Of a stretch of 64,000 nucleotides of DNA, positions 1 to 64,000 are shown one piece after another. The notes below the pieces were generated by a model. It ran no database searches and had not been told where the DNA came from. It saw nothing but the letters and a program-made list of their open reading frames with translations. The translations under genes and the position numbers were made by a program. How positions within the stretch are numbered: the first letter of the stretch is position 1; each line of letters starts with the position of its first letter. This stretch comes from a bacterium HR16 (GTDB lineage: Bacteria; Armatimonadota; HRBIN16): positions 7,106 to 71,105 of the forward strand of contig BEHS01000001.1 in the NCBI GenBank assembly GCA_002898895.1, read 5' to 3'.

Positions 1-154
1 ACAAACACCGCCCCTAAGAACAGCACGCCAACCGTGCCCACCCAGGACCAGACCGGTCGGGTGAGAAACTCCGTTACCAGAAACGCCAGCCCAATAAAGG
101 TGAACAGTACGGTAGCATAGGGCGTTTGCAGCCATTGCATGAAGCCTTCGATGC
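1..154 (-). CDS. partial membrane protein. N-terminal 51 aa visible, rest off-window
   Basis: ATG at 154 on minus strand preceded by GGGGTG. Hydrophobic N-terminus MAVSIEGFMQWLQTPYATVLFTFIGLAFLV. Lies 9 nt downstream of the anti-sigma stop. Confidence 0.3.
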
Positions 155-163
155 TCACCGCCA

Positions 164-565
164 TCACCCCTGTGCCGAGCGACCGTAAGCCGGACGCTCT
201 GGCTCCACGATGTAGCGCGATAGCGTGATGGTCAGCTGGTACGTCACCACCTGCAGGAACAGGATGATGCCGTAGCAGACCTGCGATACCAGACGGCTCC
301 ACTGGCGGCGCAGCCGCTGGGCAAAAGGCAACCGTTGCTCGGCGATAATCTCGGCGAGCATCGGCTGAAACTCTCGCCACAGGTCAATCCGGGGCTCCGG
401 CGCTTCCAGCTGCCGGCAGAACTCCACAAACCGGCGCAGTTCCTGATATTCCCGAGAGCACGCTTCGCAAGCGTACAGGTGCTGCAGCACCTGTTCCCGC
501 TCTGTCTGGCTCAGCTGCTCGTCAATCAGCGCGCTCAGTCGTTCCTGTACCTCTTCGCAACGCAT
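164..565 (-). CDS. zinc-finger (ZAS/zf-HC2-like) anti-sigma factor
   Basis: Immediately follows the ECF sigma gene with a 2-nt gap. HxxxCxxC motif (HLYACEACSREY). C-terminal hydrophobic segment. Confidence 0.6.
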   Translation of the reverse strand: MRCEEVQERLSALIDEQLSQTEREQVLQHLYACEACSREYQELRRFVEFCRQLEAPEPRIDLWREFQPMLAEIIAEQRLPFAQRLRRQWSRLVSQVCYGIILFLQVVTYQLTITLSRYIVEPERPAYGRSAQG

Positions 566-567
566 GG

Positions 568-1215
568 TTACTCACCTACCCCCTGCCAGTAAGTTCGATA
601 ATAAGGTTCAAAAAGACGTTTAAAAGCCAATCGGGCACGATGCAAGCGCGATTTCACGTTCGCAATCGTCAAGCCGGTGATGTGACTGATTTCCTCATAG
701 GAGAGCTGCTCGAAGTCACGTAGCACCAGCATTGTCCGGTAGTCTTCGGGCAAGCGCGCCAGCACCTCACGCACTTTCCGTTGCAGTTCCTCGCGCTCCA
801 CGTGTGCCTGTAAATCCTCGTCCGACACCGGCTCATAACCACCGTTTTCGCGCTCCGCCATCTCTTCCAGCGAATCGGTCCTCTCTCGCTTCATGTCGCG
901 CAGGCGATTACAGCACAGGTTGTGCGCGATACGCAGTAGCCACGCGCGGAAGCTGCTGTCTCCGCGGAAGGAGCGGATGTTTTTGAACGCCCGGATAAAC
1001 ACCTCCTGCGTCAGGTCGTGCGCTTCCTCACCGGGCACCATCCGGTACACCACACTGTATACCAGCCTCATGTACTTCTGGTACAGCTTCTCAAAGGCGG
1101 ACGAGTCGCCGTCGCTGCATCGGCGTACCAGCAAGATGTCTTCGTCCAGTGGCGCGATCATGTTGAACGTAATCTCTTGCGTTGCCTCCGTGGGCGTGCC
1201 AGCTGTCAGTACCAT
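568..1215 (-). CDS. ECF-type RNA polymerase sigma-70 factor
   Basis: Region-2 and region-4 signatures (FEKLYQKYMRLVYSVVYRMV; SYEEISHITGLTIANVKSRLHRAR). Paired with the downstream anti-sigma. Confidence 0.8.
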   Translation of the reverse strand: MVLTAGTPTEATQEITFNMIAPLDEDILLVRRCSDGDSSAFEKLYQKYMRLVYSVVYRMVPGEEAHDLTQEVFIRAFKNIRSFRGDSSFRAWLLRIAHNLCCNRLRDMKRERTDSLEEMAERENGGYEPVSDEDLQAHVEREELQRKVREVLARLPEDYRTMLVLRDFEQLSYEEISHITGLTIANVKSRLHRARLAFKRLFEPYYRTYWQGVGE

Positions 1216-1272
1216 TCGTCACCTTCCCCTTGCCAGGCGTTGTGGAAGGCGCGAATGCGCGCCTTCCGATTT

Positions 1273-2199
1273 TTACCGTCCGGGCGCAGGTGGACCGGGA
1301 GGAGGTCCTCCCATCATCTGCTGGAACATCTGCATCCCCTGCTCCATCAGCATCCTTCGCTCTTCGGGCGACATGTTCATGAACATGCGCAACCCTTCTT
1401 GCATCATCTGCATCCGCAGTGACGGGTCCATGTTCATGAACATCTGGATACCCATGCGCATCGCCCTCTGGCGCTCTTCCGGCGACATCTGCATGAACAA
1501 CTGCATTCTCTGCTGCTCCAGCGCCAGGAAGTCCTCTGCGCGTACTTGTCCCTGCCTGCCACGTTGCCCCGCTTGCTGGGCAACCATCGGTTGCTGGTAA
1601 AACACCACGTATACCGGGCGCGTCTTAAACGCCGGAACCATCTCGTCCAGCTGCTGTTCGAAGTCCGACGATACGGTCACGTTGCGCACGAAGGAGGTAA
1701 TCCGGTTACCGGTAGTATCTGCAACAATCAGCCCCTGCGCTTCGAGGTTTACAATGGAGCGCACCCAGTTGACCAGCGTCTCAGAAGCGGGCAACTCCAT
1801 ATCCGCACGCAGGTACACCTTGCGCCAGACTACGCCGGGTATCTGTTTGACGACCGCATCCAGCGCAGACTGAGCGTCCTTTGCCTGCGCGGGCGGCGTC
1901 ACACGTCCCTGCAACAGCGGGTCCACCACCACCTGCAGTCGAAACCGCTGGGCGATGTCTGCCAGAACCTGTCGCACGTCACTACCGGTTTGCCGCGCTT
2001 GCTGAGGCAGTTGCTGCTGGAACTGTGCTGCAGGCGGCTGAAAATCGGCGGGCGGCGGTGGCGGCATCACCGGCTCCGCCGGCACATCCACTGGCGGTTC
2101 CGGTGGGGGTTCAGGCTCACCCGGGGCGGGCTGTGCCCAGAGCGGGATGAGGGCATACACAGATAACGCCACGATAGCCGCTATCGTTCTCCACCACAT
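1273..2199 (-). CDS. secreted protein with Pro-rich linker and C-terminal Met-rich repeats (MFMNMSPEERR-like)
   Basis: N-terminal signal/TM, PEPPPEPP stretch, then 4-5 repeats of MQMFMNM..SPEER. First gene of the sigma/anti-sigma operon. Confidence 0.6.
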   Translation of the reverse strand: MWWRTIAAIVALSVYALIPLWAQPAPGEPEPPPEPPVDVPAEPVMPPPPPADFQPPAAQFQQQLPQQARQTGSDVRQVLADIAQRFRLQVVVDPLLQGRVTPPAQAKDAQSALDAVVKQIPGVVWRKVYLRADMELPASETLVNWVRSIVNLEAQGLIVADTTGNRITSFVRNVTVSSDFEQQLDEMVPAFKTRPVYVVFYQQPMVAQQAGQRGRQGQVRAEDFLALEQQRMQLFMQMSPEERQRAMRMGIQMFMNMDPSLRMQMMQEGLRMFMNMSPEERRMLMEQGMQMFQQMMGGPPPGPPAPGR

Positions 2200-2420
2200 C
2201 TTAAAACGACCTCCTCGTTTCCTTCATTTCTTATTAGACACCGGGCGCGTTCGAAAAGTTGCGCTCCGTGAGGAATTATGCCAGCTATCGCGATTTTCCT
2301 CACTGTGTACATTGTACCCCCTGTTTTTAGCGACGGGCATCGGGCAGGCTGAACGCGCCGACCGTTCGTGCAGGAACCGCTTCTTCCACGAAAGAATCAG
2401 GTGAGATCAGGAGGAACCTT

Positions 2421-4445
2421 GTGATGCCAAGAGCTATTACCATCGACGACCTGTTTCGGCTCCGGCTGGTCAGCGATGCGCAGATTGCGCCCGATGGTGA
2501 ACGGGTGGTCTGTGTGGTGAAGAACGCTGATCGCGAGAAGAACAAATACTTCAGCCATCTGTACCTGTGTGACCTGCGCACGCGCGAGGTGCGCCAGTTC
2601 ACCAGCGGCGAGGTCGCCGATAGCCAGCCACGCTGGTCCCCGGACGGCAAGACCATCGCCTTTGTCAGCAATCGCCAGAAGCCCAAATCACAGATATTCC
2701 TGATACCGGTGGACGGCGGCGAGGCGCGTGCACTCACCTCGCTGGAGGAAGGTAGCATCGGCGAAATCGCCTGGTCGCCGGACGGCACGAAGATAACGTT
2801 TACCTTCCGCCTCACGCCCGAGCAGTGGCGCGAACAGGTGGTGAAAGAGCGGAAGGAGAAAGGCCTGTCTACCCCGCCCCGTATCATCACCCGTCCGTTT
2901 TACCGGCTGGACGGCGCTGGCTACTTCGACGGCGAGTACTATCAGGTGTGGGTAGCGGACGCCCGTACCGGCGAAGCAAAGCAACTTACGAACGAAGCGA
3001 CATCCTGCGGTAGCCTGAGCTGGTCCCCGGACAGCAGCAAGGTTGCCTTTGTGTGCAACCGCAGTGAAGACCCCGACCTGAACCCCAATCTCGAGGATAT
3101 CTGGCTGGTCCCTGCCGGAGGCGGCGACCTGCAACGGGTAGAGACTCCGAAGGGACCCAAGGGCGGACTCGCTTTCTCGCCCGATGGCACGTGCATCGCC
3201 TACATCGGACATACGAAAGTAGAGGACATCTGGGGTGTTACGAATGACCACCTGTGGATAGCCGACCTGAGCAACGGCACAGCGCGAGACATCATGGAGG
3301 GATTTGACCGTTCGCTGGGCAACCTGACGCTCAGCGATATGCGCGACGTGGGCGGAGGTAGCCGTCCAACGTGGACGCCTGACGGCAAACGGCTGCTGTT
3401 CCTCGCCAGCGACAGGGGCAGCACGAAGCTCTACAGCATCTCCGCCGACGGAGGCGAACCCGTTGCTCTGCGTGGAGAGCGTGCAGACATCACAACGTTC
3501 TCTCTCAGCGCGGACGGCAAGTGCCTCGCATGGTGCGAAGGCACTGCTACGCAACCGCATGAGGTATTCACCGGCACGCTGGAAGACGGGGCGATACAAA
3601 ACGCCAGCGCCGTTACCTGCTTCAATGCCGAGTGGTTGGCGGAAGTGCAGGTACAGGCTCCCGAAGAGTTTACCTGTACCTCGCCCGAGGGCAACGAGGT
3701 GCATGGATGGATTCTGCATCCCCCCGACTTTGACCCGGCGAAGAAATATCCCCTCATCCTGGAGATACATGGTGGACCGCACGCGCAGTACGGCTGGGTA
3801 TTTTTCCACGAGTTCCAGCTGCTGGCGGCGCAGGGCTACGTGGTACTGTACACCAACCCGCGCGGCAGCAAGGGATATGGCGAGGCGCACACGGCGGCGA
3901 TTAAAGGCACATGGGGCGGACCCGACTACACCGACCTGATGGCAGCGGTAGATGCGCTGCTGGCACGCGGGTATATTGACGAGACGCGCATGGGCGTGAT
4001 GGGCGGTTCCTATGGCGGCTACATGACCAACTGGGTGGTGTCGCATACCGACCGCTTCCGCGCCGCCATCACCGACCGCAGCGTGGTTAACCTGCACAGC
4101 ATGGCGGGAACCTGCGACTTCCCCCTGCTACCCGGCGGCGACTACTTCCGGGGCAACGCCTGGGCAGAACCGCAAGACCTGTGGGAGCACTCGCCGCTGA
4201 AGTACGCGGATAATATCCACACCCCGTTGCTTATCATCCATAGCGAGGGCGACCTGCGCTGCCCTATCGAGCAAGCAGAGCAGCTGTTCGCCGCGTTGAA
4301 GGTGCAAAAGAAGGAAGCGGTGCTGGTGCGCTATCCGCTGGAGAGCAGCCATGGGCTATCCCGTTCCGGTCCGCCCGACCTGCGCGTGCACCGACTGCAA
4401 CAGATTGTGGAGTGGTGGAAGAGGTATCTGGCGCAGGATGGGTAG
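2421..4445 (+). CDS. S9 family serine peptidase (prolyl oligopeptidase/acylaminoacyl-peptidase-like) with N-terminal beta-propeller
   Basis: TolB-like WSPDG repeats in the N-terminal half. C-terminal catalytic GGSYGGYMT nucleophile elbow plus conserved D/H region. Confidence 0.85.
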   Translation: MMPRAITIDDLFRLRLVSDAQIAPDGERVVCVVKNADREKNKYFSHLYLCDLRTREVRQFTSGEVADSQPRWSPDGKTIAFVSNRQKPKSQIFLIPVDGGEARALTSLEEGSIGEIAWSPDGTKITFTFRLTPEQWREQVVKERKEKGLSTPPRIITRPFYRLDGAGYFDGEYYQVWVADARTGEAKQLTNEATSCGSLSWSPDSSKVAFVCNRSEDPDLNPNLEDIWLVPAGGGDLQRVETPKGPKGGLAFSPDGTCIAYIGHTKVEDIWGVTNDHLWIADLSNGTARDIMEGFDRSLGNLTLSDMRDVGGGSRPTWTPDGKRLLFLASDRGSTKLYSISADGGEPVALRGERADITTFSLSADGKCLAWCEGTATQPHEVFTGTLEDGAIQNASAVTCFNAEWLAEVQVQAPEEFTCTSPEGNEVHGWILHPPDFDPAKKYPLILEIHGGPHAQYGWVFFHEFQLLAAQGYVVLYTNPRGSKGYGEAHTAAIKGTWGGPDYTDLMAAVDALLARGYIDETRMGVMGGSYGGYMTNWVVSHTDRFRAAITDRSVVNLHSMAGTCDFPLLPGGDYFRGNAWAEPQDLWEHSPLKYADNIHTPLLIIHSEGDLRCPIEQAEQLFAALKVQKKEAVLVRYPLESSHGLSRSGPPDLRVHRLQQIVEWWKRYLAQDG

Positions 4446-4488
4446 TCTATCCGACGAATCAAAAACTGATGAAAAGGAGGTGACTTTC

Positions 4489-4869
4489 ATGCGCATCCAG
4501 CAAACTGTGGCGTGTCTGCTGGCGGTGCTTCTCTTGCTGAACATCGCGGCGCAGGCGCAAAAGAGTGCCAAACCCAAGGCGGACAAGAACGTTCCCAAGT
4601 ACGTCTGCCTGATGTGTAAGGTGGGGGCAGATAAACAGGGGAAATGCCCCATCTGCAACCTGCCGATGGCAAAGGCAGGGGTATACGTGTGCACCGAGTG
4701 CGGTGCCATGGCGGATAAAAAGGGCGACTGCCCACACTGCAAAAAGCCGATGGTCAAGCTGTCCAGCCTGGCGAAGAAGTGCAAAGTGTGTGGCTATTAC
4801 AGCGACAAGAACAAGAAAGAGTGTCCGGTGTGCGAGTACCGTAAGAAGATGAAATCGAAGAAGCCTTAG
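4489..4869 (+). CDS. secreted small protein with three Cys4 zinc-ribbon-like repeats (CxxC-x9-CPxC-x-PM)
   Basis: RBS AAAGGAGG 8 nt upstream of the ATG. Signal peptide ending AQAQ. Triplicated C-x2-C ... C-P-x-C unit. Confidence 0.55.
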   Translation: MRIQQTVACLLAVLLLLNIAAQAQKSAKPKADKNVPKYVCLMCKVGADKQGKCPICNLPMAKAGVYVCTECGAMADKKGDCPHCKKPMVKLSSLAKKCKVCGYYSDKNKKECPVCEYRKKMKSKKP

Positions 4870-4902
4870 CCCGTGACGTGCCGATCCTGAGGTGTCTCAT
4901 GT

Positions 4903-5036
4903 GAAGGGCGAGCCTCCCGGTGAGCCAGAACGCCCCACCTGACCTCCCTGCACGCGGGGAGGAGTATGGATATTGTCTCCCTGCAAGCAGGGGGACGAGA
5001 GGGGTGGCTAACGGCTCGGCAGGAGTCTCGCCCTCC
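4903..5036. repeat. MITE-like composite hairpin element (family-2 terminal inverted repeats GGAGGGCGAGGCTCC..CCGAGCC)
   Basis: GAAGGGCGAGCCTCCCGGTGAGCC at the left end and its inverted complement CGGCTCGGCAGGAGTCTCGCCCTCC at the right end. Related copies at 31974-32110 and 39647-39773. Confidence 0.6.
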
Positions 5037-5045
5037 GAATGTTTG

Positions 5046-5071
5046 TCCTGGAGGATCGTGCTCCGTCGCGA
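5046..5071. repeat. family-3 short hairpin repeat (GGAGGATCGTGCTCCGTCGCGACC)
   Basis: Near-identical copies at 39780-39803, 61875-61897 and 61915-61937, and inverted at 23657-23681. Confidence 0.5.
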
Positions 5072-5082
5072 CCAAAAACAGA

Positions 5083-5292
5083 CTACTCTTGCTTTTTCTC
5101 CCCCGGTGCCTGCACGATAACCGGCCCCATGCCCTGATACTGCTTATGGGTGCCGTCGCAGAAGGGGAACTTGCTGGATTTGAAACATCGACACAGCGCT
5201 ACCCGTTCACCGGGCTCCAGCTCTACGACCGTACGTGGTCGTCCTTCAATCTCCTCTGTAGAGTGCTTCGCCATAGCTGTACTCCTCACCAT
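5083..5292 (-). CDS. CDGSH iron-sulfur domain protein (mitoNEET-like zinc finger)
   Basis: Canonical CRCFKSSKFPFCDGTH motif. Confidence 0.8.
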   Translation of the reverse strand: MVRSTAMAKHSTEEIEGRPRTVVELEPGERVALCRCFKSSKFPFCDGTHKQYQGMGPVIVQAPGEKKQE

Positions 5293-5452
5293 ACGAATTG
5301 ACAGTTTTTCTCTACGCTCTCCACGCTTCTATCTCCTGCTATCGGTGTTCGCCAGCGGTTGCGCAAAGGGTTGCCGATATGATATACTTATGTTGGTTGA
5401 GGGTATGATGAGCAGGTAGGGCGGCATAAGGGGGTAGCAATAATCTCGGAAG

Positions 5453-5483
5453 AGAGTGGGCAGGCTCGCCCACTCTTTTTCTT
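5453..5483 (+). terminator. intrinsic-terminator-like hairpin in the nusA leader
   Basis: 9-bp perfect stem AGAGTGGGC/GCCCACTCT, 6-nt loop, followed by TTTTTCTT. Sits 40 nt upstream of the nusA start. Confidence 0.45.
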
Positions 5484-5522
5484 ACCCTGTGAAGAGGTAA
5501 CTAGCTAGGATAGAGGGCAGCC

Positions 5523-6602
5523 ATGAACAGTGAATTCATCGAGATACTGCGTGCGCTGGAACGCGAGAGGGACATCCCGCTGGCGGTGCTCTGGGAGGCG
5601 CTGGAAACCGCTTTGACCAACGCCTACAAGAAGCACTGTGGCGCTGTCGGCGATGTGCGTCTTCGCCTCGATTCCAGTAAGGCGGGGGTTCGGTTGTTCT
5701 GTGAGCGTACCGTGGTGGAAGAGGTGGAGAACCCGCATACCCAGATTAGCCTGGAAGAGGCGCGGAAGTTTAAACCGGAAGCGGAGATTGGGGACACCGT
5801 GTCTGTACCGGTGGACCTGGATGACTTTGGTCGCATCGCTGCGCAAACCGCCAAGCAGGTAATCGTCCAGCGCATTCGTGAAGCGGAGCGGGAGCAGATA
5901 TATCAGGAGTTTCAAGAGCGAGTAGGCGAGATACTCTCCGGCTTCGTGCAGCGCAGGGAAGGTCCGAACGTGATTATCGACCTCGACAGGGTAGAAGCCA
6001 TCCTGCCGCCTGAGGAGCAAGTTCCCAATGAACCGTATCGCCCGCACGACCGCCTGCGCGTGTATCTGTTGCGGGTGGAGCGCACCACGAAGTCGCCACG
6101 CATTATCGTGTCGCGCAGTCACCCCAGCCTCATCCGTCGTCTGTTCGAGCTGGAGGTGCCCGAGGTGCGTGAGGGAAGCGTAGTGATTAAGGCGGTGGCA
6201 CGAGAGCCGGGAGCGCGCTCCAAAATCGCCGTGTGGGCGAAGGAGTCGAACATCGACCCGGTGGGTAGCTGTGTAGGGCTTCGGGGGACCCGGGTGCAGG
6301 CGGTGGTAAACGAGCTGTACGATGAAAAAATAGACATCATCCGCTGGTATCCCGACCCGGCGCAGTTTATCGCGGAGGCGCTGAGCCCGGCGAAGGTTTC
6401 GAGAGTGTATCTGAACGAGAAAGAGAAGAGCGCGCTGGTCATCGTGCCCGACGACCAGCTCTCGCTGGCGATTGGCAAAGCGGGGCAGAATGTGCGGCTG
6501 GCGGCACGCTTAACCGGCTGGAAGATAGATATTCGAAGTGAATCGCAGATCGCCCAGGACGCGCTGAAGACGGACAAAGAGGAACAGGAAAGCGTATCCT
6601 GA
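5523..6602 (+). CDS. nusA: transcription termination/antitermination factor NusA
   Basis: Full-length NusA N-terminal, S1 and KH domains (e.g. GDTVSVPVDLDDFGRIAAQTAKQVIVQRIREAERE). Conserved operon context. Confidence 0.95.
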   Translation: MNSEFIEILRALERERDIPLAVLWEALETALTNAYKKHCGAVGDVRLRLDSSKAGVRLFCERTVVEEVENPHTQISLEEARKFKPEAEIGDTVSVPVDLDDFGRIAAQTAKQVIVQRIREAEREQIYQEFQERVGEILSGFVQRREGPNVIIDLDRVEAILPPEEQVPNEPYRPHDRLRVYLLRVERTTKSPRIIVSRSHPSLIRRLFELEVPEVREGSVVIKAVAREPGARSKIAVWAKESNIDPVGSCVGLRGTRVQAVVNELYDEKIDIIRWYPDPAQFIAEALSPAKVSRVYLNEKEKSALVIVPDDQLSLAIGKAGQNVRLAARLTGWKIDIRSESQIAQDALKTDKEEQESVS

Positions 6603-6628
6603 GCAGAAAAACAGTTCTGGAGTGCACG

Positions 6629-6922
6629 ATGCCTGCACGCAAACATACGCCGATACGGACGTGCGTGGCGTGTCGAACCGCCGCGCCAAAGAGGGGATTA
6701 ATGCGCGTCGTACGCACCCCTGAAGGCGCAGTGGTTGTAGACCCCACCGGTAAAAGGGCGGGGCGTGGGGCATACGTCTGTCGGAATGTGTCCTGCGTGC
6801 AGACGGCACTGAAGGCGAAAAAGCTGGAGCGGTCGCTGAAAGTACCGTTGCCAGCGGATACTGCGCAGGAGCTGCTGCAGCTGGCTGCGCAGGCAGAAGA
6901 GGAGGAGGTGACTCGCTCGTGA
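6629..6922 (+). CDS. ylxR: YlxR/DUF448 family RNA-binding protein
   Basis: RTCVACR...GRGAYVC motif. Located between nusA and infB. Confidence 0.8.
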   Translation: MPARKHTPIRTCVACRTAAPKRGLMRVVRTPEGAVVVDPTGKRAGRGAYVCRNVSCVQTALKAKKLERSLKVPLPADTAQELLQLAAQAEEEEVTRS

Positions 6923-8883
6923 ACCGGATTCGCGTTGGTGATTTGGCAAAAGACCTGCAGATGAGTGTTGCCGAGCTGCTCAGCACGCTGACCGACCTGG
7001 GCGTGGAGGTGCGAAACGCTGATAGTCTGATAGATATCTCCACAGCGCAGGCGGTGCGCGAGGTGCTCGACAAAGGGCACCCGGTGGTGGAACTACCACC
7101 GTCACTGACCGTGCGCGAGCTGGCTCAGGCACTGGGCGTGCAGTCCACGCAGGTGCAGCAAAAGCTGATGAAAGTAGGCATACTGGCGGGGCTGAACCAG
7201 CAGCTCTCCGCCGACCAGATCGAGCGAGTTGCCTACGAGCTGGGCTACAGTGTCCGCTGGACAGAGGCGAAAGAGCCGGAAGTGCCCGAAAGCGCACGCC
7301 CCCGCACCGCATCGTCAGGAGGGCCGCAACCCCGCCCGCCGGTGGTGACCATTCTCGGGCACGTAGACCACGGAAAGACCACCTTGCTGGATGCCATCCG
7401 GCGCACCAACGTGGCAGAAGGCGAATACGGTGGTATTACCCAGCATATCGGCGCGTATCAGGTAGAGGTGGAGCATGCCGGCGAGAAGGCAAAAATCACC
7501 TTCTTGGACACCCCCGGACATGAAGCCTTCACCGCTATGCGAGCGCGAGGCGCGCAGGTCACCGACATCGCGGTGCTGGTGGTTGCCGCCGACGACGGCG
7601 TGATGCCCCAGACCGTGGAAGCGCTGAACCACGCCAAAGCTGCCAATGTGCCTATCATCGTTGCCATCAACAAGATAGACAAACCCGAAGCCAACCCCGA
7701 CCGGGTGAAACAGCAGCTGGCGGAGCTGGGCGTGATGCCGGAGGAATGGGGCGGTGACACCATCTTCGTGCCCGTATCGGCGAAACAGCGCATCGGGTTA
7801 GGCGACCTGCTCGAGGCCATCCTGCTGGTCGCCGAGGTGCAGGAGTTGAAAGCCGACCCCAACGCTCCAGCCCAGGGGGTGGTCATCGAGTCCAAACTGG
7901 ATAAGGGCAGAGGTCCTGTTGCCACGATTATCGTTCAGCAAGGAACCTTCAAGCAGGGCGACGCGGTGGTAGCAGGGGAAGCTTATGGGCGCATCAAGGC
8001 ATTGCTGGACGATAGAGGCAACCGCGTGCCCAAAGCGACACCGGCTATGCCCGTAGAGGTCATCGGCTTGTCGGCAGTGCCCAATGCAGGCGAAAAGATG
8101 GAAGTGGTGAAAGATGAGCGCACCGCCCGACAAATCGCTATGGAGCGCGAGCAACGCCACCGCCAGGAGAAGCTCGCCAGCCAGCGTGCCCGTGTGACCA
8201 TGAAAGACCTCAGCCGGCTGATTAAGGAGGGCGAGATCAAGGAGCTGCTGGTGGTGCTGAAGGCGGACGTGCACGGCTCGGTGGAAGCGGTGCGCAGCTC
8301 GCTGGAGCGACTGGAACATCCCGAAGTGCGCCTGCGGGTTCTGCACGCGGCTGTGGGTAACATCACCGAGTCCGACATTATGCTGGCGTCGGCATCCAAC
8401 GCACTGGTTATCGGCTTTAACGTGCGGGTGGAACCGGAAGCACAGCGCGTTGCGGAGCAGGAGCGCGTGGAAGTGCGCACCTACCGCATCATCTACGAGC
8501 TGGTAGAGGACATCAAGGCGGCGATGCTGGGTATGCTACAGCCGGTTCTGGAGGAGTTTCCGCTGGGTAAAGCGGAGGTGCGTGCGGTGTTCAATCTGCC
8601 GCGTGGCACGGTCGCAGGGTGCTATGTTACCGAGGGCAAGATAGTGCGCAACGCCGAGGCGCGCATCTGGCGCAAGAAGGAGTTGCTGTATACCGGCAAA
8701 ATCGTTTCCCTGCGCCACCTGAAGGAGGACGTCCGCGAAATCGCTCAGGGCTACGAATGCGGTATCATGGTGGACGGTTTCTCGGACTTCGAGGAGGGTG
8801 ACACCATCGAATGCTTCGAGAGGCGGGAAGTCTCTCGCGCCGGACATACGATTACCCAGCGGAGCGCAACAGCGGTTTCGTAG
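6919..8883 (+). CDS. infB: translation initiation factor IF-2
   Basis: GTPase G1-G4 motifs ([24 protein letters not shown]). Typical IF-2 C-terminal domains. Confidence 0.95.
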
Positions 8884-8893
8884 AAGATACTGA

Positions 8894-9193
8894 ATGACAG
8901 CAGGTGCAATGATGGTCGTCGGCGTGCTGACGGTAGAATTGCATCTTTACGAAGCGACCTCTCTGAAAGAGAAGCGTCACGTGGTGCGTAGTACTTTGGA
9001 CACCCTGCGCAACAAGTTCAACCTCTCTGCTGCCGAGGTAGACCATCTGGACGAATGGCAGCAGGCAACGCTGGGCTTTTCCTGCGTGGGCAACGACAAA
9101 CAGCACGTGAACAGCGTGCTGAACAAGGCGCTGGACTTTTTATACGCCGACCCACGCATTGAAGTGATCGCAGTCAATATGGAGTTGTGGTGA
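8894..9193 (+). CDS. DUF503 (YlxP-like) family protein
   Basis: Size and position between infB and rbfA. SLKEKRHVVRSTLDTLRNKF motif. Confidence 0.7.
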   Translation: MTAGAMMVVGVLTVELHLYEATSLKEKRHVVRSTLDTLRNKFNLSAAEVDHLDEWQQATLGFSCVGNDKQHVNSVLNKALDFLYADPRIEVIAVNMELW

Positions 9194-9196
9194 AAA

Positions 9197-9541
9197 ATGA
9201 GCAGCAACAGAGTATCCAAGATAGAGAGCTTGCTGGTTAGCGAAATCAGCGACATCGTACGACACGAGTTGAAGGACCCGCGTCTTGCGGGAGTGACCAT
9301 CACCCAGGCAAGGGTATCGCGCGATTTAAGCCACGCCAAGGTGTATGTGAGCGCGCTGGGGGGCGTGGAGGCGCGAGACAAAGCGCTGGAAGTATTGCGC
9401 GCGCTTGCCGGGCGTATTCGAGGCGAGTTTGGTCGTCGCGCGCACCTGCGTATTGTGCCGGAAATCCAGTTCGAGCCGGATGAGGGCATCGAGGCAGGAA
9501 TGCGCGTGCACGAACTGTTGCGACAGCTGGAACAGGGATGA
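9197..9541 (+). CDS. rbfA: ribosome-binding factor A
   Basis: RbfA signature (KDPRLAGVTITQARVSRDLSHAKVYVS). Confidence 0.9.
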   Translation: MSSNRVSKIESLLVSEISDIVRHELKDPRLAGVTITQARVSRDLSHAKVYVSALGGVEARDKALEVLRALAGRIRGEFGRRAHLRIVPEIQFEPDEGIEAGMRVHELLRQLEQG

Positions 9542-10533
9542 TTCGCCGCCATCTACAACAGGTTGCTCAGGTGTTGCGGGAGGCAAAGAGCGTGGTTCTT
9601 GCCTGCCATCTCAACCCCGACGGCGATACGCTGGGATGCGCGCTGGCTCTTCAGGCGACGCTGGAGGGGTTGGGCAAGCGAGTAATCACCCTGAGCAGTG
9701 ACGGCGTGCCGGAGATATATCGCTTCTTGCCTGGCGCGGAAAAGATACTCACCTCCACCGAGCAACGCGGCTTCGATGTGGCGGTGGTGTGTGATACCGG
9801 TATGCCCGAGCGCATCGGGAAGGCGAAAGATGCGGTGTTCTCGGCGCGAATCGTCGTGGATATCGACCACCATGTCACCGAAGGCGCGTTCGGCGACATC
9901 CGTATCCAGCAGCCCAAAGCTGCCGCCACTGCCGAAATCGTCTACCGCCTGCTGAAAGTGATGGATGTACCGATTACGCCCGCCATCGCCACCTGTCTGC
10001 TCACCGGCATCATCACCGATACCGGTCTCTACCGTTACATGAACGTCTCGCCCACCACCTTCCGCTTAAGCGCAACCCTGATGGAGGCGGGGGCATCGCC
10101 TGCGCAGATTGCCGAAGAGGTTTTTGAACGACGCTCCTTCCCCAGCGTGAAACTGCTGGGGCGCGCCCTCGAACACATCCGGCAGGAAGAGGATGGACGG
10201 CTGGTGTGGTCCTACCTGAGCCACGAGGATTTCGCCGAGCTGGGCGCCACAGACGAAGACACTGAAGGCATCATCACCCAGCTGCGAGCAGTGCGTGATA
10301 GCGTGGTGCTGGCGCTGTTGCGGGAAGTGAAGCCCGGGCGTGTGCGCGTGAGCGTGCGCAGCCGCGACGAGCGTATCGACATGGCAAAGCTGGCAGAGAA
10401 GTTCGGAGGGGGCGGGCATCGGCTGGCGGCAGGGTTCTGGGTGGAAGGTAACATCGCCGAGGTGAAACAGAAAGTGATTGAGACACTGCGAGAATGGATG
10501 CACTGCTCAACCTCTACAAGCCAGCGGGCATGA
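9538..10533 (+). CDS. nrnA: DHH-family phosphoesterase (NrnA-like oligoribonuclease/pAp phosphatase)
   Basis: DHH motifs (HLNPDGDTLGCALAL, VDIDHH) and DHHA1 C-terminal GGGH. Confidence 0.8.
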   Translation: MIRRHLQQVAQVLREAKSVVLACHLNPDGDTLGCALALQATLEGLGKRVITLSSDGVPEIYRFLPGAEKILTSTEQRGFDVAVVCDTGMPERIGKAKDAVFSARIVVDIDHHVTEGAFGDIRIQQPKAAATAEIVYRLLKVMDVPITPAIATCLLTGIITDTGLYRYMNVSPTTFRLSATLMEAGASPAQIAEEVFERRSFPSVKLLGRALEHIRQEEDGRLVWSYLSHEDFAELGATDEDTEGIITQLRAVRDSVVLALLREVKPGRVRVSVRSRDERIDMAKLAEKFGGGGHRLAAGFWVEGNIAEVKQKVIETLREWMHCSTSTSQRA

Positions 10534-11432
10534 CCTCGCGCGAGGCAGTAGACGCCGTACGCCGAATACTGGGTGTACGACGGGCTGGACACACCGGCAC
10601 GCTGGACCCCGGTGCGGAAGGGGTGTTGCTCATCTGTCTGGGCAAAGCCACCCGCCTGAACGAGTTTCTGCAATGGCTCCCCAAAACCTATCGCGCGACG
10701 ATGGTGCTGGGTGTGCAGACCGATACGCAGGACATGGAAGGGAAGGTGATTGCCAGCACCGATGCCGGCGGTATTACGCGCGAGATGCTGGAAGCTGTGC
10801 TGCCCCGCTTCACGGGAGAGATCGAGCAGATTCCGCCCATGCACTCGGCGGTACACCACGAGGGAAGGCGGCTGTACGAGCTTGCTCGAGAAGGGAAGGT
10901 GGTGTCCAGAGAGGCTCGTAAGGTGCAGGTATATCGTCTGGAGCTATTGCGCTTCTCGCCCGGCGAACACCCTGAAGCGGAAATCGAGGTGGAGTGTTCC
11001 ACCGGAACCTATATCCGCACCCTGTGCGCGGACATCGGTGACGCGCTGGGCGCAGGAGGAGCCATGAAGTCGTTGGTGCGCACCGCAATCGGTGCCTTCC
11101 GCGTTGAAAACGCGGTGACCCTTCAGCAGCTGGAAGCGGGCGACGCTGCAGACCATCTCATCCCGATGGCGAAGGCGGTGGAGGATATTCTTCCTGTCTG
11201 GACACCTCATCCTCGCGTGCTGCGCCTGTTTCGGCTGGGTAGATTCGTGAAGCCGAAACCTTTTCCACCTGTGCCTCTGCCGGAAGATAAACCTCCTTAC
11301 ATCGCCGTACTGGATGCGGCAGGCGATTTGTTCGCCATCGCAACCGTACGCCGTGATGAGGTATGGCCCTACAAGGTCTTCGGTGAGCATGTGCTGTATC
11401 ACCCACGTAGCGTGGAGGAGGATTTGGGGTGA
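10494..11432 (+). CDS. truB: tRNA pseudouridine(55) synthase TruB
   Basis: LYKPAGMTSREAVD...GHTGTLDP catalytic Asp motif and PUA-like C-terminus. True start may be a later in-frame codon. Confidence 0.9.
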   Translation: MDALLNLYKPAGMTSREAVDAVRRILGVRRAGHTGTLDPGAEGVLLICLGKATRLNEFLQWLPKTYRATMVLGVQTDTQDMEGKVIASTDAGGITREMLEAVLPRFTGEIEQIPPMHSAVHHEGRRLYELAREGKVVSREARKVQVYRLELLRFSPGEHPEAEIEVECSTGTYIRTLCADIGDALGAGGAMKSLVRTAIGAFRVENAVTLQQLEAGDAADHLIPMAKAVEDILPVWTPHPRVLRLFRLGRFVKPKPFPPVPLPEDKPPYIAVLDAAGDLFAIATVRRDEVWPYKVFGEHVLYHPRSVEEDLG

Positions 11433-12349
11433 GAGGCTCCGACCCGCGCCCGTTGAGCCTGCGTGCCAGCGTCGTGACCATCGGCTCTTTCGACGGGGTG
11501 CACCGGGGACATCAGGCAATTATTCGTGTGGCTATCCAGCGCGCGCAGGAACTGCATATACCTGCTGTTGCGGTCACCTTTGACCGCCATCCACAGGAAG
11601 CCATTCAACCCGATAACGCGCCACCCTATTTAACCACCCTGACCAGTCGTCTGCGCCTGTTACTGAACACCGGGCTTCACGATGTGCTGGTTCTACGCTT
11701 CGACCGCGAGTTTTCCTCACTGCCTCCCGAAGCGTTTTTGCACTCGGTTCTGCAGAAGCACCTGAACGCGCGTCGTATCGTGGTGGGCAGGGATTTCCGC
11801 TTCGGGCATCGGCGGATGGGCAGTGTAGACTATTTACGGGAAGTGCAGGCGCGTTTCGGCTTCGAGGTGGAGGACGTACCGGACGTGCTGTACCGCGGCG
11901 AGCGCATCAGCAGTAGCCGAATCCGCCAGGCGTTGCTGGACGGCGAAGTGCAGGAGGCATCGGCTATGCTGGGCAGGGCGTATGTACTGGAGGGGATAGT
12001 GGTGCGCGGGAAACAGCTGGGCAGGAAACTGGGCTATCCGACGGTAAACCTGAGCCTGCGCGCGCCCCAGCTGGTACCGAAAGATGGAATCTACGCAGGA
12101 AAACTACTACACCCGCGTACGGGCAACAGCTACACGGCGGCGATTAGCATCGGCGTGCGCCCTACCGTGGACGGCACGAAGCGCACCATCGAAGCGTACC
12201 TGCTTGGTTTTTCAGGCAGTCTGTATGGTGAGGAGGTGCACCTTGCCTTCTTTCACCGCCTGCGTGACGAACGCAAGTTCGAGTCTTTACAGGCGCTGAG
12301 GGCGCAGATGGATAAAGACGTGCAACAGGTGGTGGAGCTGATGGGGTAA
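11429..12349 (+). CDS. ribF: bifunctional riboflavin kinase / FAD synthetase
   Basis: GSFDGVHRGHQ nucleotidyltransferase motif. Riboflavin-kinase C-terminal domain. Confidence 0.9.
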   Translation: MRGSDPRPLSLRASVVTIGSFDGVHRGHQAIIRVAIQRAQELHIPAVAVTFDRHPQEAIQPDNAPPYLTTLTSRLRLLLNTGLHDVLVLRFDREFSSLPPEAFLHSVLQKHLNARRIVVGRDFRFGHRRMGSVDYLREVQARFGFEVEDVPDVLYRGERISSSRIRQALLDGEVQEASAMLGRAYVLEGIVVRGKQLGRKLGYPTVNLSLRAPQLVPKDGIYAGKLLHPRTGNSYTAAISIGVRPTVDGTKRTIEAYLLGFSGSLYGEEVHLAFFHRLRDERKFESLQALRAQMDKDVQQVVELMG

Positions 12350-12363
12350 GAGTTCACCACATG

Positions 12364-12388
12364 GAGGGCGAGGCTCCGTCCGAGCCGA
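12364..12388. repeat. family-2 hairpin repeat (GGAGGGCGAGGCTCCGTCCGAGCCG), solo copy
   Basis: Same 25-mer at 46616-46640 and inverted at 62025-62052. GGCTC/GAGCC stem. Confidence 0.55.
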
Positions 12389-12409
12389 CATACGGGCAAG
12401 AATAAAGGG

Positions 12410-14935
12410 GTGATAAGCATGAGAAAGCAACCTGTCTTCGTCGTTTTACTATACATACTTTTCGTTTCTCTGTCCTGGGGGCAAGCACAAAAGCCCCCTG
12501 CTGCGCCTCCGCAGCTCTCCGAGAAGGACAAAAAGATTATCGCCCTGTTTGAAAAGGCGGTCTCGCTGCAGCGAGCAGGCAAGGCAAAGGAAGCAATTGC
12601 GGCGTATCAGGAGCTGCTCAATCTGCAACCCAACACGCCGATGGCGCGTTTCAATCTGGGCGAGATTTACATGGCGCAGGGGGACTTCTCAGCCGCCGAG
12701 GCGCAGTTCCGGCAAGTGGTAAAAGCCCTGCCTAAACTGCCGGAGGGCTATTTCCGGCTTGCAACCGCCCTTGCCCAGCAAAAGAAATGGCGTGAGGCGA
12801 CACAGATGGCACAGAAGGGCGTGCAGCTTGCCCCCAAAAGCGCGGAAGGGCATTTCGTGCTGGGAGTAATCTACCTCTCTCAGAAGCGTTTTGCGGAGGC
12901 GGAGAAAAGCCTCCTGCGCAGCAGCCAGCTGAACCCCAAAGCGACCAACACGCAGTTTAACCTTGCTTACGTGTACCTGCAGATGCGCCAGCCGCGCAAG
13001 GCTATACCCATTCTGAAAAAGATTACCGAGCAGGAGCCGAAAAACCCCGCGGCGTGGGCGGGGCTGGGAATGGCATGCGACATTGCGGGTGATTTACTCC
13101 AAGCACGCGATGCCTACCGCCGCGCTCTGTCTTTGCAACCCCAGAACGAGGACCTGACCCTGCGCCTGGCGATGGTACTGGGGCGCATGAATCAGCATAA
13201 GGAGTCACTGCAGCTGCTGGAGAGGTTGGTGAAGGCACACCCCAACGATGCCGGACTGTGGTTTGCCATCGGGCAGACGCATTTCAACATGCGGCAGTAT
13301 CGCGAGGCGGAAATCGCCTTTCGCAAGGTATTGCAATCGCAGCCGAAAAACGTGGCCGCGCAGGCAAACCTTGCGTTGTGTCTGCTGAATCAGAACCAGC
13401 TGGACAACGCCAAGCGTGAGTACGAAAAGCTGCGCCAGATGCGCCCGCAGGACGTGAACGCGCTGATGGGGCTGGCATACATTGCCGAAATGCAGGGACG
13501 CTGGGATGATGCCCTGAAGGAGTATGAGCAGTGGCAAAAGCAGGAGCCAAACAACCCCGAGCCGTTGCTGCGCAGTGCTCGTGTATGGCTACAGCGGGAT
13601 AAGGTCCCGCAGGCGATCAGCGTGCTGGAGAAGGCAGAGCGTCAGTTCCCCAGTAACGCGGGCGTGCTGATGCAGGTGGCAGATGTGCTGGCGCAGGCGA
13701 ATCAGTATGAAGAGGCACTCAAACGCTACCAGCGCATTCTGAAAATCGACTCCAAACATCTGGGCGCGCTGAACGGCGCAGGGCTGATGTGTGCTCGACT
13801 GAAGCGCAGCAAGGACGCGCTCGGCTACTACCGGCAGGTGCTGGATATTCAGCCCGACAACTCACAGGTGCTGTTCTTCATTGCCGACCTGTACGAGCAG
13901 GATAAAGACTACGCCGGGCTGGCAACCGAGATGCGTCGGGTGGTGCAGAGGAACCCCAAAAACGTGGTGGCGTGGTGGCGGCTGTCCATCGCTCTGGAGC
14001 GGCAAAACAAGATGGATGAAGCGCTTGCAGCGCTTCGGGAGATCGAGAAGCTGACACCCAACGATATGTTCTATCTGGTCAACATCCCCCGCCTGCTGGA
14101 CAATCAGGGTAAAACCGAGGAGGCGGCGAAAGAGTACCGCAAGCTGATTGCCCGCCAGCGCAAGGAGCCGCGCCTTTACGGGATGCTTGCCGCCCTGTAC
14201 AAAAAACATAACCGCCCCGACGAGGCGATAGCGGTGTACCAAGAGGGAATCAAGGAGCTGCCCAAGGACACCTACCTGCGCACTCTGCTGGCACGCACCT
14301 ACGAAGAACAGCAAAAGTGGGAAGAGGCAAAGCAGGTTTACGGACAGATTCTGCAGGTCGCGCCCACCGAACCCGGGGCATACAGCGGTTTGCAGAGGTG
14401 TCTTGTGCAACTGAAGCAAGAAGAGCAGTTCTCCGCTCTGGTTATGCCCATTATCGAACGCGATGCTTCGAATGAGGCGGCGGTGCGCGCTCTGGCGAAC
14501 TTTTACCGCGACCGGGGCAAACCCGCCGATGGAATACCACTTCTGGCTTCGCTATCGCAGAAGCACCCGAAACAGAAGGGCATATGGTTGACGCTGGCTC
14601 AGCTACAGCAGGAGGCAGGCAAAGAGGAGGACGCCCTCAAGAGCTACGAGCAGGTACTGCGGATAGACGGCACCGACCTGCAGGCGCTGCGCAGTATCGC
14701 GCAGATACATGAGAAGCGCAACGAGATCCTCAAAGCCGCAGGCATCTACGAGCGCATTCTGGCGGGCTATCCGCAGGACATCCCTACCCGCCTGCGTCTG
14801 GCGGGGATGTACGAGCAGGCAGGGCAAAAGCAGAAAGCTATCGAGCAGTATCGCGAGGTGCTCAAGCGCGATGCGAACAACACTATCGCGAAGGAGAGCC
14901 TGCAGAGATTAGGAGCCTCTTCTGCAGGAGGATAG
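12410..14935 (+). CDS. secreted tetratricopeptide (TPR) repeat protein
   Basis: Signal peptide followed by about 20 consecutive 34-residue TPR units. RBS AAAGGGGTG. Confidence 0.8.
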   Translation: MISMRKQPVFVVLLYILFVSLSWGQAQKPPAAPPQLSEKDKKIIALFEKAVSLQRAGKAKEAIAAYQELLNLQPNTPMARFNLGEIYMAQGDFSAAEAQFRQVVKALPKLPEGYFRLATALAQQKKWREATQMAQKGVQLAPKSAEGHFVLGVIYLSQKRFAEAEKSLLRSSQLNPKATNTQFNLAYVYLQMRQPRKAIPILKKITEQEPKNPAAWAGLGMACDIAGDLLQARDAYRRALSLQPQNEDLTLRLAMVLGRMNQHKESLQLLERLVKAHPNDAGLWFAIGQTHFNMRQYREAEIAFRKVLQSQPKNVAAQANLALCLLNQNQLDNAKREYEKLRQMRPQDVNALMGLAYIAEMQGRWDDALKEYEQWQKQEPNNPEPLLRSARVWLQRDKVPQAISVLEKAERQFPSNAGVLMQVADVLAQANQYEEALKRYQRILKIDSKHLGALNGAGLMCARLKRSKDALGYYRQVLDIQPDNSQVLFFIADLYEQDKDYAGLATEMRRVVQRNPKNVVAWWRLSIALERQNKMDEALAALREIEKLTPNDMFYLVNIPRLLDNQGKTEEAAKEYRKLIARQRKEPRLYGMLAALYKKHNRPDEAIAVYQEGIKELPKDTYLRTLLARTYEEQQKWEEAKQVYGQILQVAPTEPGAYSGLQRCLVQLKQEEQFSALVMPIIERDASNEAAVRALANFYRDRGKPADGIPLLASLSQKHPKQKGIWLTLAQLQQEAGKEEDALKSYEQVLRIDGTDLQALRSIAQIHEKRNEILKAAGIYERILAGYPQDIPTRLRLAGMYEQAGQKQKAIEQYREVLKRDANNTIAKESLQRLGASSAGG

Positions 14936-15027
14936 ACTGCTTGCGCTTTTGTGGTGTTTGTAATATACTTTTGATACCGGTGGTATAACCATAGCATTCT
15001 CAATCCCGAAAGGAGGAGGTACTCAGG

Positions 15028-17064
15028 ATGTCTCGTGTTCCTCGTTTGGTCGCGGGTCTACTGAGCTGGGCGTTTATCGTGTTTGTTGTTGCTCCCGCGC
15101 TCGCACAGATTAACTACCCCAACTTCAGCTCCTCAGCGGGGCTGAATCTGGTAGGCAACGCGCAGGTCACGGCGAACAGGCTCCGCCTCACCGAGAACCG
15201 TATGAGTCAGCAAGGGGCTGCGTGGTACGCCACCAAGCAGAACCTGACGAATGGCTTCTCGACCACCTTCCAGTTCCAGTTGCATGGGCCGTCCCCTGAG
15301 GATGGTCTGGGCTACGGATTGGGGTTCCACATTCAGAACGTCTCGGCGACCCTGAACGTCAATGAGACGGGCACTACCGGAACCGTCACCGTGAGCTTCG
15401 CCACCTTCTACCAGACGCCGGAGGGCGACTTCCCCAACGTAGTAGCGGTTTACGTGAACGGCACGCTGACAGGCGCCACCAGCCTCTTCCCCAACACCAT
15501 TAACATCAATGACGAAGGCGTGCACACCGCACGCATTGACTACGCAGGGGGCTGGCTGACCGTCTCCGTGGACAACGAAGCGGTGCTTTCGCTGGCTGTT
15601 GACCTCGCAGCCGCCGGCGCGATCGATAGCTCCGGCGCTGCATGGGTAGGCTTCAGCGGACGCACGGTATACGCTTACGAGAACACCGATGTGCTCAACT
15701 GGACGCTGACTCCGTTCATCTCGCCCGCCCGCACGTTGATTATTCTGGGCGACAACCCGTATGAGGGAGCAAACGTCACCGTATCGCCCACCGACCTGGT
15801 AAACACGGGCGACGGAGTGACCCCCTTCGTGCGCGTGTATCCTGCAGGTACACCCGTTACGTTGAACGCAGCAACCCTCGCGCCTGATGGCAACGAGTTC
15901 GAGAAATGGCAGATTGACGGCGTCGACTACTCCGGCGACCCCGAACTGCAGATAACGCTGGATGACAACCACATCGTGACGGCGGTGTACGAGTCCACCA
16001 AAGCCCCTGTGTGGGATACCGGCGCGCCGAAGACGGTCATCTTCAACAACCAGGAAGTGTACCTGGGCTACGTCTCCGGCAACTATTCAGCGACGCTACC
16101 CCAGCGGTGGTCCGCCATTCCCTTCCGTATCCCGACAGGCGGTGCGCTCGTCAGCCAGGTAGATGCGGACTGGTTCGTGGTGGATGGCTATCAGGGCGCG
16201 AACGTACGCTACATCATCTGGCGACGTACCGGCTTGAACCGACCGGTGGATGGAGACCAGGTGGCGCAGGGCGTGCTGGGTGCATACTCCGCAGGCATGG
16301 ACGACCCACGCGTCCCGGGTGGCGAGGACTGGCTGCACCGCTACTCTAACCTGAACATCCTCCTGCCGGAGGGCGATTACTACCTGACCATCTACGCGGA
16401 CGGCATCGGAGCCGGAAACACAACCGGTTTTAACGCGCTTGCGTGGCTGACCGGTGCCGACCTGCAGCCCTCAGAGGTGGAGCAGGACTTCATGTGGCGG
16501 TCGCGTTACTTCCCCAACCCCGGCTTCGAAGTGTACGCGCCAAACGCTATCCAGCCCAAAGCAGGACAAGACCCGAAGGACCGCTGGAACTGCGCCTTTG
16601 TGCTGTACGGCAAGCTGGCGGTCATTCGTGGAAACGTGGCGCTGGGCGACTACGGCGGCGACCCCTCGCTGGTTCCCATCTCCGTGCGCCTGCGTAAAGA
16701 GGGCGGCGGCGAGGAGACCCGCACCGTCTTCACCGACCGCAACGGCAACTACTCGCTGTGGGTAGAGCCGGGCACCTACGAGGTTTCCTTCAAAGCCAGC
16801 CACTGGCTGCGCGTGAATCTGACGGATGTCACGCTTGGACTGGCGGAAGAGGTCACCGGACAGAATGCCACGCTGACCAACGGCGACATCGACGGCGACA
16901 ACGAGGTCACGCTGTTCGACTTCGGTGGACTGGTGGCAGCGTTTGGCTCGATGCCCGGCGATAGCAACTGGAACCCCGATGCCGATCTGGACGGAGATTT
17001 AGAGGTCACCCTGTTCGACTTCGGCATCCTGGTTCGCAATTTCGGCGCGATTGGAGACGAGTAA
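15028..17064 (+). CDS. secreted protein: legume(L)-type lectin-like domain, carboxypeptidase-regulatory-like domain and C-terminal dockerin-like double repeat
   Basis: Signal peptide. N-terminal lectin-like segment. C-terminus TLTNGDIDGDNEVTLFDFGGLV...DADLDGDLEVTLFDFGILVRNFGAIGDE, near-identical to the C-terminus of the 35417-36916 product. Confidence 0.6.
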   Translation: MSRVPRLVAGLLSWAFIVFVVAPALAQINYPNFSSSAGLNLVGNAQVTANRLRLTENRMSQQGAAWYATKQNLTNGFSTTFQFQLHGPSPEDGLGYGLGFHIQNVSATLNVNETGTTGTVTVSFATFYQTPEGDFPNVVAVYVNGTLTGATSLFPNTININDEGVHTARIDYAGGWLTVSVDNEAVLSLAVDLAAAGAIDSSGAAWVGFSGRTVYAYENTDVLNWTLTPFISPARTLIILGDNPYEGANVTVSPTDLVNTGDGVTPFVRVYPAGTPVTLNAATLAPDGNEFEKWQIDGVDYSGDPELQITLDDNHIVTAVYESTKAPVWDTGAPKTVIFNNQEVYLGYVSGNYSATLPQRWSAIPFRIPTGGALVSQVDADWFVVDGYQGANVRYIIWRRTGLNRPVDGDQVAQGVLGAYSAGMDDPRVPGGEDWLHRYSNLNILLPEGDYYLTIYADGIGAGNTTGFNALAWLTGADLQPSEVEQDFMWRSRYFPNPGFEVYAPNAIQPKAGQDPKDRWNCAFVLYGKLAVIRGNVALGDYGGDPSLVPISVRLRKEGGGEETRTVFTDRNGNYSLWVEPGTYEVSFKASHWLRVNLTDVTLGLAEEVTGQNATLTNGDIDGDNEVTLFDFGGLVAAFGSMPGDSNWNPDADLDGDLEVTLFDFGILVRNFGAIGDE

Positions 17065-17067
17065 CCC

Positions 17068-18045
17068 TCATCCCCGTGCCCCCTCTCCCGAAGCTTCAGG
17101 AGAGGGGGCTACACCTGCGCTGGCAATCAGCGTGCGTGGGGGGATAAAAGCGATGTCCTCCCGGGCGGTCTCCAGTGTCTGCACGGGAACATGCTCATGC
17201 CCCTTCAGCAGTTCACCGATGATTGCCTCCACCGAGCTTTCCGGCGTGGAGGCGCCACTCGTGATACCCACCGAGCGGTAGTCGGTGCGCCATTCGGGAA
17301 GCACCTCTTCGGGCTCCAGCAGCAGGTATGCGGGCACACCCGCCTCCTGTGCCACCTCGCGAAGCCGGTTGGAATTACTGCTGGAGCGGCTGCCGATGAC
17401 CAGTATCAGGTCGCATACCTTCGCCAGCTCCTTCACCGCGTTCTGGCGGTTGGTGGTCGCGTAGCAGATGTCCTCTTTGGGAGGCGTTTCGAGGTGCGGG
17501 AAACGTCGTCTCAGCACCGCCATGATACGCTCCACCTCGTATACGCTCAGGGTGGTCTGCGTGGCAACCGCAAGTTTGCCGTCCGGTACCTGCACGCGCT
17601 CGGCATCCTCTACCGTCTGCACCAGCGTGATTTGCCCGGGTGCGTGTCCCATCGTGCCTAAGGCTTCTACGTGTCCGGCGTGTCCGATGTAAATAATGTG
17701 GTAGTCCTGCGAAGCGAAACGCTGTACCTCGCGGTGCACCTTGGAGACCAGGGGACAGGTAGCATCGATTACCCGCAGGTTGCGCTCCGCCGCCGCCTGT
17801 CGCACTGCGGGCGACACACCATGTGCGCTGAAGACCACCGTCGAGCCCGGCGGGATTTCCGATACCTCTTCCACAAAGATAACCCCGCGTCGCTCGAACG
17901 AGTGCACCACATGCTCGTTATGTACAATCGCGTGGCGCATGTATATCGGTGTGCCGTACGCCTTAATCGCCAGGTCCAGTACTTCTATCGCGTACGACAC
18001 GCCGGCGCAAAACCCGCGCGGCGAAGCCAGAACGATACGCTCCAT
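17068..18045 (-). CDS. ispH: 4-hydroxy-3-methylbut-2-enyl diphosphate reductase IspH/LytB
   Basis: SPRGFCAGV, ATCPLV and conserved Cys ligands. About 15-residue C-terminal tail (SPEASGEGARG) encoded by the hairpin. Confidence 0.9.
   Translation of the reverse strand: MERIVLASPRGFCAGVSYAIEVLDLAIKAYGTPIYMRHAIVHNEHVVHSFERRGVIFVEEVSEIPPGSTVVFSAHGVSPAVRQAAAERNLRVIDATCPLVSKVHREVQRFASQDYHIIYIGHAGHVEALGTMGHAPGQITLVQTVEDAERVQVPDGKLAVATQTTLSVYEVERIMAVLRRRFPHLETPPKEDICYATTNRQNAVKELAKVCDLILVIGSRSSSNSNRLREVAQEAGVPAYLLLEPEEVLPEWRTDYRSVGITSGASTPESSVEAIIGELLKGHEHVPVQTLETAREDIAFIPPRTLIASAGVAPSPEASGEGARG
17080..17107. terminator. GC-rich hairpin (CCCCTCTCC-N10-GGAGAGGGG) between convergent genes
   Basis: Perfect 9-bp stem. 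The same CCCCTCTCCC...GGGAGAGGGG hairpin follows the paralogous dockerin gene at 36928-36956. No U-tract. Confidence 0.4.
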
Positions 18046-18104
18046 TGCGTCCTTTCCCTTTGCTCTATGTTTACTCTGGGCGAATGCGCATTGCCGTCCA
18101 TTTT

Positions 18105-18245
18105 GTTATGCTGAACGAAGTGAAGCATCTCCGAGATTCTTCGCTTCGCTCAGAATGACAACCTTTTACTGTCGTGCTGAGCGTCAGCGAAGCATCTCAG
18201 CGTGACGATAAAACGAGATTCTTCGCTCCCCCTCAGAATGACAGG
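18105..18245. repeat. family-1 hairpin repeats (GTCATTCTGAGCGAAGCGAAGAATCTC paired with GAGATGCTTCGCT..CTCAGCATGAC), two units
   Basis: Imperfect inverted 27-nt arms. Further clusters at 22157-22294, 23423-23603, 38174-38250 and 46481-46592. Confidence 0.65.
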
Positions 18246-18398
18246 GAAATTAAACCCGTCATCCTCTACACACTTCACCCGCTGATACTCAGATTGTACC
18301 TCAATCAATACTTTTTGGTGAGCAATATTTGCGCATTCTTAAACCTCGATGTATAATGGAAATGCTTCAAGCACGCAACCTTACTGGTGGGGGAAAGC

Positions 18399-19049
18399 AT
18401 GGCTATCGCAGCAGCGCATCGTACATCGGTCATTGCAGCCGACAATCATATCCTGCACAGGCTGCACTCGTTGTCCGGTATTGTGCCTGTTGGTATCTTT
18501 CTGGTTCAGCATTTGACGCTCAACTCCTTCGCGCTCGCCAGTCCTGCGCACTACAACGCGGTGATTGACTTCTTCAACGAGACGATGCCCCGCCATCTGT
18601 TGCATATCCTGGAATGGGGCTTCATCTTTATCCCCATCTTGTTCCACGCGCTGTATGGGCTGGTAATCACCGCGCATGGACAGGTGAACGTGGGACGGTA
18701 CGGCTACTGGCGCAACTGGATGTACCTGTGGCAACGCATCACGGGTATCATCCTGGTCATCTACATCGCGGCGCACGTATGGGGCACCACCATTAGCCAC
18801 CGGCTATACGGTACGAACCTCCACTACGACGGTATGGTTCAGTATTTTGGCAACCCATGGGTGGTGGCTTTCTACCTGCTGGGAATTACCTCTGCAACTT
18901 TCCACCTGTCCAACGGCATCTGGAACTTCTGCATTCGCTGGGGCATTACCATCAGCGAGCGGGCGCAGCGCGGGTGTGCGAAGGTGTGTGCGGTCATTTT
19001 TGTGCTGTTGACCGCGCTGGGGTGGTCGGCACTGTTCGCATTTCGCTAA
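18399..19049 (+). CDS. sdhC: succinate dehydrogenase / fumarate reductase cytochrome b subunit
   Basis: Five predicted TM helices with conserved His. RBS GGTGGGGGAAAG. Upstream of sdhA and sdhB. Confidence 0.8.
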   Translation: MAIAAAHRTSVIAADNHILHRLHSLSGIVPVGIFLVQHLTLNSFALASPAHYNAVIDFFNETMPRHLLHILEWGFIFIPILFHALYGLVITAHGQVNVGRYGYWRNWMYLWQRITGIILVIYIAAHVWGTTISHRLYGTNLHYDGMVQYFGNPWVVAFYLLGITSATFHLSNGIWNFCIRWGITISERAQRGCAKVCAVIFVLLTALGWSALFAFR

Positions 19050-19070
19050 AGGCTTAAGAGGTGATACTCG

Positions 19071-20960
19071 ATGGCAAAGCAACGTGCAATCGTCGTCGGC
19101 GGCGGGCTTGCCGGACTGATGACGGTCATCAAAATCGCCGAGCAAGGGCTGCCGGTAGACCTGTTTTCGCTGGTTCCGGTGAAGCGCAGTCACTCGGTGT
19201 GCGCGCAGGGAGGCATTAACGGCGCAGTAAATACCAAAGGTGAGGGCGATAGCCCCGAAGAGCATTTTGACGACACCGTTTACGGCGGCGACTTCCTCGC
19301 GCACCAGCCTCCTGTCAAAAGCATGTGCTACCGCGCTCCGGGCATTATCTACCTGCTCGACCGCATGGGCGTGCCCTTTAACCGCACACCGGAGGGCTTT
19401 CTGGACTTCCGTCGCTTCGGAGGAACCAAACACCACCGTACCGCCTTCGCCGGCTCTACCACCGGTCAGCAACTGCTGTACGCGCTGGACGAGCAGGTGC
19501 GTCGCTTTGAGGTGGAAGGGTTGGTTAATAAGTACGAAGGCTGGGAGTTTCTGGGCATCGTGCGCGATGAGGAGGGCAGGTGCCGGGGCATCGTGGCGCA
19601 GAACCTGCACACGATGGAGATTCGCGCCTTCCGTGCGGATGCGGTGGTGATGGCGACAGGTGGACCGGGATACCTCTTCGGTAAGTCCACCAACTCCATC
19701 ATCAACACCGGTTCCGCAGCGAGCATCTGCTATCAGCAGGGGGCGTACTACGCGAACGGCGAGTTTATCCAGGTGCACCCGACCGCCATTCCGGGCGAGG
19801 ACAAGCTGCGCCTGATGTCGGAGGCGATTCGCGGCGAGGGCGGACGTGTCTGGGTACCCAAAGACCCTTACGACAAGCGACCGCCTCGCGAAATCCCTGA
19901 GAGCGACCGCTGGTACTTCCTGGAAGAGAAGTATCCCGCATACGGCAACCTGGTGCCGCGCGACATCGCCACGCGGGAGATATTCGAAGTGTGCGTTACC
20001 CAGAAGCGTGGCATCATGGGACGCAACGAGGTGTATCTGGACATCACGCACCTGCCTCGTGACCTGATAGAGCGCAAACTGCTGGGCATCATCGAAATCT
20101 ACACCAAGTTTGTGGGCGATGACCCGCGCGAGGTGCCGATGCGGGTGTTCCCGGCAGTGCACTACTCGATGGGCGGACTGTGGGTGGACTATGAGCGCAC
20201 GCCTGACGGCTTCCTGCACCCCGAGAGCACGCGCAATCAGATGACCAACATCCCCGGTCTCTACGCAGCGGGCGAATGCGAGTATCAGTATCACGGCGCG
20301 AACCGCCTGGGCGCGAACGCCCTGCTATCGTGCATCTTCGGCGGTGAGGTGGCGGGCAACGCGGTGGTGCGCTATGTGCAGGGGTTGGAGAGCTCCGCCG
20401 ATAGCCTGCCGGCATCGCTGTATGAGAGCGAACGCCAGCGCCATGAGCAGGACTATCAGCAGCTGCTGAAGATGACCGGCGACGAGAACCCGTACAAACT
20501 GCATCAGGAGCTGGGCGAGTGGATGACCGACAACGTCACCGTGGTGCGCTATAACGACCGGCTCCAGAAGACCGAAGAGAAGATACTGGAGCTGATGGAG
20601 CGGTGGAAGCGCATCAACATCAACGACTCGTCGCTGTGGACGAATCAGATTGTGCCGTTTACCCGCGCCCTGCGCAATATGCTGATACTGGCGCAGGTGA
20701 TTACGCGCGGCGCGTTGTTGCGCAACGAGAGCCGGGGTGCCCATTACAAACCCGAGTATCCCGAACGCAACGATGCGGAATGGCTCAAGACCACGATGGC
20801 CAGCTACACGCCTGACGGTCCGCACATCTTCTATGAACCGGTGGATACCTCGCTGATTCCGCCGCGCATCCGCAAGTACGACGTGGACAAGAAAGTGACC
20901 ATCACTACCGCAGCCCAACCCGCCGAACTTGTCGGCGTAAAGGATGATAAGGGAGAATAG
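19071..20960 (+). CDS. sdhA: succinate dehydrogenase / fumarate reductase flavoprotein subunit
   Basis: FAD-binding GGGLAG fold, SHSVCAQGGING and HYSMGG motifs. Confidence 0.95.
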   Translation: MAKQRAIVVGGGLAGLMTVIKIAEQGLPVDLFSLVPVKRSHSVCAQGGINGAVNTKGEGDSPEEHFDDTVYGGDFLAHQPPVKSMCYRAPGIIYLLDRMGVPFNRTPEGFLDFRRFGGTKHHRTAFAGSTTGQQLLYALDEQVRRFEVEGLVNKYEGWEFLGIVRDEEGRCRGIVAQNLHTMEIRAFRADAVVMATGGPGYLFGKSTNSIINTGSAASICYQQGAYYANGEFIQVHPTAIPGEDKLRLMSEAIRGEGGRVWVPKDPYDKRPPREIPESDRWYFLEEKYPAYGNLVPRDIATREIFEVCVTQKRGIMGRNEVYLDITHLPRDLIERKLLGIIEIYTKFVGDDPREVPMRVFPAVHYSMGGLWVDYERTPDGFLHPESTRNQMTNIPGLYAAGECEYQYHGANRLGANALLSCIFGGEVAGNAVVRYVQGLESSADSLPASLYESERQRHEQDYQQLLKMTGDENPYKLHQELGEWMTDNVTVVRYNDRLQKTEEKILELMERWKRININDSSLWTNQIVPFTRALRNMLILAQVITRGALLRNESRGAHYKPEYPERNDAEWLKTTMASYTPDGPHIFYEPVDTSLIPPRIRKYDVDKKVTITTAAQPAELVGVKDDKGE

Positions 20961-20963
20961 CGT

Positions 20964-21734
20964 ATGGACGGCATCCAGAGCGTGGTACTGAAGATAAAGC
21001 GACAGGCGAACCCCCAGAGCTCACCCTACTGGGAAGAGTTCGAGGTGCCCTACACGCCTCGCATGAACATCATCTTCTGCCTGATGCAGATTCAGCGCAA
21101 CCCGGTCAACCGTCAAGGGAAACCTACCACCGCCCCAGCATGGGAAGCCGCCTGTCTGGAAGAGGTATGTGGTACCTGCACGATGGTGATTAACGGCAGG
21201 GTACGCCAGGCTTGTTCTACGCTGGTGGACGAGGTGGGTAAGCGGGCCGGTGAACATCTCGAAATCACCCTGGAGCCCATGACCAAATTCCCTGTGGTGC
21301 GAGACTTAATCGTAGACCGCAGCGAGATGTTCGAAACGCTCAAGCGCATTCGGGCATGGGTTCCTATCGATGGCACACATGACCTGGGACCCGGTCCGCG
21401 CATTCCCGACAGCATCCGCGAGCTGCGCTACGAGTTCGCCCGGTGCATGACCTGCGGCTGTTGCCTGGAAGCCTGCCCGAACGTGAATTCACACTCTGGC
21501 TTCATCGGTCCCGCTGCGCTGGGACAGGTGAGATTGTTCAATCTGCACCCGGTGGGGGCTACTCTGGAAGATGAGCGGTTTGACGTGCTGGCAGGACCCG
21601 ATGGGTTGACCGGTTGTGGCAACGCCCAGAACTGCGTGCAGGTCTGTCCGAAAGAGATTCCATTGACCCGTGCCATCGCCGAGCTGAACCGCGACATCAC
21701 CATTAACCGGCTGCGCAAATGGTTGGCGAAGTAA
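20964..21734 (+). CDS. sdhB: succinate dehydrogenase / fumarate reductase iron-sulfur subunit
   Basis: 2Fe-2S and CxxCxxCxxxCP 4Fe-4S/3Fe-4S cysteine clusters. Confidence 0.9.
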   Translation: MDGIQSVVLKIKRQANPQSSPYWEEFEVPYTPRMNIIFCLMQIQRNPVNRQGKPTTAPAWEAACLEEVCGTCTMVINGRVRQACSTLVDEVGKRAGEHLEITLEPMTKFPVVRDLIVDRSEMFETLKRIRAWVPIDGTHDLGPGPRIPDSIRELRYEFARCMTCGCCLEACPNVNSHSGFIGPAALGQVRLFNLHPVGATLEDERFDVLAGPDGLTGCGNAQNCVQVCPKEIPLTRAIAELNRDITINRLRKWLAK

Positions 21735-21736
21735 AC

Positions 21737-22063
21737 ATGCAAGCGGGGGGAATACAGGAAGATCCCCCCGCTTCTATTACCCACCAGGAGTTCTATACCG
21801 CCACCGACGGCAGTCAGTGGCTGATGGAGGTTGCTGTACAGTGGTCTCCGTATTTTGAGAGCCATGTGCGCTTGCTGAAAATGCCGGACCGTGCCCCTGT
21901 CTATCTTCCCTCGAATCTACCCTATCTGGATGTGGTTCCCCAGAACATCCGCGAAGCGGCACTGGACGGTCGCTTTGACCTGCAGGCGATCACGCGCTAT
22001 TGCTTGCAACGTTGCCTCGTCATGCTACGGGAGTACGTGGAACGCTTCGGTAACACCCTGTAA
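21737..22063 (+). CDS. hypothetical protein
   Basis: ORF immediately after sdhB. No recognisable motifs. Confidence 0.35.
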   Translation: MQAGGIQEDPPASITHQEFYTATDGSQWLMEVAVQWSPYFESHVRLLKMPDRAPVYLPSNLPYLDVVPQNIREAALDGRFDLQAITRYCLQRCLVMLREYVERFGNTL

Positions 22064-22156
22064 GTAAACTGTCCATCTTCCGATAATATAAGATGTCGTG
22101 CCGAAGCGACCGCTGGGTGTTTGTAGCGTTACACCTGTGGTGCGGCAGAATCTATC

Positions 22157-22294
22157 TTGTCATGCTGAGCGTTGGCGAAGCATCTCGCTCTTTTTGTCAT
22201 GCTGAACGCAGTGAAGCATCCCGGAGATTCTTCGCTCCGCTCAGAATGACAGGGAAACCAGCCCATCGTGCCATGCTGAGCGAGGCATCTCATT
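22157..22294. repeat. family-1 hairpin repeat cluster (four arms)
   Basis: TTGTCATGCTGAGCG..GAAGCATCTC and GAGATTCTTCGCTCCGCTCAGAATGACAGG. Confidence 0.6.
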
Positions 22295-22307
22295 ATCTCG
22301 ATCGGGA

Positions 22308-23408
22308 ATGGGAAGTCTAATGAAAACCGCTATTGCAACTCAATCTCGCGTGCTGGTTGTGGACGACGAGCCGCTGGTGGTTGAAGCCATCGAGCGTACC
22401 CTGCGCTCGTACGGCTATGCGGTTAGCACAGCGTACAGTGGTCAGGAAGCCTTGCAGGTACTGGCGCAACAGCGAGTGGATTTATGCTTGTCAGACCTGC
22501 ATATGCCCGGCATCGGAGGCAAAATGCTCGCCAGGCAGGTGCGCCAGCAGTATCCTGAAATCCCGATTGTTATCATGACCGGAGATGATTCGGTCGAGGT
22601 GCTACGCGAGGTGCTTGATAGCGGAGCCAGTGACTTCATCACCAAGCCGTGGCGCGCGCACGAACTGCCCATCGTGATAGAGCGCAACATCCGCCGCCAC
22701 AGTATCTGGATGGAGGAGCAGAAGCTGTATCTACGCAAACTGAACGAAGCGTATTCCGACATGCTGGAGGCGCTGTTGAGTGCGCTCGAGACACGTGAGC
22801 GAGAGATAGAGGGACACTGCGAGCGCGTCACCACCTACACGATGATACTTGCCGAAGCCATGGGCGTTCCACACCAGCAGCATCCCAACATCGAGCGCGG
22901 TGCCTTATTACACGACGTGGGCAAAATCGGCATCCCCGACAGCATTCTCTTCAAAAACGGTCCGCTGAACGCCGCCGAGTGGGAAATTATGCGCCAGCAC
23001 CCCGTTATCGGATATCGAATGTGTATGAAGGTGCGTTCTCTGCAAGACGCGGCGCGCGAGGTGGTACTGTGCCACCACGAGCAGTGGGACGGTAACGGTT
23101 ATCCCCAGGGTTTGCGCGGCGAGGAGATTCCGCTCGGCGCACGCATCTTCGCCGTCGCGGACGCGCTTGATGCCATGACCTCCGACCGTCCCTATCGCAA
23201 GGCTCTCTCTCTGGAGGAGGCGTCCGCCGAACTGGAGAGATGCGCGGGCACGCAGTTCGACCCTCAGGTGGTCAAAGCGTTTCTCAGCATTCCCGCCGGT
23301 GTGTGGGAGATGGTGATACAAAACCTTCAAGCCACATCCAGAACGAGCGCGCCGGACGATGACATTTTCTCCCTCCCCGCTCAGGAACCGCTGAGAAAGG
23401 CAGCGTAG
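22308..23408 (+). CDS. response regulator with HD-GYP domain (probable c-di-GMP phosphodiesterase)
   Basis: N-terminal REC domain (LVVDDEP...DLCLSDLHMPG). HD-GYP motifs (HDVGKIGIP, HHEQWDGNGYP). Alternative start at 22320. Confidence 0.85.
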   Translation: MGSLMKTAIATQSRVLVVDDEPLVVEAIERTLRSYGYAVSTAYSGQEALQVLAQQRVDLCLSDLHMPGIGGKMLARQVRQQYPEIPIVIMTGDDSVEVLREVLDSGASDFITKPWRAHELPIVIERNIRRHSIWMEEQKLYLRKLNEAYSDMLEALLSALETREREIEGHCERVTTYTMILAEAMGVPHQQHPNIERGALLHDVGKIGIPDSILFKNGPLNAAEWEIMRQHPVIGYRMCMKVRSLQDAAREVVLCHHEQWDGNGYPQGLRGEEIPLGARIFAVADALDAMTSDRPYRKALSLEEASAELERCAGTQFDPQVVKAFLSIPAGVWEMVIQNLQATSRTSAPDDDIFSLPAQEPLRKAA

Positions 23409-23422
23409 TAATCCACCATTTC

Positions 23423-23603
23423 CCTGTCATTCTGAGCGCAAGCGAAGAATCTCGCTCCATCGCCACAAAAAGATGCTTCGCTCACGCTCAGCATGACAGT
23501 AAACGGTTGTCATTCTGAGCGAAGCGAAGAATCTCCAAGATGCTTCACTTCGTTCAGCATGACAAAAAGGCGGGATGCCGAGCGTCAGCGGAGCATGACA
23601 AAA
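23423..23603. repeat. family-1 hairpin repeat cluster (five arms)
   Basis: CCTGTCATTCTGAGCGCAAGCGAAGAATCTCGC ... GATGCTTCACTTCGTTCAGCATGACAAA. Confidence 0.6.
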
Positions 23604-23623
23604 AACACGCCGAACCTGCTTGG

Positions 23624-23720
23624 GAGGGTGAGGCTCCTGCCGAGCCGTTCGATTTCGGTCGCGACGGAGCGCGATCCCTCCAATCCAGTTGCGGGGAGGG
23701 CGAGGCTCTTGCCGAGCCGA
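23624..23720. repeat. family-2 / family-3 / family-2 composite hairpin repeats
   Basis: GGGAGGGTGAGGCTCCTGCCGAGCCG, inverted GGTCGCGACGGAGCGCGATCCCTCC, then GGGGAGGGCGAGGCTCTTGCCGAGCCG. Confidence 0.55.
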
Positions 23721-23772
23721 TTTCGCCTGAAGCCGTTCCCCTGCAGACGAAGCCAGCCTGCGCTGGCTGTGT

Positions 23773-23801
23773 AACCCTGCGAAGGCAGGGTTTGGTTTGA
23801 A
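23773..23801 (+). terminator. hairpin AACCCTGC-GAAG-GCAGGGTT followed by TTTGGTTTG
   Basis: 8-bp stem with GNRA-like loop and T-rich tail in the convergent intergenic region. Confidence 0.35.
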
Positions 23802-23883
23802 GAGGTGCGGCTTCAGCTGCAGGTTTGGTGCGCGATGTGCAGCTTGCGATAGATGCGTTGAACATTCCGTGCGCACCCACGGA

Positions 23884-25344
23884 TTACCTGCTCACCAGAC
23901 TAAGCTGCACCTGCAGCTGGCGTTGCTGGTAGCTCCACAGAATGCGTGGCTGGATGCAGTGCGCCGGTAGCGATAAAGCAACCTGCCAGTCGCGCCAGCG
24001 GTGGTGTTCGATATCCCATATCCCGAGAACGTCCACGCCCCAGCGTTCGGTCAGGCGTAAACGGAAGCGTGCCTCTCTTCGCGTCTCCAGCCGGTCGAAT
24101 ACAAACGGGCTATTACCCCTTGTGGCGGCAAGGGCTAATCCCGCTCCCATCTGTGCGCCTTCTCCCGCATTCCAGTAAACGCCCCACTGCGCCCGCACCC
24201 AGCCGTACATCTCAGAGCCGGAGTACGCGCCCGCTCTCGCCTCCAGAACAATATCAGAGCCAACCTGCCTGCCTATCTCCAGCGTCCGGGATTGCCAGCG
24301 CAGCAGAGCAAGCGCACGACTGGCGGTAACCAGAGTGGGGCTTTCCTGCAGTCGCCCCAGCTTCCACTCTGTTTCCAGCAATCCGCCGCCCACGGGGTGA
24401 ACGGTCTGGTAACCCAGTTCCGCACCGCGCAAATAAAGGTCGGTGCGCTGGAGATTCTCCACTGGTGAATTCGCCTGCACAGAGAGGAACGCACCTTGCT
24501 TCATCTCTCTGTCCAGCGATGTACGCCAGCTGTAAGTGCCGATAGTCTCCAGAAAAGACACTCCGGGTCGCTCGGTGGGTTCCAGACGACGCAGGGGTTC
24601 TTGGTCACCGGCACGGTCCAGCCTGCGCAGCAGGTCCACTCGTATCTCGGGGTCATGTCGGGTGAATACCCGCAACCTGTAGCGCACCTGTCCCCACCTC
24701 TGCGGCAGCAGGTCGCCATAGTACACCATCAGCCCGCGCCGGCGCGAATAGCCTATCTGCGGTAACAGCGGTTCGCCCGGCTCGCGCCTGCCGATCCGCC
24801 GGCTCAGGTACGGCACGGTGACCCACCGATGCCCCCACGCCGACAGTGACACCTGGCGGGCACGCAGCCGCAAAGCAGGGCTCAGACTCAGGCTGCGCGC
24901 GGACAGCAGGAAATCGGGGGTCTGCTTGTCGCAGGTGGTCAGCGTCACCTCTTGCATGGTCAACATGCTGCCATCGGAGCGCAGCGACTCGGCGGTGATG
25001 AAGATGCCCTCTATCTCACCGCGGACATCGGACAGGTCGCCTTCGCGTGTCTTTAAATTAAAGCGCATCTGCGAGGCGCGAAGCGTTCCACGCTCATCTG
25101 CTAAGAACACATCGCCTGTGGCTGTAATCCAGCCGCTCTCCATATCGCCCTCGATGCGCTGCGCCCGCACACGCCGGCTGCCCCACTGCACCTCGGCATC
25201 CCCTTCCGCAGTGAAATGGCGGAACTGCTGAGCCTCTACACGACGCGCCAGCAGTCGCCATGCGTCGTCTTCCGAGGGGGAGGGAGCTGACCTTGCACCG
25301 CTGACCAGCATCCCCAGCAAGAGCAGCACGGCAAACCGGCACAT
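23884..25344 (-). CDS. LptD/OstA-like outer-membrane protein (LPS-assembly related)
   Basis: Signal peptide MCRFAVLLLLGMLVSGARSA. OstA-like N-terminal beta-jellyroll signature (AEGDAEVQWG...ATGDVFLAD...TLTTCD). Adjacent to gmhB. Alternative upstream start at 25383 would overlap gmhB. Confidence 0.5.
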   Translation of the reverse strand: MCRFAVLLLLGMLVSGARSAPSPSEDDAWRLLARRVEAQQFRHFTAEGDAEVQWGSRRVRAQRIEGDMESGWITATGDVFLADERGTLRASQMRFNLKTREGDLSDVRGEIEGIFITAESLRSDGSMLTMQEVTLTTCDKQTPDFLLSARSLSLSPALRLRARQVSLSAWGHRWVTVPYLSRRIGRREPGEPLLPQIGYSRRRGLMVYYGDLLPQRWGQVRYRLRVFTRHDPEIRVDLLRRLDRAGDQEPLRRLEPTERPGVSFLETIGTYSWRTSLDREMKQGAFLSVQANSPVENLQRTDLYLRGAELGYQTVHPVGGGLLETEWKLGRLQESPTLVTASRALALLRWQSRTLEIGRQVGSDIVLEARAGAYSGSEMYGWVRAQWGVYWNAGEGAQMGAGLALAATRGNSPFVFDRLETRREARFRLRLTERWGVDVLGIWDIEHHRWRDWQVALSLPAHCIQPRILWSYQQRQLQVQLSLVSR

Positions 25345-25349
25345 GCGCG

Positions 25350-25943
25350 CTATTCTGAACTGTTCAGCTGGTTTAGAATCCACTCCGTCGCCCCTTTAAG
25401 GTCCGGCGCAATGTGGTCGGGTGGGTGGTTCGTCACTTCGGGGGAATCGAGCATCTCCGGCTTCACGTGTCCGCTCAGCACCAGCACGGTCCTTACGCCC
25501 GCTGCGCGTCCCGCAATGATGTCCCTCCATGAATCACCCACGAACACCGATTTCTCCAGCGCGATAGCGTGTTCCCTCGCCGCTCGAAGTAGCAGACCCG
25601 GTTTGGGCTTCCGGCAGTCGCAGTTGTCCGCGTCATCGTGCGGGCAATAGTAGAAGGCGTCGATATGCGCATGGTAATCGCGCAGCATCTCCTGTAGCCG
25701 TTCGCTGATTTGTTTCAGCGCCTCCAGCGTGTACAGCCCTTTTGCCACTCCTGACTGGTTCGAGCAAACAATCACCGGCACGCCCAGCGCATTGAAATGC
25801 GCTATCGCCTCCGCCGAGGAAGGCAACAGATGCAGCTCCTCCGGTTTGGTGACGAACTCTACCGGATCGGCGTTAATCACACCGTCTCTGTCCAGAAACA
25901 GAGCGGGGCGGGTTGTTTTCTCGCTCAAGCGTTCACCTCTCAT
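25350..25943 (-). CDS. gmhB: D-glycero-D-manno-heptose 1,7-bisphosphate phosphatase (HAD family)
   Basis: FLDRDGVIN HAD motif I. CxHxxxDxCxCRKP zinc-binding loop typical of GmhB. Confidence 0.8.
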   Translation of the reverse strand: MRGERLSEKTTRPALFLDRDGVINADPVEFVTKPEELHLLPSSAEAIAHFNALGVPVIVCSNQSGVAKGLYTLEALKQISERLQEMLRDYHAHIDAFYYCPHDDADNCDCRKPKPGLLLRAAREHAIALEKSVFVGDSWRDIIAGRAAGVRTVLVLSGHVKPEMLDSPEVTNHPPDHIAPDLKGATEWILNQLNSSE

Positions 25944-26019
25944 GACATTCTCTAAAAGGACTATATCGGAGCTGAGGACGAATCGTCAAGAGGATACCGT
26001 ACACAGGAGGTGGCTTCGC

Positions 26020-26769
26020 ATGGCACCGCGTGTGCTTATCGGCACTTCCGGCTGGAGCTACGATCACTGGCAGGGTATCTTCTATCCACCAGAACTGGAA
26101 CGCGAAGGGTGGCTTGCCTTCTACGCACGAGCGTTTCCTACCGTCGAGATTAACAGCAGTTTTTACCGTCTGCCCTTTGAGAACATGGTACTCAGCTGGC
26201 ACCGGCGGACACCGGAGCACTTTGTGTTTGCTGCCAAGTTCTCCAGACAGGCAACGCACGTGCAACGCCTGCATGACTGCCAGACGGTCGTACAGCGATG
26301 GATGGAGCGCCTGAGGTTGCTGGAGGAAAAATTGGGCGTGGTTCTGGTGCAGCTGCCGCCCGGACTGCACAAAGATGTGCCGCTGCTGGAAGGATTCCTC
26401 CGGTTGTTCCCCGAGGGCGTGCGCGTGGCGGTGGAGTTTCGCCATCCATCATGGGAGTGCGACGAGGTATACGAGATGCTCCGCGCGCTGGGGGTGGCGC
26501 ACTGCACCATCAGTTACCCACGCTATCCGGTAAACTGGACGGTGACCGCCCCGTTTGCCTACATCCGTTTGCATGGGGTAACGCAGGCGTATGACTACTG
26601 TTACAGCACAGAGGAGCTGCACGACCTCGCCGCACATATCCGCGCTCTGCTCCAGCAGGTACAGCAAGTATACGTGTACTTTAACAACGACACCAACGGC
26701 TACGCTCCCGACAACGCTCGCCAACTGCAAACCATTCTCTCGCTCGACCCCGAGATTGCAGGAACCTGA
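26020..26769 (+). CDS. DUF72 (YecE-like) family protein
   Basis: IGTSGWSYDHWQGIFYP N-terminal signature. RBS GGAGG upstream of ATG 26020. Confidence 0.75.
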   Translation: MAPRVLIGTSGWSYDHWQGIFYPPELEREGWLAFYARAFPTVEINSSFYRLPFENMVLSWHRRTPEHFVFAAKFSRQATHVQRLHDCQTVVQRWMERLRLLEEKLGVVLVQLPPGLHKDVPLLEGFLRLFPEGVRVAVEFRHPSWECDEVYEMLRALGVAHCTISYPRYPVNWTVTAPFAYIRLHGVTQAYDYCYSTEELHDLAAHIRALLQQVQQVYVYFNNDTNGYAPDNARQLQTILSLDPEIAGT

Positions 26770-26813
26770 GCGGCGGAGGCGAATAGCCATATCAACAACC
26801 GTAAGGAGGAAGG

Positions 26814-29800
26814 GTGAAGTTGCGAACGGATTGGCCGCTTGTTCTTGTGCTTTTATTGGTGTTTGCGCTACCGGGCGAGTCAAAGCGTCGTCTTAGCGTC
26901 ACACACCTTCTCACGGAATGGCTGGAAAACCCTCTGGGGATAGATGCTCCACAGCCGCATTTCTCGTGGCAGATGCAACATCAGGAGCGTGGTGCCAGCC
27001 AGAGCGCGTACCAGATTCAGGTCGCTAGTAGACCGGAGCTGCTTCGTGATGGCAAAGCGGATATGTGGGACAGCGGGAAGGTCGTATCCTCGCAGAATCT
27101 GCACATCCGCTATGAGGGCAAACCTCTGCAGAGCAGAACCACTTACTACTGGCGTGTGCGGATATGGGACCACAACGACGTTACCAGCGCGTACAGCCAG
27201 CCTGCCACCTTCGAAACCGCCCTTCTGCACCCTGACGAGTGGCAGGCGAAGTGGATTGCAGTGCCCCGAGCGGGTGGAAACGGCTGGCACTCACAGTTCG
27301 CGGACAGCGTGGACGTGACCAAATGGGTGCAGCTAGACCTGCGCCAGCCGGTGGAGTTCCGACGGGTGGTGCTTTACCCCGCCCGCCCGCATAACTGGGT
27401 GCGTGACGAACCCGGCTTTGGCTTTCCTGTGCGCTTCCGCCTCGAAGCCAGCGATGAGCCCGACTTCACCCACTCGCGCGTTCTCGCCGACTACACGCAA
27501 GCCGACGTGCCCAACCCGGGCGCGAAACCGTTCTCCATCGACGTGGGCAATCAGAAGGCGCGCTATGTGCGACTGGTGATTACAAAACTACACCATCCCG
27601 CCGATACGCGCCCGCTGGCGGCGCTGGCGGAGATGGAGGTGCAGGACGCTAAAGGCAATAACCTCGCTCTCTACGCCACCGTAACCACCGACGGCTGGAA
27701 CATGGATAGCATCGAGGAAAACGACTGGGGTCGGGCGATGCTCACCGATGGGGTGCGCGAATCCCGTCCGTCGGATACATACGCCCCTATGCTGCGACGC
27801 GAGTTCAGAGTGGCAGGCAGGGTAAAACGCGCCCGCGCCTACGTCACCGGTTTGGGTTATTACGAGCTCTATCTCAACGGACAGAAGGTAGGCGACCGCG
27901 TGCTGGATCCGCCCTACACGAACTTTCATAAGCGCATCTACTACAGCACCTACGATGTGACTCCCTTGCTTCGTCGGGGTGACAACTGTGTGAGCGCACT
28001 GCTGGGCAACGGCTGGTGGAAGGGCAAACCCCATCTCCTGTTGCAGATGCATATCGAATACACCGACGGCACCGAGCAGACTATCCTCAGCGACGGCGAG
28101 TGGCGCTGGGCAAAGAGTCCAATTCTGGACAACAGCCTGTATCACGGCGAGACGTACGACGCCCGGCTGGAGCAATCCGGCTGGTGCGAGCCCGGCTTTG
28201 CCGAGCAGCAGGGGGAATGGCAACCGGTGCTGGTTAGCGAACTGTCGGGCGTGACGCTTTCGGCGCAGATGATGCCGCCTGTCAAGGTCACGCAAACCCT
28301 CAAGCCCAGATGGATTTCCGAGCCGCGCCCCGGTGTGTTTGTGGTGGATTTCGGACAGAACTTCTCCGGCTGGTGTCGGCTGAAAGTGAAAGGTAGCGCA
28401 GGCACTACCGTGACGCTCAAACATGCCGAAGTGCTGTTCGAGAACGGGCTGGTGAATCAGCAGAACCTGCGCTCCGCCAGAGCTACCGACACCTACATCC
28501 TGAAAGGCGAGGGGGTGGAGGTTTACGAGCCGCGCTTCACCTATCACGGCTTCCGCTACGTGCAGGTGGAAGGCTATCCGGGAACCCTGAAGCCAGAGGA
28601 TATTGAGGGAAGAGTGGTTCATACCTCCTTCACACAACGCGGGCAGTTCGAGTGCTCTAACGAGCTGCTCACCCAGATTCAGCGCAACGCGCAATGGGGC
28701 TACCGCACCAACTGGCATAGCATTCCAACCGACTGCCCCCAGCGCGACGAACGACAGGGCTGGATGGGCGACGCCCAGATGACCGCCAACATGGGCTTGT
28801 ACAACTTCACCGCCGAATCCGCCTACGTGAAGTTCCTGCGCGACATCGCCGACGCCCAGGGTGAGGACGGGCGTATTCCCGACACCGTGCCCCACGTGTG
28901 GGGAACCAACCCGGGCGACCCGCAGTGGGCAGGGGCATACCTCTTTATCGCTTGGGACATGTACCGCCATACGGGGGCGAAGCATCTGCTGGAAGCGCAC
29001 TACGAGGGCTTCAAGCGCTATGTGGAGATGCTGCGTCGGGAGGCAGGAGAGAGCTACATCCTCACCCGCAACAACTACGGCGACTGGGTGGCGGTGGTGG
29101 AAACGCCCAAAGACCTTATCTCCACAGGCACGTACTACCTGAGCGTGAAGGTGCTGGCAGACATCGCGCGCGTGCTGGGCAAACACACCGACGAGCGAGA
29201 GTACCGTGCTCTGTGCGAACGCATCGCTGACGCCTTCAATAAACGCTTCTGGAACGCGCAGACCGGTCAATACGGCAACGGCAGTCAATTCTCTAATATC
29301 TTCCCGCTCTATCTGGGCATTGTGCCGGAGGAACACCGGCAGAAGGTGCTGGATAATGTGATACACGACATCACCGTGAACCACAAAGGACACCTCAGCA
29401 CAGGGTTCATCGGCACACGCTATTTGCTGGATACGCTGACCATGCTGGGGCGTGCCGACATCGCCTATCTGGTCGCCTCACAGGACACCTACCCGAGCTG
29501 GGGCTACATGGTGCGTATGGGAGCAACCACGATATGGGAGCTGTGGAAGTACGAGGTCGGCCCGGGCATGAATTCACACAACCACCCTGCGTTTGGACTG
29601 GTTAGTGGGTGGTTCTATGAGACACTGGCGGGTATTCAGCCCGATGCTTCGCGAGGCGATTGGGAGCATTTCATCGTGCGCCCGCATCCTGTTGGCGACC
29701 TGCGCTGGGCGCAAGCCTCCGTAGATACCGTTCGCGGCAGGGCAGGGGTACGCTGGGAGAGGCGCCCCGACGCTTTTCTGCTGAGCGTCATCGTGCCCGC

Positions 29801-29999
29801 CAACAGCTCCGCAACAGTATACATCCCCAAGCTGGGCATCGCCAACCCCGTCCTGACAGAAGCGGAAGGCAGAGTATGGCGCAACGGCGCGTTTATACCC
29901 AGAGTACCCGGCGTGAAAAGTGCACGTGATGAGGGCGACTGGATGATAGTGGAAGTCGGCTCCGGCGACTATCATTTTAAGCTACAGGCAGACAGATGA
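26814..29999 (+). CDS. alpha-L-rhamnosidase (GH78) with N-terminal carbohydrate-binding domains
   Basis: GTG start with RBS AAGGAGGAAGG. Signal peptide. GH78 N-domain, concanavalin-like and (alpha/alpha)6 catalytic regions (e.g. GLGYYELYLNGQKVGDRVLDP, DCPQRDERQGWMGD). Confidence 0.9.
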   Translation: MKLRTDWPLVLVLLLVFALPGESKRRLSVTHLLTEWLENPLGIDAPQPHFSWQMQHQERGASQSAYQIQVASRPELLRDGKADMWDSGKVVSSQNLHIRYEGKPLQSRTTYYWRVRIWDHNDVTSAYSQPATFETALLHPDEWQAKWIAVPRAGGNGWHSQFADSVDVTKWVQLDLRQPVEFRRVVLYPARPHNWVRDEPGFGFPVRFRLEASDEPDFTHSRVLADYTQADVPNPGAKPFSIDVGNQKARYVRLVITKLHHPADTRPLAALAEMEVQDAKGNNLALYATVTTDGWNMDSIEENDWGRAMLTDGVRESRPSDTYAPMLRREFRVAGRVKRARAYVTGLGYYELYLNGQKVGDRVLDPPYTNFHKRIYYSTYDVTPLLRRGDNCVSALLGNGWWKGKPHLLLQMHIEYTDGTEQTILSDGEWRWAKSPILDNSLYHGETYDARLEQSGWCEPGFAEQQGEWQPVLVSELSGVTLSAQMMPPVKVTQTLKPRWISEPRPGVFVVDFGQNFSGWCRLKVKGSAGTTVTLKHAEVLFENGLVNQQNLRSARATDTYILKGEGVEVYEPRFTYHGFRYVQVEGYPGTLKPEDIEGRVVHTSFTQRGQFECSNELLTQIQRNAQWGYRTNWHSIPTDCPQRDERQGWMGDAQMTANMGLYNFTAESAYVKFLRDIADAQGEDGRIPDTVPHVWGTNPGDPQWAGAYLFIAWDMYRHTGAKHLLEAHYEGFKRYVEMLRREAGESYILTRNNYGDWVAVVETPKDLISTGTYYLSVKVLADIARVLGKHTDEREYRALCERIADAFNKRFWNAQTGQYGNGSQFSNIFPLYLGIVPEEHRQKVLDNVIHDITVNHKGHLSTGFIGTRYLLDTLTMLGRADIAYLVASQDTYPSWGYMVRMGATTIWELWKYEVGPGMNSHNHPAFGLVSGWFYETLAGIQPDASRGDWEHFIVRPHPVGDLRWAQASVDTVRGRAGVRWERRPDAFLLSVIVPANSSATVYIPKLGIANPVLTEAEGRVWRNGAFIPRVPGVKSARDEGDWMIVEVGSGDYHFKLQADR

Positions 30000-30003
30000 A
30001 CAG

Positions 30004-30032
30004 TTGCCCTCCCGCGGAAGGTGTGATATAAT
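30004..30032 (+). promoter_or_regulatory. sigma-70-type promoter with extended -10 (TTGCCC-N17-TGaTATAAT)
   Basis: Near-consensus -10 TATAAT at 30027-30032 with TGn. 17-nt spacer. 26 nt upstream of the ATG at 30058. Confidence 0.5.
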
Positions 30033-30057
30033 CGGTGACACTGCTGGGGGTGCTGAG

Positions 30058-30375
30058 ATGGAGGAGCAGCAGCCACAATCTGAACAAGCCACGCAGGAAG
30101 AACAGGCTCAAAAACAGCCTGTAGATGTGGTGACCTTCGTCTTGTGGCTGATCGATGAGCTGCAGGCCCAGGCATGGATTAAAATGGGCTTGTGGAAAGA
30201 CCCCATCTCGGGGGAGTTGCATACAGACCTGCCACAGGCGAAGATTGCTATCGATGGTGTGGCGGCGCTGGCAGAGGTACTGAAACCCCACATAACAGAC
30301 TCACAGCGTCGCGATTTGGAGCGTTTGCTGACCGACTTACGGCTCAATTTTGTGCAGCGCAGTGCGGGTGGCTAG
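30058..30375 (+). CDS. DUF1844-like acidic protein
   Basis: Acidic Gln/Glu-rich N-terminus then FVLWLIDELQAQAWIKMG signature. Confidence 0.55.
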   Translation: MEEQQPQSEQATQEEQAQKQPVDVVTFVLWLIDELQAQAWIKMGLWKDPISGELHTDLPQAKIAIDGVAALAEVLKPHITDSQRRDLERLLTDLRLNFVQRSAGG

Positions 30376-30414
30376 TTATCTGCACTGCGAATCGAAAGAG
30401 AGAAGGAGGCGACC

Positions 30415-30981
30415 ATGCATCGTTCGCAAGAAAGCGCTGAGGTTCGCTGGCTACGTGCGCAGTGGGCGCGCTATTATTTTGTCCGACGCTGTTATCTATG
30501 GGCAGTACGGGGGGTCAGGGCGTTTACCGCGTGGGTACAGGACGGGGTGTCTCTGGTGGCGCACTGGATTCTGGAGCGCACCGACCCGCTGGCACAGTAC
30601 CGGCGCCAGCGCGAGCAGTTTCTTGCTTTCTACGAACAGTATGAGCAGCTGGTAGACGTGTTGTGCTGGGCAGCGCGTGACACCGTGCACGACGGTTGCG
30701 ACGAACAGTATCAACAGGTGCGAAACTGGTTCACAAAGCACTACGCCCCCGTGCGCCGCGCGATGGCTCCCTTTATCCGACAGGTGCTCTCCGAGGGGGA
30801 CGGCAACTCGCAAGAAGACCCCTTCGAGAAGCTGTTCGCACCGGCGCATGTGATGCAGGTAATCGAAGGCGATGAGGGTGACCTGCTGGGGCGCATTATC
30901 CTGACGCGCGAGATCGTGGCTCGCTATGATGCCCATTTACGAGCGCAAATAGATAAATACGGGCAAAGAGCGGGACACTGA
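30415..30981 (+). CDS. hypothetical protein
   Basis: ORF with RBS GGAGG upstream. No recognised motifs. Confidence 0.4.
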   Translation: MHRSQESAEVRWLRAQWARYYFVRRCYLWAVRGVRAFTAWVQDGVSLVAHWILERTDPLAQYRRQREQFLAFYEQYEQLVDVLCWAARDTVHDGCDEQYQQVRNWFTKHYAPVRRAMAPFIRQVLSEGDGNSQEDPFEKLFAPAHVMQVIEGDEGDLLGRIILTREIVARYDAHLRAQIDKYGQRAGH

Positions 30982-30983
30982 AG

Positions 30984-31961
30984 ATGCAGATACGCCTTTT
31001 GCGCGCGGGAGACGAACCTGCGGTTTTGACACTGTGGGACCGGTGTATGGGGGAGCAGTTCCCGCTGGATTCCGCTCTGTTCGAGCAGAACGTGCTGAGG
31101 GACGCTCACTTTGACCCGGAGGCGGTTTGGGTAGCGGAAGACAATGGGGGAAACCTGCTTGCGTATGCGCACGCGAAGGTGTGCAGAGAACCGCTGGGTT
31201 CGGCGGGTATGATGCCCGAGCAGGGGTGGATCGGCGCACTTGCTTTCCTGCCCAATGAAGAGGGCTTACAGGCGGCTCGCCTGCTCCTGCAAACTGCGCT
31301 GGAGTGGCTGAAAGCGAAGGGGAGAAAGCGGGTAAACTATGGTTCCGACCCTGCCCACTTCTTCCCCGGCGTTCCCACCGAGCAAACCCTCCATCAGCAG
31401 CTCTTGCGGGAGGCGGGGTTCACCATCGGCGAACATGTGGCGGTGGACCTGGTGCGTGAACTGGCGGACTATCGCGTGCCTGAAGAGGTGGAAGCGAATC
31501 TGCAACGCCTGCACGAGGAATACGCCATACGCTCCTGCACCCCCGATGATGTGCCTGCCCTGCTCCGCTTCTTACAGCAGGAGTTCCCCGGCAGGTGGTA
31601 CTACGAGACCGCAAAGAGGCTGGAGGTAGAGGACACCCCTCGCGACATCCTTATCCTCACGCATGGGGACGAGGTAGTGGGATTCTGCCACACTTTTCAT
31701 CGCGGCTCCAAGCGCATTGGGCCATCCATCTACTGGCGCAAGTTGTTGGGTGAAGCGTACGGCGGATTGGGACCCATCGGTCTTGCAGGGAGCACGCGGG
31801 GGAAAGGGTTGGGACTGGCTCTGCTCTGCAAAGGCGTGGAATATGTCAAGCAGCAGGGTGCACAGCGCATGGCGATTGACTGGACCGACCTGGTGGACTT
31901 CTACGGCAAAATCGGCTTCCGCGTGTGGAAGCGATACCATCCGGCGTCTCGACGGATTTAG
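30984..31961 (+). CDS. GNAT family N-acetyltransferase (tandem GNAT domains)
   Basis: Two acetyl-CoA binding Q/RxxGxG/A-like segments (LKAKGRKRV, RGKGLGLALL). Confidence 0.7.
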   Translation: MQIRLLRAGDEPAVLTLWDRCMGEQFPLDSALFEQNVLRDAHFDPEAVWVAEDNGGNLLAYAHAKVCREPLGSAGMMPEQGWIGALAFLPNEEGLQAARLLLQTALEWLKAKGRKRVNYGSDPAHFFPGVPTEQTLHQQLLREAGFTIGEHVAVDLVRELADYRVPEEVEANLQRLHEEYAIRSCTPDDVPALLRFLQQEFPGRWYYETAKRLEVEDTPRDILILTHGDEVVGFCHTFHRGSKRIGPSIYWRKLLGEAYGGLGPIGLAGSTRGKGLGLALLCKGVEYVKQQGAQRMAIDWTDLVDFYGKIGFRVWKRYHPASRRI

Positions 31962-31973
31962 CACATCCGCGTG

Positions 31974-32110
31974 GAGGGCGCACCTGCCGGCAAGCCGGTT
32001 TAGCCCCCACCCCAGCCCTTCCCGCGAGCGGTGAGGGAGCGGTTCCTCCCCCGTCCACGGGGGAGGTCAGGAGGGGGCTTCACACGGCTCGGCAGGAGCC
32101 TCGCCCTCCA
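31974..32110. repeat. MITE-like composite element (137 bp) with about 25-bp terminal inverted repeats and central CCTCCCCC-GTCCAC-GGGGGAGG hairpin
   Basis: About 85% identical to 39647-39773. TIR GGAGGGCGCACCTGCCGGCAAGCCG / CGGCTCGGCAGGAGCCTCGCCCTCC. Confidence 0.65.
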
Positions 32111-32117
32111 TGCGGGC

Positions 32118-32837
32118 TTATATTGTTATCCGCCGCCTCAACAGTCTACCCGTACCCAGCAACCCGGCTAGCATCAGCGAGAGCGTCCCTCCTTCAGGAA
32201 CCGCTTGAGGGGTAAATCCCCCTTCCGGCGTCAGGATGAAATCCTGCGAGCGTGTGCCGTTGCCGGGCAAGGGCGCGTCGTACAGAACACCGTTGAGAAC
32301 GCCCAGGCCGTTCCATGCCTGCAGATAGCTCTGCGCCAGCGTAAGGGTCAGGCTATCGATAGAGCTGCGGTTTGTGCCGTTGAACACGTTCGTCACGCGA
32401 AAGCGTCCGCTGCCGAACGGGTCCGCCCCAAAGCCATCATACAGAGCCTCCCAGATGGCTAACTGCAGGGCGGCACGACCGCGTGCATCCGTAGCGGATG
32501 GACGGTTCTTCCACAACGCCCCCATCGCCCAGTCCGCGCGGCGCCCGTCGTCCAGCGCAGTAGCAGCGGTGTTCTTTTGCACAGCATCCCACGAACCACT
32601 CGCCACCGCCTGCTTCAGGTCTACACACCATGCTTCCTTTGGCAAGGGGTATCCCCCAACATTCAGGCGCACTGCGCCGATATATACCCAACGGGTGCTA
32701 CCGTCCAGAACGGTATCGGCGGTGTAGCTGTTATCGTAATTGTGCAGGCTGATAGTAACTGCGCTGGCGCTACTGGCGAGCACAAACCCAATCACCAGGC
32801 TCAAAATCCATCTCCTCATCAGACACTCCTCCTTCAC
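32118..32837 (-). CDS. PEP-CTERM sorting-domain secreted protein
   Basis: Signal peptide. C-terminal VPEGGTLSLMLAGLLGTGRLLRRR (PEP-like motif, TM helix, Arg-rich tail). Probable start at 32819. Confidence 0.6.
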   Translation of the reverse strand: MKEECLMRRWILSLVIGFVLASSASAVTISLHNYDNSYTADTVLDGSTRWVYIGAVRLNVGGYPLPKEAWCVDLKQAVASGSWDAVQKNTAATALDDGRRADWAMGALWKNRPSATDARGRAALQLAIWEALYDGFGADPFGSGRFRVTNVFNGTNRSSIDSLTLTLAQSYLQAWNGLGVLNGVLYDAPLPGNGTRSQDFILTPEGGFTPQAVPEGGTLSLMLAGLLGTGRLLRRRITI

Positions 32838-32931
32838 GGTGTACTGGCACCCATATATGCTGCAAGAGGAGTGCCATACCTGTTGCGCACTTTGCGGGGA
32901 TTGAACGAAAAACGGTAAAGTAACGGGGATA

Positions 32932-34026
32932 CTACTCCTCCTCTACGTCCCTCTCCACCCACACGAATCGCGGCGTTTTCGCGTCGGCGAAGTTCAGCTC
33001 CACCAGCCGACGGAACAGCTGCTCCTCCATCACCTGCTCTGCGAGATCCCTTCGCAAGACGCGAAAATAGAGCTGCATCACGCGATAGTGCACCTTGCCT
33101 AACGCCAACGACCCCGTGCGCATCCCCTCGTCGGTCGCCAGCGTCTGCCCCAATACCGCCCGCGCAATCTCCTTGTTATGAAACTGCACCGCCTGCAGAT
33201 ACGCCGCGCCAACAGGTGACTTGCCCTCTAACAACTCGATCTGCACGTCCTCCGGCAGCACTACCGCCGTCTCCTGCTGGATACGGTCCAGCACCTCCAG
33301 CAGCTCTCGCCGTTCGGCTTCGGGCACATGGCGCGGAACCACCCCCTTCACCGTCGGCGCACCGAACTTCTCCAGCGACAACAGCCAGAACTTCAGCAGC
33401 AACCCCTTCGCCCACCAGTGCTTGTACGCCGCGCGCAGGTCACTGCGCCCCGTCGGCGATTCGTAACTGCCGTTGTAGGAATACACCACGAACTTCTCGG
33501 CGGGCAGAGGCTTCTCCTCACCCGCAGGCGTGCGCAGGTACAATGCCTTCAGGTTTCGGAACTCATCTGTCTCCAGCCGGAACAGGCGGGGCGGTTTGCT
33601 CTTGATGCTCTGCCATATCACCATCCCGCTCCACGGCTCCTGCTCGCACAGCGTGTAGTTAATCTCCTGCACCGAGTAGCCGTGCGCTAAGGCGTCCAGC
33701 GCGTTCAGCAGGATGCGGATCACCGAACCGCGCAGCTGCCCCAGCGCAAAGCGCACCAGCTCCGCCGCCCGTTGTGATGGCGCGTCTTCGCCACCGGGCA
33801 CGATTTGCCAGTCCGCGTCCAGCACGCCGAACTTCTTGGTGGTGAGCGCAGACTGCACCTGCGCATCGGTGAGCATCTCCTCGTACACCCGCTCTCCGCG
33901 CGTGCGAAGCAGGTCGTTCGCATCCCCTGCGCCACCAAAACGAAGGGCGGCGATGGGTTCCACCGCCGCCTGCTCCCGGTCCAGTCCGCGCCGCCTCACG
34001 CGACGCCATAGCTGCGAAAACACCAT
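32932..34026 (-). CDS. hypothetical protein, possibly phage portal-like (DUF935/Mu gp29-like)
   Basis: Weak recollection-based similarity (KFWLLSLEKFGAPTVKG region). Prophage head genes are nearby at 36978-41976. Confidence 0.3.
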   Translation of the reverse strand: MVFSQLWRRVRRRGLDREQAAVEPIAALRFGGAGDANDLLRTRGERVYEEMLTDAQVQSALTTKKFGVLDADWQIVPGGEDAPSQRAAELVRFALGQLRGSVIRILLNALDALAHGYSVQEINYTLCEQEPWSGMVIWQSIKSKPPRLFRLETDEFRNLKALYLRTPAGEEKPLPAEKFVVYSYNGSYESPTGRSDLRAAYKHWWAKGLLLKFWLLSLEKFGAPTVKGVVPRHVPEAERRELLEVLDRIQQETAVVLPEDVQIELLEGKSPVGAAYLQAVQFHNKEIARAVLGQTLATDEGMRTGSLALGKVHYRVMQLYFRVLRRDLAEQVMEEQLFRRLVELNFADAKTPRFVWVERDVEEE

Positions 34027-34051
34027 ACGCTGCCTCCTGTTACCACCGAAG

Positions 34052-35308
34052 TTATCCCAACACCACCAGCGCGTCCTCCGGCGTGGTGACCACCTGCGCC
34101 CCGCTTGCCTTCAGCCGCTCTATGATTTCCATCGCCTGCCCGCTGGTGAAGTCGCGCTCCTGCCAGTTGCAGTCCGCCAGCAGCACCCGTTTGCCCGCCC
34201 GTTGCGCCTCCTCTACCGCCTGCAGGTTCGCCAGGTTGCCGTATCCAAACGCCACCGGCGCAACGAGTATCGCATCCGCCCTCGCCAGCGCGTCGCGCAG
34301 TAGGGCAAGGCTCTCGGCTGAGATGGGCGTGAACGGCGCCTCCGTGATGACCTCTGCGCCCAGCTCCTGCGCTACCTCCTCGTCGCTATCCAGCAGGTGC
34401 AACACCCCCACCGAAAGATGCCATCCCGCCCGCGCCAGCGCGCCAATCCATCCCGCGCCCGTCCCTCCACCGCAGATCACGTGCACACGCCTGCCGTTGC
34501 CCGCCTGCGACTCCACGTGCTGTAACGTGCGTGGCAACACATGCGGACGCCCCGTCGCCGGATTCACCCGTACCCACGCATCCAGACCGAACACCCGCGC
34601 CAGCAGGGAGGGGGTAATCACCTCCGACGGCGCACCGTCCGCCACCAGCTGCCCCTGTCGAAGCACAACCAGCCTGTCGCAGAACTCTGAAGCGAGGTTG
34701 ATGTCGTGTAGCGCCGCCAGCACCGTCAACCCCTCTTCGCGATTGAGCTGGCGCAGTAGCGAAAGCGTGCCCACCTGATGCGCTACGTCTAGGTGCGTCA
34801 ACGGCTCGTCCAGAAACAGCAAGGGCGTCTCCTGCGCTAACCCACGCGCCAGCACCACCCGCTGACGCTCGCCACCGCTGAGCGTGCCGAAAGCGCGTTC
34901 CGCCAGCGACAGGCTGTCCGTGCGCTCCATCGCCCGCCGAGTCGCCTGCATGTCCTCCGCGCGCTCTTTGCCCCACCAGCCGATGTACGGCGCGCGCCCC
35001 AGCAACACCACCTCCCACGCGGTGAAACCGAACGCCACGTCCTCACGCTGGGGCACAAACGCCAGCCTCTGCGCCACATCCTTCGCCCGCAGCTGAGCCA
35101 GCGGTTGTCCGTCCAGCCACACCTGTCCCTTTTGCGGCTTTAACACTCCGCTGAGCACGCGCAACAGCGTGGACTTGCCGCTGCCGTTCGGTCCCAGCAA
35201 GCCCACAAACTCACCGCGCGAGATACACAGGTTGATGCCCTTCAATACAGGCGTTGCACCGTATCCCGCCCAGATATCTTCAGCACGTACGATTTCTGTA
35301 TTCACCAT
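34052..35308 (-). CDS. ABC transporter ATP-binding protein (FecE/BtuD-like) fused to a C-terminal about 170-aa domain of unknown function
   Basis: Walker A GPNGSGKST, ABC signature LSGGERQR, Walker B LLFLDEP, H-loop. C-terminal extension with GGGTGAG Gly-rich loop. No adjacent permease or substrate-binding genes. Confidence 0.75.
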   Translation of the reverse strand: MVNTEIVRAEDIWAGYGATPVLKGINLCISRGEFVGLLGPNGSGKSTLLRVLSGVLKPQKGQVWLDGQPLAQLRAKDVAQRLAFVPQREDVAFGFTAWEVVLLGRAPYIGWWGKERAEDMQATRRAMERTDSLSLAERAFGTLSGGERQRVVLARGLAQETPLLFLDEPLTHLDVAHQVGTLSLLRQLNREEGLTVLAALHDINLASEFCDRLVVLRQGQLVADGAPSEVITPSLLARVFGLDAWVRVNPATGRPHVLPRTLQHVESQAGNGRRVHVICGGGTGAGWIGALARAGWHLSVGVLHLLDSDEEVAQELGAEVITEAPFTPISAESLALLRDALARADAILVAPVAFGYGNLANLQAVEEAQRAGKRVLLADCNWQERDFTSGQAMEIIERLKASGAQVVTTPEDALVVLG

Positions 35309-35311
35309 TGC

Positions 35312-35340
35312 TTGACAATCCGCTTGTCCGGTGCTATGAT
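35312..35340 (+). promoter_or_regulatory. sigma-70 consensus promoter TTGACA-N17-TATGAT
   Basis: Perfect -35, 17-nt spacer, -10 TATGAT. About 75 nt upstream of the HAF-protein start. Confidence 0.5.
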
Positions 35341-35416
35341 TGCTCCGCCAGCTCGGCATAAGTTTCGCCCGTTCCCACCCGGGCGAGCCTCACTGTGAGA
35401 AAGGAGTGGAAACGAA

Positions 35417-36916
35417 ATGGTTCGCCTATCAACCCTTTACGTTTTCGCCTGCGCGTTCTCCTTCGCGCTGAGCCTCTCTGCCGTCCACGCTCAGTATACC
35501 ATCACCGACCTGGGCGCGATCACCGCTAACGGGCAAAGCCGCGGCTACGGCATCAACAACCTCGGCGAAGTCGCCGGATGGTCGGATGGACACGCCTTCT
35601 TCTGGACAGGCGGTGTGCTCATAGACCTCGGCGTGCTGTCGGGTACCGCCAGCGAAGGGCGCGATGTCAACGACCTCGCACAGGTGGTCGGCTGGAGCGA
35701 TGCCGCACAGGCGCGCCATCCCTTTATCTGGAAAGACCTCAACGGCAACCGCCTCGCCGACCCGGGCGAGATGGTGGACCTGCGTCCCATCCCCAATACC
35801 TGGCAGGGCAGAGCGTACGGCATCAACAACGCCGGGCACGTGGTAGGGTGGTCTGCTATCAACCCCGATGGGGTGTACCACGCCTTCCGCTGGAGTTACA
35901 ACACAGGCGGCTGGTGGGACTGGTTTGACCTCGGCAACATCACCGGCAATCCCGACGAAATCAGCCTCGCTAACGACATCAACAACCTCGGACAGGTGGT
36001 GGGAGGCTCCGGCTCGGCGGGCAGCCGACGCGCTTTCCGTACACAACCCTACGCCGCTATCAACCCGCTCACCGATGCCCTGCCCTATCTGCCCAACGGC
36101 ACAACCGCCGAAGCCTTCGGCATTAACGACCGGGGTCAGGTAGTGGGCTTCTCCAACACGCGCGTGGGAACCAGCACCCTCACCCGTCCCGTACTGTGGG
36201 AGGGCAGTTCTGTTATCGATCTGGGCACACTGGGAGGCAATATCGGACGCGCGTACGGCATTAACAACCTCGGGCACGTCGTGGGACACTCCTATCTGTC
36301 GGACAACATCTCCTTACGCGCCTTCCTGTGGGTGAACGGTGTGCTTCGCGACCTCAACGACCTCCTGCCGCCAGGTTCCGGCTGGGTGCTCAACGAGGCG
36401 CGCGCCATCAACAACTTCGGACAGATTACCGGCTACGGCGCACACAACGGCATTACTCGCGCGTTCCTGATGACACCTGTGCCTACCACCGTCACCGTAA
36501 ATCTGGACGGCTACACGGGCGATTACTCCAGATTGCCCCTGCAGGTGGAGGTGCGCTCGACAACAGGGGAGACTCTGCTTACGTTCAGCCCAGCACTGAA
36601 CGCCGACGGTACGTTTCCCCTCACCCTCACGCCGACGACCTATACCCTCGCCTTCAAGGCAGACCGCTCCCTGCGCCGCGTGCTGACAGGCATCACCGTG
36701 CCGGCGGGAACCCTGGCGGTGAACCTCGTCAACGGCGACGCCGACGGCGATAACGAGGTCAGCCTGTTCGATTTCGGTAAACTGGTCGGCGCGTTCGGTA
36801 AGCTGGATGGAGAGGAGGGCTTTGAACCCACCGCCGACTTCGACGGCGACGGCGAAATCAGCCTGTTCGATTTCGGCATCCTGGTGCGTAACTTCGGGGA
36901 AGTAGGAGATGAATAA
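35417..36916 (+). CDS. secreted HAF-family repeat protein with C-terminal carboxypeptidase-regulatory-like and dockerin-like domains
   Basis: Signal peptide. Six or more GINNxGxVVGWS HAF repeats. C-terminus NGDADGDNEVSLFDFGKLV...DFDGDGEISLFDFGILVRNFGEVGDE paralogous to the 15028-17064 C-terminus. Confidence 0.7.
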   Translation: MVRLSTLYVFACAFSFALSLSAVHAQYTITDLGAITANGQSRGYGINNLGEVAGWSDGHAFFWTGGVLIDLGVLSGTASEGRDVNDLAQVVGWSDAAQARHPFIWKDLNGNRLADPGEMVDLRPIPNTWQGRAYGINNAGHVVGWSAINPDGVYHAFRWSYNTGGWWDWFDLGNITGNPDEISLANDINNLGQVVGGSGSAGSRRAFRTQPYAAINPLTDALPYLPNGTTAEAFGINDRGQVVGFSNTRVGTSTLTRPVLWEGSSVIDLGTLGGNIGRAYGINNLGHVVGHSYLSDNISLRAFLWVNGVLRDLNDLLPPGSGWVLNEARAINNFGQITGYGAHNGITRAFLMTPVPTTVTVNLDGYTGDYSRLPLQVEVRSTTGETLLTFSPALNADGTFPLTLTPTTYTLAFKADRSLRRVLTGITVPAGTLAVNLVNGDADGDNEVSLFDFGKLVGAFGKLDGEEGFEPTADFDGDGEISLFDFGILVRNFGEVGDE

Positions 36917-36927
36917 CTGACTGAACG

Positions 36928-36956
36928 CCCCTCTCCCGTCTGCGACGGGAGAGGGG
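36928..36956. terminator. GC-rich hairpin CCCCTCTCCCGTC-TGC-GACGGGAGAGGGG
   Basis: 13-bp perfect stem with 3-nt loop 11 nt after the stop. Same stem sequence as the hairpin at 17080-17107. Confidence 0.45.
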
Positions 36957-36977
36957 GCAGCCGACGAGGGCAGCTTC

Positions 36978-37295
36978 CTACCGGCTCCACACCGCCACCT
37001 TCACTGCGGGGGCGTTTCCTATTTTCAGCGTGACCACCCTCCGCACCGTGTAGCCTGCTCCGTCGCGGGAGATACTGTCGCCCTCGTTCAGCACCTCGTC
37101 TGCCGCTGTGACCCCTGCCCACATCGGACGGCTGAAACCCAGCAGGTCGTTGTCGGTAAACAGACTGCGCAACAGCCCGCTCGTCGCCACAAATACCACC
37201 ATGCGCACCGTGCGCGTGCCGTTCACTGTCACATCCTCACCGTGCCGCTTCACCAGCGACCTCAGCCGTTCTGCTCGCGTCGACATCTGCCTCAC
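36978..37295 (-). CDS. phage head-tail adaptor-like protein
   Basis: Size and position at the distal end of the head module. Weak recollection-based similarity. Confidence 0.3.
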   Translation of the reverse strand: MRQMSTRAERLRSLVKRHGEDVTVNGTRTVRMVVFVATSGLLRSLFTDNDLLGFSRPMWAGVTAADEVLNEGDSISRDGAGYTVRRVVTLKIGNAPAVKVAVWSR

Positions 37296-37715
37296 CTACC
37301 AGCCCAGCATCGACTGCTCAGAAACCTGCCGCTCCCGATGGCGCGTGGTGGATTGCGTGTATATCGGCTTCAGGAACGGCATGAGCCTCGCCCATCCACG
37401 CTGAATCAGACCGTACGGGTCGCCCAAATCGGCACGCGACTGAGGGCTTTCACCCACTCGTACACCGCCCGCCTCGAACGCCTCTGTTGCTCCTTCCTCG
37501 CGCAACCGCTGTGCCAGAAACTCACCCGCGATAATCTCCGTCGCGCCCCGACTGAGCACCGTATCCAGCGTGCTATCCGCCAGCGCGTCCGATGACAGCG
37601 TGTACTCTATCACAGGAACCAGGTCGGCAATGAGCGCATCGATCTGCGCGTCGTAAGCGGTGGACGATACCGCTGCCGTGCGCTTCACCGCCTCTCGTGT
37701 GACCGTAATCGCCAT
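37296..37715 (-). CDS. phage gp6-like head-tail connector protein
   Basis: Typical size. N-terminal MAITVTREAVKRTAAVSSTAYDAQIDALIADLVPVIE pattern resembles gp6-like connector proteins. Confidence 0.4.
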   Translation of the reverse strand: MAITVTREAVKRTAAVSSTAYDAQIDALIADLVPVIEYTLSSDALADSTLDTVLSRGATEIIAGEFLAQRLREEGATEAFEAGGVRVGESPQSRADLGDPYGLIQRGWARLMPFLKPIYTQSTTRHRERQVSEQSMLGW

Positions 37716-37728
37716 CTGCCACCTCCCC

Positions 37729-37932
37729 CTACGCCTGCTGCACTACCTGCCACTTGCGGAAGTTCTCGGCGATGTCGTCCAGCTTAACGGCGCGGAAGTC
37801 CCATACGTCGCCTTCCTGCACGGCAACCCCGAACAGCTTCTGGATAGCTGTAGCGGAGACAGATACTCGCTCTCCGGTGTCTATGTCCACGAAGACGATG
37901 TTCGTTCCAGCGGTCTTCACGTATGCTCTCAT
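37729..37932 (-). CDS. hypothetical phage-module protein
   Basis: Small ORF co-directional within the phage block. Confidence 0.3.
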   Translation of the reverse strand: MRAYVKTAGTNIVFVDIDTGERVSVSATAIQKLFGVAVQEGDVWDFRAVKLDDIAENFRKWQVVQQA

Positions 37933-37935
37933 GGC

Positions 37936-38244
37936 TCACCACTCCTGTACTTGCTTGATGATGTGTTCACGTATCGCTTCTTCGATGGCGTAAACGAGCG
38001 CAACGTCCACCTTCAACCTGTCCGCTAACCTCTCTCTCGTAGCCTGCGGTAACCGTAGCGCCCGCTCTTCCAGCCATCGCAGTACCAGCTGTTTCAGAAC
38101 TCTCTTCACCGTTGTCTCTCCTGATAGTCTGTCAGGTGTGATTCTCGTGGCTGTGGCGAGGCGGTCTTGCCTTGCTGTCATTCTGAGCGAAGCGAAGAAT
38201 CTCGTGTTATCGCCACTCCGAGGTGCTTCGCTGATGCTCAGCAT
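37936..38244 (-). CDS. hypothetical phage-module protein (N-terminal part of ORF overlaps a family-1 repeat, so true start probably internal)
   Basis: First about 30 codons are the translated family-1 repeat (SISEAPRSGDNTRFFASLRMT). Likely starts near VKRVLKQLV. Confidence 0.25.
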   Translation of the reverse strand: MLSISEAPRSGDNTRFFASLRMTARQDRLATATRITPDRLSGETTVKRVLKQLVLRWLEERALRLPQATRERLADRLKVDVALVYAIEEAIREHIIKQVQEW

Positions 38245-38250
38245 GACAAG
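38174..38250. repeat. family-1 hairpin repeat unit
   Basis: GCTGTCATTCTGAGCGAAGCGAAGAATCTCG ... AGGTGCTTCGCTGATGCTCAGCATGACAAG. Confidence 0.6.
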
Positions 38251-38305
38251 GGTGCCAAACTACTCTGCCTGCATCTAAACAATCAGGTTCGACGCGCTCG
38301 CGTCA

Positions 38306-39379
38306 CTAGAGTTGAGTCGCTACCAGCGTGCCCCTGAAGGTCCCCGCAGCAGCGCCAGTGTTCTTCACCTTCACGCGGAAGTTACGAGAACCGTATATCT
38401 GCATGATAGGCGACGACACATAGTACCGAACCACAGCATCTGTCGTGGCATCGGTGCTTGTGCCGTACCACACTACCTGCCAGTTGCTGCCGTCTACCTG
38501 CGCTTCTACCCATGCACTGAACGGCTGGTCTCCCATGAAGTGCGCCTGGATGTGACACTGCTCGGTGTAGAATGCGCGGCTGCTTCCTGTACCCACCGAA
38601 CCCGCAGCGAGAGCGGAGAAGGTGTCCGTTACGCTCTGGATGGAACCCAGGCTGGAAGTGCTGGGGACAGAAGCGAACGGCGTATTCGTGAGCCTGACGG
38701 GAAGTGCCATTGCGTCCACATGATGCCCCAGTGCCCCAGGTGGAATGATATCCGCCAGCTGATATGCGGTCACACGATGCACCTTCAGCGTACTGGTTCC
38801 CGCAAGACCAGCAAGCCGAACGCGGAACGGTCCATCGGGAATACCGCTTTCCACATACCGATACACTTCATTGCGGGTGTTCAGGCTGTTGATAGCGCGA
38901 TACGCCCAGATGGCTTCACCAAACCCGACGTAGATGGTCGCCAGCCTGTAGGTGTTGTTGGCTGCACCGACGCTCATGCTGGTCTGGTCTGAAACCACAC
39001 CACCAGCACTCATCCGCGCATCCATGTAGCTGCTGGTGGTACCTGTTGCGCCCCACTCCACCAGGTTGCCGTCGTCGGTATAGAAACCGAAGCGGAAGTT
39101 ATCGGTAGATGCGCGGGCAGTCATGGTCTCCACCACTTCTATCAGGCAGGGCGGCTGGAAACTCTGCTTGCTGAGCAGCACGACGCCGCTGGTGATGGAT
39201 AGCTCGCCGTTCAACGGAATGGGACTGCCTGATACCACTTCCCACTTGTCGGCGTTCAGCGCACCGTTGAAGTCGTCACTCAGCCAGTGCAGAACCTGTC
39301 CACCCGCTACCGGAAAGGGCGTGTCACTCCGCACCGCCTGCCATCGCCCCATCGTATCTGTGAAGCGCAACCTCCTCAC
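38306..39379 (-). CDS. phage-module structural protein of unknown function (357 aa)
   Basis: Large ORF immediately downstream of the major head gene block. No recognisable motifs. Confidence 0.4.
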   Translation of the reverse strand: MRRLRFTDTMGRWQAVRSDTPFPVAGGQVLHWLSDDFNGALNADKWEVVSGSPIPLNGELSITSGVVLLSKQSFQPPCLIEVVETMTARASTDNFRFGFYTDDGNLVEWGATGTTSSYMDARMSAGGVVSDQTSMSVGAANNTYRLATIYVGFGEAIWAYRAINSLNTRNEVYRYVESGIPDGPFRVRLAGLAGTSTLKVHRVTAYQLADIIPPGALGHHVDAMALPVRLTNTPFASVPSTSSLGSIQSVTDTFSALAAGSVGTGSSRAFYTEQCHIQAHFMGDQPFSAWVEAQVDGSNWQVVWYGTSTDATTDAVVRYYVSSPIMQIYGSRNFRVKVKNTGAAAGTFRGTLVATQL

Positions 39380-39621
39380 TCCTTTCTGCTTGTCGCCCGG
39401 CGTGCATGGTTCAACTTCACGCAGGCAAGAGTTTCTTTCAGAGCCTGAAGTGCCTCAGTGTTTCCCCGCACCGCCTGCTCCAGCCGTGTCAGATGCTCCC
39501 GAAGCGTCTGCTCCTGTGCCTGAATGATGCGCTCCAGCGCGCGCAGCGTCAACCGCGCAAACGCCCATTGCGCCGACACCATCGCCCCGATGAGCGTCAA
39601 AACCTGTACTCCGATCTCCAT
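39376..39621 (-). CDS. small membrane-anchored coiled-coil protein (phage module)
   Basis: ATG at 39621 (MEIGVQVLTLIGAMVSAQWAFA TM helix, then heptad-like region). Longer track ORF upstream is translated MITE repeat. Confidence 0.35.
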   Translation of the reverse strand: MEIGVQVLTLIGAMVSAQWAFARLTLRALERIIQAQEQTLREHLTRLEQAVRGNTEALQALKETLACVKLNHARRATSRKE

Positions 39622-39646
39622 GATGCACCTCCTCTGCCCCCTGTCT

Positions 39647-39773
39647 GGAGGGCGAACCTGCCGGTGAGCCGATTTAGCCCCCACCGCGCGCAGGGAGAGA
39701 GCGGTTCCTCCCCCGTCCACGGGGGAGGTCAGGAGGGGATATTTCGTACGGCTCGGCGGGAGCCTCGCCCTCC
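39647..39773. repeat. MITE-like composite element (second near-identical copy)
   Basis: About 85% identity to 31974-32110 including TIRs and the central GGGGGAGG hairpin. Followed by a family-3 repeat at 39780-39803. Confidence 0.65.
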
Positions 39774-39835
39774 CCCATTGGAGGGTCGTGCTCCGTCGCG
39801 ACCACAAACGCACCCGACAGGTTCACCGCGAATCG

Positions 39836-40762
39836 CTAGCTCGCGTTACTGCCGTAAGCAGTCTGCCACAAACCGTAGCCCACGCCGTAACGCGCTCGCG
39901 CGCCGTAATACACCACGTCCCGCAGGAACACACTCTCGCTCACCGACGGGTCCTCCAATGCCGAGAACTCCACCGGCACATCCGACCGCTCCTGCAGAAT
40001 CACCGCACGCACCGCCCGGCTGGTGTCCAGCACAAACCACTGATTGCCTGTGATATACGGGCTGACCACCAGCCTCAGCGCACCTTGCAGCACGTTGCGA
40101 TACGGTGTGTTGTCACCCGTGCCCGCTTTGACCACCACCACCTGCGACTCCAGCAGCTCCATCGCCGCCCAGCGCAGGCGTGGACCCACCAGCAACGTAT
40201 CCGGCAGGATGCCCAGCGGCACGCCCTGATCGTCCTTGAACAGCATCATGCTGGAGATAGCGCTCTGCAGGCTGTCGGGATTCAGCGGTTGGGTGGTGAC
40301 GTTGCTCTGTGTGCCGCTCTCGCCCTCCGAGTGTGCGCTGGAGAAGAGCGGTTGACCGTCGTAGCACGTCTGGCTGAACCCGTCCAGTAACGCTTTCACC
40401 ACCAGATAGTCCTTGTGCCGTGCCGCCTCGCGCCCCAAATCCTGCACCCGCAGTCGGATGGCTCCAATCTGTTCGTCCTCCAGAGCGCGTCTCTCTACCG
40501 CTATTGTGCTCTCCCACACCGTGTCCTGAATGGTGTAGTTATATGCCCGTAAGCCCTTCGGCATGCGCTCGTCCACAAACTCGCGCATCGCAGGCACACT
40601 GCCCAGCCACCCGTACTTCTGCACAGGCAGCTCGGTCTGAATCACCGTTGCAATCTGCGGATAAATCGCCGACTCCACCTGCCGTCGATACGCCTCAAAA
40701 AAGTCTGCACGCAAACCCGCCTCCAGCAAGGCGCCCATTTCGCTCCGTGTAATCGCTGGCAT
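39836..40762 (-). CDS. Mu-like prophage major head subunit (gpT family)
   Basis: Length about 305 aa and conserved gpT-like blocks (YPQIATVIQTELPVQKYGWLG..., QGVPLGILPDTLLVGP, NQWFVLD). Confidence 0.7.
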   Translation of the reverse strand: MPAITRSEMGALLEAGLRADFFEAYRRQVESAIYPQIATVIQTELPVQKYGWLGSVPAMREFVDERMPKGLRAYNYTIQDTVWESTIAVERRALEDEQIGAIRLRVQDLGREAARHKDYLVVKALLDGFSQTCYDGQPLFSSAHSEGESGTQSNVTTQPLNPDSLQSAISSMMLFKDDQGVPLGILPDTLLVGPRLRWAAMELLESQVVVVKAGTGDNTPYRNVLQGALRLVVSPYITGNQWFVLDTSRAVRAVILQERSDVPVEFSALEDPSVSESVFLRDVVYYGARARYGVGYGLWQTAYGSNAS

Positions 40763-40776
40763 TGTCTCTCCTCCTC

Positions 40777-41190
40777 TTACCGCACCGCGTTATCGATACG
40801 AATGCGTGCTTGCGTCGCCGAAAGCACCTCCACCACGTAACCCACCAGCTGGTTGTTGGTGGAAGTGGTGGTCAGCGTGTTGTCGTCCGCTGCGTACATC
40901 GCCTGCCCCACGCTTGCCTGCGTGAAGCCGCTCCCGTTATACACGTAAGTGCCACTCTTCCACACGCGCACCGACCTCGCGCCCGCCGCACCGCCTGTGT
41001 TGTCCACACCTTCAAACGCTACTCCCACGAACACATCGCTGCTTGTGCCGCTGCGCGATGGGTAGGCGTAACCGTCACTGCGCACGCTCACCAGCGCACC
41101 TTTGTAAATCACCGTGTTCGCGCCCACCTTGTAACTCACCAGCTCGCCCGGCTTGTCCTGTGGGTCGTACGCGCTCGTCAACGCTGCCAT
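40777..41190 (-). CDS. phage head decoration/cement-like protein (DUF2190-like)
   Basis: Gly/Ala-rich 137-aa protein directly upstream of the major head gene. Typical GALV..G..Y motif pattern. Confidence 0.4.
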   Translation of the reverse strand: MAALTSAYDPQDKPGELVSYKVGANTVIYKGALVSVRSDGYAYPSRSGTSSDVFVGVAFEGVDNTGGAAGARSVRVWKSGTYVYNGSGFTQASVGQAMYAADDNTLTTTSTNNQLVGYVVEVLSATQARIRIDNAVR

Positions 41191-41193
41191 CTC

Positions 41194-41976
41194 CTATCGC
41201 CTCCTTCCTTCCGACAGATAACGGGCAATCTGCTCGGGGGACAGGTCGCCCCAGTACTTGCGCAGGAACGCCTCCTCTTCCACGCTCAGCGTGTGCTCCT
41301 GCTCGCCTGCAGGTGCGATCTCGCCAAAACGCACAGTCGGCGGCAACGCCTCCACAAAACGGGCGAACACCTCCGCCACGCTCGCGCTACCGCCTGCAAA
41401 GGTCACTGCCTGCGTGCCCTGCAGGAGCAGTGTCTTCGCCATCTCGCGCGTCGCCGGCGTCAGCTTCCCCTGCCTAAGCCATCGCTGCAACGTCTCCTCT
41501 ACCTGTCGCTCGCGCAGGGCAAACTCTGCCGCCTCCGCCCGCCGACGCAACGCCTCCATGTCCTGTTCCAACGCGGTCACCTCCGTCAAAAGTATCTCGC
41601 CCGAAAAAGCCACCGCGCCCGCACTCAGCAGGCGCGCATCCGCCACACGCGGAGTCGCGGTCACCGACACCTCCACAATCCGCTTCAGGTCGGGCGTCAC
41701 CGCCACGCTGATGCCGCGAATGCCCAGCCGTTTCAGCAACGCCTCCGCTTCCGGCAGCAGGGTCAGCCGCCCGAACAGCTCCTTGCCCCGTCGCCACAAC
41801 CGCTTCAGCTCTCCAATCTGCCATCCCTGCGACAGGTGCTCCACCATCAGCGGAACCGGCGCGGTGAAGCCCTCCACCAGCGATTGCAACTGCTCCTCGC
41901 CCACTTCCAGCCCCTTGTCGGGATAGGAGCCGGCTTCAAACAGCTTCGCCTCTCGCTCCACTTCCAACGCGCTCAC
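41194..41976 (-). CDS. Mu-like prophage protease/scaffold (gpI-like)
   Basis: Position directly upstream of decoration and major head genes. Central coiled-coil (ALEQDMEALRRRAEAAEFALRERQVEETLQRW) typical of scaffold. Confidence 0.45.
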   Translation of the reverse strand: MSALEVEREAKLFEAGSYPDKGLEVGEEQLQSLVEGFTAPVPLMVEHLSQGWQIGELKRLWRRGKELFGRLTLLPEAEALLKRLGIRGISVAVTPDLKRIVEVSVTATPRVADARLLSAGAVAFSGEILLTEVTALEQDMEALRRRAEAAEFALRERQVEETLQRWLRQGKLTPATREMAKTLLLQGTQAVTFAGGSASVAEVFARFVEALPPTVRFGEIAPAGEQEHTLSVEEEAFLRKYWGDLSPEQIARYLSEGRRR

Positions 41977-42195
41977 CTCCTTCCACCCTGTACAGCAGAA
42001 AAGCAGACATTTGTCAACCTTTTTCTAATCGAAGGGCGAGGATCCCCCAATCGCCTGTCTTACGGTTCAGACTTTGAATAACCAGGCGATTTGCAGGATT
42101 GCGGGAAAAATCGGCGAAAAAACCGTCAAGTGATGGTACAATGATTGTGCATATATAACGTGGGACAAAGCGCGTCGGGTTGAGGCTATAGAAGC

Positions 42196-42978
42196 ATGGA
42201 GGAGCTGACAGTAACAATCGGAGCAGGAGGGGAACAGGTTGACTTAAATGACATCAGTCAACTTGCGAACCATTTCTGCAAGGCGATACGGGAATTGGCG
42301 CGCGAGCTCACAGGTCAGGAAAAACCCCGTGTCGACATACCTGTCGTACGGGTCGCATCTGGCAGTGTTGCAATGACAATAGGGCCAATGTCCCGTACGC
42401 AAAGCAGTGAGAGCCTCCCGCTGGCGAAATACGTGTTTGAAGACCTGTCTGGCATTCTCGCCCAAACACCGCGTCCTACTATGTCCGTCGACCTGTACAG
42501 GGCTTACACCGAAGTTATTCGTGCACCCCGCAATACCATACCGTACTCCGTGCTGTACGGGAAACGCTTTATCGAAGTCAACGAGCAGGTCAGGCAGCAG
42601 GTGCATCAGATGTCCGAGTACATTCGCGTTCCGCATGCTTCCGTGGTCGGCACTATCGAGAGTGTAAACATTCACAGGATGCCTTATGTTTTCATGCTTT
42701 ATACAAAAGTGGAGCCACGCCAGCACGTCGAATGCCGATTCAGAGACGACGAGTTCCTTCCTGCGGTCACCGACATCCTGAAATCCAGAAAGATGGCAGA
42801 GATAAAAGGAACCGCATACTATGCTCCTGTAGGCATCTTTCCTCTCAGGATAGATGTAGAGGAGCAACCCATGAAGCTGGAATATTCCCCTGAAGACCTC
42901 CTGAGCTATGTGGGACGATTACACATTGTCCCCGAGGGCGTGACAGTGGAGAAATATCTGGAACGAGAGTGGGAGTAA
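42196..42978 (+). CDS. hypothetical protein (260 aa), partner of downstream PIN-domain protein
   Basis: ORF in a lower-GC segment preceded by an extended -10-like TGgTACAAT at 42134-42142. 8-nt gap to the PIN gene. Confidence 0.5.
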   Translation: MEELTVTIGAGGEQVDLNDISQLANHFCKAIRELARELTGQEKPRVDIPVVRVASGSVAMTIGPMSRTQSSESLPLAKYVFEDLSGILAQTPRPTMSVDLYRAYTEVIRAPRNTIPYSVLYGKRFIEVNEQVRQQVHQMSEYIRVPHASVVGTIESVNIHRMPYVFMLYTKVEPRQHVECRFRDDEFLPAVTDILKSRKMAEIKGTAYYAPVGIFPLRIDVEEQPMKLEYSPEDLLSYVGRLHIVPEGVTVEKYLEREWE

Positions 42979-42985
42979 CCTATCG

Positions 42986-43501
42986 ATGCCAGAAGGTTCT
43001 GATAATAAACCTCGCTATTATTGGGACACTTGCTGTTTCATTCACGTTCTGGACGTTCACAGCAGGAAACGGGCAGCGCAAGATGAGCAGGCGCAGCAGA
43101 TGGTCTTTTTTCTGGAGCAGGCGTTCCGCGAGGCTGTGGAAGGCAAGGTACAACTGGTCACGGCTGAATTGCTTCTGGCAGAGATCCTACCTGTAGATGA
43201 TGACCATAAGAACTTTCTGAAACAGGTTAAAGCCTGCCCCTACATCGAGCTGTTAGCGGTAAGCAGGCAAGTTTTTGAACTGGCTGGACGTCTACGTGCG
43301 GAGTGGCGCACGCACAGCAGGAGCGACCTCAAAACGCCCGATGCCGTTCACATTGCTACTGCGCTACTCTTTAAGCCCGATGAGATGTGGACTACTGATG
43401 ACCGCATCTTGAAATTGTGTAATCCGAGCGAGGGCACATACGGAGAATTGCGGATTGTGCGCCCCCATGCCCTTCCACAAATGCGTCTCCCTGACCTATA
43501 G
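42986..43501 (+). CDS. PIN-domain protein (VapC-like ribonuclease)
   Basis: Acidic PIN residues in YYWDTCCFI, DAVHIATAL and TTDDRIL motifs. Confidence 0.8.
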   Translation: MPEGSDNKPRYYWDTCCFIHVLDVHSRKRAAQDEQAQQMVFFLEQAFREAVEGKVQLVTAELLLAEILPVDDDHKNFLKQVKACPYIELLAVSRQVFELAGRLRAEWRTHSRSDLKTPDAVHIATALLFKPDEMWTTDDRILKLCNPSEGTYGELRIVRPHALPQMRLPDL

Positions 43502-44307
43502 GAGGTGCGTGGCGGATGAACACCCTCTACTACGGCGATAACCTCGACATCCTGCGTAAACACCTGCAGGATGAAACAATAGACCTCATCTACCTCGACC
43601 CGCCCTTCAACAGCGCACGTGACTATAACGTGCTCTTCCGCGAGCAGTCGGGTGAACCCGCGCAGGCGCAAATCAAAGCCTTCACCGACACATGGCAATG
43701 GAGCGAACGCACCTACGTGCAGTTCTGCGAGGAGTGTCCCAAACCCGCCCTTGTGGAACTGCTACAGGGCTTCGTCAAAACACTGGGGCGCAACGATGTC
43801 ACCGCCTATCTGGTGATGATGGCGCCCCGACTGGTGGAACTGCACCGCGTGCTCAAACCCACCGGAAGCCTCTACCTGCACTGCGACCCCACCGCCAGCC
43901 ATTACCTCAAGGTGATGCTCGACGTCATCTTCGGAGCGCGTAACTTCAAAAACGAGATCGTGTGGAAACGCACCAGCGCACATAGTGGGGCAAAAAGATG
44001 GGGACCTGTTCATGACACCGTTCTGTTCTATACAAAGAGCGATACATACACGTGGAACAAAGTTTTCAGCCAGTTTGATGCTAAGTACGTCGAGGAGTTC
44101 TACAGATACGAGGACGATAGAGGCAGGTATCAGCTGGTAGACCTTACAGGAGCGGGAGTTCGCTATGGGGAGTCAGGTCAGCCTTGGAAAGGGGTGAACC
44201 CCACTGCTGTTGGCAGGCATTGGGCAGTTCCGCAAAAGCTGGTAGAGGAAGTGGTTGGGAGGGAACGCGCGTCGCAATTAAGTGTGCAAGAGAAACTGGA
44301 TGCACTA

Positions 44308-45492
44308 GTACTTGACCTCTCATCAATCTTGTGGTATAATCTCGCTAATTTGCTAACAGGAGTGCAACCATGCGAAAATACAGCGTCCAATTGACCGAGC
44401 AAGAACACGAGCAACTGACCGACATCATCCGCAAAGGCAAAGCACCTGCCAGACAGATCACCCGCGCCCACATCCTGCTCAAAGCACACAACGGCGAACG
44501 CTACGCCGACATCGCCCACGCTGTGGGGGTCAGCGAGGTCACCGTCACCACCGTCTGTCGGGAGTTCCAGACGCTGCGCACCGACGCCATCTATCGCAAA
44601 CGCCCCAATCGCGTGTATGCCCGCCGACTGGACGGCGCAGCAGAAGCGCAGTTAATTGCTCTGGCTTGCAGTGCGCCACCGGAGGGACGGGCTTCGTGGA
44701 CGATGCAGTTGCTGGCAGACCGGATGGTGCAGTTGGAGGTGGTGGAGACCATCTCCGCCGAGACAGTGCGTCGTACGCTGAAAAAAACGACCTTAAGCCT
44801 TGGCAGAAGCGTTTCTACTGCATCCCCCCAGAGGCAAACGCGGCGTTTGTAGCGGGGATGGAGGACGTGTTAGACGTGTATCAGCGTGCTTACGACCCCC
44901 ACAGACCGGTGTTATGCCTGGATGAGTTGCCGGTGCAGTTAGTGGGTGAAGTGTTCACGCCGTTGCCGATGGAGCGAGGCAAGCCGAAGCGCGAGGATTA
45001 CGAGTATAAGCGGGAGGGCACAGCGAGCGTGTTCATGGTGTTTGAGCCGCTGGCAGGCAAGCGTTATCTGTTTGTGCGCTCCCGTCGCACAGCGTGTGAT
45101 TGGGCGGAGGTGATGCAGCAGATAGCAGACGAGTTATATCCTGAAGCGGAGCGGATAGTGATGGTGATGGACAATCTGAACACGCACGATGTGGCGTCGC
45201 TGTATAAGCGTTTTGTGCCTTCGGAGGCGTGGCGATTGCGTCAGCGTTTTGAGATACACCACACACCGGTTCACGGTAGTTGGTTAAACGTGGCGGAGAT
45301 CGAGTTAAGCGTGTTAGTGCGTCAGTGTTTGGAACGTCGGATAGGGGATATAGGGGCGTTAGACCGGGAGGTACAGGCGTGGGCGCGGTTGCGCAATGAG
45401 GCGTGCGCTTGTGTGGACTGGCAGTTCACGACGGCGGACGCCCGCATCAAGTTGAAGCGTCTCTACCCAAAGATTGAGGAGAGGTGATGTAC
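44308..45492 (+). mobile_element. IS630/Tc1-mariner family insertion sequence (1185 bp) with TA target-site duplication
   Basis: Imperfect 23-bp terminal inverted repeats GTACTTGACCTCTCATCAATCTT / AAGATTGAGGAGAGGTGATGTAC flanked by TA (44306-44307 and 45493-45494). Two overlapping transposase ORFs. Confidence 0.85.
44370..45487 (+). CDS. IS630-family transposase (orfA HTH plus orfB DDE, joined by programmed -1 frameshift)
   Basis: Slippery A7 run A_AAA_AAA_C at 44782-44788. orfA ...LKKTTLSLG in frame 0, and -1 frame continues [18 protein letters not shown]... with the DDE region. Confidence 0.75.
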
Positions 45493-46480
45493 TAGAAGAG
45501 GCAGGCTATATTGTATGGCCCGAGAAAGGGCGAGTGCCCCGCTACAAACGGTATCTGGACATGAACCCCGGTAACCTCATTCAGGACGTTATCACCGACA
45601 TCAACCCGATTTCCTCTCAAGCCCGTGAGCGTCTTGGCTATCCCACACAGAAACCTATCGCCCTGCTGGAGCGAATCATTCTCGCGTCCAGTAACGAGGG
45701 CGACGTAGTGCTGGACCCCTTCTGCGGATGCGGAACCGCCATCGTCGCCGCCCAGAAGTTGAAACGCCACTGGGTCGGCATCGACATCACTCATCTTGCC
45801 ATTGCGCTCATCAAATACCGTCTCGCCGACATGTTTGACCTGCGTGAGGGCAAAGACTACCTCGTTGTCGGCGAACCCACCACCGTCGAGGACGCCCGTG
45901 CCCTTGCCCATCATGACCGCGACGAGTTTCAGCGGTGGGCAATCGGGCTTATCCCCCGTGCCCGTCCCTATCAAGACAAAAAAGGCGCGGACACCGGCAT
46001 CGATGGCGTGCTCTTTTTCAAAGACGACCCAGACGACCCCAAGAAGGTGGTGATTCAGGTCAAAAGCGGGCACGTGGGTGTGAAGGACATTCGCGACTTT
46101 CGTGGGGTGATGGAGCGCGAGAAAGCCACTCTCGGCTTGTTCGTTACCCTTGACGAACCCACCCGCGCCATGCAGACCGAAGCGGAGAGCGTCGGCTTCT
46201 ACGTCACCCCGCTGGGCAAACTGCACCTGCCTCGCCTGCAGATTCGCACCGTCGAGCAGCTCCTGCGCGGCGAGGGTTTCCAGATACCCGGTGCGGCGAT
46301 GCTGATGGGCGTCTCCCGTGCCGAGCGCGTGCAAGAACAGTTCCGCCAGGGCGAGCTGGAGATGTAATCACGCGGACAGTGTTCACCTGCCCTGTCTTGT
46401 CCGGCAGCCGATGCTATAGACCCTGTACTGTAGAGCGCCAAGGCACGACTGCTTGAATGGGAGCAGACCGTTTCCACTTA

Positions 46481-46592
46481 CTTGTCATTCTGAGCGAAGC
46501 GAAGAATCTCGTTGTATCGCCACCCTGAGATGCTTCACTTCGTTCAGCATGACAACAAAATCCTGTCATTCTGAGCGAAGCGAAGAATCTCA
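46481..46592. repeat. family-1 hairpin repeat cluster (three arms)
   Basis: CTTGTCATTCTGAGCGAAGCGAAGAATCTCG / GAGATGCTTCACTTCGTTCAGCATGACAAC / CCTGTCATTCTGAGCGAAGCGAAGAATCTC. Confidence 0.6.
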
Positions 46593-46615
46593 AATGGCAA
46601 CGCGACCATCCTTCT

Positions 46616-46640
46616 GGAGGGCGAGGCTCCATCCGAGCCG
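46616..46640. repeat. family-2 hairpin repeat, solo copy
   Basis: GGAGGGCGAGGCTCCATCCGAGCCG. Confidence 0.5.
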
Positions 46641-46930
46641 TTGAGGGCATTGTGTTCGGCTGTAGCCGCAGGCTTATGGACTTTGAAAAAATAAAGCGAT
46701 TTAACCTCTCCCCCGGCCCCTCTCCTACAAGGAAAGGGGGGCCTCGCGTCGAATGCCCCCTTCCCTCGTAGGGAAGGGGGACAGGGGGTTAGGTTGAATA
46801 CACCTCGCCTCCAAGACCCTTCCCGAAGCTGCGGGAAAGGAGATGAGGGGATAAATACGACTATTTTTCAAAACTCATTAGCCTGCGCTTCTCCAAACAG
46901 AAGACGACTATTAGCGCACGCGCCCCCTTG

Positions 46931-47611
46931 CTACTTATTCCTTATCCGAAACAGCCTCTTCGTCGCCTGAGCAGGAGCACGCCCGTCCAGCAGGATGCGG
47001 GCGATATCGGCGTACATACGCAGGCGAGCCATCGTGCCGCGCAGTCGCCCCAGCTTCTCCTCCTTCATCGGATGGGTGACGCCATACAGCGCGACGTACT
47101 TTACCCGCCACCGCTGGCGCACCGCCCAGCGCGTGATTTGCGTCTCCACGCCAAAGCGGGCGAACTGCACGTTGGGCACCTCAAGGAACAGCTCCCGCCG
47201 GATAGCCCTCTGCCCGCTCACGAAGGGAAACAGCTTCTGCGCGAGGTCGGTAGCACGTCTGCCACCACGAAACACCCCAAGCGTCATATCCGCATCGCCA
47301 CAGCGTACCGGTTCCACAAGGCTATCCACGTGTTCAGGAGTCAGCCCGATCAGGTCGGCATCCAGAAACACAATCACAGGCGACTCGGTGTGGCACGCCC
47401 CAACGTGCATCGCTCCCCCCTTGCCAAGATTCTGAGGAAGCTGTAGCGCACGCACCCCGTCGAACCGGCGAGCAACCTCGTAAGTGCCGTCCAGAGAACC
47501 GTCGCTGACCACCACAATATCGTCCACCAGCGACGCTGCGCGCACCGCCTCCAGCACCCGGGGCAGGCGTGTCTCCTCGTTATAGGCGGGGATAATGGCG
47601 GTAACTCTCAT
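46931..47611 (-). CDS. GT2 family glycosyltransferase
   Basis: IPAYNEE...VVVSDGSLDGT...LDADL motifs (DxD). Last gene of a minus-strand operon. Confidence 0.75.
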   Translation of the reverse strand: MRVTAIIPAYNEETRLPRVLEAVRAASLVDDIVVVSDGSLDGTYEVARRFDGVRALQLPQNLGKGGAMHVGACHTESPVIVFLDADLIGLTPEHVDSLVEPVRCGDADMTLGVFRGGRRATDLAQKLFPFVSGQRAIRRELFLEVPNVQFARFGVETQITRWAVRQRWRVKYVALYGVTHPMKEEKLGRLRGTMARLRMYADIARILLDGRAPAQATKRLFRIRNK

Positions 47612-48384
47612 TGCCCCGGCGTCGCGCTCGGAGATTGCCGATTAGGCAACTGAGCAATCAGCTTCTTCGCCCGCAGGATGCGGTTCTCTGTTAACGGGTG
47701 GGTGCGCAAGTTCGCCAGCAGTCCCTTCATGGGGCTTTTCTCCAGCTTCTGCAGCTTCTCGAAGAAGCGCACCAGCCCTTCCGGGTCGTAACCGGCGGCA
47801 TGGGTGTACAGGATGCCTCGACGGTCGGCATCGTACTCGTCGTCGCGGCTGTATTGTAGCATCACCAGCGAGGTAGCAATGCTTGCCACCTTCTGTGCGC
47901 TGCCCTTTGTGCCCAGCGAGATAGCGATGTCCGCCAGGATACTGCTGGAAATCTGCTTCGCTGCATGATGCGCCACGATGTGCCCCACCTCGTGCGCAAC
48001 TACCGCCGCCAGCATATCTTTGTCATCGCCAACCTGCTCCATCAGCCCACGAAAAACGTACACCGGACCCCCTGGCAAAGAGACCGCGTTGATCTCCTTG
48101 GTATCGAGCACCTTGAAGGTGAAGGGGAAATCCGGTGCGCGCTTGCCCTCCGTCTGGCGCATTCCCTGTAGCACACGCTGCCCGATTTCCTGCACCAGCG
48201 CCACGCGCTCGGGGTTGGTGTCCAGCCTGTACTCCTTCTCAATCGCCGCCGAGCCCTCTTTACCGATTTGAATCTCGTCCTGCTTGCTCAACAGGTTCGT
48301 GCCGCGACAGCTCATTAGCGAGAGCATCGCCGACACGACGAGAAAAAGCAACCCGATCCGCCCGAACCATATTGTGCGTGTCAT
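47608..48384 (-). CDS. M48 family zinc metallopeptidase (lipoprotein-like)
   Basis: HEVGHIVAHH zinc-binding motif. Signal peptide/lipobox-like LSLMSC. Confidence 0.8.
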   Translation of the reverse strand: MTRTIWFGRIGLLFLVVSAMLSLMSCRGTNLLSKQDEIQIGKEGSAAIEKEYRLDTNPERVALVQEIGQRVLQGMRQTEGKRAPDFPFTFKVLDTKEINAVSLPGGPVYVFRGLMEQVGDDKDMLAAVVAHEVGHIVAHHAAKQISSSILADIAISLGTKGSAQKVASIATSLVMLQYSRDDEYDADRRGILYTHAAGYDPEGLVRFFEKLQKLEKSPMKGLLANLRTHPLTENRILRAKKLIAQLPNRQSPSATPGQ

Positions 48385-48749
48385 GGCGTTTTCTCCTGTT
48401 TGCCTGACCAGAAGCGCGCCAGCTCCTTGCGTGCGCTCTCCATCATCTGTTGCAGCTGCTGCAGGGTGTGCTGGGTATCGCCGTTTCGGTTGGCGACCTC
48501 CGCAAGCGCTTTACCGCCCTGTTCCAGCTCCCTCTTCGCCTCATCCAGCTTCCCTGCGCTCATCAGCTGCAGAGCACGTTGCAGATGCTGTTTCGCCTCG
48601 GCGATGCCTGCAGGTTCTGTGCCCTTTTGCTGGCTGGCAAGCTTCACCTGTATCTGCTCCACCTGCTGGCGAAGCTCGCGCAGCTGCTGGTAATTATACA
48701 CTACCCCCACACACGCTGCCACCGCCAGCAGGAACGTGATAAACCGCAT
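48381..48749 (-). CDS. membrane-anchored coiled-coil protein, hypothetical
   Basis: N-terminal TM helix, then Gln-rich coiled-coil. Confidence 0.4.
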   Translation of the reverse strand: MRFITFLLAVAACVGVVYNYQQLRELRQQVEQIQVKLASQQKGTEPAGIAEAKQHLQRALQLMSAGKLDEAKRELEQGGKALAEVANRNGDTQHTLQQLQQMMESARKELARFWSGKQEKTP

Positions 48750-49865
48750 CTACGATGCCCCCTTCCCGTGCAGACGCGCCTGTAACCACCACCACAACCG
48801 GGTTTCCCAGTCTACCCGTTTGCGCCATGCCCATGCAAGTGCACCTCGCGCAGAGCACGCCCGCCGATGCCACTGTATGCGCGGCTTCCACCGATACTTG
48901 TACGGTTCGTCGCCGCGCAGGAAGTCGAACACCACACACCCCTCTTCTATCGCCCGACGGATGGCGTAGGCGGTCAGTACCGTGCCCATGCTATAGCGAG
49001 CCAGCGCGGGGTCAAAGCCTCCCAGATAGTAATACGCACGCCGCCCAAAATGAAACACGTACAGCACCGCCCGAACCGCCCCGCCCGCCCGCAGCGTGTG
49101 AAGGCGCAACCAGCCATTTTGCAAAGCACACTGCGCCCATTCACGATGGAACTGCCGCACGCGCGGATGAAAGAACCCGCCGGGCAACATTCTCTGTCGC
49201 CACCGGCGCGTGTGCAGGTCGAACAGCGCCTCCAGCACGGCTGGTAACTCCTCTGGATCGGCGGTATCCAGGCGCACGTCACCCAAATCTCGCTGCATCT
49301 GCCTCTGGGCATAGCCGATGTTGAAGCGCGTCTTTTTACTTAAAGACCCCCAGTAGGCATCCCACGTTTCGGGCAACACCACATACGGACACTTCTCTTG
49401 CCCCACCACGTGCCAGCCTCGCGCCTCCGCAACACGAGCCATCCACGAGCCGTCTGCCATCTGGTGCAGGTCGGCGCAGCATCGGCTTTCCAGCCACTCC
49501 GCCACCCGCTCGGCGACAGTTCGTTCAGATTCGGGCGCCGCGATGATGCCCAGCCTGTCCGAAATGCCAGTGCCCATCCAGCGCAGCACTTTACCCATGC
49601 CCGTCCGGCTGGCATACAACGGGGCAACGCCTGCCACTTCGCCGTCCTCCTGCACGCACAGCACCTGTGCCCTTTTGCCCTTGCCAAAGTGCTTCCACCA
49701 CAGGCTCGTCCATTCCCACGTCTGAAAGGGCGAAACCTGCAGGTTTACCGCCTGTAGCTCGCGCCACGCGGAGCACAGGCTCTCCTCCCAATCCTCACCA
49801 GCAACGACGACTCGAATGCCAGCCTCCTCCTCCTGCCGAGTGATTATAACCTGCCACCGGGCAGG
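48750..49865 (-). CDS. CelD/BcsL-like GNAT protein (FemAB-like, Acetyltransf_6-type)
   Basis: Open frame continues upstream of the track ORF to the stop at 49869-49871. N-terminal SPFQTWEWTSLWWKHFG motif typical of the family. Start codon uncertain. Confidence 0.55.
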   Translation of the reverse strand, partial: PARWQVIITRQEEEAGIRVVVAGEDWEESLCSAWRELQAVNLQVSPFQTWEWTSLWWKHFGKGKRAQVLCVQEDGEVAGVAPLYASRTGMGKVLRWMGTGISDRLGIIAAPESERTVAERVAEWLESRCCADLHQMADGSWMARVAEARGWHVVGQEKCPYVVLPETWDAYWGSLSKKTRFNIGYAQRQMQRDLGDVRLDTADPEELPAVLEALFDLHTRRWRQRMLPGGFFHPRVRQFHREWAQCALQNGWLRLHTLRAGGAVRAVLYVFHFGRRAYYYLGGFDPALARYSMGTVLTAYAIRRAIEEGCVVFDFLRGDEPYKYRWKPRIQWHRRACSARGALAWAWRKRVDWETRLWWWLQARLHGKGAS

Positions 49866-49883
49866 GCGTCAACCATTATCCGT

Positions 49884-50165
49884 TCATACCCCCGTCCGCA
49901 GCAGAAGATACAGCGACACCATCAACCACACTCCACCCACAAAACCCATCACCAGCCCCGCAATGCCCAGTACGTCCAGTCGCGTTGCTGTGCCCGTCAT
50001 CCCCAGCGCATAGCCGAGCAATACCGTCACACCCGACGCTACTACCTGCCTCTGGTATCGCTTGCGCTGGGGATGTTCGATCACATAACCGCATTGCGGA
50101 CACGGTTGCGTGGGGTCGCTGACCTCTGCCGCACATTTCGGGCAACGCACACTCTGATCCATCAC
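49884..50165 (-). CDS. zinc-ribbon membrane protein
   Basis: CPKC...CPQCG ribbon followed by two TM helices. Confidence 0.45.
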   Translation of the reverse strand: MMDQSVRCPKCAAEVSDPTQPCPQCGYVIEHPQRKRYQRQVVASGVTVLLGYALGMTGTATRLDVLGIAGLVMGFVGGVWLMVSLYLLLRTGV

Positions 50166-50972
50166 TCAATACCTTTCCAAAAACTCTCGCCCCTGCCGTA
50201 GAGACTCTACCACATCCTGCCCGCTTTCGTCTTCCACCGCGTACCACCCATCGTAACCGATGGACTTCAGCAGGGAGATATACTCATTCCAGGGTACTGC
50301 TCCTTGCCCGACAGTGGGTCTGCCTGTTTCGGGATGGCGGTCCTTGGCGTGCGTATGCACGATGTGTGGAGCCAGCTCGCGCACACCTTCCAGCACGCCA
50401 TACCACAGCATGTTCGCCGGGTCGTAATTTACCCTCAGCGCAGGGCTGCCGATGTCCTCGATAAACTGCCTCAACACGGGCGCAGGTTCCATGCCCGTCT
50501 CGATGCAGAAGATACCTCCTACCTTCTCGGCGTGTTTGGCTATCTGCTCTATCGCGTCGCGAATAATGGGGTAGACAGGGTCGCTCTTGTGCTCGGGGAT
50601 AACGCCCGGATGCGTCGTGACGATAGGCGAGCCCATGTCCACCGCCAGTTCGATACACCGTTGCGTCTTTGCGATGCGTTCCTCAATGCCTTCCGCCTCA
50701 TCGAATCCGCCAAAGCGCGTGGGGCCGGACATTTGCGCACAGAATCCGCTGATTTGCAACCCGAACGATTCTACCCGCCTGCGCCACTCGGCGCGCTGTG
50801 CGCCTTGGCACACATCGGGGTCTAACACACAGGGTCCGTAGCTGGCAACGTTCCACATCTGCACGCCCTGAAAACCCAGCTCAGCTGCCGTCTGCAGAGC
50901 GTTCATCAGCCTCTCCTCCGTCTCCCCTGCCGACAGCGACCACAATGCAACTCCAATCTTCAATGAACCCAT
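50166..50972 (-). CDS. sugar phosphate isomerase/epimerase (xylose-isomerase-like TIM barrel)
   Basis: RBS GGAGA then ATG at 50972 (MGSLKIGVALWSL). Conserved E/H/D metal ligands pattern. Confidence 0.75.
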   Translation of the reverse strand: MGSLKIGVALWSLSAGETEERLMNALQTAAELGFQGVQMWNVASYGPCVLDPDVCQGAQRAEWRRRVESFGLQISGFCAQMSGPTRFGGFDEAEGIEERIAKTQRCIELAVDMGSPIVTTHPGVIPEHKSDPVYPIIRDAIEQIAKHAEKVGGIFCIETGMEPAPVLRQFIEDIGSPALRVNYDPANMLWYGVLEGVRELAPHIVHTHAKDRHPETGRPTVGQGAVPWNEYISLLKSIGYDGWYAVEDESGQDVVESLRQGREFLERY

Positions 50973-51091
50973 TCTCCTGCTCCTCGCTGGCAAAGTGTGT
51001 ATGGATATAGTTTCACAAAAGGCAAGAGAGTTCCTGTTTGGCAGGATTCACCACCGCCTGACGGGGAAAAGAATTCCGTCAGGGAGTACCG

Positions 51092-52690
51092 ATGGTTGAG
51101 CAGCAAGCGACAGAGAGCGTATCGCAACAAGTGCTTCGTCATCCTGTACCTGCCGGCGCGTGGTGGGTGCTGATGATTGCGCTGAGCATTCAAATTGCCT
51201 TCATCCAGAAACCCTTTCACGTCGACGATACGGTGGTACTGCATATCGCCCAGCAGGTGCTGCAAAACCCGCTGAATCCGCTGTCCGGCGAGCTGGACTG
51301 GGACGGCATGGTCAAACCCACCTTCCACGTCACCACCAACCCGCCCCTGCTCAGCTACTATCTCGCCCTGTGGATGCTCGTGGGCGGAGAGCGCGAGTGG
51401 CTGATGCATACCGCCATGCTGATATGGCAGATTCTGCTCTGGTGGGGTGTGGTGCTGCTGGCGCGGCGTTTCGAGGTCAATGAAACCCTCGCCACCGCAC
51501 TGGTCATGCTGAATCCGGCAACCATCGTCTCACCCAACCTGATGCGCGACGTGCCGATGGTCGCTCTGTGGACGCTGGGTACGGCGGTGTTCTTACTGGG
51601 AAGTGGCGCAGAAGATGCCAGACGTATGGGCTGGGGCGCGCTGGTGACCGGTTGCGCCGCGCTGATGAAGTACTCAGGCCTGGGAGCAGTGCTGCTACTG
51701 GGGGCGTACGCGCTCCTGCAGAGACGCCCTCGCCATCTGTGGTGGGTGTTGCTCGCACTGCTGCCTTTCGCTCTGTGGTGTGTGCAGAATCTGATAGTGC
51801 ACGAACAGCTGCACTTCTGGGCAACTATGCAGCGCGTCGATATCAGCACTCCAGTGAGCGACCGCCTGTGGGGCACGCTGGCAGCGCTGGGCGGAGTGTG
51901 GCTACTGTGGCTGTGGGCGGGTATCGTTTGCAGGCGGTGGCAGGTGGTCTCCATTGCGCTGATAACCGCTCTTGCCGTCGGCTGGTGGCGAGGGCAGCAG
52001 TTTATGCCTGCAGGGGATGCGGAAGCCGCCTTCTGGAGCGCGGCGGGGGCGTTCCTGCTGGTGTTGACCCTCTTCCGCGCGTGGGAGGCTTGGCGAGAGC
52101 AGGCTTTTCCTGTGCTGTGGACGGGGTGGGTGCTCCTCGCGATTGGTATCGGCGCGCCCTTCGCGGCGGCAAGGCATCTCCTGCCCGCCATTGCACCGCT
52201 GGTGTCGCTGTGGCTTCCCAAATGGCAGCTGCGCTGGGGCAAACGGCAGGCTCTCTCGGCGGTAGTAGCGGTGCAAACCGCCTTTGGCATCTATGCGGGC
52301 TGGTGCGACATGCAGATAGCGGACGTTTACCGACGCGGAGCGCGGTTACTGGCGCAGGAACACGGCGCACAGGCGTTTGTGGGGCACTGGGGGTGGATGT
52401 ACTACGCCCGAGCTGCCGGATTACAGCAGGTGAGCGCAAACCGCCTGCCCCACGAAGGTACTCTGGTGGCGATACCCACAGAGGGCGGTGATGCGACAGT
52501 GCCTCCCTCGCTGGTGCCGCACCTGATGTACGAGGACAGTGTGGAACTGAGTGTCCCGGCGCATCTGGCGACTCTTCCTCCCAGAGCGGGCTTTTACGCC
52601 TCGCTCCGAGGTGCGCCCCCGTTCCGATGGCTACCCGACGGCTATCGCGAGCAGTTTGACCTCTTCCGTGTGGAGGCGAAGCCGCAATGA
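51092..52690 (+). CDS. GT39/GT83-like integral-membrane glycosyltransferase (PMT/ArnT-like)
   Basis: About 12 TM helices. First-loop acidic motif (HVDDTVV). Translationally coupled to a polyprenol-phosphate glycosyltransferase. Confidence 0.7.
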   Translation: MVEQQATESVSQQVLRHPVPAGAWWVLMIALSIQIAFIQKPFHVDDTVVLHIAQQVLQNPLNPLSGELDWDGMVKPTFHVTTNPPLLSYYLALWMLVGGEREWLMHTAMLIWQILLWWGVVLLARRFEVNETLATALVMLNPATIVSPNLMRDVPMVALWTLGTAVFLLGSGAEDARRMGWGALVTGCAALMKYSGLGAVLLLGAYALLQRRPRHLWWVLLALLPFALWCVQNLIVHEQLHFWATMQRVDISTPVSDRLWGTLAALGGVWLLWLWAGIVCRRWQVVSIALITALAVGWWRGQQFMPAGDAEAAFWSAAGAFLLVLTLFRAWEAWREQAFPVLWTGWVLLAIGIGAPFAAARHLLPAIAPLVSLWLPKWQLRWGKRQALSAVVAVQTAFGIYAGWCDMQIADVYRRGARLLAQEHGAQAFVGHWGWMYYARAAGLQQVSANRLPHEGTLVAIPTEGGDATVPPSLVPHLMYEDSVELSVPAHLATLPPRAGFYASLRGAPPFRWLPDGYREQFDLFRVEAKPQ

Positions 52691-53541
52691 GTGTGCCGCA
52701 GGTAAGCGTTATCGTGCCCATGTACAACGAGGAAGCGAACCTCCCCGAGCTGCACGCCCGTCTGACGAAGGTGCTGACCGGCATAGACGCCTCCAGCGAA
52801 ATCATCTATGTGGACGACGGCAGCACCGACAGCACGCCGGACCAGCTGGAGATGCTGTTGCAACAGCCTCAACCGGTGTGCGTGCGCGCGGTGCGGTTGC
52901 CTCGCAGGCGTGGGAAGACCGCCGCGCTGTCCGCCGGTTTCGCCATCGCGCGGGGAAGCATCCTGGTGACCACAGACGCCGACCTGCAGGAACCTCCCGA
53001 AGTGCTACCCATGCTTCTCTCACGAGTGCGGTCCGGCGAGGCGCATCTGGTGGTGGCGTGGCGACAACAGAGGCAGGATACCCTCTTCCGTGTGCTTGCC
53101 TCGCGCCTGTTCAACACCACCCTGCACTGGCTGACCGGTCTCTCCCTGCACGATGTGAACTGCGGCACCAAAGCCATGAAGCGCGAAGTGGCGGAGAACC
53201 TGGAAGGCTGGATGATTTCCGATATGCACCGCTACCTGCCTGTTCTGGCAGCGCGAATGGGATACCGTGTCGCGGAGGCTCCGGTGCCTCATGTGGCGCG
53301 TCGTCGCGGGCACAGCCGCTTTGGAGCCAGTCGGTACCTTCGAGCAATAGTGGACCTGTTGCCTGTCTCGCTGATGTGGTGGCGCGGATGGCAGGTGTGG
53401 CTGACGCTGGTGGCGGTATCCATCTGGCTGACGGCGACGCATCATCCGGTCGGCTGGCTCGGTCTGGCGATGGCGGTGGCATGGGCAGGAAGCGCACTGG
53501 CGTTCTGGTGGAAGTATGACTTTCCATCACCGGGGCGTTGA
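52687..53541 (+). CDS. GT2 polyprenol-phosphate glycosyltransferase (Ppm1/GtrB/ArnC-like)
   Basis: VSVIVPMYNEE...IYVDDGSTD...DADLQ motifs plus two C-terminal TM helices. ATGA overlap with upstream gene. Confidence 0.85.
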   Translation: MSVPQVSVIVPMYNEEANLPELHARLTKVLTGIDASSEIIYVDDGSTDSTPDQLEMLLQQPQPVCVRAVRLPRRRGKTAALSAGFAIARGSILVTTDADLQEPPEVLPMLLSRVRSGEAHLVVAWRQQRQDTLFRVLASRLFNTTLHWLTGLSLHDVNCGTKAMKREVAENLEGWMISDMHRYLPVLAARMGYRVAEAPVPHVARRRGHSRFGASRYLRAIVDLLPVSLMWWRGWQVWLTLVAVSIWLTATHHPVGWLGLAMAVAWAGSALAFWWKYDFPSPGR

Positions 53542-54111
53542 CGAGGACGACGCGCCTGGCGGGCGCACCAGCTTCCTTTCGCCCGTTATGATGCTCTGCG
53601 TATAGTACCCCGGCACGCCGTAGCGTTCCGCCACTGTCCAGTACGAAGGCGCTCTGTTGTCCAGGCGGTAGGTCAGCGCATTCATCACCGCCATCATTTG
53701 GCTCAAAGAGAGATACCACCGGCCATCCTCGGTCTGATAAACCGGGATGACAAGGTCCGGTTTCTGCGACAGAGGCACGAGCCAACGGAGCTGGTCGCGA
53801 GGCTGTGGTTGTGGCAACACCGGTTCGCCCCGAGGTTTGGGGTAGCCTTTGTACCAGACGCCGGTTCGCAACAGGGCGTCTATTGCCTGCGGGGTCAGGT
53901 TCAAAGAGCGTATCTCTTCAGGGTGGGTGAGGCGATACAGCGTCTGTACGTCTCCTCTTTGCAGAGCGATCAAGGTGGCACGCATTACCTCCTCTGCCGA
54001 TGGAGGCGATAGCCACCTGTAGAGAAAGTAGCCCAGAACCAGTATCCCCACGCCTGCGAGTAGCGCATGAACCTTGTGCTTACGTAGATACACAGAACAT
54101 CTCGCCAGCAT
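53527..54111 (-). CDS. membrane-anchored hypothetical protein
   Basis: N-terminal TM helix. Last gene of the 55196 to 53527 minus-strand block. Confidence 0.4.
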   Translation of the reverse strand: MLARCSVYLRKHKVHALLAGVGILVLGYFLYRWLSPPSAEEVMRATLIALQRGDVQTLYRLTHPEEIRSLNLTPQAIDALLRTGVWYKGYPKPRGEPVLPQPQPRDQLRWLVPLSQKPDLVIPVYQTEDGRWYLSLSQMMAVMNALTYRLDNRAPSYWTVAERYGVPGYYTQSIITGERKLVRPPGASSSSTPR

Positions 54112-54119
54112 TGTACACC

Positions 54120-54581
54120 TCAGTGATAAGGCTCGCTGGAGATGTTGTCCCCAGCAAGCCGGTTTTTAGCATTAAGAACGTAAATAGGAGGCGGTGGCGG
54201 CGGAGGTGGCTGTGGTTCTATGCACTGATTGGAACTGCACACCCCTCCAACCAAGGCTGAGGCAAACGTACAAATCACCCACTGCACATTCTGGCATTCG
54301 GGTGCTGTCCCTATCAGCGTCCATGTTCTGCAGCCATACTGGCAACATCCGCCTTCACGTGTGGCACAGGCGGGCCAGACGCCGCTAACAGTGAAGCCAC
54401 ACTGATTGGGGATTGCAGGAGGGCAGGGGTTGGTTCCCACACAGGTTTGTGCGGGACAGGTAAGAACCTGAGGTACACCCAATGCCTGAAAGAAGATGAG
54501 GAGCGTAGCCACGAGTATACCGGCATCCAGCATCCTCAGAATGTGTTGTTCGCGAATGCTCATATTCAATACCCTCCTCAT
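54120..54581 (-). CDS. Cys-rich secreted/membrane-anchored protein with poly-Pro tract
   Basis: TM helix then about 20 Cys in 100 residues and a PPPPPPPPP run. Confidence 0.4.
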   Translation of the reverse strand: MRRVLNMSIREQHILRMLDAGILVATLLIFFQALGVPQVLTCPAQTCVGTNPCPPAIPNQCGFTVSGVWPACATREGGCCQYGCRTWTLIGTAPECQNVQWVICTFASALVGGVCSSNQCIEPQPPPPPPPPIYVLNAKNRLAGDNISSEPYH

Positions 54582-54590
54582 GTAGCGATA

Positions 54591-55196
54591 TTACCAACTC
54601 TCCACCTCCACGACGGTGGAGCGGAGTGGCACCCACTTTGATTCCACTTGCTGGCTGAGACGCAGGATGTTCACGCGCTTGCGCGCGGTACTTGGGGCAT
54701 CAAGGGATGCCGGAGGATTATGCACCTCGCAAATGCACACCACAACCCGGTCTCCCATTCTGGCGACCCTCTTCGCAAATCGATACTCCTCAGGAACAGG
54801 CATGTCCTCACTTTCCACGCACCACTGGTAGGTGTTGACACGTTGCAAGGGCAACCCTGCATAGGTAAAAGGGTCTATCCAGCCGAAATAGCCCGGGCAA
54901 TGGAATACCCCATCGTCCTTCACGTACTGCCTGCGAAACTGTTCAAACTGAGAGAAAGAAGGTACGCCCAGCTGCCAGTATTCCATCTCTTGCCCGGAGA
55001 CGGCATCCGCCCCGTTATAGTCTTGCCGGTAGAGGGCGAGAGCCATTCCAATTTGCCTCAGGTTGGAGAGACACGTGGTGACCTTGGAGCGTTCTCTGAC
55101 GGTGTGGAATGCTGCCAGCAAAATACCTGCGAGCACCCCGATAATAGCAACCACGATAAGCAGTTCTAAGACGGTAAATGCCCCCGATCGCTTCAT
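54591..55196 (-). CDS. DUF1559-type protein with prepilin-type N-terminal cleavage/methylation domain
   Basis: GAFTVLELLIVVAIIGVLAGILL prepilin motif. RBS GGAGAG then ATG at 55196. Confidence 0.7.
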   Translation of the reverse strand: MKRSGAFTVLELLIVVAIIGVLAGILLAAFHTVRERSKVTTCLSNLRQIGMALALYRQDYNGADAVSGQEMEYWQLGVPSFSQFEQFRRQYVKDDGVFHCPGYFGWIDPFTYAGLPLQRVNTYQWCVESEDMPVPEEYRFAKRVARMGDRVVVCICEVHNPPASLDAPSTARKRVNILRLSQQVESKWVPLRSTVVEVESW

Positions 55197-55533
55197 TGGT
55201 TTCTCTCCGGCATCCTCGCGTTCGTCCGCGATGTCTGAGGAGGGATAGTGACGATGAAAGTCGCGCACGGCTGCTCTCACCACCCGTCCACATAAAGAAG
55301 ATGATAAGTTGTCATGCTTACACATATCTGCATCTCCATTACACATCACGGTAACGTCGTAAGAACCTTTTTACGTGTTGTTACCCGCATTATAAATCAC
55401 CACACGAAAAGATGCAATATACCCCCCGCACCTCCAGAAAACCAGCGGTTCTGCCCTCTGTCCCGCGCAGACAGGAGACTTTTGCTTCGTCGCGAATACA
55501 ATTTGCACTGCTTGTCTTTCCGGTGATGCAACC

Positions 55534-57078
55534 ATGACCCGTGTGAGCGTGTGGGACGGCGCAGGTTGTGTTGGAGGCAATAAAATCCTGCTACAGGATG
55601 ACGACCTGACTCTGTGGCTGGACTTCGGGCAGAACCTCAGCCGCCTGATGGACTATTATGAGGAGTACCTGAAACCCCAGAAGGGGCGCGGGCTGTACGA
55701 GCTGTTTGTAATGGAATTACTGCCCCCCGTGTACGGCATCTATCACGAACGCTTTCTGGACGATTATCCCTTCGACGACTGGCGCGTCCGACTGGATGGG
55801 GTGGACAGTGTACTGCTCTCGCACGCGCATTCCGACCATGCGGGCGACCTGCAATACCTCCTGCCTGACATCCCGCTGGTCTGCTCCGCCGAGAGCGCGC
55901 TGTTACTGCGCGCCCTGCAGGACTGCAGCAGCCTCGACGACGGCACGATTTACGTACGCCGGTTCGAACTCAAGGAGGGCGAGTTCAGGAAGCTGGCGTG
56001 GAACCGCAGAGAGTCGCCCCTCGCCACTTTCCGCCCCGTACTGACCGCCGACGGCGACACGGAAGCGATGCAATCCTTCTGGAGCGAACTGCCCGGCGGA
56101 CACCATGACAAATGCGACCTGCAGCCGCTGGAGGCGTTCAACGGGCGGATAAAGGACTACGAGGTGCGCTTCTTCCCATTAGACCACTCCATCCCCGGCG
56201 CGGGTGCGTGGGCGGTGCAGACGAGCGCGGGATGGGTGGTATATACAGGCGACCTGCGCTTTCGAGGCGAGCGCAAACACCTCACCGAGCGATTTATGGA
56301 AGAGGCAGCACGGCTACAACCGGTTGCACTCATCATCGAGGGCACGCGCATCACGCGCACCGGCTCCGGCCACACCGAAGACGATGTGCAGGAAGAGTTC
56401 GCCAGACTGCTAAAACAGCACGCCCAACGGCTGGTGAGTGCAAACTTCTCGATGACCCATCTGGAACGTCTGAAGCGGTTCTGGCATACCGCCCGCGAAT
56501 GCGGCAGGCAGGTGGTGGTGAACCCCAAAGACCTGTACCTGCTCCATGCGTGGCGCCAGAGCGGATACGAGCTGCCGTTAGACGACGGCTCCTTGCGCGT
56601 GTATCAGGGCGTGGGCAAACCGCCTTCCGAATCGTGGGAGAAGGCTCTGCACGAACTGTATGGCAACCTGTGCATCACCGCACAGCAAATCTCGCGCCAT
56701 CCCGACCAGTACCTGCTCTGCTTCGGCTACTTCGACCTCAACGAGCTGCCGTACCTGAAGGTTTCAAATGGGTTATGGATACAATCCTTCAGCGAGCCGA
56801 TGACGGAGGAACAGCGTATCGACGACCGACGGCTCAACCGGTGGCTACAGCACTTCGGTTTCACACGCGAACCACCGCAGGGCGACCCGGACGATGAAAG
56901 GGTGCCCCTGCACGTGTCAGGACACGCCTCCGGCGAGGAGCTGGCAAGGGTGATAGAGACCATCCGCCCGAAGACGCTGATTCCGGTGCACACTACCGAA
57001 CCGGCAGCTTTCGTGGAGCGGTTCTCGGGTATAAGTAAGGTGATACTCCCTGAAATCGGAGAGGAGATACGCTTATGA
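55534..57078 (+). CDS. MBL-fold beta-CASP ribonuclease (RNase J-like)
   Basis: HAHSDHAGD metallo-beta-lactamase motif and beta-CASP HVSGHASGEEL motif. Confidence 0.7.
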   Translation: MTRVSVWDGAGCVGGNKILLQDDDLTLWLDFGQNLSRLMDYYEEYLKPQKGRGLYELFVMELLPPVYGIYHERFLDDYPFDDWRVRLDGVDSVLLSHAHSDHAGDLQYLLPDIPLVCSAESALLLRALQDCSSLDDGTIYVRRFELKEGEFRKLAWNRRESPLATFRPVLTADGDTEAMQSFWSELPGGHHDKCDLQPLEAFNGRIKDYEVRFFPLDHSIPGAGAWAVQTSAGWVVYTGDLRFRGERKHLTERFMEEAARLQPVALIIEGTRITRTGSGHTEDDVQEEFARLLKQHAQRLVSANFSMTHLERLKRFWHTARECGRQVVVNPKDLYLLHAWRQSGYELPLDDGSLRVYQGVGKPPSESWEKALHELYGNLCITAQQISRHPDQYLLCFGYFDLNELPYLKVSNGLWIQSFSEPMTEEQRIDDRRLNRWLQHFGFTREPPQGDPDDERVPLHVSGHASGEELARVIETIRPKTLIPVHTTEPAAFVERFSGISKVILPEIGEEIRL

Positions 57079-57560
57079 AGATAGGCATCATGGCGGACAG
57101 TCACGATAACCTGCCCAAAATCCGCGCGGCGATGGAGCTGTTCGAGCGCGAGGGCGTGGGGCTGATACTGCACGCGGGCGATTTCGTAGCGCCCTTTGCG
57201 GTGCGGGCGATGCACGACGCGCCCTGCCGGGTGGTGGCGGTGTTCGGCAACAACGATGGCGAGCGCATTGGGTTATCCAGAGCCTTCGAGCCCATCGGCG
57301 AGGTGCATCCCCGAATCGCCGTCGTGGAGGCGGACGGCAAGCGGGTCGGCGTGGTGCATCAGGACGAGCTGGTTGCGCCCATCGCGGCGGGCAATGCGCT
57401 GGACATGCTGGTGTACGGACACACCCACCGGCTGGACATCCGCCGCGAGGGTCAGGTGCTGGTGGTCAATCCGGGCGAAGTGGGCGGCTGGCTCACGGGC
57501 AAGTGTACGGTGGTTATACTGGATACGCAAACGATGGAGCCGAGGGTGTGGGAGGTGTGA
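57075..57560 (+). CDS. YfcE/MJ0936-family metallophosphoesterase
   Basis: MADSHDN, GDFV, GNND, GHTH motifs. ATGA overlap with upstream gene. Confidence 0.8.
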   Translation: MKIGIMADSHDNLPKIRAAMELFEREGVGLILHAGDFVAPFAVRAMHDAPCRVVAVFGNNDGERIGLSRAFEPIGEVHPRIAVVEADGKRVGVVHQDELVAPIAAGNALDMLVYGHTHRLDIRREGQVLVVNPGEVGGWLTGKCTVVILDTQTMEPRVWEV

Positions 57561-57573
57561 GCAGAGGCGAGGT

Positions 57574-60352
57574 CTACCAGAAGTGCATGCGCCTGCGGCA
57601 ACGCTCGGCGTCTGCGGTCGACCCTGCTTTCTCATAGTTCAGTATGGCTAAGTAATACAGTCGTGCTCGCTCGTAGCACCGAGCAGCCTCCAGAGGCATA
57701 TCAGCCTTTTCAAACCACTGCCCAGCCTCTGACCAGTTTCCCTGTTGCATGTTCCACACCCCCCCAACACCAAAAAGAGTCTCTCCCTCTGCCTGCTTGT
57801 CCGTAGCACTGAGCCGCCTTCGCGTAATCTTCCGCTCGTACGTAGCAGCTGGCCGCCTTTGCGTAATCCCCTAACCGCTGATAGCAACCGGCCGCCTTCG
57901 CGTAATCCCCTGCTCTTATATAGCAACTAGCAGCATCTGGAAGCAAATAAGCTTTTTCAAACCACTGCCCTGCTTCTAACCAGTTGCCTTGTCCTTCGTA
58001 AAACTTCCCCCAACACTGTGCGGCATCCCTTGTCCTGCTGGTTTGCTCGTAACATCTTGCAGCATTGGAGTAGTCCTTCGCTTGCTCATAACACCGACCC
58101 GCGTTGGAGTAGTCCTTCGCTTGCTCATAACACCGACCCGCGCTGGAGTAGTCCTTCGCTTGCTCATAACACCGACCCGCGTTGGCATACTGCCTTTCCT
58201 TCTAGTACAACTCCGCAGCTTCCTCGAGACGTCCAGACCATTCCATCCGCCGTGCCCTAGTCCAGATAGCTGGGTTTGTTGTCAATGCCTCATAGCTCCT
58301 CACCACCACCCTCTCCGCCGCCTCCCACGCGCTCAGCCATTGCTTGCTCAGCTTCGGCAGCGAAGGGGGCAAGCTCTGGGGGGTGTCTTCCACAACCACC
58401 AGCCCCCTCCGCGCTCGCGTCAGAGCCACATACAGGCGCGAGAAAGCCTGCAGACGGAGCACCGGAGACCTTCGCACCTGTTCGTGCATCCGGGAATAGA
58501 TGTTGAACAAAATGACCCGGTCGAACTCCAGGCCCTTTGCCTCTTCCACAGAACACAGCAGCGCGCCGTGCTGACCCAATTGCTGTGCTATGGGAATGTT
58601 TTTATCGCTTTCATCCCACACGATAACCGCTCCCTGGTCGCCAAGCCACTCCGCCAGCTGTTGCGCGCTGAGGGCAGGTGAATCGAGCGTTGCAGCAGCA
58701 GGAGGCAGTCCATCTAACAGCGCCGTCACATGGTAATCCGGCATTTCATCGAGGTCGTATTCCCTCTTGATCCGTTCGAGCTCCCCCTGCACGAACAGGG
58801 CAATCTGTCGGCTGTTGCGCAGGTTCAACTTCAGCGAGCCTTCCAGAACCGTTACCTCTTGCGAAAGCCTCCTGACAAGCCTGTTCCAGTGGAAACCGGA
58901 CGGACGCAACGCCTGGAAGGGGTCACCGGTGAGGAACAGCCCCGCGGGATGCCGTACCAGGCGCATGAGCAACATCCACTGCACTTCGCACAGGTCCTGA
59001 ATCTCGTCCACATATACGCCGTCGTATGAAGCGACGACCTTTTCGGGTTGTTCCCACAGCTTACGGCTCAGGTCCAGCTCGTCCGATCCGCCGATTGGGA
59101 ACCAGGTTTGGATGGCAGCAAAGATTGCCTCGCGCTCTTGCACAGAGAAGTCACTCGCCGCATTGTGCAAATAGCCTTCGCGGTCCAGTAATTGGCGCGT
59201 TTGCCAGTTGAGCTGACCTTTGATGACGTCCCAGTATTCTGCCCACAATGTCTCCTCATCCCAGGGGAACTCCCTGTGGCGACGCTTCCACGACCTGAGA
59301 GGCTCTTTCAGGTTCCCCATCTTCCAGACCTCTTTGACACGCTGGTACGCCTCATGAAACTGCCTGCGCATCTCGGTGTAGCTCTCTATCCGTACGTTGG
59401 GGAACCAGCGGCTTAACATATCTTCGTAGCTGAGAATATCTACCCTCTCCAGTAACTCCCGTCCTCTCGGTAAGTGCTCAAAGAGCAGCTGACACAGGGA
59501 GGTTAACGTCGGCGAATAGGTGACCACCAGATACCTGCCGGCGGGGTTCGCTCGAGCCTGACGATATAAGTGATAGAGCAGGATGGTGGTTTTGCCGCTA
59601 CCTACCGTTCCGCTCAGCAGTAGCGGACCCGGCTTCCGCACGAACTCCATCTGCTCCGGCAAGAGGTGCAGCAGGAAATCTTCGTCGCTCTGCGCGAGAT
59701 GCTCGATATCCTGCTCAATACGGTCCAGGCCGATCTCCAAAAACTCCTGCGCGTCATACAGGCTCTCCTGCTCCACCGATGACGCTTGCTCCAGCCACCA
59801 TTCCTCACCCCTGTAGTGCGGGCGGATGTACTGGTTGAGCACACTCTTACCTGTCTTAACCTCCCTTTCCACTATCGAGAGAGGCACGGTAGGATACTCG
59901 GGCAGTTTGCTGATGCCTATTTCCTCCAGTATGCCTTGTTCGTGCAGGCTGCTCGCAAGGCACAGCTCTTCCGCCTGATGGAGCGAATCATACGAGATAC
60001 GGCGGGCGGCGCTCAGGGCATCGTCATGATGGTCTACGTCCCACACAACAATACGGTCGCGCAAGTGGTTGCCATCCGAGCGACCTGTCCCTCCGTTTGC
60101 ACCGCCGTACTCGTGGGCGGGTTGTATGGTGAAGATGAGGCGCACATCACGGTTGACTCGCGCCTCGAACACGGGACGGTCAACACCTTTGAGACGTTTC
60201 ATGCGCAAGCCGAGGTGGTCGGTTTGCCCTTCGCAGAGCAAACGCACGCATTTGCTCACCTGGTCGTGTGGTAAAGCCTTTTCTCTCAGTTTCTTCTGTA
60301 CCCTGCGATGGAGGACGACGCTGCGCTTCATGAGCACCCTCTCTGGAGACAA
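57574..60352 (-). pseudogene. UvrD-like SF1 helicase with RelE/ParE-like N-terminal domain and C-terminal 13-residue repeat array, interrupted by in-frame TAG (58202-58204) and a frameshift (about 57740)
   Basis: Walker A GTVGSGKTT, motif II DEIQD, motif VI VALTRARRGL. After TAG the same frame continues KERQYANAGRCYEQAKDYSSAGRCYEQAKDYS... to 57710, then a shifted frame continues to 57574. Confidence 0.6.
58067..58183. repeat. perfect 39-bp tandem repeat x3 (GGAGTAGTCCTTCGCTTGCTCATAACACCGACCCGCGYT), coding for 13-aa units
   Basis: Three head-to-tail copies differing at one position. Degenerate 39-bp units continue to about 57780. Confidence 0.85.
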
Positions 60353-60552
60353 ACTCTTGTCACATCATAGCATATCCCTTAAACACTTTGCAAGCGGTTC
60401 GTGAACAAAAAGGCAGGATTCTCGCACTCCTACAGGAACTGTGCTCTCCGCCACGAAAAGAGTAGCCGCAGGCTTCAGCCTGTGCCAGTGATACGCAACC
60501 TGAAGGTTGAGGCTGCGTTTGGAATCACATTTGATGCTCTAGGAGGGCGGGC

Positions 60553-61869
60553 ATGAGCGTTCTGTTTGTCCTACTCCCCGCGCTGGCGATGTGCCTGGGG
60601 TGGGGTATTCGTGGACAGTTTGGTGGCGAGACGGGCGCGATGGTGCCCGGCGCGATGGTGGGGCTCGCGCTGGCGATGCTGGCAGGCTGGAGGGGCAAAG
60701 AGGCAGCGCGTCTGGCAGCGGTAGCAGCCTTCGCCTGCTCGTTGGGCGGAATGATGACCTACGGGCAGACCATCGGGCTGGTGCAAAACCAGTACCCCTC
60801 ACCGACCTACTGGTGGGGGCTGCTGGGATTGGCTATCAAGGGTGGCGTGTGGATTGGCATTACCGGTGCGTTTCTGGCGATAGCCACCAGTGACCGCTAT
60901 CGTCCGGGGGAACTGCTGGCGATGATTGTCGGCATGTTCGTGCTGGGCGCGATTGGCATGCAGCTGCTCAACCGCCCGCATAACCCACCGGAGCAGTTGC
61001 CCCTCATCTACTTCTCCGCGCGGAACGACCCCAAGCCGCGTGTGGAGTGGTGGGGTGGACTGTGGTTCGCGCTCATCGGCTTGATGGCGTACACCGGCGC
61101 GTTCAAGAAGCACCGGCAGGCGGTGGCGATGGCGCTATGGGGCATCGTGGCGGGAGCCATCGGTTTCAGCTTCGGCGAGGTGCTGCAGGCATGGGGAACG
61201 CACCAGAAACCCTTCGGCGAGGCGGTTCAACGCTGGATGGACTGGTGGAAGGTAATGGAGATGACCTTCGGCTTCATCGCAGGCGCAGGGCTGGGCATCG
61301 GCTGGAAGGTTACCGGACTATCGGCTACTCCGCCCCCCAAACCCCAAACCTGGCACCGCCGCTGGGACGACCTCACCATCTTGCTCTGGCTGATACCGGT
61401 GCTGGCGGTGGAACTGGGCATCGGCTGGGCGAAAGGATGGGAAAAACTGCCTGCGATATGGATGCTGATTGGACTGCTGGGCAGTCTGGCAGGTAGCGGC
61501 TGGGCGCCGTTCGGCACGGGCGTGGCGGTCACGCTGGTTTCTGCGAGCAATACGGTGCTTTATCTGGTGGACGAGCGCAAACTGCTCGCCTTCGGCTGGG
61601 GCTTCGCCGGTTTGGTGGTTCTGTTGTTCATCACCGCCTACCTCTCCGCGCTCTGGCATCGGCGGGAGGTGCCTGCGCGCACCTGGTGGCTGTGGACGGT
61701 ATGGATGCAGACGGGGCTGACGTGGGCGAAGTATCTGCCGGAGGTACTTTTGAAACCCGACGAGCGCAACTGGTTCGTGCGCTGGGGTTCGGGAGGCGTA
61801 GTAGAGATGAGTTTTGTGGTGCTGGCGGTGATACTTACCCTGCTGGTCTCCACACGCAAGGAGGTTTAA
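60553..61869 (+). CDS. polytopic integral membrane protein, unknown function
   Basis: About 12 predicted TM helices, Trp/Gly-rich. No soluble domains. Confidence 0.5.
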   Translation: MSVLFVLLPALAMCLGWGIRGQFGGETGAMVPGAMVGLALAMLAGWRGKEAARLAAVAAFACSLGGMMTYGQTIGLVQNQYPSPTYWWGLLGLAIKGGVWIGITGAFLAIATSDRYRPGELLAMIVGMFVLGAIGMQLLNRPHNPPEQLPLIYFSARNDPKPRVEWWGGLWFALIGLMAYTGAFKKHRQAVAMALWGIVAGAIGFSFGEVLQAWGTHQKPFGEAVQRWMDWWKVMEMTFGFIAGAGLGIGWKVTGLSATPPPKPQTWHRRWDDLTILLWLIPVLAVELGIGWAKGWEKLPAIWMLIGLLGSLAGSGWAPFGTGVAVTLVSASNTVLYLVDERKLLAFGWGFAGLVVLLFITAYLSALWHRREVPARTWWLWTVWMQTGLTWAKYLPEVLLKPDERNWFVRWGSGGVVEMSFVVLAVILTLLVSTRKEV

Positions 61870-61874
61870 CCCGT

Positions 61875-62052
61875 TGGAGGGACGCGCTCCGTCGCATCCG
61901 CAAAATCAACCTGTTGGAGGGACGCGCTCCGTCGCGTCCTGAATACAGCGGTCACGATGGAGCGTGACCCTCCAGCAGGGCAATCGGTGAGAGTACAGTT
62001 ACAGCCGCAGATACCTGATCGGATGGACGGCTCGGACGGAGCCTCGCCCTCC
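61875..62052. repeat. cluster of family-3 (x2 direct, x1 inverted) and family-2 (inverted) hairpin repeats
   Basis: GGAGGGACGCGCTCCGTCGC at 61875 and 61915. GGTCACGATGGAGCGTGACCCTCC at 61950. CGGCTCGGACGGAGCCTCGCCCTCC at 62028. Confidence 0.55.
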
Positions 62053-62059
62053 GTCAGCG

Positions 62060-62296
62060 TTACGTTGTCGCAGGTTTCTCGCCTTGCGAGGTTCCTCCCT
62101 CCTTCAGCGTACGGATGCCCAGCACTTTATACAGCGGGCAGAAAGCCACAATGCTCGTTACCAGCAGTATCAGCGCGATGATGCCGAGCACCCACGCCGC
62201 AATCGCTTTCACCGTGCCCAGTGCAATGAGCACGGCGAGCACGACCGCAATCACTACCCGAATCACGCGGTCCACAACGCCCATGTTCTTTTCCAT
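62060..62296 (-). CDS. DUF2892 (YgaP-like) small membrane protein
   Basis: D-R-x-I-R motif, two TM helices and conserved FCPLYKVLGI. Confidence 0.6.
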   Translation of the reverse strand: MEKNMGVVDRVIRVVIAVVLAVLIALGTVKAIAAWVLGIIALILLVTSIVAFCPLYKVLGIRTLKEGGTSQGEKPATT

Positions 62297-62356
62297 AGAA
62301 GCACACCTCCTCCCAGAGGATGTATTCCCGCTCCCCTCTTTATATACGGTGTATCC

Positions 62357-63175
62357 CTACACCGGCGTGCCCACCTCCAGCTCTTCGGGATTCAGTGCGC
62401 CCTTGCCGAAGATAATGGGAAAGGTTCCACCGTCGCTCAGACGGCGCGTGCGCCCATCCATATAACACACGCTGAACGCCCGTCGCGGGATGTCTATGGT
62501 GTTGACGCCGGAACCGTGCAACAGCCAGTTATGCAACAGGATGGCTTCGCCCGCTTCCGCCTCCAGATAGACCACTTTCTCCTCCGGGCAGTACATCGCT
62601 TCCTGCTCAGGGGTAATCGTGTGCCCCCACTCGCTGAGCAAGCCCAGCCGATGCGTGCCCGGCACCACGCGCACACAGCCGTTTTCTTTAGTAGCCGGGT
62701 CCAGCGCGGTCCAGATGGTCACGACCGGGTCGCGGTCCAGACCCCACTGTAGCCCTGCATCCTGGTGCCAGGGCAGAATCGTTCCCTTCTGAGCGGGCTT
62801 GTTCATGAACATCGCACGATAGCAGGCGATGGGCGCGTGCGCTCCGTAAACGGTTGCGCAAATCTCGCGAAAGATGGGCTTCTGCATGTAGCGCAGGAAC
62901 ACGGGGTCGTACTCCAGATTCTGAATCTTGCGGTAGCTGAGTGTGGGCCCCTTAAAGCCCAGCGTCTGTTCGGGCAGGTCCTCGTAACGCCCCGTTTCGC
63001 CATCCAGCTGCATTAACAGGCGGTCGTAGTTGATGTTCGCCTTGCCCAGCATGATGTCGTCGATGCGCTGGCGCATCTGCTCCAGCTCCTGCTCGGTCAT
63101 TACCTTGCCCAGGCGCAGGTAGCCGTTTTTAAAGTATTCGCACCACTGCTCGTCGGTAATGAAGGTATTGAACAC
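62357..63175 (-). CDS. phytanoyl-CoA dioxygenase (PhyH) family Fe(II)/2-oxoglutarate oxygenase
   Basis: HQD...H 2-His-1-carboxylate pattern (LPWHQDAG, LLHGSGVN) and family-typical length. Confidence 0.8.
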   Translation of the reverse strand: MFNTFITDEQWCEYFKNGYLRLGKVMTEQELEQMRQRIDDIMLGKANINYDRLLMQLDGETGRYEDLPEQTLGFKGPTLSYRKIQNLEYDPVFLRYMQKPIFREICATVYGAHAPIACYRAMFMNKPAQKGTILPWHQDAGLQWGLDRDPVVTIWTALDPATKENGCVRVVPGTHRLGLLSEWGHTITPEQEAMYCPEEKVVYLEAEAGEAILLHNWLLHGSGVNTIDIPRRAFSVCYMDGRTRRLSDGGTFPIIFGKGALNPEELEVGTPV

Positions 63176-63413
63176 GCTGAACCCTCCTCCTCGTACAGTG
63201 CGTTTATTGATGCTAAATTATACGTTGGCAGGCACCCTTTGTCAACCGTTCGAGGGGGCAACGTTGTTTGAGCGATAGAGTACAGCGTGCGCGGGAAAAT
63301 CCTCAAGAATTTTTCAAAAAATTCCGAAAACTCTTGCAATTTTTATGAGGATATGCTAGGATATAACTAGCGTAGCAAAACACTCCCGTGCGGGACCATG
63401 GTGGAGGTTAGCC

Positions 63414-64000
63414 ATGAAGCACACTGACAAAGGGCTTCTGCTCGCAGTGTGGGCAATTATCACCATGTTGCTCACCGGTACAGCGCTACTGCCGGCGCAG
63501 GCGAAGAAGAAGCCTCCTTCCCACACCCAATCGGCAGTTACCCTCTTAGGCAAAGCGCGTGGGGAGCCAATTCCCGGCTATCAGTTTCCCCTGCGGTATG
63601 AGACCTCTGTAGCACACACCCGTCCTGAGAAAGCCAACTCTGGTTTCCTTACCGGTCCCCAATACCTGCGGGAAGGGCAGGTTCTGGGCAATGAGGGCGT
63701 GGTGGAGGCAGGTCGCTTCATCCTCCCCTTCGGCACCAAGGGCGAGAAGGTCGCGCTGGCTTTCCTCAGCGGAGAATACGTGCCACCACAGGGCGAAAAA
63801 CTGCAACCCGCGCTGGCACAACTGGCGCAACAGCGCGCCGCGCAACTCTCCACGCAAGGCTCCAGCGCCAGACCAAGCGTGTACGCGCTCATCCTGCTCA
63901 ACGGCAGGCTGGACGAAGGCTTGCAGGCGTGGCTGGCAGAGCGCGGAGTGGAACTGTTTGGCTTTTACCCGTATACCGCCTATCAGGCGCGCATCCCCGT
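63414..64000 (+). CDS. secreted protein, partial (continues off-window)
   Basis: RBS GGAGG 6 nt upstream of ATG 63414. Signal peptide LLTGTALLPAQA. Confidence 0.4.
   Translation, partial: MKHTDKGLLLAVWAIITMLLTGTALLPAQAKKKPPSHTQSAVTLLGKARGEPIPGYQFPLRYETSVAHTRPEKANSGFLTGPQYLREGQVLGNEGVVEAGRFILPFGTKGEKVALAFLSGEYVPPQGEKLQPALAQLAQQRAAQLSTQGSSARPSVYALILLNGRLDEGLQAWLAERGVELFGFYPYTAYQARIP

Follow-up and report, generated by a model that had tools for sequence, protein, structure and literature searches.

What are the short paired repeats that recur, several to a locus, between the genes of this 64-kb window (the whole stretch of DNA that was analysed), and are they selected as RNA or as DNA? The preliminary description placed them in five clusters of alternating arms, called them REP/BIME-like and read them as elements under selection at the RNA level. 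By both a fuzzy search and a covariance model, 16 arms of 28-30 nt were recovered in the window (E <= 0.003), all within five clusters, which the model places at 18103-18244, 22157-22252, 23424-23565, 38175-38249 and 46482-46591, which bears out the described clusters. With one mismatch allowed, there are 6 copies of the 27-mer GTCATTCTGAGCGAAGCGAAGAATCTC, whereas dinucleotide shuffles yield none. Two decayed remnants of arms adjoin clusters 2 and 3 (Table 1). All 16 arms are intergenic, though coding sequence makes up 87.5% of the window.

The arms fall into three subtypes in the window, which we call T (TGTCATTCTGAGCGAAGCGAAGAATCTC), G-short (TGTCATGCTGAACGAAGTGAAGCATCTC) and G-long (TGTCATGCTGAGCGTCAGCGAAGCATCTC). 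What had been described as arm A is the T type (ATTCT/AGAAT), and arm B is the G type (ATGCT/AGCAT). The described alternation of the two holds as well, since T and G arms are always in opposite orientation. Within a unit they lie tail-to-tail on opposite strands, tags outward, with either 1 nt or a conserved spacer of 16 nt (GTNNTATCGCCAC) between them, and this layout puts one site on each DNA strand. All 7 units in the window are T+G heterodimers, and neighbouring units are connected by linkers of 8-9 nt. Clusters 1 and 3 share a 153-nt composite in inverted orientation, with 88% matching. When the spacer and the composite were sought in all fetched loci, only the arm itself matched. The window arms are gene-less copies, gathered in BIME-like heterodimer clusters in five intergenic regions. 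The label REP/BIME-like suits this architecture of tagged hairpins, alternating orientation, defined linkers and intergenic clusters; the RNA-level selection that was put behind the label is not supported.

Table 1. Repeat arms, spacer, decayed remnants and composites in the window (bit scores and E-values from the covariance model, CM)
Feature	Position	Strand	Remarks
G-short arm, tag decayed to TGTT, TTGTTATGCTGAACGAAGTGAAGCATCTC	18103..18131	+	right partner in U1b; CM 39.7 bits, E 6.8e-8
T arm, exact 27-mer	18133..18161	-	short unit U1b with 18103-18131, 1-nt spacer; 47.8 bits
G-long arm CTGTCGTGCTGAGCGTCAGCGAAGCATCTC	18169..18198	+	long unit U1a, partner 18215-18244; 27.2 bits, E 1e-4
Conserved 16-nt spacer of long unit U1a, reverse complement GTTTTATCGTCACGCT, consensus GTNNTATCGCCAC	18199..18214	-	sequence comparison
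T arm, altered loop, GAGGGGGAGCGA	18215..18244	-	U1a; 33.6 bits
G-long arm without T partner	22157..22186	+	36.8 bits
G-short arm	22194..22222	+	unit U2 with 22224-22252; 42.4 bits
T arm, 1 mismatch, loop CGGAG	22224..22252	-	U2; 47.1 bits
Decayed, shortened G-type remnant CCATGCTGAGCGAGGCATCTC	22268..22291	+	weak: 12.2 bits, E 0.76
T arm, loop CGCAAGC	23424..23453	+	left arm, long unit U3a; 38.6 bits
G-long arm	23470..23499	-	right arm of U3a, past 16-nt spacer 23454-23469; 34.4 bits
T arm, exact	23507..23535	+	left arm, short unit U3b; 47.8 bits
G-short arm	23537..23565	-	right arm of U3b; 42.2 bits
Decayed arm remnant	23572..23601	-	weak: 12.7 bits, E 0.58
153-nt composite (long unit, 9 nt, short unit)	18098..18250	-	inverted copy of 23418-23570; 88% complementary
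153-nt composite, second copy	23418..23570	+	repeat search
T arm, exact	38175..38203	+	left arm, long unit U4; 47.9 bits
G-long arm, partly decayed, GAGCATCAGCGAAGCAC	38220..38249	-	right arm of U4; 21.8 bits, E 0.003
T arm, exact	46482..46510	+	left arm of U5 (16-nt spacer); 47.8 bits
G-short arm	46527..46555	-	right arm of U5; 44.8 bits
T arm, exact, solo	46563..46591	+	47.9 bits

Why does the reading as RNA fail? It was based on the claim that the differences between paired arms would give G-U wobble pairs on one transcribed strand and A-C mismatches on the other. For each unit the T arm was aligned with its partner, and every non-complementary position was classified on both strands. Over the 7 units and their 38 non-complementary positions the asymmetry is inconsistent: 20 positions are of the transversion type (U.C/A.G, G.G/C.C), with no wobble on either strand, and of the 18 transition-type positions, 6 are G-U and 12 A-C when read on one strand, with the numbers exchanged on the other, and even single units mix the two. 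The differences that constantly separate T from G arms are compensatory pairs inside the arm and give no wobble between arms. When the units were folded as RNA in both orientations, the long arm-to-arm hairpins had similar energies on the two strands. The orientation relative to flanking transcription is mixed, with no consistent sense: cluster 1 separates ispH from sdhC, which are transcribed divergently, cluster 2 is antisense to the plus-strand gene on either side, clusters 3 and 5 are sense, past plus-strand genes, and cluster 4 is antisense, past a minus-strand gene. With the asymmetry inconsistent and the orientation mixed, the case made for selection on the RNA cannot be upheld.

The units might still be transcribed, with the long arm-to-arm hairpin stabilising an mRNA, terminating transcription or serving as a small RNA. 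Such a role would suit clusters that are all intergenic, three of them just past a stop codon, and long hairpins that are predicted to be stable as RNA (-25 to -43 kcal/mol); E. coli REPs have also been reported active in 3'UTRs. Against it stand not only the strand and orientation results but also the lack of an intrinsic-terminator feature, in that no T-run follows the hairpins and T-runs precede the G-short arms instead. Terminator-like and promoter-like sites in the window are at chance level relative to shuffled expectation. Rfam, searched with the whole window at the gathering threshold and with 18000-23900 by E-value, gave only chance miRNA/snoRNA-like matches and none for the repeats. 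What is more, relatives with the same genes are without arms, the covariation described below backs a hairpin within the arm, the two arms of a unit usually differ in stem type, and the Neisseria nuclease SsnA, to which we return, does not bind the RNA version of its site (PMC11893778). We consider a role of the units as RNA very improbable. A hammerhead-like reading of the motif CUGA...GAA was also tried and was dropped on inspection of the sequence, as the core positions misfit.

If the two arms of a unit are not primarily partners, what does one arm form alone? Each arm is its own independent hairpin module. In 5' to 3' order the arm consists of the TGTC tag, ATTCT, a tandem G.A, a GC-GAA-GC mini-hairpin, AGAAT and CTC, and the pairs are A4-T24, T5-A23, T6-A22, C7-G21, T8-A20, G9.A19, A10.G18, G11-C17 and C12-G16 around the loop GAA. 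The stem has 9 positions, two of them G.A, and the loop has 3 nt (5 with the closing C-G pair counted). The tag is TGTC in 15 of the 16 window arms and TGTT in the other, and the first base of the unpaired tail is C in all 16, the tail being CTC in 13, CTT in 2 and CCC in 1. The four positions at which T and G-short arms differ make up two base pairs of the hairpin, each changed on both sides: T6->G is compensated by A22->C, and G11->A by C17->T.

The same fold is reflected in arms from other genomes, which were detected without constraint on the variable stem positions. In a 75-sequence alignment, 6 of the 7 pairs show double-sided changes and 93.5% of cells are paired; compensatory cells number 81, compared with 19.6 +/- 5.3 in shuffles (0/500 reaching that number), and slid controls collapse, although Watson-Crick covariation of this kind cannot alone tell DNA from RNA hairpins. 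All four of four Watson-Crick pairs are kept in 156 of 172 unique arms (46 expected after partner shuffling), and these 172 arms show at least 12 stem types, for example TTCT/AGAA, TCCT/AGGA, CCCT/AGGG, TGCT/AGCA and TTCC/GGAA. Outside the stem, at positions also left unconstrained in detection, the base before GTC is H in 154 of 156 arms from other genomes, and the palindrome is followed by C in 154 and then by Y in 151 of the 156. The usual loop is C-GNA-G, and at the apex there are often longer, variable stem-loop insertions of 10-30 nt. At the loci of other genomes the two arms of one unit often differ in stem type, which favours the fold within an arm over pairing between arms.

Could the symmetric changes have arisen in double-stranded DNA instead? 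The arms might be dyad sites of a dimeric host protein, such as a nucleoid protein or a regulator, and the compensatory changes would then be symmetric half-sites. Each arm is indeed near-palindromic, and its changes are symmetric about the centre. However, the conserved centre is asymmetric as a duplex (GA...GA, not GA...TC), as are tag and tail, and the central stem-loop insertions of 10-30 nt would part the half-sites of a duplex site but keep the base of a hairpin. The homologous nuclease, moreover, does not bind dsDNA (PMC11893778). A duplex site of this sort seems to us very improbable.

A strand asymmetry does exist, but of another kind than the one first described. The G.A/A.G pairs and the GNA loop exist solely on the strand with the TGTC tag, so the arm module is predicted to be fully structured on the tag-bearing strand only. 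Standard nearest-neighbour DNA folding of a single arm gives weak energies (-1.9 to -4.3 kcal/mol, z about 0); the same folding of the Neisseria repeat NTS, discussed below, gives -9.2 kcal/mol and z -3.4. The predicted minimum-free-energy structure of the arm as DNA is nevertheless the covarying structure. It is known that d(GCGNAGC) mini-hairpins, and tandem sheared G.A pairs in the Y-GA-R context, are unusually stable in DNA. The weak computed energies of the arm count against the assignment made below; they can be attributed to nearest-neighbour parameters that miss the stability of sheared G.A pairs and GNA loops, a stability which we take from this background and not from our computation.

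How widely is the arm distributed, and is there any gene that goes with it? The exact 25-mer core of the arm occurs in at least 120 stretches of species-representative genomes from most bacterial phyla (more than 15). The hosts include Nitrospirota, Acidobacteriota, Chloroflexota, Bacteroidota, Planctomycetota, Verrucomicrobiota, Cyanobacteria, Firmicutes, CPR lineages, Helicobacter and others, and the core is also present in 19 IMG/VR contigs. In two of the loci found through the arm, arms bracket an ORF of about 95 aa that encodes a GIY-YIG protein, and in a third a truncated GIY-YIG copy lies about 340 nt from an arm. A protein search with this ORF gave 1281 homologs. Most of the best 120 of these read into an arm at their 3' end, with C-terminal tails of the RDSSLRSE* type in 56 and ...VSF* in many others, and some of the best 120 are read in from an arm at the 5' end.

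As an independent test, 80 metagenome loci were chosen by similarity of the GIY-YIG protein alone (54-86% identity) and then scanned for arms. An arm was found within 200 nt of the gene in 67 of the 80, about 85-fold above background. The density of arms falls from 5.35/kb in the first 200 nt from the gene to 0.97/kb between 200 and 500 nt and 0.06-0.07/kb farther away. Even among the 13 loci scored as negative, most have arms with longer apical insertions. In the loci of other genomes the spacers between arms range from 1 to more than 60 nt, solo arms and arms in the same orientation are common, and arms of different types can flank one GIY-YIG gene.

Which nuclease is this? The family is 48% identical (E 4e-18) to a 94-aa ORF of N. 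gonorrhoeae which has Y6, Y17 and E64 and is flanked by the canonical NTS CGTCATTCCCGCGCAGGCGGGAATCC. Its only sequence relative in PDB is UPF0213 BH0048 (entry 1ZG2, E 1e-5), and NCBIfam has no informative family for it. By its match to the N. gonorrhoeae ORF the arm-associated protein is a homolog of SsnA, the nuclease of the Ssn system described in 2025 (Chenal et al., Nat Commun, PMC11893778). In that system NTS (CGTCATTCCCGCGMAVGCGGGAATCYRG) and related SRM repeats flank ssnA, whose product is a 94-aa GIY-YIG protein of the cd10448 type, and Y6, Y17 and E64 are the residues that were mutated (PMC11893778). Neisseria SsnA binds the hairpin only as ssDNA and on one strand, and is inactive on dsDNA and RNA; its cut falls a few nucleotides upstream of the tag. 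The key bases are GTC, critical for cleavage, and the C after the palindrome, the main base in binding, while the loop is dispensable and extendable (PMC11893778). Through this system N. meningitidis restricts transforming ssDNA that enters the cell (PMC11893778). No ssnA gene was found within the 64-kb window, and three ssnA homologs from Logan that were looked up all come from samples other than that of the window. Literature searches on the arm sequence and its sub-words returned no relevant paper, and those on GIY-YIG with REP/MITE, or on COG2827/UPF0213/YhbQ, revealed no link to the arms.

We think it likely that the window arms are SRM/NTS-like repeats, that is, (C/T)GTC-tagged hairpins of the kind that flank ssnA in many bacteria. 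They are filed there because tag, tail, hairpin and association with ssnA match the determinants of NTS and SRM. An HGTC tag stands directly 5' of the palindrome, C and then Y follow directly after it, each arm is an inverted repeat within 20-50 nt whose hairpin starts with W-Y, and the arms flank ssnA homologs at 67 of the 80 loci. The tolerated apical insertions also agree with the reported dispensable, extendable loop. Under this assignment the repeats are a new example of a system published in 2025 and no new kind of element.

One difficulty should be noticed. The published SRM string, HGTCWYN(0-2)YYVSBRHN(0-5)WNVSBRGN(0-2)RNCYNB, matches none of the 16 window arms, and within 200 nt of the gene it occurs at none of the 80 ssnA-homolog loci, whereas the Neisseria NTS does match it. 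Note that the string is a search device made from 29 genomes and gives no functional definition (PMC11893778). We treat this failure as the mark of a distinct sequence class, here called G.A-type, and not of non-membership. A second point is less comfortable. In Neisseria, changing the palindrome while keeping the hairpin abolished activity (PMC11893778), and this sits uneasily with the free covariation of the stems and with mixed arm types at one gene.

Two other mobile-element readings share part of this evidence. Classical REP/REPIN repeats have the same architecture, in which tagged hairpins form spaced inverted dimers and these gather in BIME-like clusters; such repeats would be mobilised by a RAYT (an IS200/IS605-type tyrosine transposase) encoded elsewhere in the genome. 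But the arms have TGTC in place of the GTAG tag, CGTC/TGTC-tagged repeats were never found with tyrosine transposase genes (Di Nocera et al., PMC3733652), and the gene flanked in the 67 loci is a GIY-YIG nuclease and no Y1 transposase, which makes RAYT mobilisation extremely improbable. Alternatively, the units could be MITEs, non-autonomous derivatives of a DDE-type IS with the arms as terminal inverted repeats (TIRs): the arms are 28-bp inverted repeats that start with TG...CA around a short spacer, and the window carries a DDE_3 transposase gene of IS630-like type (44666-45487). Yet no arm lies at the ends of this IS630-like element, no arm-flanked transposase was found in the window, and no IS with arm TIRs, a DDE transposase and duplications was found in about 1.4 Mb of loci. 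The common solo and same-orientation arms and the spacers from 1 to more than 60 nt do not suit TIRs, and covariation within the arm is unexpected for double-stranded TIRs bound by a transposase. The associated gene, again, encodes a GIY-YIG nuclease of 94 aa. Target-site duplications were not observed, in a comparison where the intergenic regions of relatives are too diverged to place insertion boundaries. An origin as MITEs is accordingly a most improbable one in our judgement.

Are the SRM/NTS-like arms of the window old residents of their sites? The window SdhA is 71-74% identical to proteins from Armatimonadota/Fimbriimonadales MAGs and 89-93% identical to those of closer relatives. In seven syntenic loci of the closer relatives (ispH, sdhCAB, a hypothetical gene and a response regulator), no arm was found in 112 kb, and the corresponding intergenic regions are shorter (147 nt vs 341 nt in the window, and 40-87 nt vs 244 nt). 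The lack of arms at orthologous sites of close relatives indicates that the arms were recently gained or lost and are no conserved regulators of those genes. Short-read contigs of the same organism, which match the window exactly, break off inside arms of clusters 1 and 2, as is expected of an abundant repeat. In another part of the window, a Mu-like prophage remnant lies between clusters 4 and 5, together with a PIN gene and a methylase interrupted by the IS630-like element; the earlier remark that the repeats are found at the prophage remnant agrees with this position.

What might such sites do? Direct observation covers the anatomy of the arms with their strand-specific non-canonical core, their covariation, their grouping into heterodimers and clusters, their spread across phyla, the association with ssnA elsewhere and the turnover relative to relatives; from there a mechanism can be proposed by homology with Neisseria NTS/SsnA. 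When the tag strand becomes single-stranded, in replication, repair, transformation or conjugation, its hairpin would be bound by a putative Ssn nuclease, which would be encoded elsewhere in the genome. The bound enzyme would nick a few nucleotides 5' of the TGTC tag, and the nick may lead to fragmentation of incoming or exposed ssDNA or may seed the spread of the repeat. The consequences, which are speculative, could include restriction of site-bearing ssDNA, altered recombination around the flanked genes, and repeat spread. As to why the units are T+G heterodimers, they may persist since their mismatches lower the risk of instability that comes with a long palindrome, an idea of Di Nocera et al. 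(PMC3733652).

The assignment places an assembly-breaking repeat family of an uncultured Armatimonadota-like genome in Ssn/SRM, and a reading as sites of an ssDNA nuclease replaces that as RNA regulators. In annotation, the spurious ORFs made by the arms (peptides HSERSEES, FFASLRMT, DSSLRSE) can be masked. The published SRM string will miss the G.A-type class, present at 67 of the 80 sampled metagenome loci with an ssnA homolog. If cut by cognate Ssn enzymes, this class would add a recognition specificity to a family proposed as ssDNA tools. What remains of interest is the distinct hairpin design, the extreme conservation of the core across phyla and its absence from the published consensus. 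A bolder scenario can be drawn, which we find rather doubtful: the G.A-type arm would form a separate class of Ssn site, perhaps the most widespread one, structured on one strand through sheared G.A pairs and a GNA triloop, with a core that stays near-identical in more than 15 phyla even as nuclease identity drops to about 50%, and missed by the SRM consensus; the arm-ssnA-arm cassettes would be horizontally mobile, ssDNA-based elements, and the gene-less clusters would be their non-autonomous progeny, which might mark the borders of islands.

How do the arms compare with the systems known so far? They are closest to NTS/SRM, with which they share the HGTC tag, the A-T start of the hairpin, the C-Y tail, the tolerance of a variable loop, and a clustered, intergenic placement flanking a single-domain GIY-YIG gene of about 94 aa. 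They differ in the inner stem, which is a tandem G.A plus GC-GNA-GC in the arms and a fully paired CCCGC/GCGGG in NTS, in having a 25-mer common to most phyla which the SRM string does not match, and in the lack of ssnA in the window. The arms also appear, by their sequence features, to overlap the CGTC-tagged REPs of Di Nocera, De Gregorio and Rocco (BMC Genomics 2013, PMC3733652), which include Neisseria dRS3 and Rickettsia RPE-4/-6. In those repeats the tag is often TGTC, the stem starts with A-T/T-A, the tail is short, dimers are described as head-to-head, heterodimers are frequent, and tyrosine transposase genes are never associated (PMC3733652). Tag, A-T/T-A start, 3-nt tail, heterodimers, a mostly intergenic location and the absence of a transposase gene are thus common to both, while the CGTC-tagged REPs, known from 5 phyla, have perfect 8-9 bp stems, loops of 4-5 nt and a CCA-like tail (PMC3733652), and the arms have two G.A mismatches, a 3-nt loop, a CTC tail and a far wider range of hosts. 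The GTAG-tagged REP/BIME/REPIN-RAYT repeats are likewise short tagged hairpins, seen as ssDNA, in the studied cases, by the small nuclease that they flank, and they likewise occur as inverted dimers and in mosaic clusters whose members alternate in orientation and are joined by defined linkers. However, their tag is GTAG and not TGTC, their enzyme is of the HUH/Y1 and not the GIY-YIG type, and their sequences are lineage-specific, whereas the arm is near-identical across phyla. Finally, the subterminal hairpins of IS200/IS605 are also strand-specific ssDNA hairpins with non-canonical pairs, lying by a cleavage site that is set by flanking bases; the arms differ from them in having no Y1 transposase and no defined left and right ends, and in being paired on both strands.

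The 153-nt composite, in which a long arm unit, 9 nt and a short arm unit follow one another, is present in two inverted copies with a 5.2-kb segment between them. The arms are TGTC-tagged hairpin repeats of 28-30 nt. Has the segment been turned over between its two inverted borders? Besides sdhCAB it holds a small ORF and the gene of an HD-GYP response regulator, and the gene order is identical in relatives, thus no inversion is evident. Public Logan short-read contigs (L140 and L141; window 18198-22219) are identical to the window. Their ends fall within arm clusters 1 and 2, the first two of the five in the window, which indicates that the repeats break up assemblies from this organism.

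A whole block is enclosed by arm clusters 4 and 5. In it a Mu-like prophage remnant and a PIN-domain gene precede an N6/N4 DNA methylase-Mrr gene, which is apparently split by an IS630-like DDE_3 transposase. A further abundant repeat family was found by repeat search of the window, with the sequences GGAGGGCGAGGCTCC..CCGAGCCG and GGAGGGTCGTGCTCCGTCGCGACC; its copies at 23620-23719 and 46615-46641 directly adjoin arm clusters. One intergenic site, TGTCATGCTTACACATATCTGCATCTCC, is possibly a decayed solo arm of the G type. Paired dockerin-like GDxDGDxxVxLFDF repeats close two large ORFs, and the DNA of the two repeat ends is 61-74% alike. The positions of these features are listed in the table.

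Further features of the window
Feature	Position	Strand or orientation	Remarks
153-nt composite	18098-18250; 23418-23570	inverted to each other	
Further abundant repeat family	4902-5088; 12357-12387; 23620-23719; 31972-32115; 39646-39815; 46615-46641; 61870-62052	both	repeat search
Putative decayed solo G-type arm	55309-55336	+	intergenic; covariance model of the arm, 16.1 bits, E 0.08
ORFs closed by dockerin-like repeats	15028-17064; 35417-36916		
Dockerin-like repeat ends	16882-17065; 36734-36917		repeat search
Prophage remnant block	39836-46367		major head gpT, cement protein, protease I-like; then PIN-domain gene, then methylase gene
IS630-like DDE_3 transposase	44666-45487		apparently splits methylase gene
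Tandem 39-nt repeats	57797-58185		stretch without confident gene call; repeat search

In other genomes, many loci carry "stutters" of the arm, that is, 2-4 tandem copies of the 5' half only (TGTCATTCTGAG plus about 10 nt) directly upstream of a full arm, or, in an alternative form, 3' halves repeated downstream of it. Examples are Planktothrix agardhii plasmid p1 (L223, 18247-19716) and the loci L020, L123, L148 and L165. The stutters sit roughly at the reported cut position of the nuclease Ssn (PMC11893778). In several phyla arm dimers are enclosed by an additional outer inverted repeat (L036, L040, L044, L090, L111, L112, L138, L139), for example CAGGCTGCGGAAAAA...TTTTTCCGCAGCCTG in loci of Acidobacteriota type and of Saccharimonadales, or ATTGCAAAAC...GTTTTGCAAT in others. 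This nesting suggests that the elements are larger composites, or that hairpins already present were targets of insertion.

The Neisseria locus of ssnA, the gene of the GIY-YIG nuclease Ssn, was taken from the PLSDB records NZ_CP119142.1 and NZ_CP119140.1 of Neisseria gonorrhoeae (2.17 Mb each), which are labelled "plasmids" in that plasmid collection but are evidently chromosomes. In Planktothrix, the ssnA homolog and its arms (L223, 601-885) are located within a defence island, with an MmeI-type restriction-modification gene on one side and DISARM drmA on the other.

Follow-up and report, generated by a model that had tools for sequence, protein, structure and literature searches.

REPs and their RAYT transposases are usually described as lineage-specific pairs that are vertically inherited together, and one RAYT per genome is usual. 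The BIMEs of Escherichia coli have the binding of IHF, gyrase or Pol I among their known features. REPs are palindromes of 20-40 nt whose hairpin carries a GT[AG]G tag at its foot (PMC3733652, PMC6006769). Degenerate forms of the tag (GYAG, GYRG, GTRG, GTMG and GTGG) have been described, none of them with a G at position 2 (PMC3733652). REPs often occur in HH dimers whose members lie 20-100 bp apart (PMC3733652), are found mostly between unidirectional or convergent genes, and fall into sub-families that differ by compensatory changes in the stem; RAYTs are thought to mobilise them (PMC3733652, PMC6006769). For the CGTC-tagged REPs, a dedicated transposase is reported to be lacking (PMC3733652).

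Here, we describe repeated hairpin elements in the window, the whole 64-kb stretch of DNA that was analysed, which an initial annotation had taken for MITE-like composites. We present evidence that they constitute a REP/REPIN-like mosaic element, for which REP/REPIN/BIME-like is a better label than MITE and whose unusual features are a GGAG tag and conservation across phyla. Furthermore, the composites are probably REPIN/BIME-like head-to-head dimers of a REP-like unit, a reading that includes their proposed mobilisation and 3'-end function. Because such units break short-read assemblies and produce spurious ORFs, a good description of them helps MAG annotation.

Three composite elements and their constituent units

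The three composites of about 130 bp with inverted arms of about 25 nt that were first proposed, here called c1, c2 and c3, were all located (Table 1), and the underlying repeat is real. At no more than 3 mismatches, the window contains 8 matches to the canonical 25-mer GGAGGGCGAGGCTCCGTCCGAGCCG versus 0.00 expected, none of 100 dinucleotide-preserving shuffles having yielded a match; these are the three right arms of the composites and five solo copies (at 12363, 23623, 23695, 46616 and 62028, each within 1-2 nt of where it had first been placed). In total the window holds 11 F2-type arms and 6 units of a second type, F3, and a structural scan for tag, stem and loop found 13 units versus 0.17 expected.

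The identity of about 85% originally given for c1 and c2 falls between 80.6% with gap columns counted (112/139) and about 90% over ungapped columns. A 63-nt stretch of the interior, to which the central GC hairpin CCTCCCCCGTCCACGGGGGAGG belongs, is common to both at 89% identity and has an exact 40-mer as its core; as had been claimed, this hairpin is present in c1 and c2, and it occurs nowhere else in the window. The description of c3 as a more diverged copy with the same arms also holds: its arms and architecture are those of the other composites, and its diverged interior is barely alignable with theirs (62% and 54% identity versus shuffle maxima of 55% and 60%). Because only c1 and c2 have a common interior, the dispersed repeat is the 25-mer, and the composite as a whole has a low copy number.

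All three composites share one design, in which two units with their tags outward enclose 84-93 nt of C-rich/G-rich hairpins of terminator type. The interiors of c1, c2, c3 and an element from another locus (L135) are alike in having an outer C-run/G-run stem around two C-rich/G-rich hairpins; the L135 interior is the F4 module, which stands alone in the window. The composites fold into long branched hairpins on both strands (z -3.3 to -6.5). Within a composite, the left arm F2L and the right arm F2R form 20 Watson-Crick pairs and 1 wobble over 25 nt, and fixed mismatches between the arms (A.C, C.C, C.A and G.G) are kept. The F3 hairpin that was said to follow each composite is present after c2 (39780) and c3 (5050) and absent after c1.

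Table 1. Repeat units and related features of the window
Feature	Coordinates	Strand	Remarks
Composite c1	31973..32109	+	137 nt; L139 orthologue 98.5% identical
c1 left arm F2L, degenerate	31973-31997
c1 right arm F2R	32085-32109
c1 interior			outer stem AGCCCCC/GGGGGCT and two C-rich/G-rich hairpins
Composite c2	39647..39773	+	127 nt
c2 left arm F2L	39647-39671
c2 right arm F2R	39749-39773
Composite c3	4903..5036	+	134 nt; L143 orthologue 99% identical
c3 left arm, F2L-type	4903-4927		tag GAAG
c3 right arm F2R	5012-5036
Solo F2 unit	12363..12387	+	between ribF (11429-12349) and TPR gene (12410-14935), 60-nt spacer
F2-F3-F2 recurrent mosaic	23623..23719		F2 23623-23647 (+), F3 23657-23680 (-), F2 23695-23719 (+)
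Solo F2 unit	46616..46640	+
F4 Y-shaped hairpin module	46703-46796		downstream of F2 at 46616
Solo F2 unit	62028..62052	-	exact reverse complement of 12363 copy
F3 unit	5050..5073	+	directly after c3; GGAG tag, 7-bp stem, CTCCGT loop
F3 unit	39780..39803	+	directly after c2
Three F3 units	61876-61899, 61916-61939, 61950-61973	+, +, -	stems are compensatory variants
IS630-family IS	44305-45495		TA-flanked; inside methylase gene; only transposase in window

Every F2-type arm and F3 unit is intergenic, as was claimed from the start. The further claim that the sites often lie between convergent genes applies to 5 of 7 sites; the 12363 unit and c2 lie between co-directional genes. Composite c1 separates a convergent acetyltransferase gene (30984-31961, +) from a gene of 239 aa (32118-32837, -), and c3 with its F3 unit lies between a convergent zinc-ribbon gene (4351-4869, +) and CDGSH gene (5083-5292, -). 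The spacer that contains c2 and its F3 unit is bounded by the stop codon of a Mu-like major-head gpT gene (39836-40762, -) and by the start codon, ATG at 39621, of an 81-aa gene; both c1 and c2 are within a Mu-like head gene cluster. Solo units other than that at 12363 share convergent spacers with F1, F3 and F4 repeats. A possible decayed right arm, CCTCGCCTCC, follows the F4 module at about 46806. Logan contigs of the same strain, reached by exact-protein look-ups beside c1 and c2, end inside both elements.

The arms are tagged, self-folding hairpins

The F2 unit is 25 nt long and reads 5'-GGAG / GGC GA GGC / TCCY / GCC GA GCC / G, with borders that are sharp at both ends (163 oriented copies). 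The similarity between copies is therefore specific in sequence and is not confined to low-complexity GC runs, an outcome that would have undermined the original description. A relaxed pattern recovered 288 distinct F2 units. A tag stands at the hairpin foot of these units, but it is GGAG in 275 of them rather than the GT[AG]G of REPs, the remainder having GTAG (7), GCAG (4) or GAAG (2). Positions 8 and 21 form a G.A pair in 288/288 units, and positions 9 and 20 an A.G pair in 285/288.

Flanking this tandem mismatch, the stem varies in a compensated manner. The combinations found at pairs 10-19 and 11-18 are GG/CC, AC/GT, AG/CT, GC/GC, CG/CG, AT/AT and CA/TG. In a covariation recount of the 41 units that were not constrained by the search patterns, pair 10-19 was AT in 18, GC in 15, CG in 3 and GT in 3 (95% paired), and pair 11-18 was GC in 28, CG in 8, TA or AT in 2 and GT in 1 (95% paired), versus 10-66% paired in slid-register controls; each of the two pairs thus occurs as four to five Watson-Crick or wobble types. 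The ViennaRNA minimum-energy fold of the consensus has pairs 5-24, 6-23 and 7-22, a 2x2 GA loop, pairs 10-19, 11-18 and 12-17, and a TCCY tetraloop. By itself, the 25-mer has an unexceptional folding energy (z about 0), and its predicted fold is backed by covariation rather than by energy. Since covariation and the consensus fold agree, we describe F2 as a short hairpin with a tetranucleotide tag at its foot.

The left arm of the composites, F2L (GGAGGGCGAACCTCCCGGTGAGCC), is the AC/GT compensatory variant of F2. F3 (GGAGGGTCGYGCTCCGTCGCGACC) has the tag, length and loop of F2 and a fully paired stem; the F3 stems of the window, GGTCGYG, GGACGCG and GGTCACG, are all compensated. Pairing of the tag with the CTCC loop was considered and rejected: because GTAG-tagged units keep the CTCC loop, such pairing is not under selection.

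Dispersal across phyla and dimer polarity

Dispersal of the 25-nt arm beyond the copies in the window, which the initial annotation had left to a wider search, was found in many phyla. A scan for GGAGGGCGAGGCTCCNNCCGAGCCG with one genome per species gave at least 120 loci. Planctomycetota account for most of the matches listed, and others carry the depositors' labels Verrucomicrobiota, Kiritimatiellae, Victivallales, Armatimonadota (Chthonomonas, Fervidibacter), Acidobacteriota, Nitrospirales, Anaerolineae (Chloroflexota), Binatia, Thermodesulfobacteriota, Alphaproteobacteria and Alcaligenaceae (Proteobacteria); Ignavibacteria, likewise by depositors' label, are also among the matches listed, on a 1.76-Mb contig. 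Exact F2 is carried by 13 viral contigs, and a blastn comparison of c2 with a plasmid collection gave no match.

The polarity of F2 dimers is strict. Among neighbouring units no more than 300 nt apart at the at least 120 loci listed, 55 pairs have their tags outward, 0 have them inward and 36 are in tandem (p = 6e-17). Dimer spacers range from about 0 to 246 nt, and their sequences are unrelated between genomes. Within the window, the F3 units at 61916-61939 and 61950-61973 also form a tags-outward dimer. A metagenome scan for F2L and F2R separated by a spacer of 70-100 nt recovered 34 loci. A common interior, as copying of a whole dimer would leave, is limited in this lineage to c1 and c2; elsewhere, a 114-nt F2L-interior-F2R dimer with a conserved interior occurs at at least 15 distinct loci in other organisms. 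The F2-F3-F2 mosaic of the window likewise recurs at a different locus (L147, 12880-12976), with 88.8% identity over 98 nt. L147, from the same metagenome as the c3 orthologue L143, has an F2L-18 nt-F2R dimer with F3 and a further F2 behind it.

Units at gene 3' ends and the terminator question

The window belongs to an Armatimonadota bacterium. Syntenic loci were anchored on NusA (84-96% identity) or on gpT (90-93%); the NusA homologues are labelled Armatimonadota and a gpT homologue is labelled Chthonomonadetes. In these close Armatimonadota relatives the sites of c1, c2 and c3 are short spacers with one plain hairpin. The spacer at the c3 site is 39-41 nt long, and that at the c2 site in the gpT-anchored relatives is 65-75 nt long with one CCCCTCTCC...GGAGAGGGG hairpin, which is followed by a T-run in L183 and by a shorter T-rich stretch in L184. 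The c1-equivalent site in L185 is a canonical terminator. Overall, a clear T-tract follows the plain hairpin of the relatives in 2/6 cases (L183 and L185). At the 12363 site, the neighbouring genes overlap or are 5-6 nt apart in three relatives (L179, L181 and L182), and an unrelated spacer of 65 nt is present in L175.

No F1, F2 or F3 unit was found in about 105 kb of syntenic DNA from relatives with NusA identity of 84-93% or gpT identity of 90-93%, the 56 kb from gpT-anchored relatives being free of any F unit. The relative with 96% NusA identity carries a remnant of an F2 composite at another site (L175, 5866-5935). The elements were thus gained in a lineage-specific manner, at terminator positions. 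A clean empty site with identical flanks was not obtained, the spacers of the relatives being too diverged, so insertion is inferred from diverged relatives. Since these have plain hairpins, the F families appear to have expanded in the sub-lineage of the window and now stand at terminator positions.

The suggestion that the elements double as terminators has positional support, because relatives carry a simple hairpin at the composite sites; the canonical signal is missing. No canonical T-tract follows the composite hairpins, with one marginal site (32100-32116) at the right edge of c1, and a canonical terminator scan of the region found 9 terminator-like sites versus 7.7 expected, which is no enrichment. 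The composites resemble Rho-independent terminators in lying at gene 3' ends exactly where relatives have one, and differ in being much larger, branched, repeated in sequence and free of a U-tract. We propose that the elements would land and persist at gene 3' ends, where the large hairpin, when transcribed, would replace the native terminator or 3'-end stabiliser. The elements may thus act as terminators or as 3'-end stabilisers when transcribed, to judge from their placement. Ordinary hairpins have been replaced by elements at three loci, one of them behind a major-capsid-like gene, which ties a selfish-looking repeat directly, and in a testable way, to the formation of transcript 3' ends.

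These observations bear on the best of the alternatives, in which the elements would be non-mobile hairpins that serve the host as terminators, as protectors of mRNA 3' ends or as sites for protein binding, having arisen by local duplication, gene conversion and recombination and been retained by selection. The replacement of a simple hairpin, which in L183 and L185 has a clear T-tract, is consistent with such a role, as are the interior hairpins, whose C-rich/G-rich type is also that of the native terminators in the relatives. So is the orientation of neighbouring genes. By counts that rest on a crude gene caller, F2 sites at the at least 120 loci listed fall into 48 unidirectional, 21 convergent and 6 divergent spacers versus a background of 294, 87 and 84, so that divergent (promoter) regions are depleted of F2 (6/75 sites; p = 0.012 by count, 0.0005 by length). 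Moreover, no transposase was found in the approximately 8 kb sampled per genome. We nevertheless regard this alternative as unlikely. Unless a specific sequence is copied or recognised by some system, near-identity over 25 nt in many phyla is difficult to achieve, and the sharp borders, fixed tag and strict dimer polarity point the same way. The lineage-specific expansion, the differing positions of units among close relatives and the lack of a T-tract at the composites also argue against it.

Mobilisation and the search for an enzyme

In the REPIN/BIME-like reading, F2 units would be non-autonomous, and an HUH/Y1 (RAYT-like) enzyme whose gene lies elsewhere would mobilise them in trans in the form of single-stranded hairpins. 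Mobilisation of this kind would leave no target-site duplication. A whole dimer might also be copied as one unit, c1 and c2 here and the 114-nt family elsewhere being possible cases. The search for the enzyme applied phmmer, with E. coli RayT (from L171) and an IS200-like sequence as queries, and an HUH regular expression to six-frame ORFs. The 1.45 Mb of F2-bearing DNA covered (186 loci and the window, about 8 kb being sampled per genome) yielded no Y1 or RAYT-like ORF, and for this reason the mobilising enzyme can only be inferred. When ORFs within 1.5 kb of F2 were clustered, no gene family recurred beside it except abundant ones, such as those with a prepilin-like N-terminus.

A copying enzyme other than a RAYT, such as another structure-specific nuclease or recombinase, or a system borne by phages or plasmids, would account for the spread across phyla as well as for the missing RAYT. 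The absence of a Y1 gene from the 1.45 Mb, the viral contigs with exact F2 and the position of c1 and c2 in a Mu-like head gene cluster are consistent with such a system, and the CGTC-tagged REPs provide a precedent for REPs reported without a dedicated transposase (PMC3733652). Against it, no candidate gene recurs near F2, and a hairpin with a tetranucleotide tag at its foot is what marks the substrates of HUH/Y1 enzymes (PMC6006769). We consider a non-RAYT enzyme quite unlikely, and a RAYT-like enzyme acting on single-stranded hairpins is the agent that the structure of the units suggests.

MITE and small-RNA readings

The original label, MITE-like, stands insofar as the elements are repeated, non-coding, intergenic and hairpin-forming miniatures with inverted arms; it does not extend to a target-site duplication, to arms that depend on the whole element, or to a parent IS. 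A classical MITE of about 130 bp would have arisen by deletion from a DDE-transposase IS that bears the same 25-bp TIRs, and would be moved by cut-and-paste and flanked by TSDs. The elements fit this origin in being 127-137 bp long, non-coding and intergenic, with inverted ends of about 25 bp; the 114-nt family with the same arms in other organisms and the presence of an IS630-family IS in the window fit it too. Bacterial MITEs such as Correia/NEMIS, RUP, ERIC and Nezha likewise lie beside genes and yield transcripts that fold into a robust hairpin. We nevertheless consider a classical MITE very unlikely. Unlike those MITEs, the composites show no TA or other target duplication: no direct repeat flanks c1-c3 or any of 38 aligned composites. 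Their ends are autonomous hairpin units with covarying stems that also occur alone, in tandem and in dimers of very variable spacing, and conserved mismatches persist between the left and right arms.

An autonomous element with the same arms, which a MITE would call for, was also sought. The IS630-family IS was considered as a parent and rejected because its TIRs (TAGTACTTGACCTC...) are unrelated to the F2 arms. Where outward-tagged F2 units 300-2500 nt apart enclose an ORF, none looked like a transposase; the product of the only single-gene case (L005) resembles, by eye, an ordinary small enzyme.

Finally, a structured small-RNA gene, which the strong fold on either strand would suit, is highly improbable, given that the fold is equal on both strands, that conservation between strains is no higher in the elements than in their flanks, that the elements are absent at the same loci in relatives, and that Rfam 15 gave 0 matches in the window at gathering score (the best sub-threshold matches being miRNA hairpins at 22 bits versus a threshold of 95).

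Comparison with known repeat systems

F2 and F3 share every structural and distributional character of REPs except the sequence of the tag. We do not file F2 as a plain REP member because of its GGAG tag, its near-identity across phyla and the missing transposase. Unit 15-mers had no match in full-text literature or in the supplements of the main REP surveys. More tentatively, F2 may represent an undescribed, GGAG-tagged REP superfamily whose 25 nt recur almost letter for letter in at least 10 phyla, with a travelling copying system and the capture of terminators, although we hold this extended proposal to be doubtful as a whole. If it were true, a sequence-specific copying system, with a RAYT-like or another enzyme, would travel horizontally; units might home to the flanks of native terminator hairpins; and inverted pairs would capture a terminator as their spacer and then replace it, the three composites being snapshots of this process. 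Because no cognate transposase has been linked to it, F2 is a concrete test case for the spread and persistence of repeats.

Among described systems, the CGTC-tagged REPs (PMC3733652) resemble F2 in forming tagged hairpins and HH dimers, in occurring in several phyla and in having no dedicated transposase found; they differ in the tag, in a stem of 8-9 bp with A-T first positions, and in a CCA tail. Like the BIMEs of E. coli, the composites are inverted heterodimers of two subtypes (Y/Z there, F2L/F2R here) and belong to mosaic clusters with other short motifs (here F3, F1 and F4). Their sequences are unrelated to those of BIMEs, and the composite spacers hold whole terminator-like hairpins.

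The closest likeness is to the REPs and REPINs of the GTAG superfamily (PMC3733652; PMC3116915). Both have a unit of about 25 nt that forms a short imperfect hairpin and bears a 5' tetranucleotide tag at its foot, and both comprise extragenic, multi-copy sub-families with compensatory stem changes. Singletons occur in each beside tags-outward dimers with 20-100-bp spacers that fold into long hairpins, mostly in unidirectional or convergent spacers and with no target duplication. The differences are that no cognate RAYT was found for F2 in the approximately 8 kb sampled per genome, that its tag is GGAG in 95% of units and GTAG in only 7/288, and that its stem contains an invariant tandem G.A. 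Finally, the F2 25-mer is nearly unchanged over many phyla, from Planctomycetota to Armatimonadota, Ignavibacteria and Proteobacteria, which contrasts with the lineage-specific distribution of known REP systems.

F2 units outside the composites and inversion of a c3 hairpin

The 25-nt, GGAG-tagged REP-like F2 unit, which forms the right arms (F2R) and, as a variant, the left arms (F2L) of the three composites c1, c2 and c3, is also found in other DNA. At least 15 loci in other metagenomes (a 114-nt family, L124-L157; for example L125, 221-334) carry an F2L-64 nt-F2R dimer that sits within a second inverted repeat, GAGTGTGTTCGGAAA ... TTTCCGAACACCCTC, and a TTGACA-like box lies 10-15 nt downstream. 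The exact unit is present in thirteen IMG/VR viral contigs (L158-L170). At the metagenome locus L135, the spacer of an F2L/F2R dimer is the F4 module (Table), whose DNA fold has a z-score of -5.3.

One of the inner hairpins of c3 (4975-4996) is inverted relative to its counterpart in the orthologous locus L143 (1141-1162), reading GTCTCCCTGCAAGCAGGGGGAC in the window and GTCCCACTGCTTGCAGGGGGAC in L143; overall, the two strains share 99% identity. The flip fits the pattern that would be expected of template switching at a palindrome.

Composites c1 and c2 also leave a mark on short-read assemblies. All of the same-strain Logan contigs (L121-L123 and L172-L174) terminate within one or the other, the break point being a 40-mer common to both; these assemblies are broken by the c1/c2 repeats.

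Other repeats and an insertion sequence

F1 sites are intergenic without exception in the window, where the family usually takes the form of imperfect inverted pairs, frequently with F2 or the related tagged hairpin F3 adjacent. The family was also found in L118 (MAG SKYG40) and in L147, a locus from the same metagenome as L143. The GTAGCCGCAGGCTT... motif may represent an additional, GTAG-tagged hairpin family.

An IS630-family insertion sequence, bounded by 32-nt terminal inverted repeats with TA on either side, interrupts an N6/N4 DNA methylase-Mrr gene (pieces at 43516-44394 and 45474-46367) and is adjoined by a PIN-domain gene.

Features of the window and related loci (window positions unless a locus is named)
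Feature	Position	Description
F4 module	46703-46796; L135 2338-2428	Outer stem AACCTCTCCCC/GGGGGTTAGGTT around two C-rich/G-rich hairpins
GTAGCCGCAGGCTT... motif	46664-46685, 60462-60485	Two intergenic sites
F1 repeats (second family)	18098-18250, 22156-22256, 23418-23600, 38154-38250, 46478-46620	TGTCATTCTGAGCGAAGCGAAGAATCTC
IS630-family insertion sequence	44305-45495	HTH ORF 44370-44852; DDE_3 ORF 44666-45487
39-nt tandem repeats	57797-58185	Within coding region
Paired dockerin-like repeats (GDxDGDxEVxLFDFG)	16882-17065, 36734-36917	C-terminal in two proteins (15028-17064, 35417-36916)
Mu-like head gene cluster	32118-41976; L183-L186 (gpT-anchored loci of relatives)	Portal, ABC ATPase, major head gpT, cement protein

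Head genes resembling those of Mu

The order of genes in the Mu-like head cluster is unchanged in relatives, and across the Armatimonadota the identity of gpT declines in parallel with that of NusA, from 94-88% to about 66% and then to about 55%. The cluster looks vertically inherited rather than a recent prophage, and is possibly domesticated. Its match to Mu gpI is weak and sub-threshold (E = 4.5e-4; 20.3 bits against a cut-off of 25.2).

Follow-up and report, generated by a model that had tools for sequence, protein, structure and literature searches.

A C-terminally extended ABC ATPase gene without linked partner genes in an Armatimonadota bacterium: a probable subunit of a corrinoid-type importer

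The 418-aa protein of bacterium HR16 described here belongs to a catalogued family, in which it is unexceptional, and is not a novel soluble ABC protein. Most likely, it is the ATPase subunit of a BtuCD/HmuUV-type importer whose cargo is B12-like corrinoids. Specifically, with a probability of roughly 65%, we assign it to a type II (BtuCD/HmuUV/FhuCDB class) binding-protein-dependent ABC importer, as the subunit that hydrolyses ATP in the cytoplasm. It falls in a subfamily with a C-terminal MJ0874 domain, members of which are encoded elsewhere in Peripla_BP_2-FecCD-ATPase operons. The gene by itself matters little, being a recognisable importer ATPase whose 'orphan' state in the 64-kb window (the whole stretch of DNA that was analysed) mirrors the dispersed gene order of the phylum. 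Of broader though modest interest, a conserved ~150-aa Rossmann-like domain is tied almost exclusively to B12-type importer ATPases in many lineages of archaea and of anaerobic or thermophilic bacteria.

Gene call and features

The ABC ORF is a genuine gene. An identical NCBI protein, 'FecE [bacterium HR16]' (Armatimonadota), carries both PF00005 and PF27219, and comparison with five orthologs gave dN/dS values of 0.08-0.14. The ratio was ~0.1 in the nucleotide-binding domain (NBD) and in the MJ0874 domain alike, and both domains are under purifying selection. The stop codon lies at 34052-34054 on the minus strand, and two starts are possible, an ATG at 35308 (418 aa) or an upstream ATG at 35359 (435 aa). 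The former was preferred because ortholog alignments begin at this methionine, because the identical database protein is called as 418 aa, and because the 17-codon extension contains a sigma70-like promoter for the divergent HAF gene. No consensus promoter for the ABC gene and no riboswitch were found in the intergenic region between these two genes. Coordinates are given in Table 1.

Table 1. Positions in the window of the ABC ATPase gene, its domains and motifs, and the adjoining intergenic region
Feature	Position	Strand	Description or evidence
ABC ATPase gene, complete	34052..35308	minus	418 aa plus stop; NBD and C-terminal MJ0874 domain
NBD, residues 1-260	34529..35308	minus	PF00005, E 4.2e-33
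Walker A GPNGSGKS, residues 39-46	35171..35194	minus	Invariant in 70-sequence alignment
Q-loop VPQ, residues 85-87	35048..35056	minus	At least 90% conserved in 70 family members, Armatimonadota included
ABC signature LSGGE, residues 143-147	34868..34882	minus	Family alignment
Walker B LLFLDE, residues 163-168	34805..34822	minus	Family alignment
Inter-domain linker, residues 261-269	34502..34528	minus	Predicted disordered; pLDDT <50 at 261-268 in full-length AF2 model
MJ0874 domain (PF27219), residues 270-418	34055..34501	minus	Predicted six-stranded Rossmann-like alpha/beta fold
Gly-rich loop HVICGGGTG, residues 276-284, after strand 1	34457..34483	minus	Family alignment and model
D-x-D (D307, D309), end of strand 2	34382..34390	minus	Both Asp invariant
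G-x-x-N-L-x-N-L, residues 355-362, after strand 4	34223..34246	minus	G355, N358 invariant
RDFTSG, residues 385-390, after strand 5	34139..34156	minus	D386 invariant, G390 at least 90% conserved
Divergent intergenic region, ABC/HAF, 108 bp	35309..35416		Sigma70-like promoter on + strand, 35312-35340

The nucleotide-binding domain is of the type II importer class

An earlier note, made from the sequence alone, had described the N-terminal ~260 residues as a complete FecE/BtuD-type NBD, and this description holds. The catalytic motif set of a type II importer ATPase is entirely intact, comprising the Walker A motif, Q-loop, signature, Walker B motif and H-switch (H201). In type II importers, the Q-loop region touches the coupling helix of the permease. 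The best NCBIfam matches were ATPases for corrinoids, heme and F420-0 as well as FecE, FepC and FhuC, and a sequence search of the PDB placed FhuC (7lb8) and HmuV (4g1u) closest, ahead by ~50 bits. Foldseek likewise returned HmuV as the best match (TM 0.91, 42% identity), followed by BhuV, MolC, BtuD and FhuC, with TM scores of 0.87-0.92 and identities of 28-42% across these five proteins. By sequence and by fold, the closest relatives of this domain are type II importer NBDs. Pfam identified a single NBD, and the tandem cassette or coiled coil of ABC-F, UvrA and SMC proteins is absent.

The C-terminal region is a Rossmann-like domain of a catalogued family

A separate C-terminal domain had also been proposed, and its existence was borne out, although it is shorter than the ~170 aa first suggested: ~150 aa after a low-confidence linker. 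The AF2 model of this domain (pLDDT 95, pTM 0.90) adopts an alpha/beta Rossmann-like fold, in agreement with the small fold with a Gly-rich loop that had been noticed. Within this loop H276 and G280 are invariant, and conservation reaches at least 90% at C279, G281, G282 and G284. The D-x-D site occupies the position at which classical Rossmann folds carry a ribose-binding acidic residue.

The domain belongs to a named Pfam family, PF27219 'MJ0874', for which the precomputed match on the identical protein has an E value of at most 1e-5 and which is annotated on all 120 homologs listed. The window protein has all of the family-conserved residues, namely H276, C279, G280-G282, G284, G301, D307, D309, P325, F326, G355, N358, D386 and G390. 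With a Pfam release older than PF27219, the query domain and 22 aligned domains returned only scattered sub-threshold matches to DUF6743, F420_oxidored, YjeF_N and SLOG cluster4, with no consistent family. A PDB sequence search with the domain gave nothing significant (the top hits, BphD hydrolases and SDRs, had E values no better than 0.021), and fold searches gave generic Rossmann matches only. The cobalamin-binding Rossmann domain (PF02310, DxHxxG) was found neither as a profile match nor among the top structural matches. Literature searches on MJ0874 and on C-terminal domain fusions of BtuD yielded no paper and nothing relevant, respectively, and no solved structure or published function of the domain was found in the searches made.

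MJ0874 domains accompany importer ATPases in operons of other lineages

The MJ0874 domain is rare: at 50% identity, it accounts for only 623 clusters in a set of 1.84 billion representatives. Most of these clusters are 410-440 aa long and carry the domain at ~265-415. It was joined to a type II importer NBD in 79 of the 80 sampled genomes carrying it, and the sequence data suggest that it occurs almost exclusively in fusion with B12-type importer NBDs. Six short representatives were considered as potential stand-alone copies, and no genuine stand-alone protein was established among them. Examination of the contigs of two of these showed that both are assembly artefacts: P0155 starts 30 nt from a contig edge, and P0181 represents the end of a fused gene split by 100 N, with binding-protein and FecCD genes upstream. 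The starts of the other four (P0143, P0192, P0238 and P0259) fall within the C-terminal tail of the NBD. Apparent single-chain FecCD-NBD-MJ0874 fusions in the long ORFs of loci L064 and L070 were also rejected, as the FecCD matches sit on other ORFs.

A FecCD permease gene lies 0-40 bp from the ATPase gene in 47 of the 80 loci, none of them from Armatimonadota, and a Peripla_BP_2 gene is usually present there too. The earlier note had named homologs consistently next to FecCD-type permeases, together with a known substrate-gating C-terminal domain, as the observations that would count against its reading. We found the permease adjacent frequently, not always, and the C-terminal region is a catalogued family, not a known substrate-gating domain.

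In bacteria, operon-type relatives are often preceded by a cobalamin riboswitch, and in archaea they often have cobamide-salvage genes around them. The cobalamin riboswitch RF00174 was detected upstream of seven of 13 bacterial operon-type loci; to our knowledge, B12 riboswitches are not used in archaea. Recurrent archaeal neighbours were CbiZ, CobD/CbiB, CobQ and a CobD-type aminotransferase. For example, binding-protein, FecCD and ATPase genes are found in this order within a cobalamin gene cluster that also includes a TonB receptor in Orenia, and next to CbiZ, CobD and CobT in a Thermoprotei/Methanomethylicia genome, while in Syntrophoarchaeum the FecCD gene adjoins the ATPase gene.

Loci without linked partners in Armatimonadota and two archaeal clades

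The linkage to a FecCD permease gene and a Peripla_BP_2 gene that is typical of type II importer ATPases is absent from the HR16 locus. A phmmer search at E up to 10, covering every window ORF of 80 aa or more, found no homolog of either, which agrees with the description of the gene as a positional orphan. Neither was a cobalamin riboswitch found in the window. Across this ATPase class, gene linkage is typical but not obligatory.

The same state extends to the phylum, as no permease or binding-protein gene was found within 5-6 kb in any of 16-18 Armatimonadota loci, and no cobalamin riboswitch in 11 of them. Linked partners are also absent in two archaeal clades, ANME-1/Methanosarcinales and Archaeoglobaceae. 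The neighbours of these orphan loci are unrelated housekeeping genes, and no conserved neighbour is shared by them across clades. Of 94 sites conserved to at least 85% among operon-encoded members, 74 are kept and 20 relaxed in Armatimonadota, and 87 are kept in the archaeal orphans. A neighbour-joining tree of the protein follows host taxonomy. With intact catalytic motifs and Q-loop, most of the 94 sites kept, dN/dS at ~0.1 and a tree that follows taxonomy, the orphans still look like transporter subunits. The unlinked state in Armatimonadota fits the non-operonic gene organisation published for the Chthonomonas genome (PMC4959169).

The earlier note had instead favoured a role in regulation, translation or defence rather than transport. 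In its present form, this idea holds that in Armatimonadota, ANME-1/Methanosarcinales and Archaeoglobaceae the protein is a soluble ATPase repurposed for ligand sensing or regulation, acting without a permease. The clade-wide and evolutionarily stable, not sporadic, lack of a linked permease speaks for it, as do the lack of a riboswitch at the window locus and at the 11 Armatimonadota loci, the housekeeping neighbours, and the 20 relaxed sites. Nevertheless, we consider it unlikely, as the NBD remains closest to those of type II importers, its Q-loop is conserved along with every catalytic motif, the archaeal orphans keep nearly all conserved sites, and a single NBD is unlike the architecture of ABC-F, UvrA or SMC proteins. 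Unlinked or shared importer ATPases are also well known, such as MsiK of Streptomyces, MsmX of Bacillus subtilis and FhuC of Staphylococcus aureus. The generally non-operonic Chthonomonas genome counts against this idea as well. So do the fusion to type II importer NBDs and the frequent permease adjacency described above, together with the riboswitch and cobamide-salvage context of relatives. Membership of a defence system was examined with PADLOC and rejected, as the matches were weak and generic (mad3 was best at 99 bits, where transporter models reached 265-334 bits; AriA, GajA and PtuA at most 28 bits). None of the features of non-transport or defence ABC proteins (tandem NBDs, a coiled-coil insertion or nuclease partner, a specific profile match) was found.

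Cargo of the putative importer

The NCBIfam model NF007082 ('corrinoid ABC transporter ATPase') aligned residues 10-387 to profile positions 7-382 of 402 (E 1.5e-99) and was the only model to match the full-length architecture. The C-terminal domain alone matched positions 246-385 of this profile (E 1.8e-14). The full protein scores 333.8 bits, far short of the 537 required of an equivalog, and we therefore regard it only as having the same architecture, not as an NF007082 equivalog.

The importer might instead carry heme, a siderophore or another metal chelate. The heme model NF010068 is the only NCBIfam equivalog whose cutoff was passed (265.6 bits for the NBD, cutoff 261), relatives are named 'heme ABC transporter ATP-binding protein' or 'FecE' at NCBI, HmuV is the best structural match of the NBD, and the locus has no B12 riboswitch. 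However, NBD sequence predicts substrate poorly among type II importers, the fusion to MJ0874 co-occurs with cobalamin riboswitches and cobamide-salvage genes wherever the context is informative, and the corrinoid model alone spans both domains. A cargo other than corrinoids appears improbable.

Phage-like neighbourhood

The neighbours had been read as a portal-like ORF and a HAF protein on the other strand, and profile searches agreed with both. The Mu-type portal ORF (32932-34026, PF06074, E 5.5e-71) is on the same strand as the ABC gene and starts 25 nt downstream of it, and the HAF-repeat protein (35417-36916, TIGR02913, six repeats) is on the opposite strand. Mu-like head genes surround the ABC gene, with gpI-like, decoration and gpT genes on one side and the portal on the other. 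This placement and a match of the NBD to PHROG 293 'ABC transporter (moron)' would suit a moron or auxiliary gene of a Mu-like element, but we give this very little credence since the PHROG match covers the generic NBD only, no MJ0874 domain was found in 2.9 million IMG/VR contigs or 50,697 phage genomes (INPHARED), Chthonomonadales orthologs are in non-phage contexts, and the protein tree follows host taxonomy.

Proposed role of the ATPase and its C-terminal domain

Under the importer assignment, the ATPase would act as a dimer whose Q-loop regions engage the coupling helices of a dimeric FecCD-family permease. ATP hydrolysis would power the import of a substrate handed over by a binding protein, either a corrinoid or, less likely, another metal chelate. 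The Rossmann-like domain would hang below the NBD on its flexible linker and may bind a small, probably nucleotide-containing, cytoplasmic ligand in a crevice of invariant residues, for which H276/C279 and the GGG loop, D307/D309, N358 and D386 are candidates. Ligand binding could shut the transporter off in a replete cell (trans-inhibition, as in MetNI and ModBC), or the domain could receive the imported cofactor. In this Armatimonadota lineage, the ATPase gene would have lost its linkage to the permease and binding-protein genes, a situation shared by all the Armatimonadota genomes sampled. The partner genes are assumed to exist and would be expected at other genomic sites, and two or more permeases may share a single ATPase. 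The place of the gene between the HAF-repeat gene and the Mu-like portal is probably a lineage-specific accident of gene order with no functional link.

We infer that the MJ0874 domain is a ligand-binding regulatory module or a cargo-receiving one. A broader proposal, which we advance tentatively and at clearly less than even odds, is that the domain serves corrinoid-type type II importers specifically, as a module that binds a ligand in the cytoplasm and either trans-inhibits transport when the cell is corrinoid-replete or accepts the cofactor through its invariant His/Cys/Asp crevice. The unlinked gene of Armatimonadota, ANME-1/Methanosarcinales and Archaeoglobaceae would then encode an ATPase shared among permeases, or even a corrinoid sensor acting on its own. 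As no appended regulatory domain for type II importers was found in solved structures or in the literature searched, MJ0874 would be the first such module described. If true, trans-inhibition or hand-off mechanisms would extend to type II ABC importers, with a bearing on corrinoid homeostasis in archaea.

Comparison with known systems

On the one hand, the NBD is alike in fold, sequence and motifs to HmuV (4g1u), BhuV (5b57), FhuC (7lb8), BtuD (4dbl/4fi3/2qi9) and MolC/HI1470 (2nq2). On the other hand, these solved proteins have no domain after the NBD, and their alignments with the window protein end at ~260 columns. Appended domains are known from MetN (C2/NIL) and from ModC and MalK (TOBE-like). 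They resemble MJ0874 in position, being attached by a linker to the C-terminus of the NBD, and in a plausible regulatory logic, and trans-inhibition by NBD-appended domains is established in type I importers (PMC3971661). However, these domains have beta-rich OB or ferredoxin-like folds and belong to type I importers, whereas MJ0874 is predicted to have a different, Rossmann-like fold and belongs to type II importers.

The separation of the ATPase gene from permease genes has counterparts in MsiK, MsmX and S. aureus FhuC, the last of which serves the Hts and Sir permeases. These shared ATPases lack an MJ0874 domain, and sharing by the window ATPase is hypothesised.

The remaining comparison is with Halobacterium sp. 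NRC-1 BtuD and its model NF007082 (PRK09536, ~400 aa). By score, the window protein is a distant member of this subfamily and not an ortholog under the NCBI rule, and, unlike Halobacterium btuD, its gene adjoins neither btuC nor btuF. Orthologs of BtuFCD in Halobacterium are reported as an archaeal corrinoid transporter in a passage of PMC5282855 that cites Woodson 2005. Both proteins combine a type II NBD with an additional C-terminal domain, which is ~140 aa long in the Halobacterium family.

Family identity and domain architecture

The ABC gene is genuine and belongs, as an ordinary member, to a catalogued family in which a type II importer ATPase is joined to the domain MJ0874 (PF27219). 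Precomputed Pfam annotation assigns PF00005 plus PF27219 to the ABC protein and to all 120 homologs listed, so the domain search of the C-terminal part proposed in the earlier note leads to a named family; our local Pfam scans of this part gave nothing significant because PF27219 is newer than the Pfam copy used. The identical database protein is named [quoted passage not shown], and close relatives (72-92% identity) derive from Armatimonadota MAGs.

The nucleotide-binding domain (NBD, residues 1-260) is complete, as had been claimed from the sequence, with a PF00005 match (E 4e-33) and the Walker A, Q-loop, LSGGE, Walker B, and H-switch motifs. In the full-length AlphaFold2 model (70-sequence alignment, pLDDT 93.6), the sole low-confidence stretch, residues 261-268, lies between the NBD and an alpha/beta C-domain (residues 270-418). 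The appended part was correctly recognized as a separate domain, but it has about 150 aa, preceded by a linker, instead of about 170 aa. The open reading frame ends at 34052 on the reverse strand and could start at ATG 35308 (418 aa) or ATG 35359 (435 aa). The former is favored because orthologs begin aligning at this Met, the identical database protein has 418 aa, and the 17-codon extension contains the sigma70-like promoter of the divergent HAF-repeat (HAF) gene.

The top NCBIfam model was NF007082 (PRK09536, "corrinoid ABC transporter ATPase"), a 402-position profile aligned to residues 10-387 with a score of 333.8 bits, below its equivalog cutoff of 537; the C-domain alone matches it at 1.8e-14. 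The nearest solved proteins are NBDs of type II importers: FhuC (7lb8) and HmuV (4g1u) lead all others by about 50 bits in the PDB sequence search, and the top fold matches are HmuV (TM 0.91, 42% identity), BhuV, MolC, BtuD, and FhuC.

Operon context of the family

A genome survey with the domain alignment as query, at one genome per species, retrieved at least 584 loci, of which the best 80 were analyzed. The NBD-MJ0874 fusion was present in 79 of these 80. The synteny of homologs, a check suggested in the earlier note, revealed an ORF for the type II permease FecCD 0-40 bp away in 47, usually with a binding-protein gene (Peripla_BP_2) about 1 kb away. In Orenia the binding protein, permease, and ATPase genes lie within a CobU/CbiA/CobD/TonB-receptor cluster, in a Methanomethylicia/Thermoprotei genome the same operon is next to CbiZ, CobD, and CobT, and in Syntrophoarchaeum the ATPase gene adjoins FecCD. 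CbiZ, CobD/CbiB, CobQ, and a class I/II aminotransferase recur as archaeal neighbors. Cobalamin riboswitches (RF00174, 77-140 bits) were found on the operon strand in 7 of 13 bacterial loci with adjoining FecCD, several of the others being truncated contigs; nearly all lie upstream of the operon, and in one locus (L057) another copy follows the ATPase gene. Haloarchaeal BtuFCD orthologs are described as the archaeal corrinoid transporter in PMC5282855 (citing Woodson 2005). On the basis of these operons, riboswitches, cobamide-gene neighbors, and haloarchaeal orthologs, this is a family of importer ATPases, with corrinoids as the most probable cargo.

In Bathyarchaeia (L028-L083), three further gene families recur near the operons in addition to cobamide genes, encoding a Diphthami_syn_2-like ATP-pyrophosphatase in 15 loci, a radical SAM/SPASM protein in 13, and a DUF4443/CggR_N regulator in 8.

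Orphan ATPase genes

FecCD was absent within 5-6 kb in about 30 of the best 80 of at least 584 loci. These orphans are not randomly distributed but concentrated in clades, namely Armatimonadota (all 16-18 loci, HR16-like and Chthonomonadales), one ANME-1/Methanosarcinales clade, and one Archaeoglobaceae clade, together with a few singletons. Their neighbors are unrelated genes (ThiS/ThiF/JAB, cytidylate kinase, eRF1, FBPase, GrpE). The lack of nearby transporter genes reported earlier extends to the whole 64-kb window, where FecCD and Peripla_BP_2 seeds gave no phmmer match, even at E 10, among all ORFs of 80 aa or more. Neither the window nor 11 Armatimonadota loci contained a cobalamin riboswitch.

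The clade-wide absence of permease linkage would suit a soluble ATPase repurposed for regulation, translation, or defense, as the earlier note proposed. However, the orphans keep all NBD motifs and the Q-loop region in the family alignment. Of 94 positions with at least 85% conservation among operon-encoded members, Armatimonadota retain 74 and archaeal orphans 87, and the ABC gene compared with five orthologs has a dN/dS of 0.09-0.12 in the NBD and 0.09-0.19 in the C-domain. From these patterns, the orphan proteins look like working transporter subunits. This conservation, the single NBD, and the weakness of the PADLOC matches make repurposing unlikely.

Importer ATPases that are unlinked or shared between permeases are known, such as MsiK, MsmX, and S. 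aureus FhuC. The genome of Chthonomonas calidirosea is "disorganized" and non-operonic, with scattered pathway genes (PMC4959169). By analogy with both, the most economical reading is that partner permease and binding-protein genes would be located elsewhere in the genome, the orphan position being a gene-order trait of the phylum.

Import of a cargo other than corrinoids is slightly less probable still: the heme ATPase model NF010068 is narrowly above its cutoff (265.6 versus 261 bits) and substrates are poorly predicted from NBDs, but every informative setting has a B12 context.

Genomic surroundings

Domain matches agree with the neighbors named earlier: the ABC gene is followed, 25 nt downstream, by a Mu-type portal ORF on its own strand, and the HAF-repeat gene lies on the opposite strand. 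Together, the HAF and ABC genes split a set of Mu-like head genes, with gpI-like, decoration, and gpT genes on one side and the portal and a 239-aa ORF on the other.

Features of the window around the ABC gene (window coordinates)
Feature	Position	Strand	Remark
DUF72 protein	25729-26769		host gene, unrelated to transport
GH78 alpha-L-rhamnosidase	26814-29999		host gene, 1061 aa, unrelated to transport
Double-GNAT acetyltransferase	30984-31961		host gene, unrelated to transport
Head-gene segment	32118-34026	-	
Portal	32932-34026	-	downstream of capsid genes
Terminator-like hairpin	33946-33970	-	strong
ABC gene	34052-35308	-	418 aa
HAF promoter	35312-35340	+	strong
HAF-repeat gene	35417-36916	+	
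Head-gene segment	36978-41976	-	
gpT major head protein	39836-40762	-	
Decoration protein	40777-41190	-	
gpI-like protease/scaffold	41194-41976	-	
Small ORFs (several)	within head-gene set		no assigned family
DNA methylase + Mrr_cat, N-terminal part	43516-44394		
DDE_3 transposase	44666-45487		
DNA methylase + Mrr_cat, C-terminal part	45474-46367		
PF01261 gene	50166-50993		free-standing

Head-gene order is conserved in a relative, L003 (segments 3869-8360 and 11282-13253; dS about 0.6-0.7), where omega values of 0.03-0.09 indicate strong purifying selection. Among the annotated ORFs of the window and L003, neither a terminase nor a tail gene was identified. The set might represent a GTA-like, domesticated head module instead of a decaying prophage. 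Although head genes on both flanks would fit a phage moron, the MJ0874 domain was not found in IMG/VR or INPHARED and the protein phylogeny is host-like, which makes this origin for the ABC gene highly improbable.

The syntenic 21-kb stretch of L003 has no counterpart of the rhamnosidase or GNAT gene. Its restriction-type DNA methylase/Mrr_cat gene is one 540-aa ORF (392-2014), apparently split in the window by the transposase gene insertion. The HAF promoter, in the 108-bp divergent intergenic region, is a near-consensus sigma70-type element (TTGACA-17-TATGAT, TG before TATGAT, 11/12 matches); no comparable promoter was found for the ABC gene. The hairpin, whose 11-bp stem has 9 GC pairs and is followed by CTTCGTTTTG, is located 56-80 nt into the annotated portal ORF from its 5' end, before the start of the Portal_Mu match (residue 46). 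It is identical in locus L013 and its stem is retained in L003; the number of terminator-like sites in this region equals chance expectation. The hairpin may act as terminator of the ABC transcript; alternatively, the start of the portal ORF may be wrongly annotated.

The MJ0874 domain

When 1.84 billion representatives were scanned in full by HMMER with the C-domain, only 623 clusters were retrieved (E up to 1e-3), mostly proteins 410-440 aa long in which the domain occupies about residues 265-415. In two representatives of about 690 aa (P0245, P0247), the NBD and MJ0874 are followed by a xylose-isomerase-like TIM barrel (PF01261, AP_endonuc_2) as third domain. Both "stand-alone" proteins with contigs examined were artefacts: one gene starts at a contig edge (L093, 1-30) and the other is broken by 100 N inside the NBD (L096, 5450-6000). 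Four further short representatives begin inside the NBD C-terminal tail, and none of the six was established as a genuine stand-alone copy. Metagenome gene calls overstate such copies in domain-architecture counts.

Modelled by itself (residues 266-418; pLDDT 95.2, pTM 0.90), the C-domain has six strands with alternating helices, and the small fold with a Gly-rich loop anticipated earlier is recovered. Its invariant or near-invariant residues are at C-terminal strand ends or helix N-termini: strand 1 is followed by H276-x-x-C279-G-G-G-x-G284, strand 2 by D307-x-D309, strand 3 by P325-F326, strand 4 by G355-x-x-N358, and strand 5 by D386. In the model, these residues line the crevice in which Rossmann sheets canonically bind their ligands. 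The classical nucleotide-binding arrangement combines a Gly-rich loop following strand 1 with an acidic residue following strand 2, and together with the conserved crevice this suggests that the C-domain binds a small ligand.

The residual interest lies in this uncharacterised domain, nearly exclusive to B12-type importer ATPases; neither the PDB sequence search nor the literature searched yielded a ligand, structure, or publication for it. No solved ABC ATPase has it, as the fold alignments to HmuV, BhuV, MolC, BtuD, and FhuC all end after about 260 columns. Because it is fused exclusively to ATPases of corrinoid-type importers, its role would likely be either to receive cargo or to regulate transport, in the manner of the trans-inhibition described for MetNI and ModBC (PMC3971661).

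Follow-up and report, generated by a model that had tools for sequence, protein, structure and literature searches.

A head-and-neck gene module with a Mu gpT-type capsid, probably a vertically inherited, phage-derived gene set of Armatimonadota

Domesticated phage particles are, to our knowledge, found in a handful of lineages, all of which keep the tail. Gene transfer agents (GTAs; RcGTA-type and other viriforms) derive from chromosomally fixed phage structural genes that are inherited vertically and maintained by purifying selection; replication and integration functions are lacking, and the genes are in part scattered among several loci, with head and tail encoded together. Tailocins (R/F-type pyocins) are half phage particles kept by the host as a selected chromosomal module, in which the tail is retained and the head lost. 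Encapsulin-type nanocompartments have an HK97-fold shell protein that needs neither portal nor neck and is accompanied by cargo genes. Portal, gpI-like protease-scaffold, cement and gpT capsid genes are found in Mu-like phages (Mu, B3/D3112-like, FP_Mushu). The capsid-forming PICIs (cf-PICIs) code for capsid, protease, portal, adaptor and connector but have no genes for tail or lysis (10.1101/2025.02.11.637232); they are mobile islands of 10-18 kb with an integrase, replication and regulation modules, HNH, TerS and TerL. For the Armatimonadota, no relevant literature on a GTA or capsid element was found and no GTA has been described; the genome paper of Fimbriimonas ginsengisoli reports just one 45.5-kb inducible prophage.

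The DNA analysed is a stretch of 64,000 nucleotides of bacterium HR16 (GCA_002898895.1 BEHS01000001.1:7106-71105), hereafter the window. A block of phage head and connector genes occupies positions 36978-41976 of its minus strand (Table 1), with the ORFs and coordinates given in a preliminary description. The portal gene is found 3 kb from the head genes and downstream rather than upstream of them, while the remainder of the window consists of housekeeping genes. We propose, with a probability of about 0.65, that the block descends from a tailed phage with a gpT capsid, endogenised long ago, of which it represents the head-and-neck half, and that it is now a vertically inherited gene set of Armatimonadota. 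It shares with GTAs the features listed above except for the joint coding of head and tail, since no tail gene adjoins it in 80 species. It also differs from known GTAs in its Mu gpT-type capsid and in belonging to a phylum without a described GTA.

Table 1. Features of the head-and-neck module and its surroundings (positions in the window; "." for features without strand)
Feature	Position	Strand	Remarks
Protease-scaffold fusion, Mu gpI-like	41194..41976	-	260 aa; phrog_976, PF10123
Cement/decoration protein	40777..41190	-	137 aa; PF09956 (Phage_cement_2), phrog_1731
Major capsid protein, Mu gpT type	39836..40762	-	308 aa; HK97 fold; PF10124, phrog_371
Dispersed hairpin repeat, MITE-like	39640..39810	.	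Spacer between capsid and small-protein genes; other copies in window
Small protein, hydrophobic N-terminus and coiled coil	39376..39621	-	81 aa; conserved core member
357-aa protein, no assigned function	38306..39379	-	Only in the window's own clade
Second dispersed repeat	38165..38260	.	Spacer after the 357-aa gene; other copies in window
57-aa protein, clade-specific, no assigned function	37936..38109	-	GTG start, dN/dS
67-aa protein, clade-specific, no assigned function	37729..37932	-	Homologues in L003-L009
Head-to-tail adaptor	37296..37715	-	139 aa; HK97 gp6 / Mu gpJ fold
Stopper/head-closure protein	36978..37295	-	105 aa; SPP1 gp16 / lambda FII-like; model and Foldseek
DUF3466/dockerin-type secreted repeat protein	35417..36916	+	Pfam; insertion, outside module
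Orphan ABC ATPase, C-terminal alpha/beta domain	34052..35359	-	ABC_tran; cellular gene neighbouring portal
Portal protein, Mu type	32932..34026	-	364 aa; PF06074, phrog_113

Terminase, tail and integrase genes were absent among the matches (Pfam and others) of all window ORFs, as had been stated earlier, and no window ORF has a Pfam match to MuA/MuB transposition genes or to a MuF-like head morphogenesis gene. The accompanying claim that transposases are absent was incorrect: an IS630-type DDE transposase gene (44370-45487) is present within a DNA methylase gene, which it disrupts, and has no relation to the head block. Searches for tRNAs and Rfam families found none, hence there is no att-type landmark, and a promoter and terminator scan gave no signal above chance. 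The window and the flanks examined are devoid of integration, replication and self-transfer functions, as expected of a GTA or viriform; of the GTA particle set, head and neck are complete, TerL was found in relatives only and no tail gene is found within 10 kb in the 80 species.

The structural proteins were compared with those of 82 loci (numbered with the prefix L), 80 of which come from 80 different species genomes, one locus per genome. The capsid protein is a clear Mu-like_gpT member (Pfam E=2.4e-65; phrog_371 2.8e-68) with 587 homologues at E<=1e-10; among the best 120, those with a named source are all from Armatimonadota. Its ORF is complete in 80/80 genome loci (304-316 aa) with a dN/dS of 0.04-0.06, and exact look-up retrieved only contigs of 1.5-3.8 kb from the same strain. 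The cement protein (Phage_cement_2, 30.9 bits for a cut-off of 24; phrog_1731 5e-27) was found in 71-81 loci (dN/dS 0.02-0.07). The protease-scaffold matches PF10123 weakly, under the cut-off of this family (E=4.5e-4), and phrog_976 "head maturation protease" at 5.5e-10; both matches span only residues ~130-230, its carboxyl-terminal, scaffold-like part. In its amino-terminal domain, His47 and Ser90 are shared by all chromosomal homologues of the family alignment (35/35) and by 4-5 of the 5 viral ones. The family, whose profile has no match among PDB sequences, is present in 71-77 loci (dN/dS 0.08-0.27). The portal protein is equally well defined (Portal_Mu E=5.5e-71; phrog_113 2e-75; dN/dS 0.08-0.12), and in 13-14 loci its gene is no more than 10 kb away from that of the capsid. 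The structure model of the stopper (pLDDT 92) has Foldseek matches to the stopper of T1 (8e-3), the lambda neck (TM 0.69), Pam3, Douge and SPP1 gp16, with probabilities of 0.96-1.0; its dN/dS is 0.18-0.31. Adaptor and stopper are found in 50 and 41 of the 82 loci, respectively, the concatenated adaptor+stopper query having returned adaptor homologues only. The gpT-like head subunit, decoration-like protein, gpI-like protease/scaffold, adaptor-like connectors and portal candidate of the preliminary description are thus all borne out.

These proteins link the module to Mu-like phages and to five 35-kb viral contigs from IMG/VR (L083-L087), with which it shares homologous portal, protease-scaffold, cement and capsid genes in the same internal order; the adaptor fold is also common to Mu-like phages. 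The block differs from Mu-like phages by the lack of MuA/MuB transposase, MuF-like protein and tail and by a portal gene downstream of the head genes. Tail and large terminase, contiguous in a Mu-like prophage, are absent from the window, and TerL occurs in only 8/80 neighbourhoods. Capsids of the viral contigs show 49-50% identity, the nearest contig reaching 50% and the nearest deposited phage 38%. A MuF-like gene, Neck1, tape measure and Dit adjoin the same head genes in the contigs, where a siphovirus tail follows directly; chromosomal copies are without it and have only portal, scaffold, cement and capsid in common with the contigs. The neighbour-joining tree of capsids has no reliable root and viral sequences attach between two chromosomal super-clades, so that two captures from related phages, rather than one, are possible on the basis of this phylogeny.

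Two further genes separate the portal from the adjoining head block; both had been taken as unrelated host genes. This holds for the DUF3466/dockerin gene, which was inserted recently and differs from one close relative to another (fragments in L007 and L008, missing at this position in L025, L035 and L037). The ABC ATPase (ABC_tran 4.5e-33; nearest PDB sequences FhuC/HmuV, 1e-54) is cellular but a long-standing companion of the portal: the order adaptor-ABC-portal is also found in L025, L035 and L037, and the association predates the split of lineages with 60-64% capsid identity. Its position in the "terminase slot" raised the idea of a diverged or substitute terminase, which was rejected (hhalign probability 0.5% with TerL). 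Its carboxyl-terminal domain has 620 representatives, mostly proteins of 410-440 aa, one of them named from Archaeoglobi. Lack of TerL homology and this widespread cellular two-domain architecture led us to treat it as a host gene.

The small protein behind the capsid had been described as a TM protein. It is a conserved core gene product with a hydrophobic amino terminus (dN/dS 0.04-0.15; the HMM of Fimbriimonadaceae family F5 matches it with E of 4e-6 to 6e-4), its membrane helix being judged by eye only. The 357-aa protein, listed earlier as an unknown protein, has no Pfam or PHROG match and no significant match in a PDB search. It is confined to L003-L011 and its gene evolves under constraint (dN/dS 0.10-0.17) with a dS ~3 times that of its neighbours; a likeness by eye to the F15 paralogues, encoded after the capsid gene in HR15-like loci, was discarded (hhalign probability 0.6%). 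The 57-aa gene has a dN/dS of 0.17-0.30, and the antisense ORF 37660-38028 one of ~1. The 67-aa protein is 46-73% identical across its homologues (dN/dS 0.21-0.26).

Both repeats that had been noticed inside the block are genuine dispersed elements. The one next to the capsid gene has a second copy at 31972-32109 and arm fragments elsewhere; the same spacer measures only 76 nt in L006, and the same-strain contigs L001 and L002 terminate inside the repeat. Copies of the other are found near 18132-18244, 22224-22252, 23424-23535 and 46483-46591, its spacer being 8 nt long in L004. The remark that the amino termini of two ORFs are translated repeat was pertinent: the repeats inflate these ORFs, and the likely starts lie further in, at ATG 39621 behind an AGGAGG ribosome-binding site for the 81-aa protein and at GTG 38109 behind GGAGAG for the 57-aa protein. 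Insertion of repeats, together with missing terminase, tail and integrase genes and a displaced portal, is what a decaying Mu-like prophage would look like, in which tail, terminase and transposase were lost and the rest is drifting to pseudogenes. This reading is barely tenable: the repeats sit in intergenic spacers and spare the coding sequence, every module gene is full length relative to its relatives with a dN/dS of 0.02-0.31, and the genes are conserved at 35-68% identity across about 80 species. Intact genes, purifying selection and conservation in at least 80 species refute decay; of the two alternatives offered originally, a decaying prophage or a domesticated module, conservation, selection and host flanks favour the latter, and much more strongly than a single window could.

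Vertical descent is supported by the genomic context. Relatives are encoded in at least 130 species genomes, the best 80 loci belonging without exception to Armatimonadota where labelled, and in 77-81 of the 82 loci the scaffold, cement and capsid genes are collinear; the carriers of the fixed gene set are Fimbriimonadia and related lineages of this phylum. The more similar the capsids of two loci, the more similar their flanking proteins (Spearman 0.75, 194 pairs). Flanks coding dxr, rseP, a PLP decarboxylase, a class I tRNA synthetase and an AcrB-type pump are common to loci whose capsids are only 48-69% identical, and the close relatives L004 and L006 have the same gene order, host genes included. 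The housekeeping genes rpsD, aroC and recR flank or interleave the module genes. GC and GC3 of the block match those of the host, while a 42-46 kb island differs, and the module dS is similar to that of flanking host genes (with the exception of the 357-aa gene). This body of data makes it very improbable that the block is an active mobile element, namely a widespread temperate Armatimonadota phage or a cf-PICI-type satellite that spreads horizontally and only seems conserved. True phage relatives do occur in IMG/VR, and the structural gene list equals the cf-PICI packaging module. Yet integrase, replication and regulation modules, HNH and small terminase are absent from the window and the neighbourhood genes examined; the module is split by housekeeping genes, keeps its host flanks at deep divergence, has the dS of host genes and no anomaly of composition, and is present in a single copy per genome in 80 species. 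Unlike cf-PICIs, it is inherited with the chromosome.

No terminase gene is found in the window, nor within 10 kb in any close relative. TerL (Terminase_6N/6C family) adjoins the portal or capsid gene in 8 relatives of both super-clades among the 80 neighbourhoods. L053, L059, L068 and L079 have it beside the portal; in L030 it is 1.4 kb away from the capsid gene. Terminase and portal are apart from the head genes in relatives, at varying positions and strands. A domesticated shell for a use other than DNA transfer (a protein compartment or a storage/delivery particle), with terminase lost in the lineage, would account for the lack of terminase here and in close relatives. It would also fit 22 HR15-like loci where only the scaffold-cement-capsid trio is nearby, as for a portal-less shell, and the conserved small membrane/coiled-coil protein, unusual for phage heads. 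We consider such a shell doubtful: portal, adaptor and stopper, which form the vertex for DNA entry and exit, are under purifying selection and TerL is kept in the 8 relatives. The "GTA- or encapsulin-like" label of the preliminary description is best read as GTA-like. An encapsulin-like nature is unlikely for the HR16 genome, in whose lineage portal, adaptor and stopper are likewise maintained under selection; the capsid protein is recognised by phage gpT models and not by those of encapsulins.

None of the 80 neighbourhoods has a tail, integrase, replication or lysis gene next to the module. An ordinary complete GTA whose tail and lysis genes lie at other loci of a scattered genome is possible, with the odds against it. 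The module is already dispersed, with terminase-portal apart, conservation of adaptor and stopper implies that a tail fitting them exists, and a paper on the cultured Armatimonadota species Chthonomonas calidirosea calls its genome "seemingly disorganized" (PMC4959169). On the other hand, 1.3 Mb of neighbourhoods contain no tail-like gene, nor a homologue of any tail protein from the phage relatives.

In the endogenised head-and-neck module that we favour, the cell would assemble portal-bearing capsids directed by the scaffold, matured by the His47/Ser90 protease and stabilised by cement. A large terminase encoded elsewhere, as suggested by TerL adjoining the portal in relatives, would fill them with DNA, after which adaptor and stopper would seal the capsid to yield a GTA-like particle serving the host. 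Conservation of the neck suggests that a tail is meant to dock; it may come from another locus of the scattered genome or be taken from resident phages. The gene list identical to that of cf-PICIs likewise points to capsids that attach to tails from another source. In the extreme case the module would be a non-mobile "head-only" viriform, whose DNA-filled, neck-capped capsids are infectious only on tails of unrelated phages, resident or co-occurring; we find this unlikely. If true, it would be a host-owned counterpart of cf-PICI tail piracy and the mirror image of tailocins, the block being the reverse of the latter.

Judging from their genomes, phage-like capsids are probably still produced by these bacteria to serve their own needs. 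Among the carrier genera, at least one includes a cultivated species, F. ginsengisoli (Gsoil 348). Note that an "incomplete prophage" label assigned by prophage finders would mask a selected cellular trait. A head-and-neck module that is conserved under strong selection in a whole class of a little-studied phylum, although housekeeping genes break it up, would extend host-owned particles of viral origin to a new lineage, and it raises the question of where the tail comes from or what purpose a capped, tail-less capsid serves.

The minus-strand block running from position 41976 to 36978 comprises nine closely packed ORFs with host-like GC and GC3 content. Profile matches identify the capsid, cement and scaffold genes within it, as well as a separate portal gene (see table), bearing out the preliminary description of a Mu-like head module lacking terminase, tail and integrase genes: no terminase was found in the window by tblastn with the large terminases (TerL) of relatives, nor was any tail or integrase gene. 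The protease-scaffold is the weaker assignment, both its matches being confined to the C-terminal half. Its phage and Fimbriimonadaceae versions carry an N-terminal domain of ~60-115 additional aa with a conserved GPGYRG motif (alignment columns 1-110; positions 5991-7169 of the viral contig L083) that is lost in the clade of the window.

The six other ORFs of the block gave no match in sequence-profile searches. Because the two neck proteins found no counterpart in Pfam, PHROGs or PDB-sequence profiles, structural models were built for them from aligned homologues found in the databases. The model of the 105-aa protein (pLDDT 92) resembles the stopper/head-closure proteins of T1, lambda, Pam3, Douge, R4C and SPP1 (gp16), with Foldseek probabilities of 0.96-1.0 and TM scores up to 0.69. 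The identity of this last protein as a stopper makes the end of the block coincide exactly with the head-tail interface. The ORFs of 145 and 102 aa are overlong, their N-termini reading as translated repeat sequence; counted from the likely starts, they measure 81 and 57 aa respectively. Long antisense ORFs of 439 aa, over the scaffold and cement genes, and of 122 aa, over small genes, are also found; the latter was rejected as a gene on its dN/dS of ~1 against relatives.

Features of the head module and its surroundings, with dN/dS against five close relatives
Feature	Position	Strand	Profile match or other evidence	dN/dS
Protease-scaffold, gpI-like (weaker call)	41194-41976	-	phrog_976 5.5e-10; PF10123 4.5e-4, under cut-off	0.08-0.27
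Cement/decoration protein	40777-41190	-	PF09956 30.9 bits, over cut-off; phrog_1731 5e-27	0.02-0.07
Major capsid protein, Mu gpT type	39836-40762	-	PF10124 E=2.4e-65; phrog_371 2.8e-68	0.04-0.06
Small protein, 81 aa	likely start ATG 39621	-	GGAG-type ribosome-binding site upstream	0.04-0.15
Segment with 357-, 57- and 67-aa genes	37729-39379			0.1-0.3
57-aa protein	likely start GTG 38109	-	GGAG-type ribosome-binding site upstream	
Adaptor	37296-37715	-		0.10-0.18
Stopper, 105 aa	36978-37295	-	predicted structure	0.18-0.31
Portal, Mu type	32932-34026	-	PF06074 5.5e-71	0.08-0.12
ABC ATPase	34052-35359		FhuC/HmuV-like domain, 1e-54	
DUF3466/dockerin gene	35417-36916			
Paralogous secreted repeat protein	15028-17064			
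PEP-CTERM-like secreted protein	32118-32837		weak thioester-domain match	
GC-poor island	42196-46367		51-57% GC	
IS630 transposase	44370-45487		HTH + DDE_3	
M48 peptidase	47608-48384			
Antisense ORF, 439 aa	40762-42081	+		
Antisense ORF, 122 aa (rejected)	37660-38028	+		~1

Database searches with the capsid protein gave 587 homologues at E<=1e-10, and those with a named source among the best 120 listed are all from Armatimonadota. The proteins measure 302-354 aa, nearly always 304-316 aa; many come from contigs as long as 2.6 Mb. When one genome of each species was scanned, at least 130 proved to have a relative, and the 80 best loci, each from a different genome, belong without exception to Armatimonadota where labelled. 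The scaffold-cement-capsid trio is collinear in 77-81 of the 82 loci compared (tblastn and de novo clustering), the adaptor coming next in 50 and the stopper in 41. Most loci code for a small hydrophobic/coiled-coil protein between capsid and adaptor, and the HMM of its Fimbriimonadaceae version matches the 81-aa protein of the window. Locus L068 has the full row scaffold, cement, capsid, two small proteins, adaptor, stopper, TerL, portal. TerL (Terminase_6N 2.5e-9, Terminase_6C 1.7e-8) is immediately upstream of the portal gene there and in L053, L059 and L079; it is coded by eight relatives, drawn from both chromosomal super-clades. Loci L025, L035 and L037 share the order of the window, capsid - small protein - adaptor - ABC ATPase - portal. 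Note that an M48 peptidase gene is found within 2-6 kb of the scaffold gene in the clade of the window and in the distant loci L053 (5946-6722) and L079 (6325-7101), where it lies between portal and scaffold together with a Mrp-like ATPase gene; this nearness reflects either very ancient synteny or chance.

The HR15-like clade (L012-L024 and L026-L034) has no adaptor and stopper after the capsid gene, and in 22 of its loci the trio stands alone nearby, an arrangement in which the proteins may serve as a portal-less shell. L030, a member of this clade, has TerL 1.4 kb past the capsid gene. Several loci of the clade show after the capsid gene arrays of 1-3 paralogous proteins of ~120-250 aa (F15) and a ~705-aa protein (F23), neither of which has a Pfam or PHROG match.

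The dN/dS values of the module genes lie between 0.02 and 0.31, compared with ~1 for an overlapping antisense ORF used as internal control, and flanking host genes give dS values of a similar range. The neighbours are housekeeping genes: rpsD adjoins the portal gene, chorismate synthase separates stopper from TerL, and recR comes after the stopper. Loci whose capsids are only 48-69% identical have in common the flanking genes dxr, rseP, a PLP decarboxylase, a class I tRNA synthetase and an AcrB/HlyD/OEP pump, and the more alike the capsids are, the more alike are the shared flanking proteins (Spearman 0.75 between the identities, 194 pairs). These selection values and deeply shared flanks support the earlier suggestion of a domesticated head module. 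The segment with the 357-, 57- and 67-aa genes has a dS about three times that of its neighbours against L004 (0.9-1.2 versus 0.2-0.4). It is clade-specific and resembles a cassette that evolves fast or recombines; no relatives of the 357-aa protein were detected outside the clade.

Both repeats found in the block are dispersed elements with further copies elsewhere in the window. The matching spacers of close relatives measure 8-76 nt and lack them, so they must have inserted recently, between genes that they left undamaged. Same-strain short-read contigs end exactly within the hairpin repeat after the capsid gene (L001, 3800-3832; L002, 1501-1533), so this family is abundant enough to break up assemblies. 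A decaying prophage, the other possibility initially raised, is refuted by the confinement of repeats to spacers, the purifying selection on module genes and the collinearity of the trio, and decay of the head module is excluded. The data also weigh heavily against an active mobile element.

The remaining window is ordinary chromosome, with an ECF sigma/anti-sigma pair, an S9 peptidase, nusA-ylxR-infB, nrnA, truB, ribF, ispH, sdhCAB, a rhamnosidase, glycosyltransferases and similar genes; it has no tRNA and no Rfam match. Between the head block and a host GT2 gene lies a 4.2-kb GC-poor island coding for a 260-aa unknown protein, a PIN-domain protein and an N6/N4 DNA methylase fused to a Mrr-like nuclease domain, its gene interrupted by the IS630 transposase. 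The island is missing from the close relatives L004 and L006, where GT2 is immediately before the scaffold gene. The PEP-CTERM-like gene adjoining the portal gene is kept in L004 and L008. The DUF3466/dockerin gene beside the head block and its paralogue encode secreted repeat proteins that both end in a dockerin-like tandem motif (DGDNEVSLFDFG...); the former survives only as fragments in L007 and L008 and is a younger insertion than the neighbouring ABC ATPase.

This ATPase fills the slot held by TerL in L068. It is directly upstream of the portal gene in four lineages, as an orphan with no permease nearby, and in L025 its gene (11732-12994) overlaps or abuts those of adaptor and portal. It has a standard nucleotide-binding domain, and an origin from TerL was rejected, there being no homology between the two. 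Its C-terminal domain recurs in 620 cluster representatives, one of them named from an archaeon, and most of these proteins have the same ~425-aa architecture. The gene is regarded here as one of a widespread cellular family that came to lie beside the portal gene in the ancestor of the lineage; its persistence there is a further sign of descent with the chromosome.

Deposited phages, all Mu-like, reach a capsid identity of at most 38%. The 35-kb IMG/VR contigs are a full siphovirus, with capsid 49-50%, cement 57%, scaffold 36% and portal 27% identical to the window proteins. Genes for the portal and a MuF-like morphogenesis protein come first in these contigs; then follow protease-scaffold, cement, capsid, two small genes, Neck1/tail completion, a 563-aa protein, tape measure and Dit. 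Beyond the four head genes, none of them has a homologue in 1.3 Mb of chromosomal loci, and the adaptor and stopper HMMs have no match in these phages. The viral relatives fall between the two chromosomal super-clades in the capsid tree, whose rooting is unreliable, and the head module may thus have been captured twice. The simpler reading is a single capture, given that adaptor, stopper and small protein are present in both super-clades and missing from the phage relatives.

The data fit an ancient domestication of the head module. Judging from the parts list, the scaffold would guide assembly of a capsid matured by the protease and stabilised by cement, with a portal vertex closed off by adaptor and stopper. 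The closest functional analogies would be gene transfer agents, which likewise have chromosomal, selected genes but in known cases are tailed, and capsid-forming PICIs, which have the same structural gene list and borrow tails but, unlike this module, are mobile. The feature is a host-owned, virus-derived particle module, a kind already known; the literature searched reports no such element for Armatimonadota. What distinguishes it is its restriction to head and neck, its scattering among housekeeping genes and its retention across a class of Armatimonadota.
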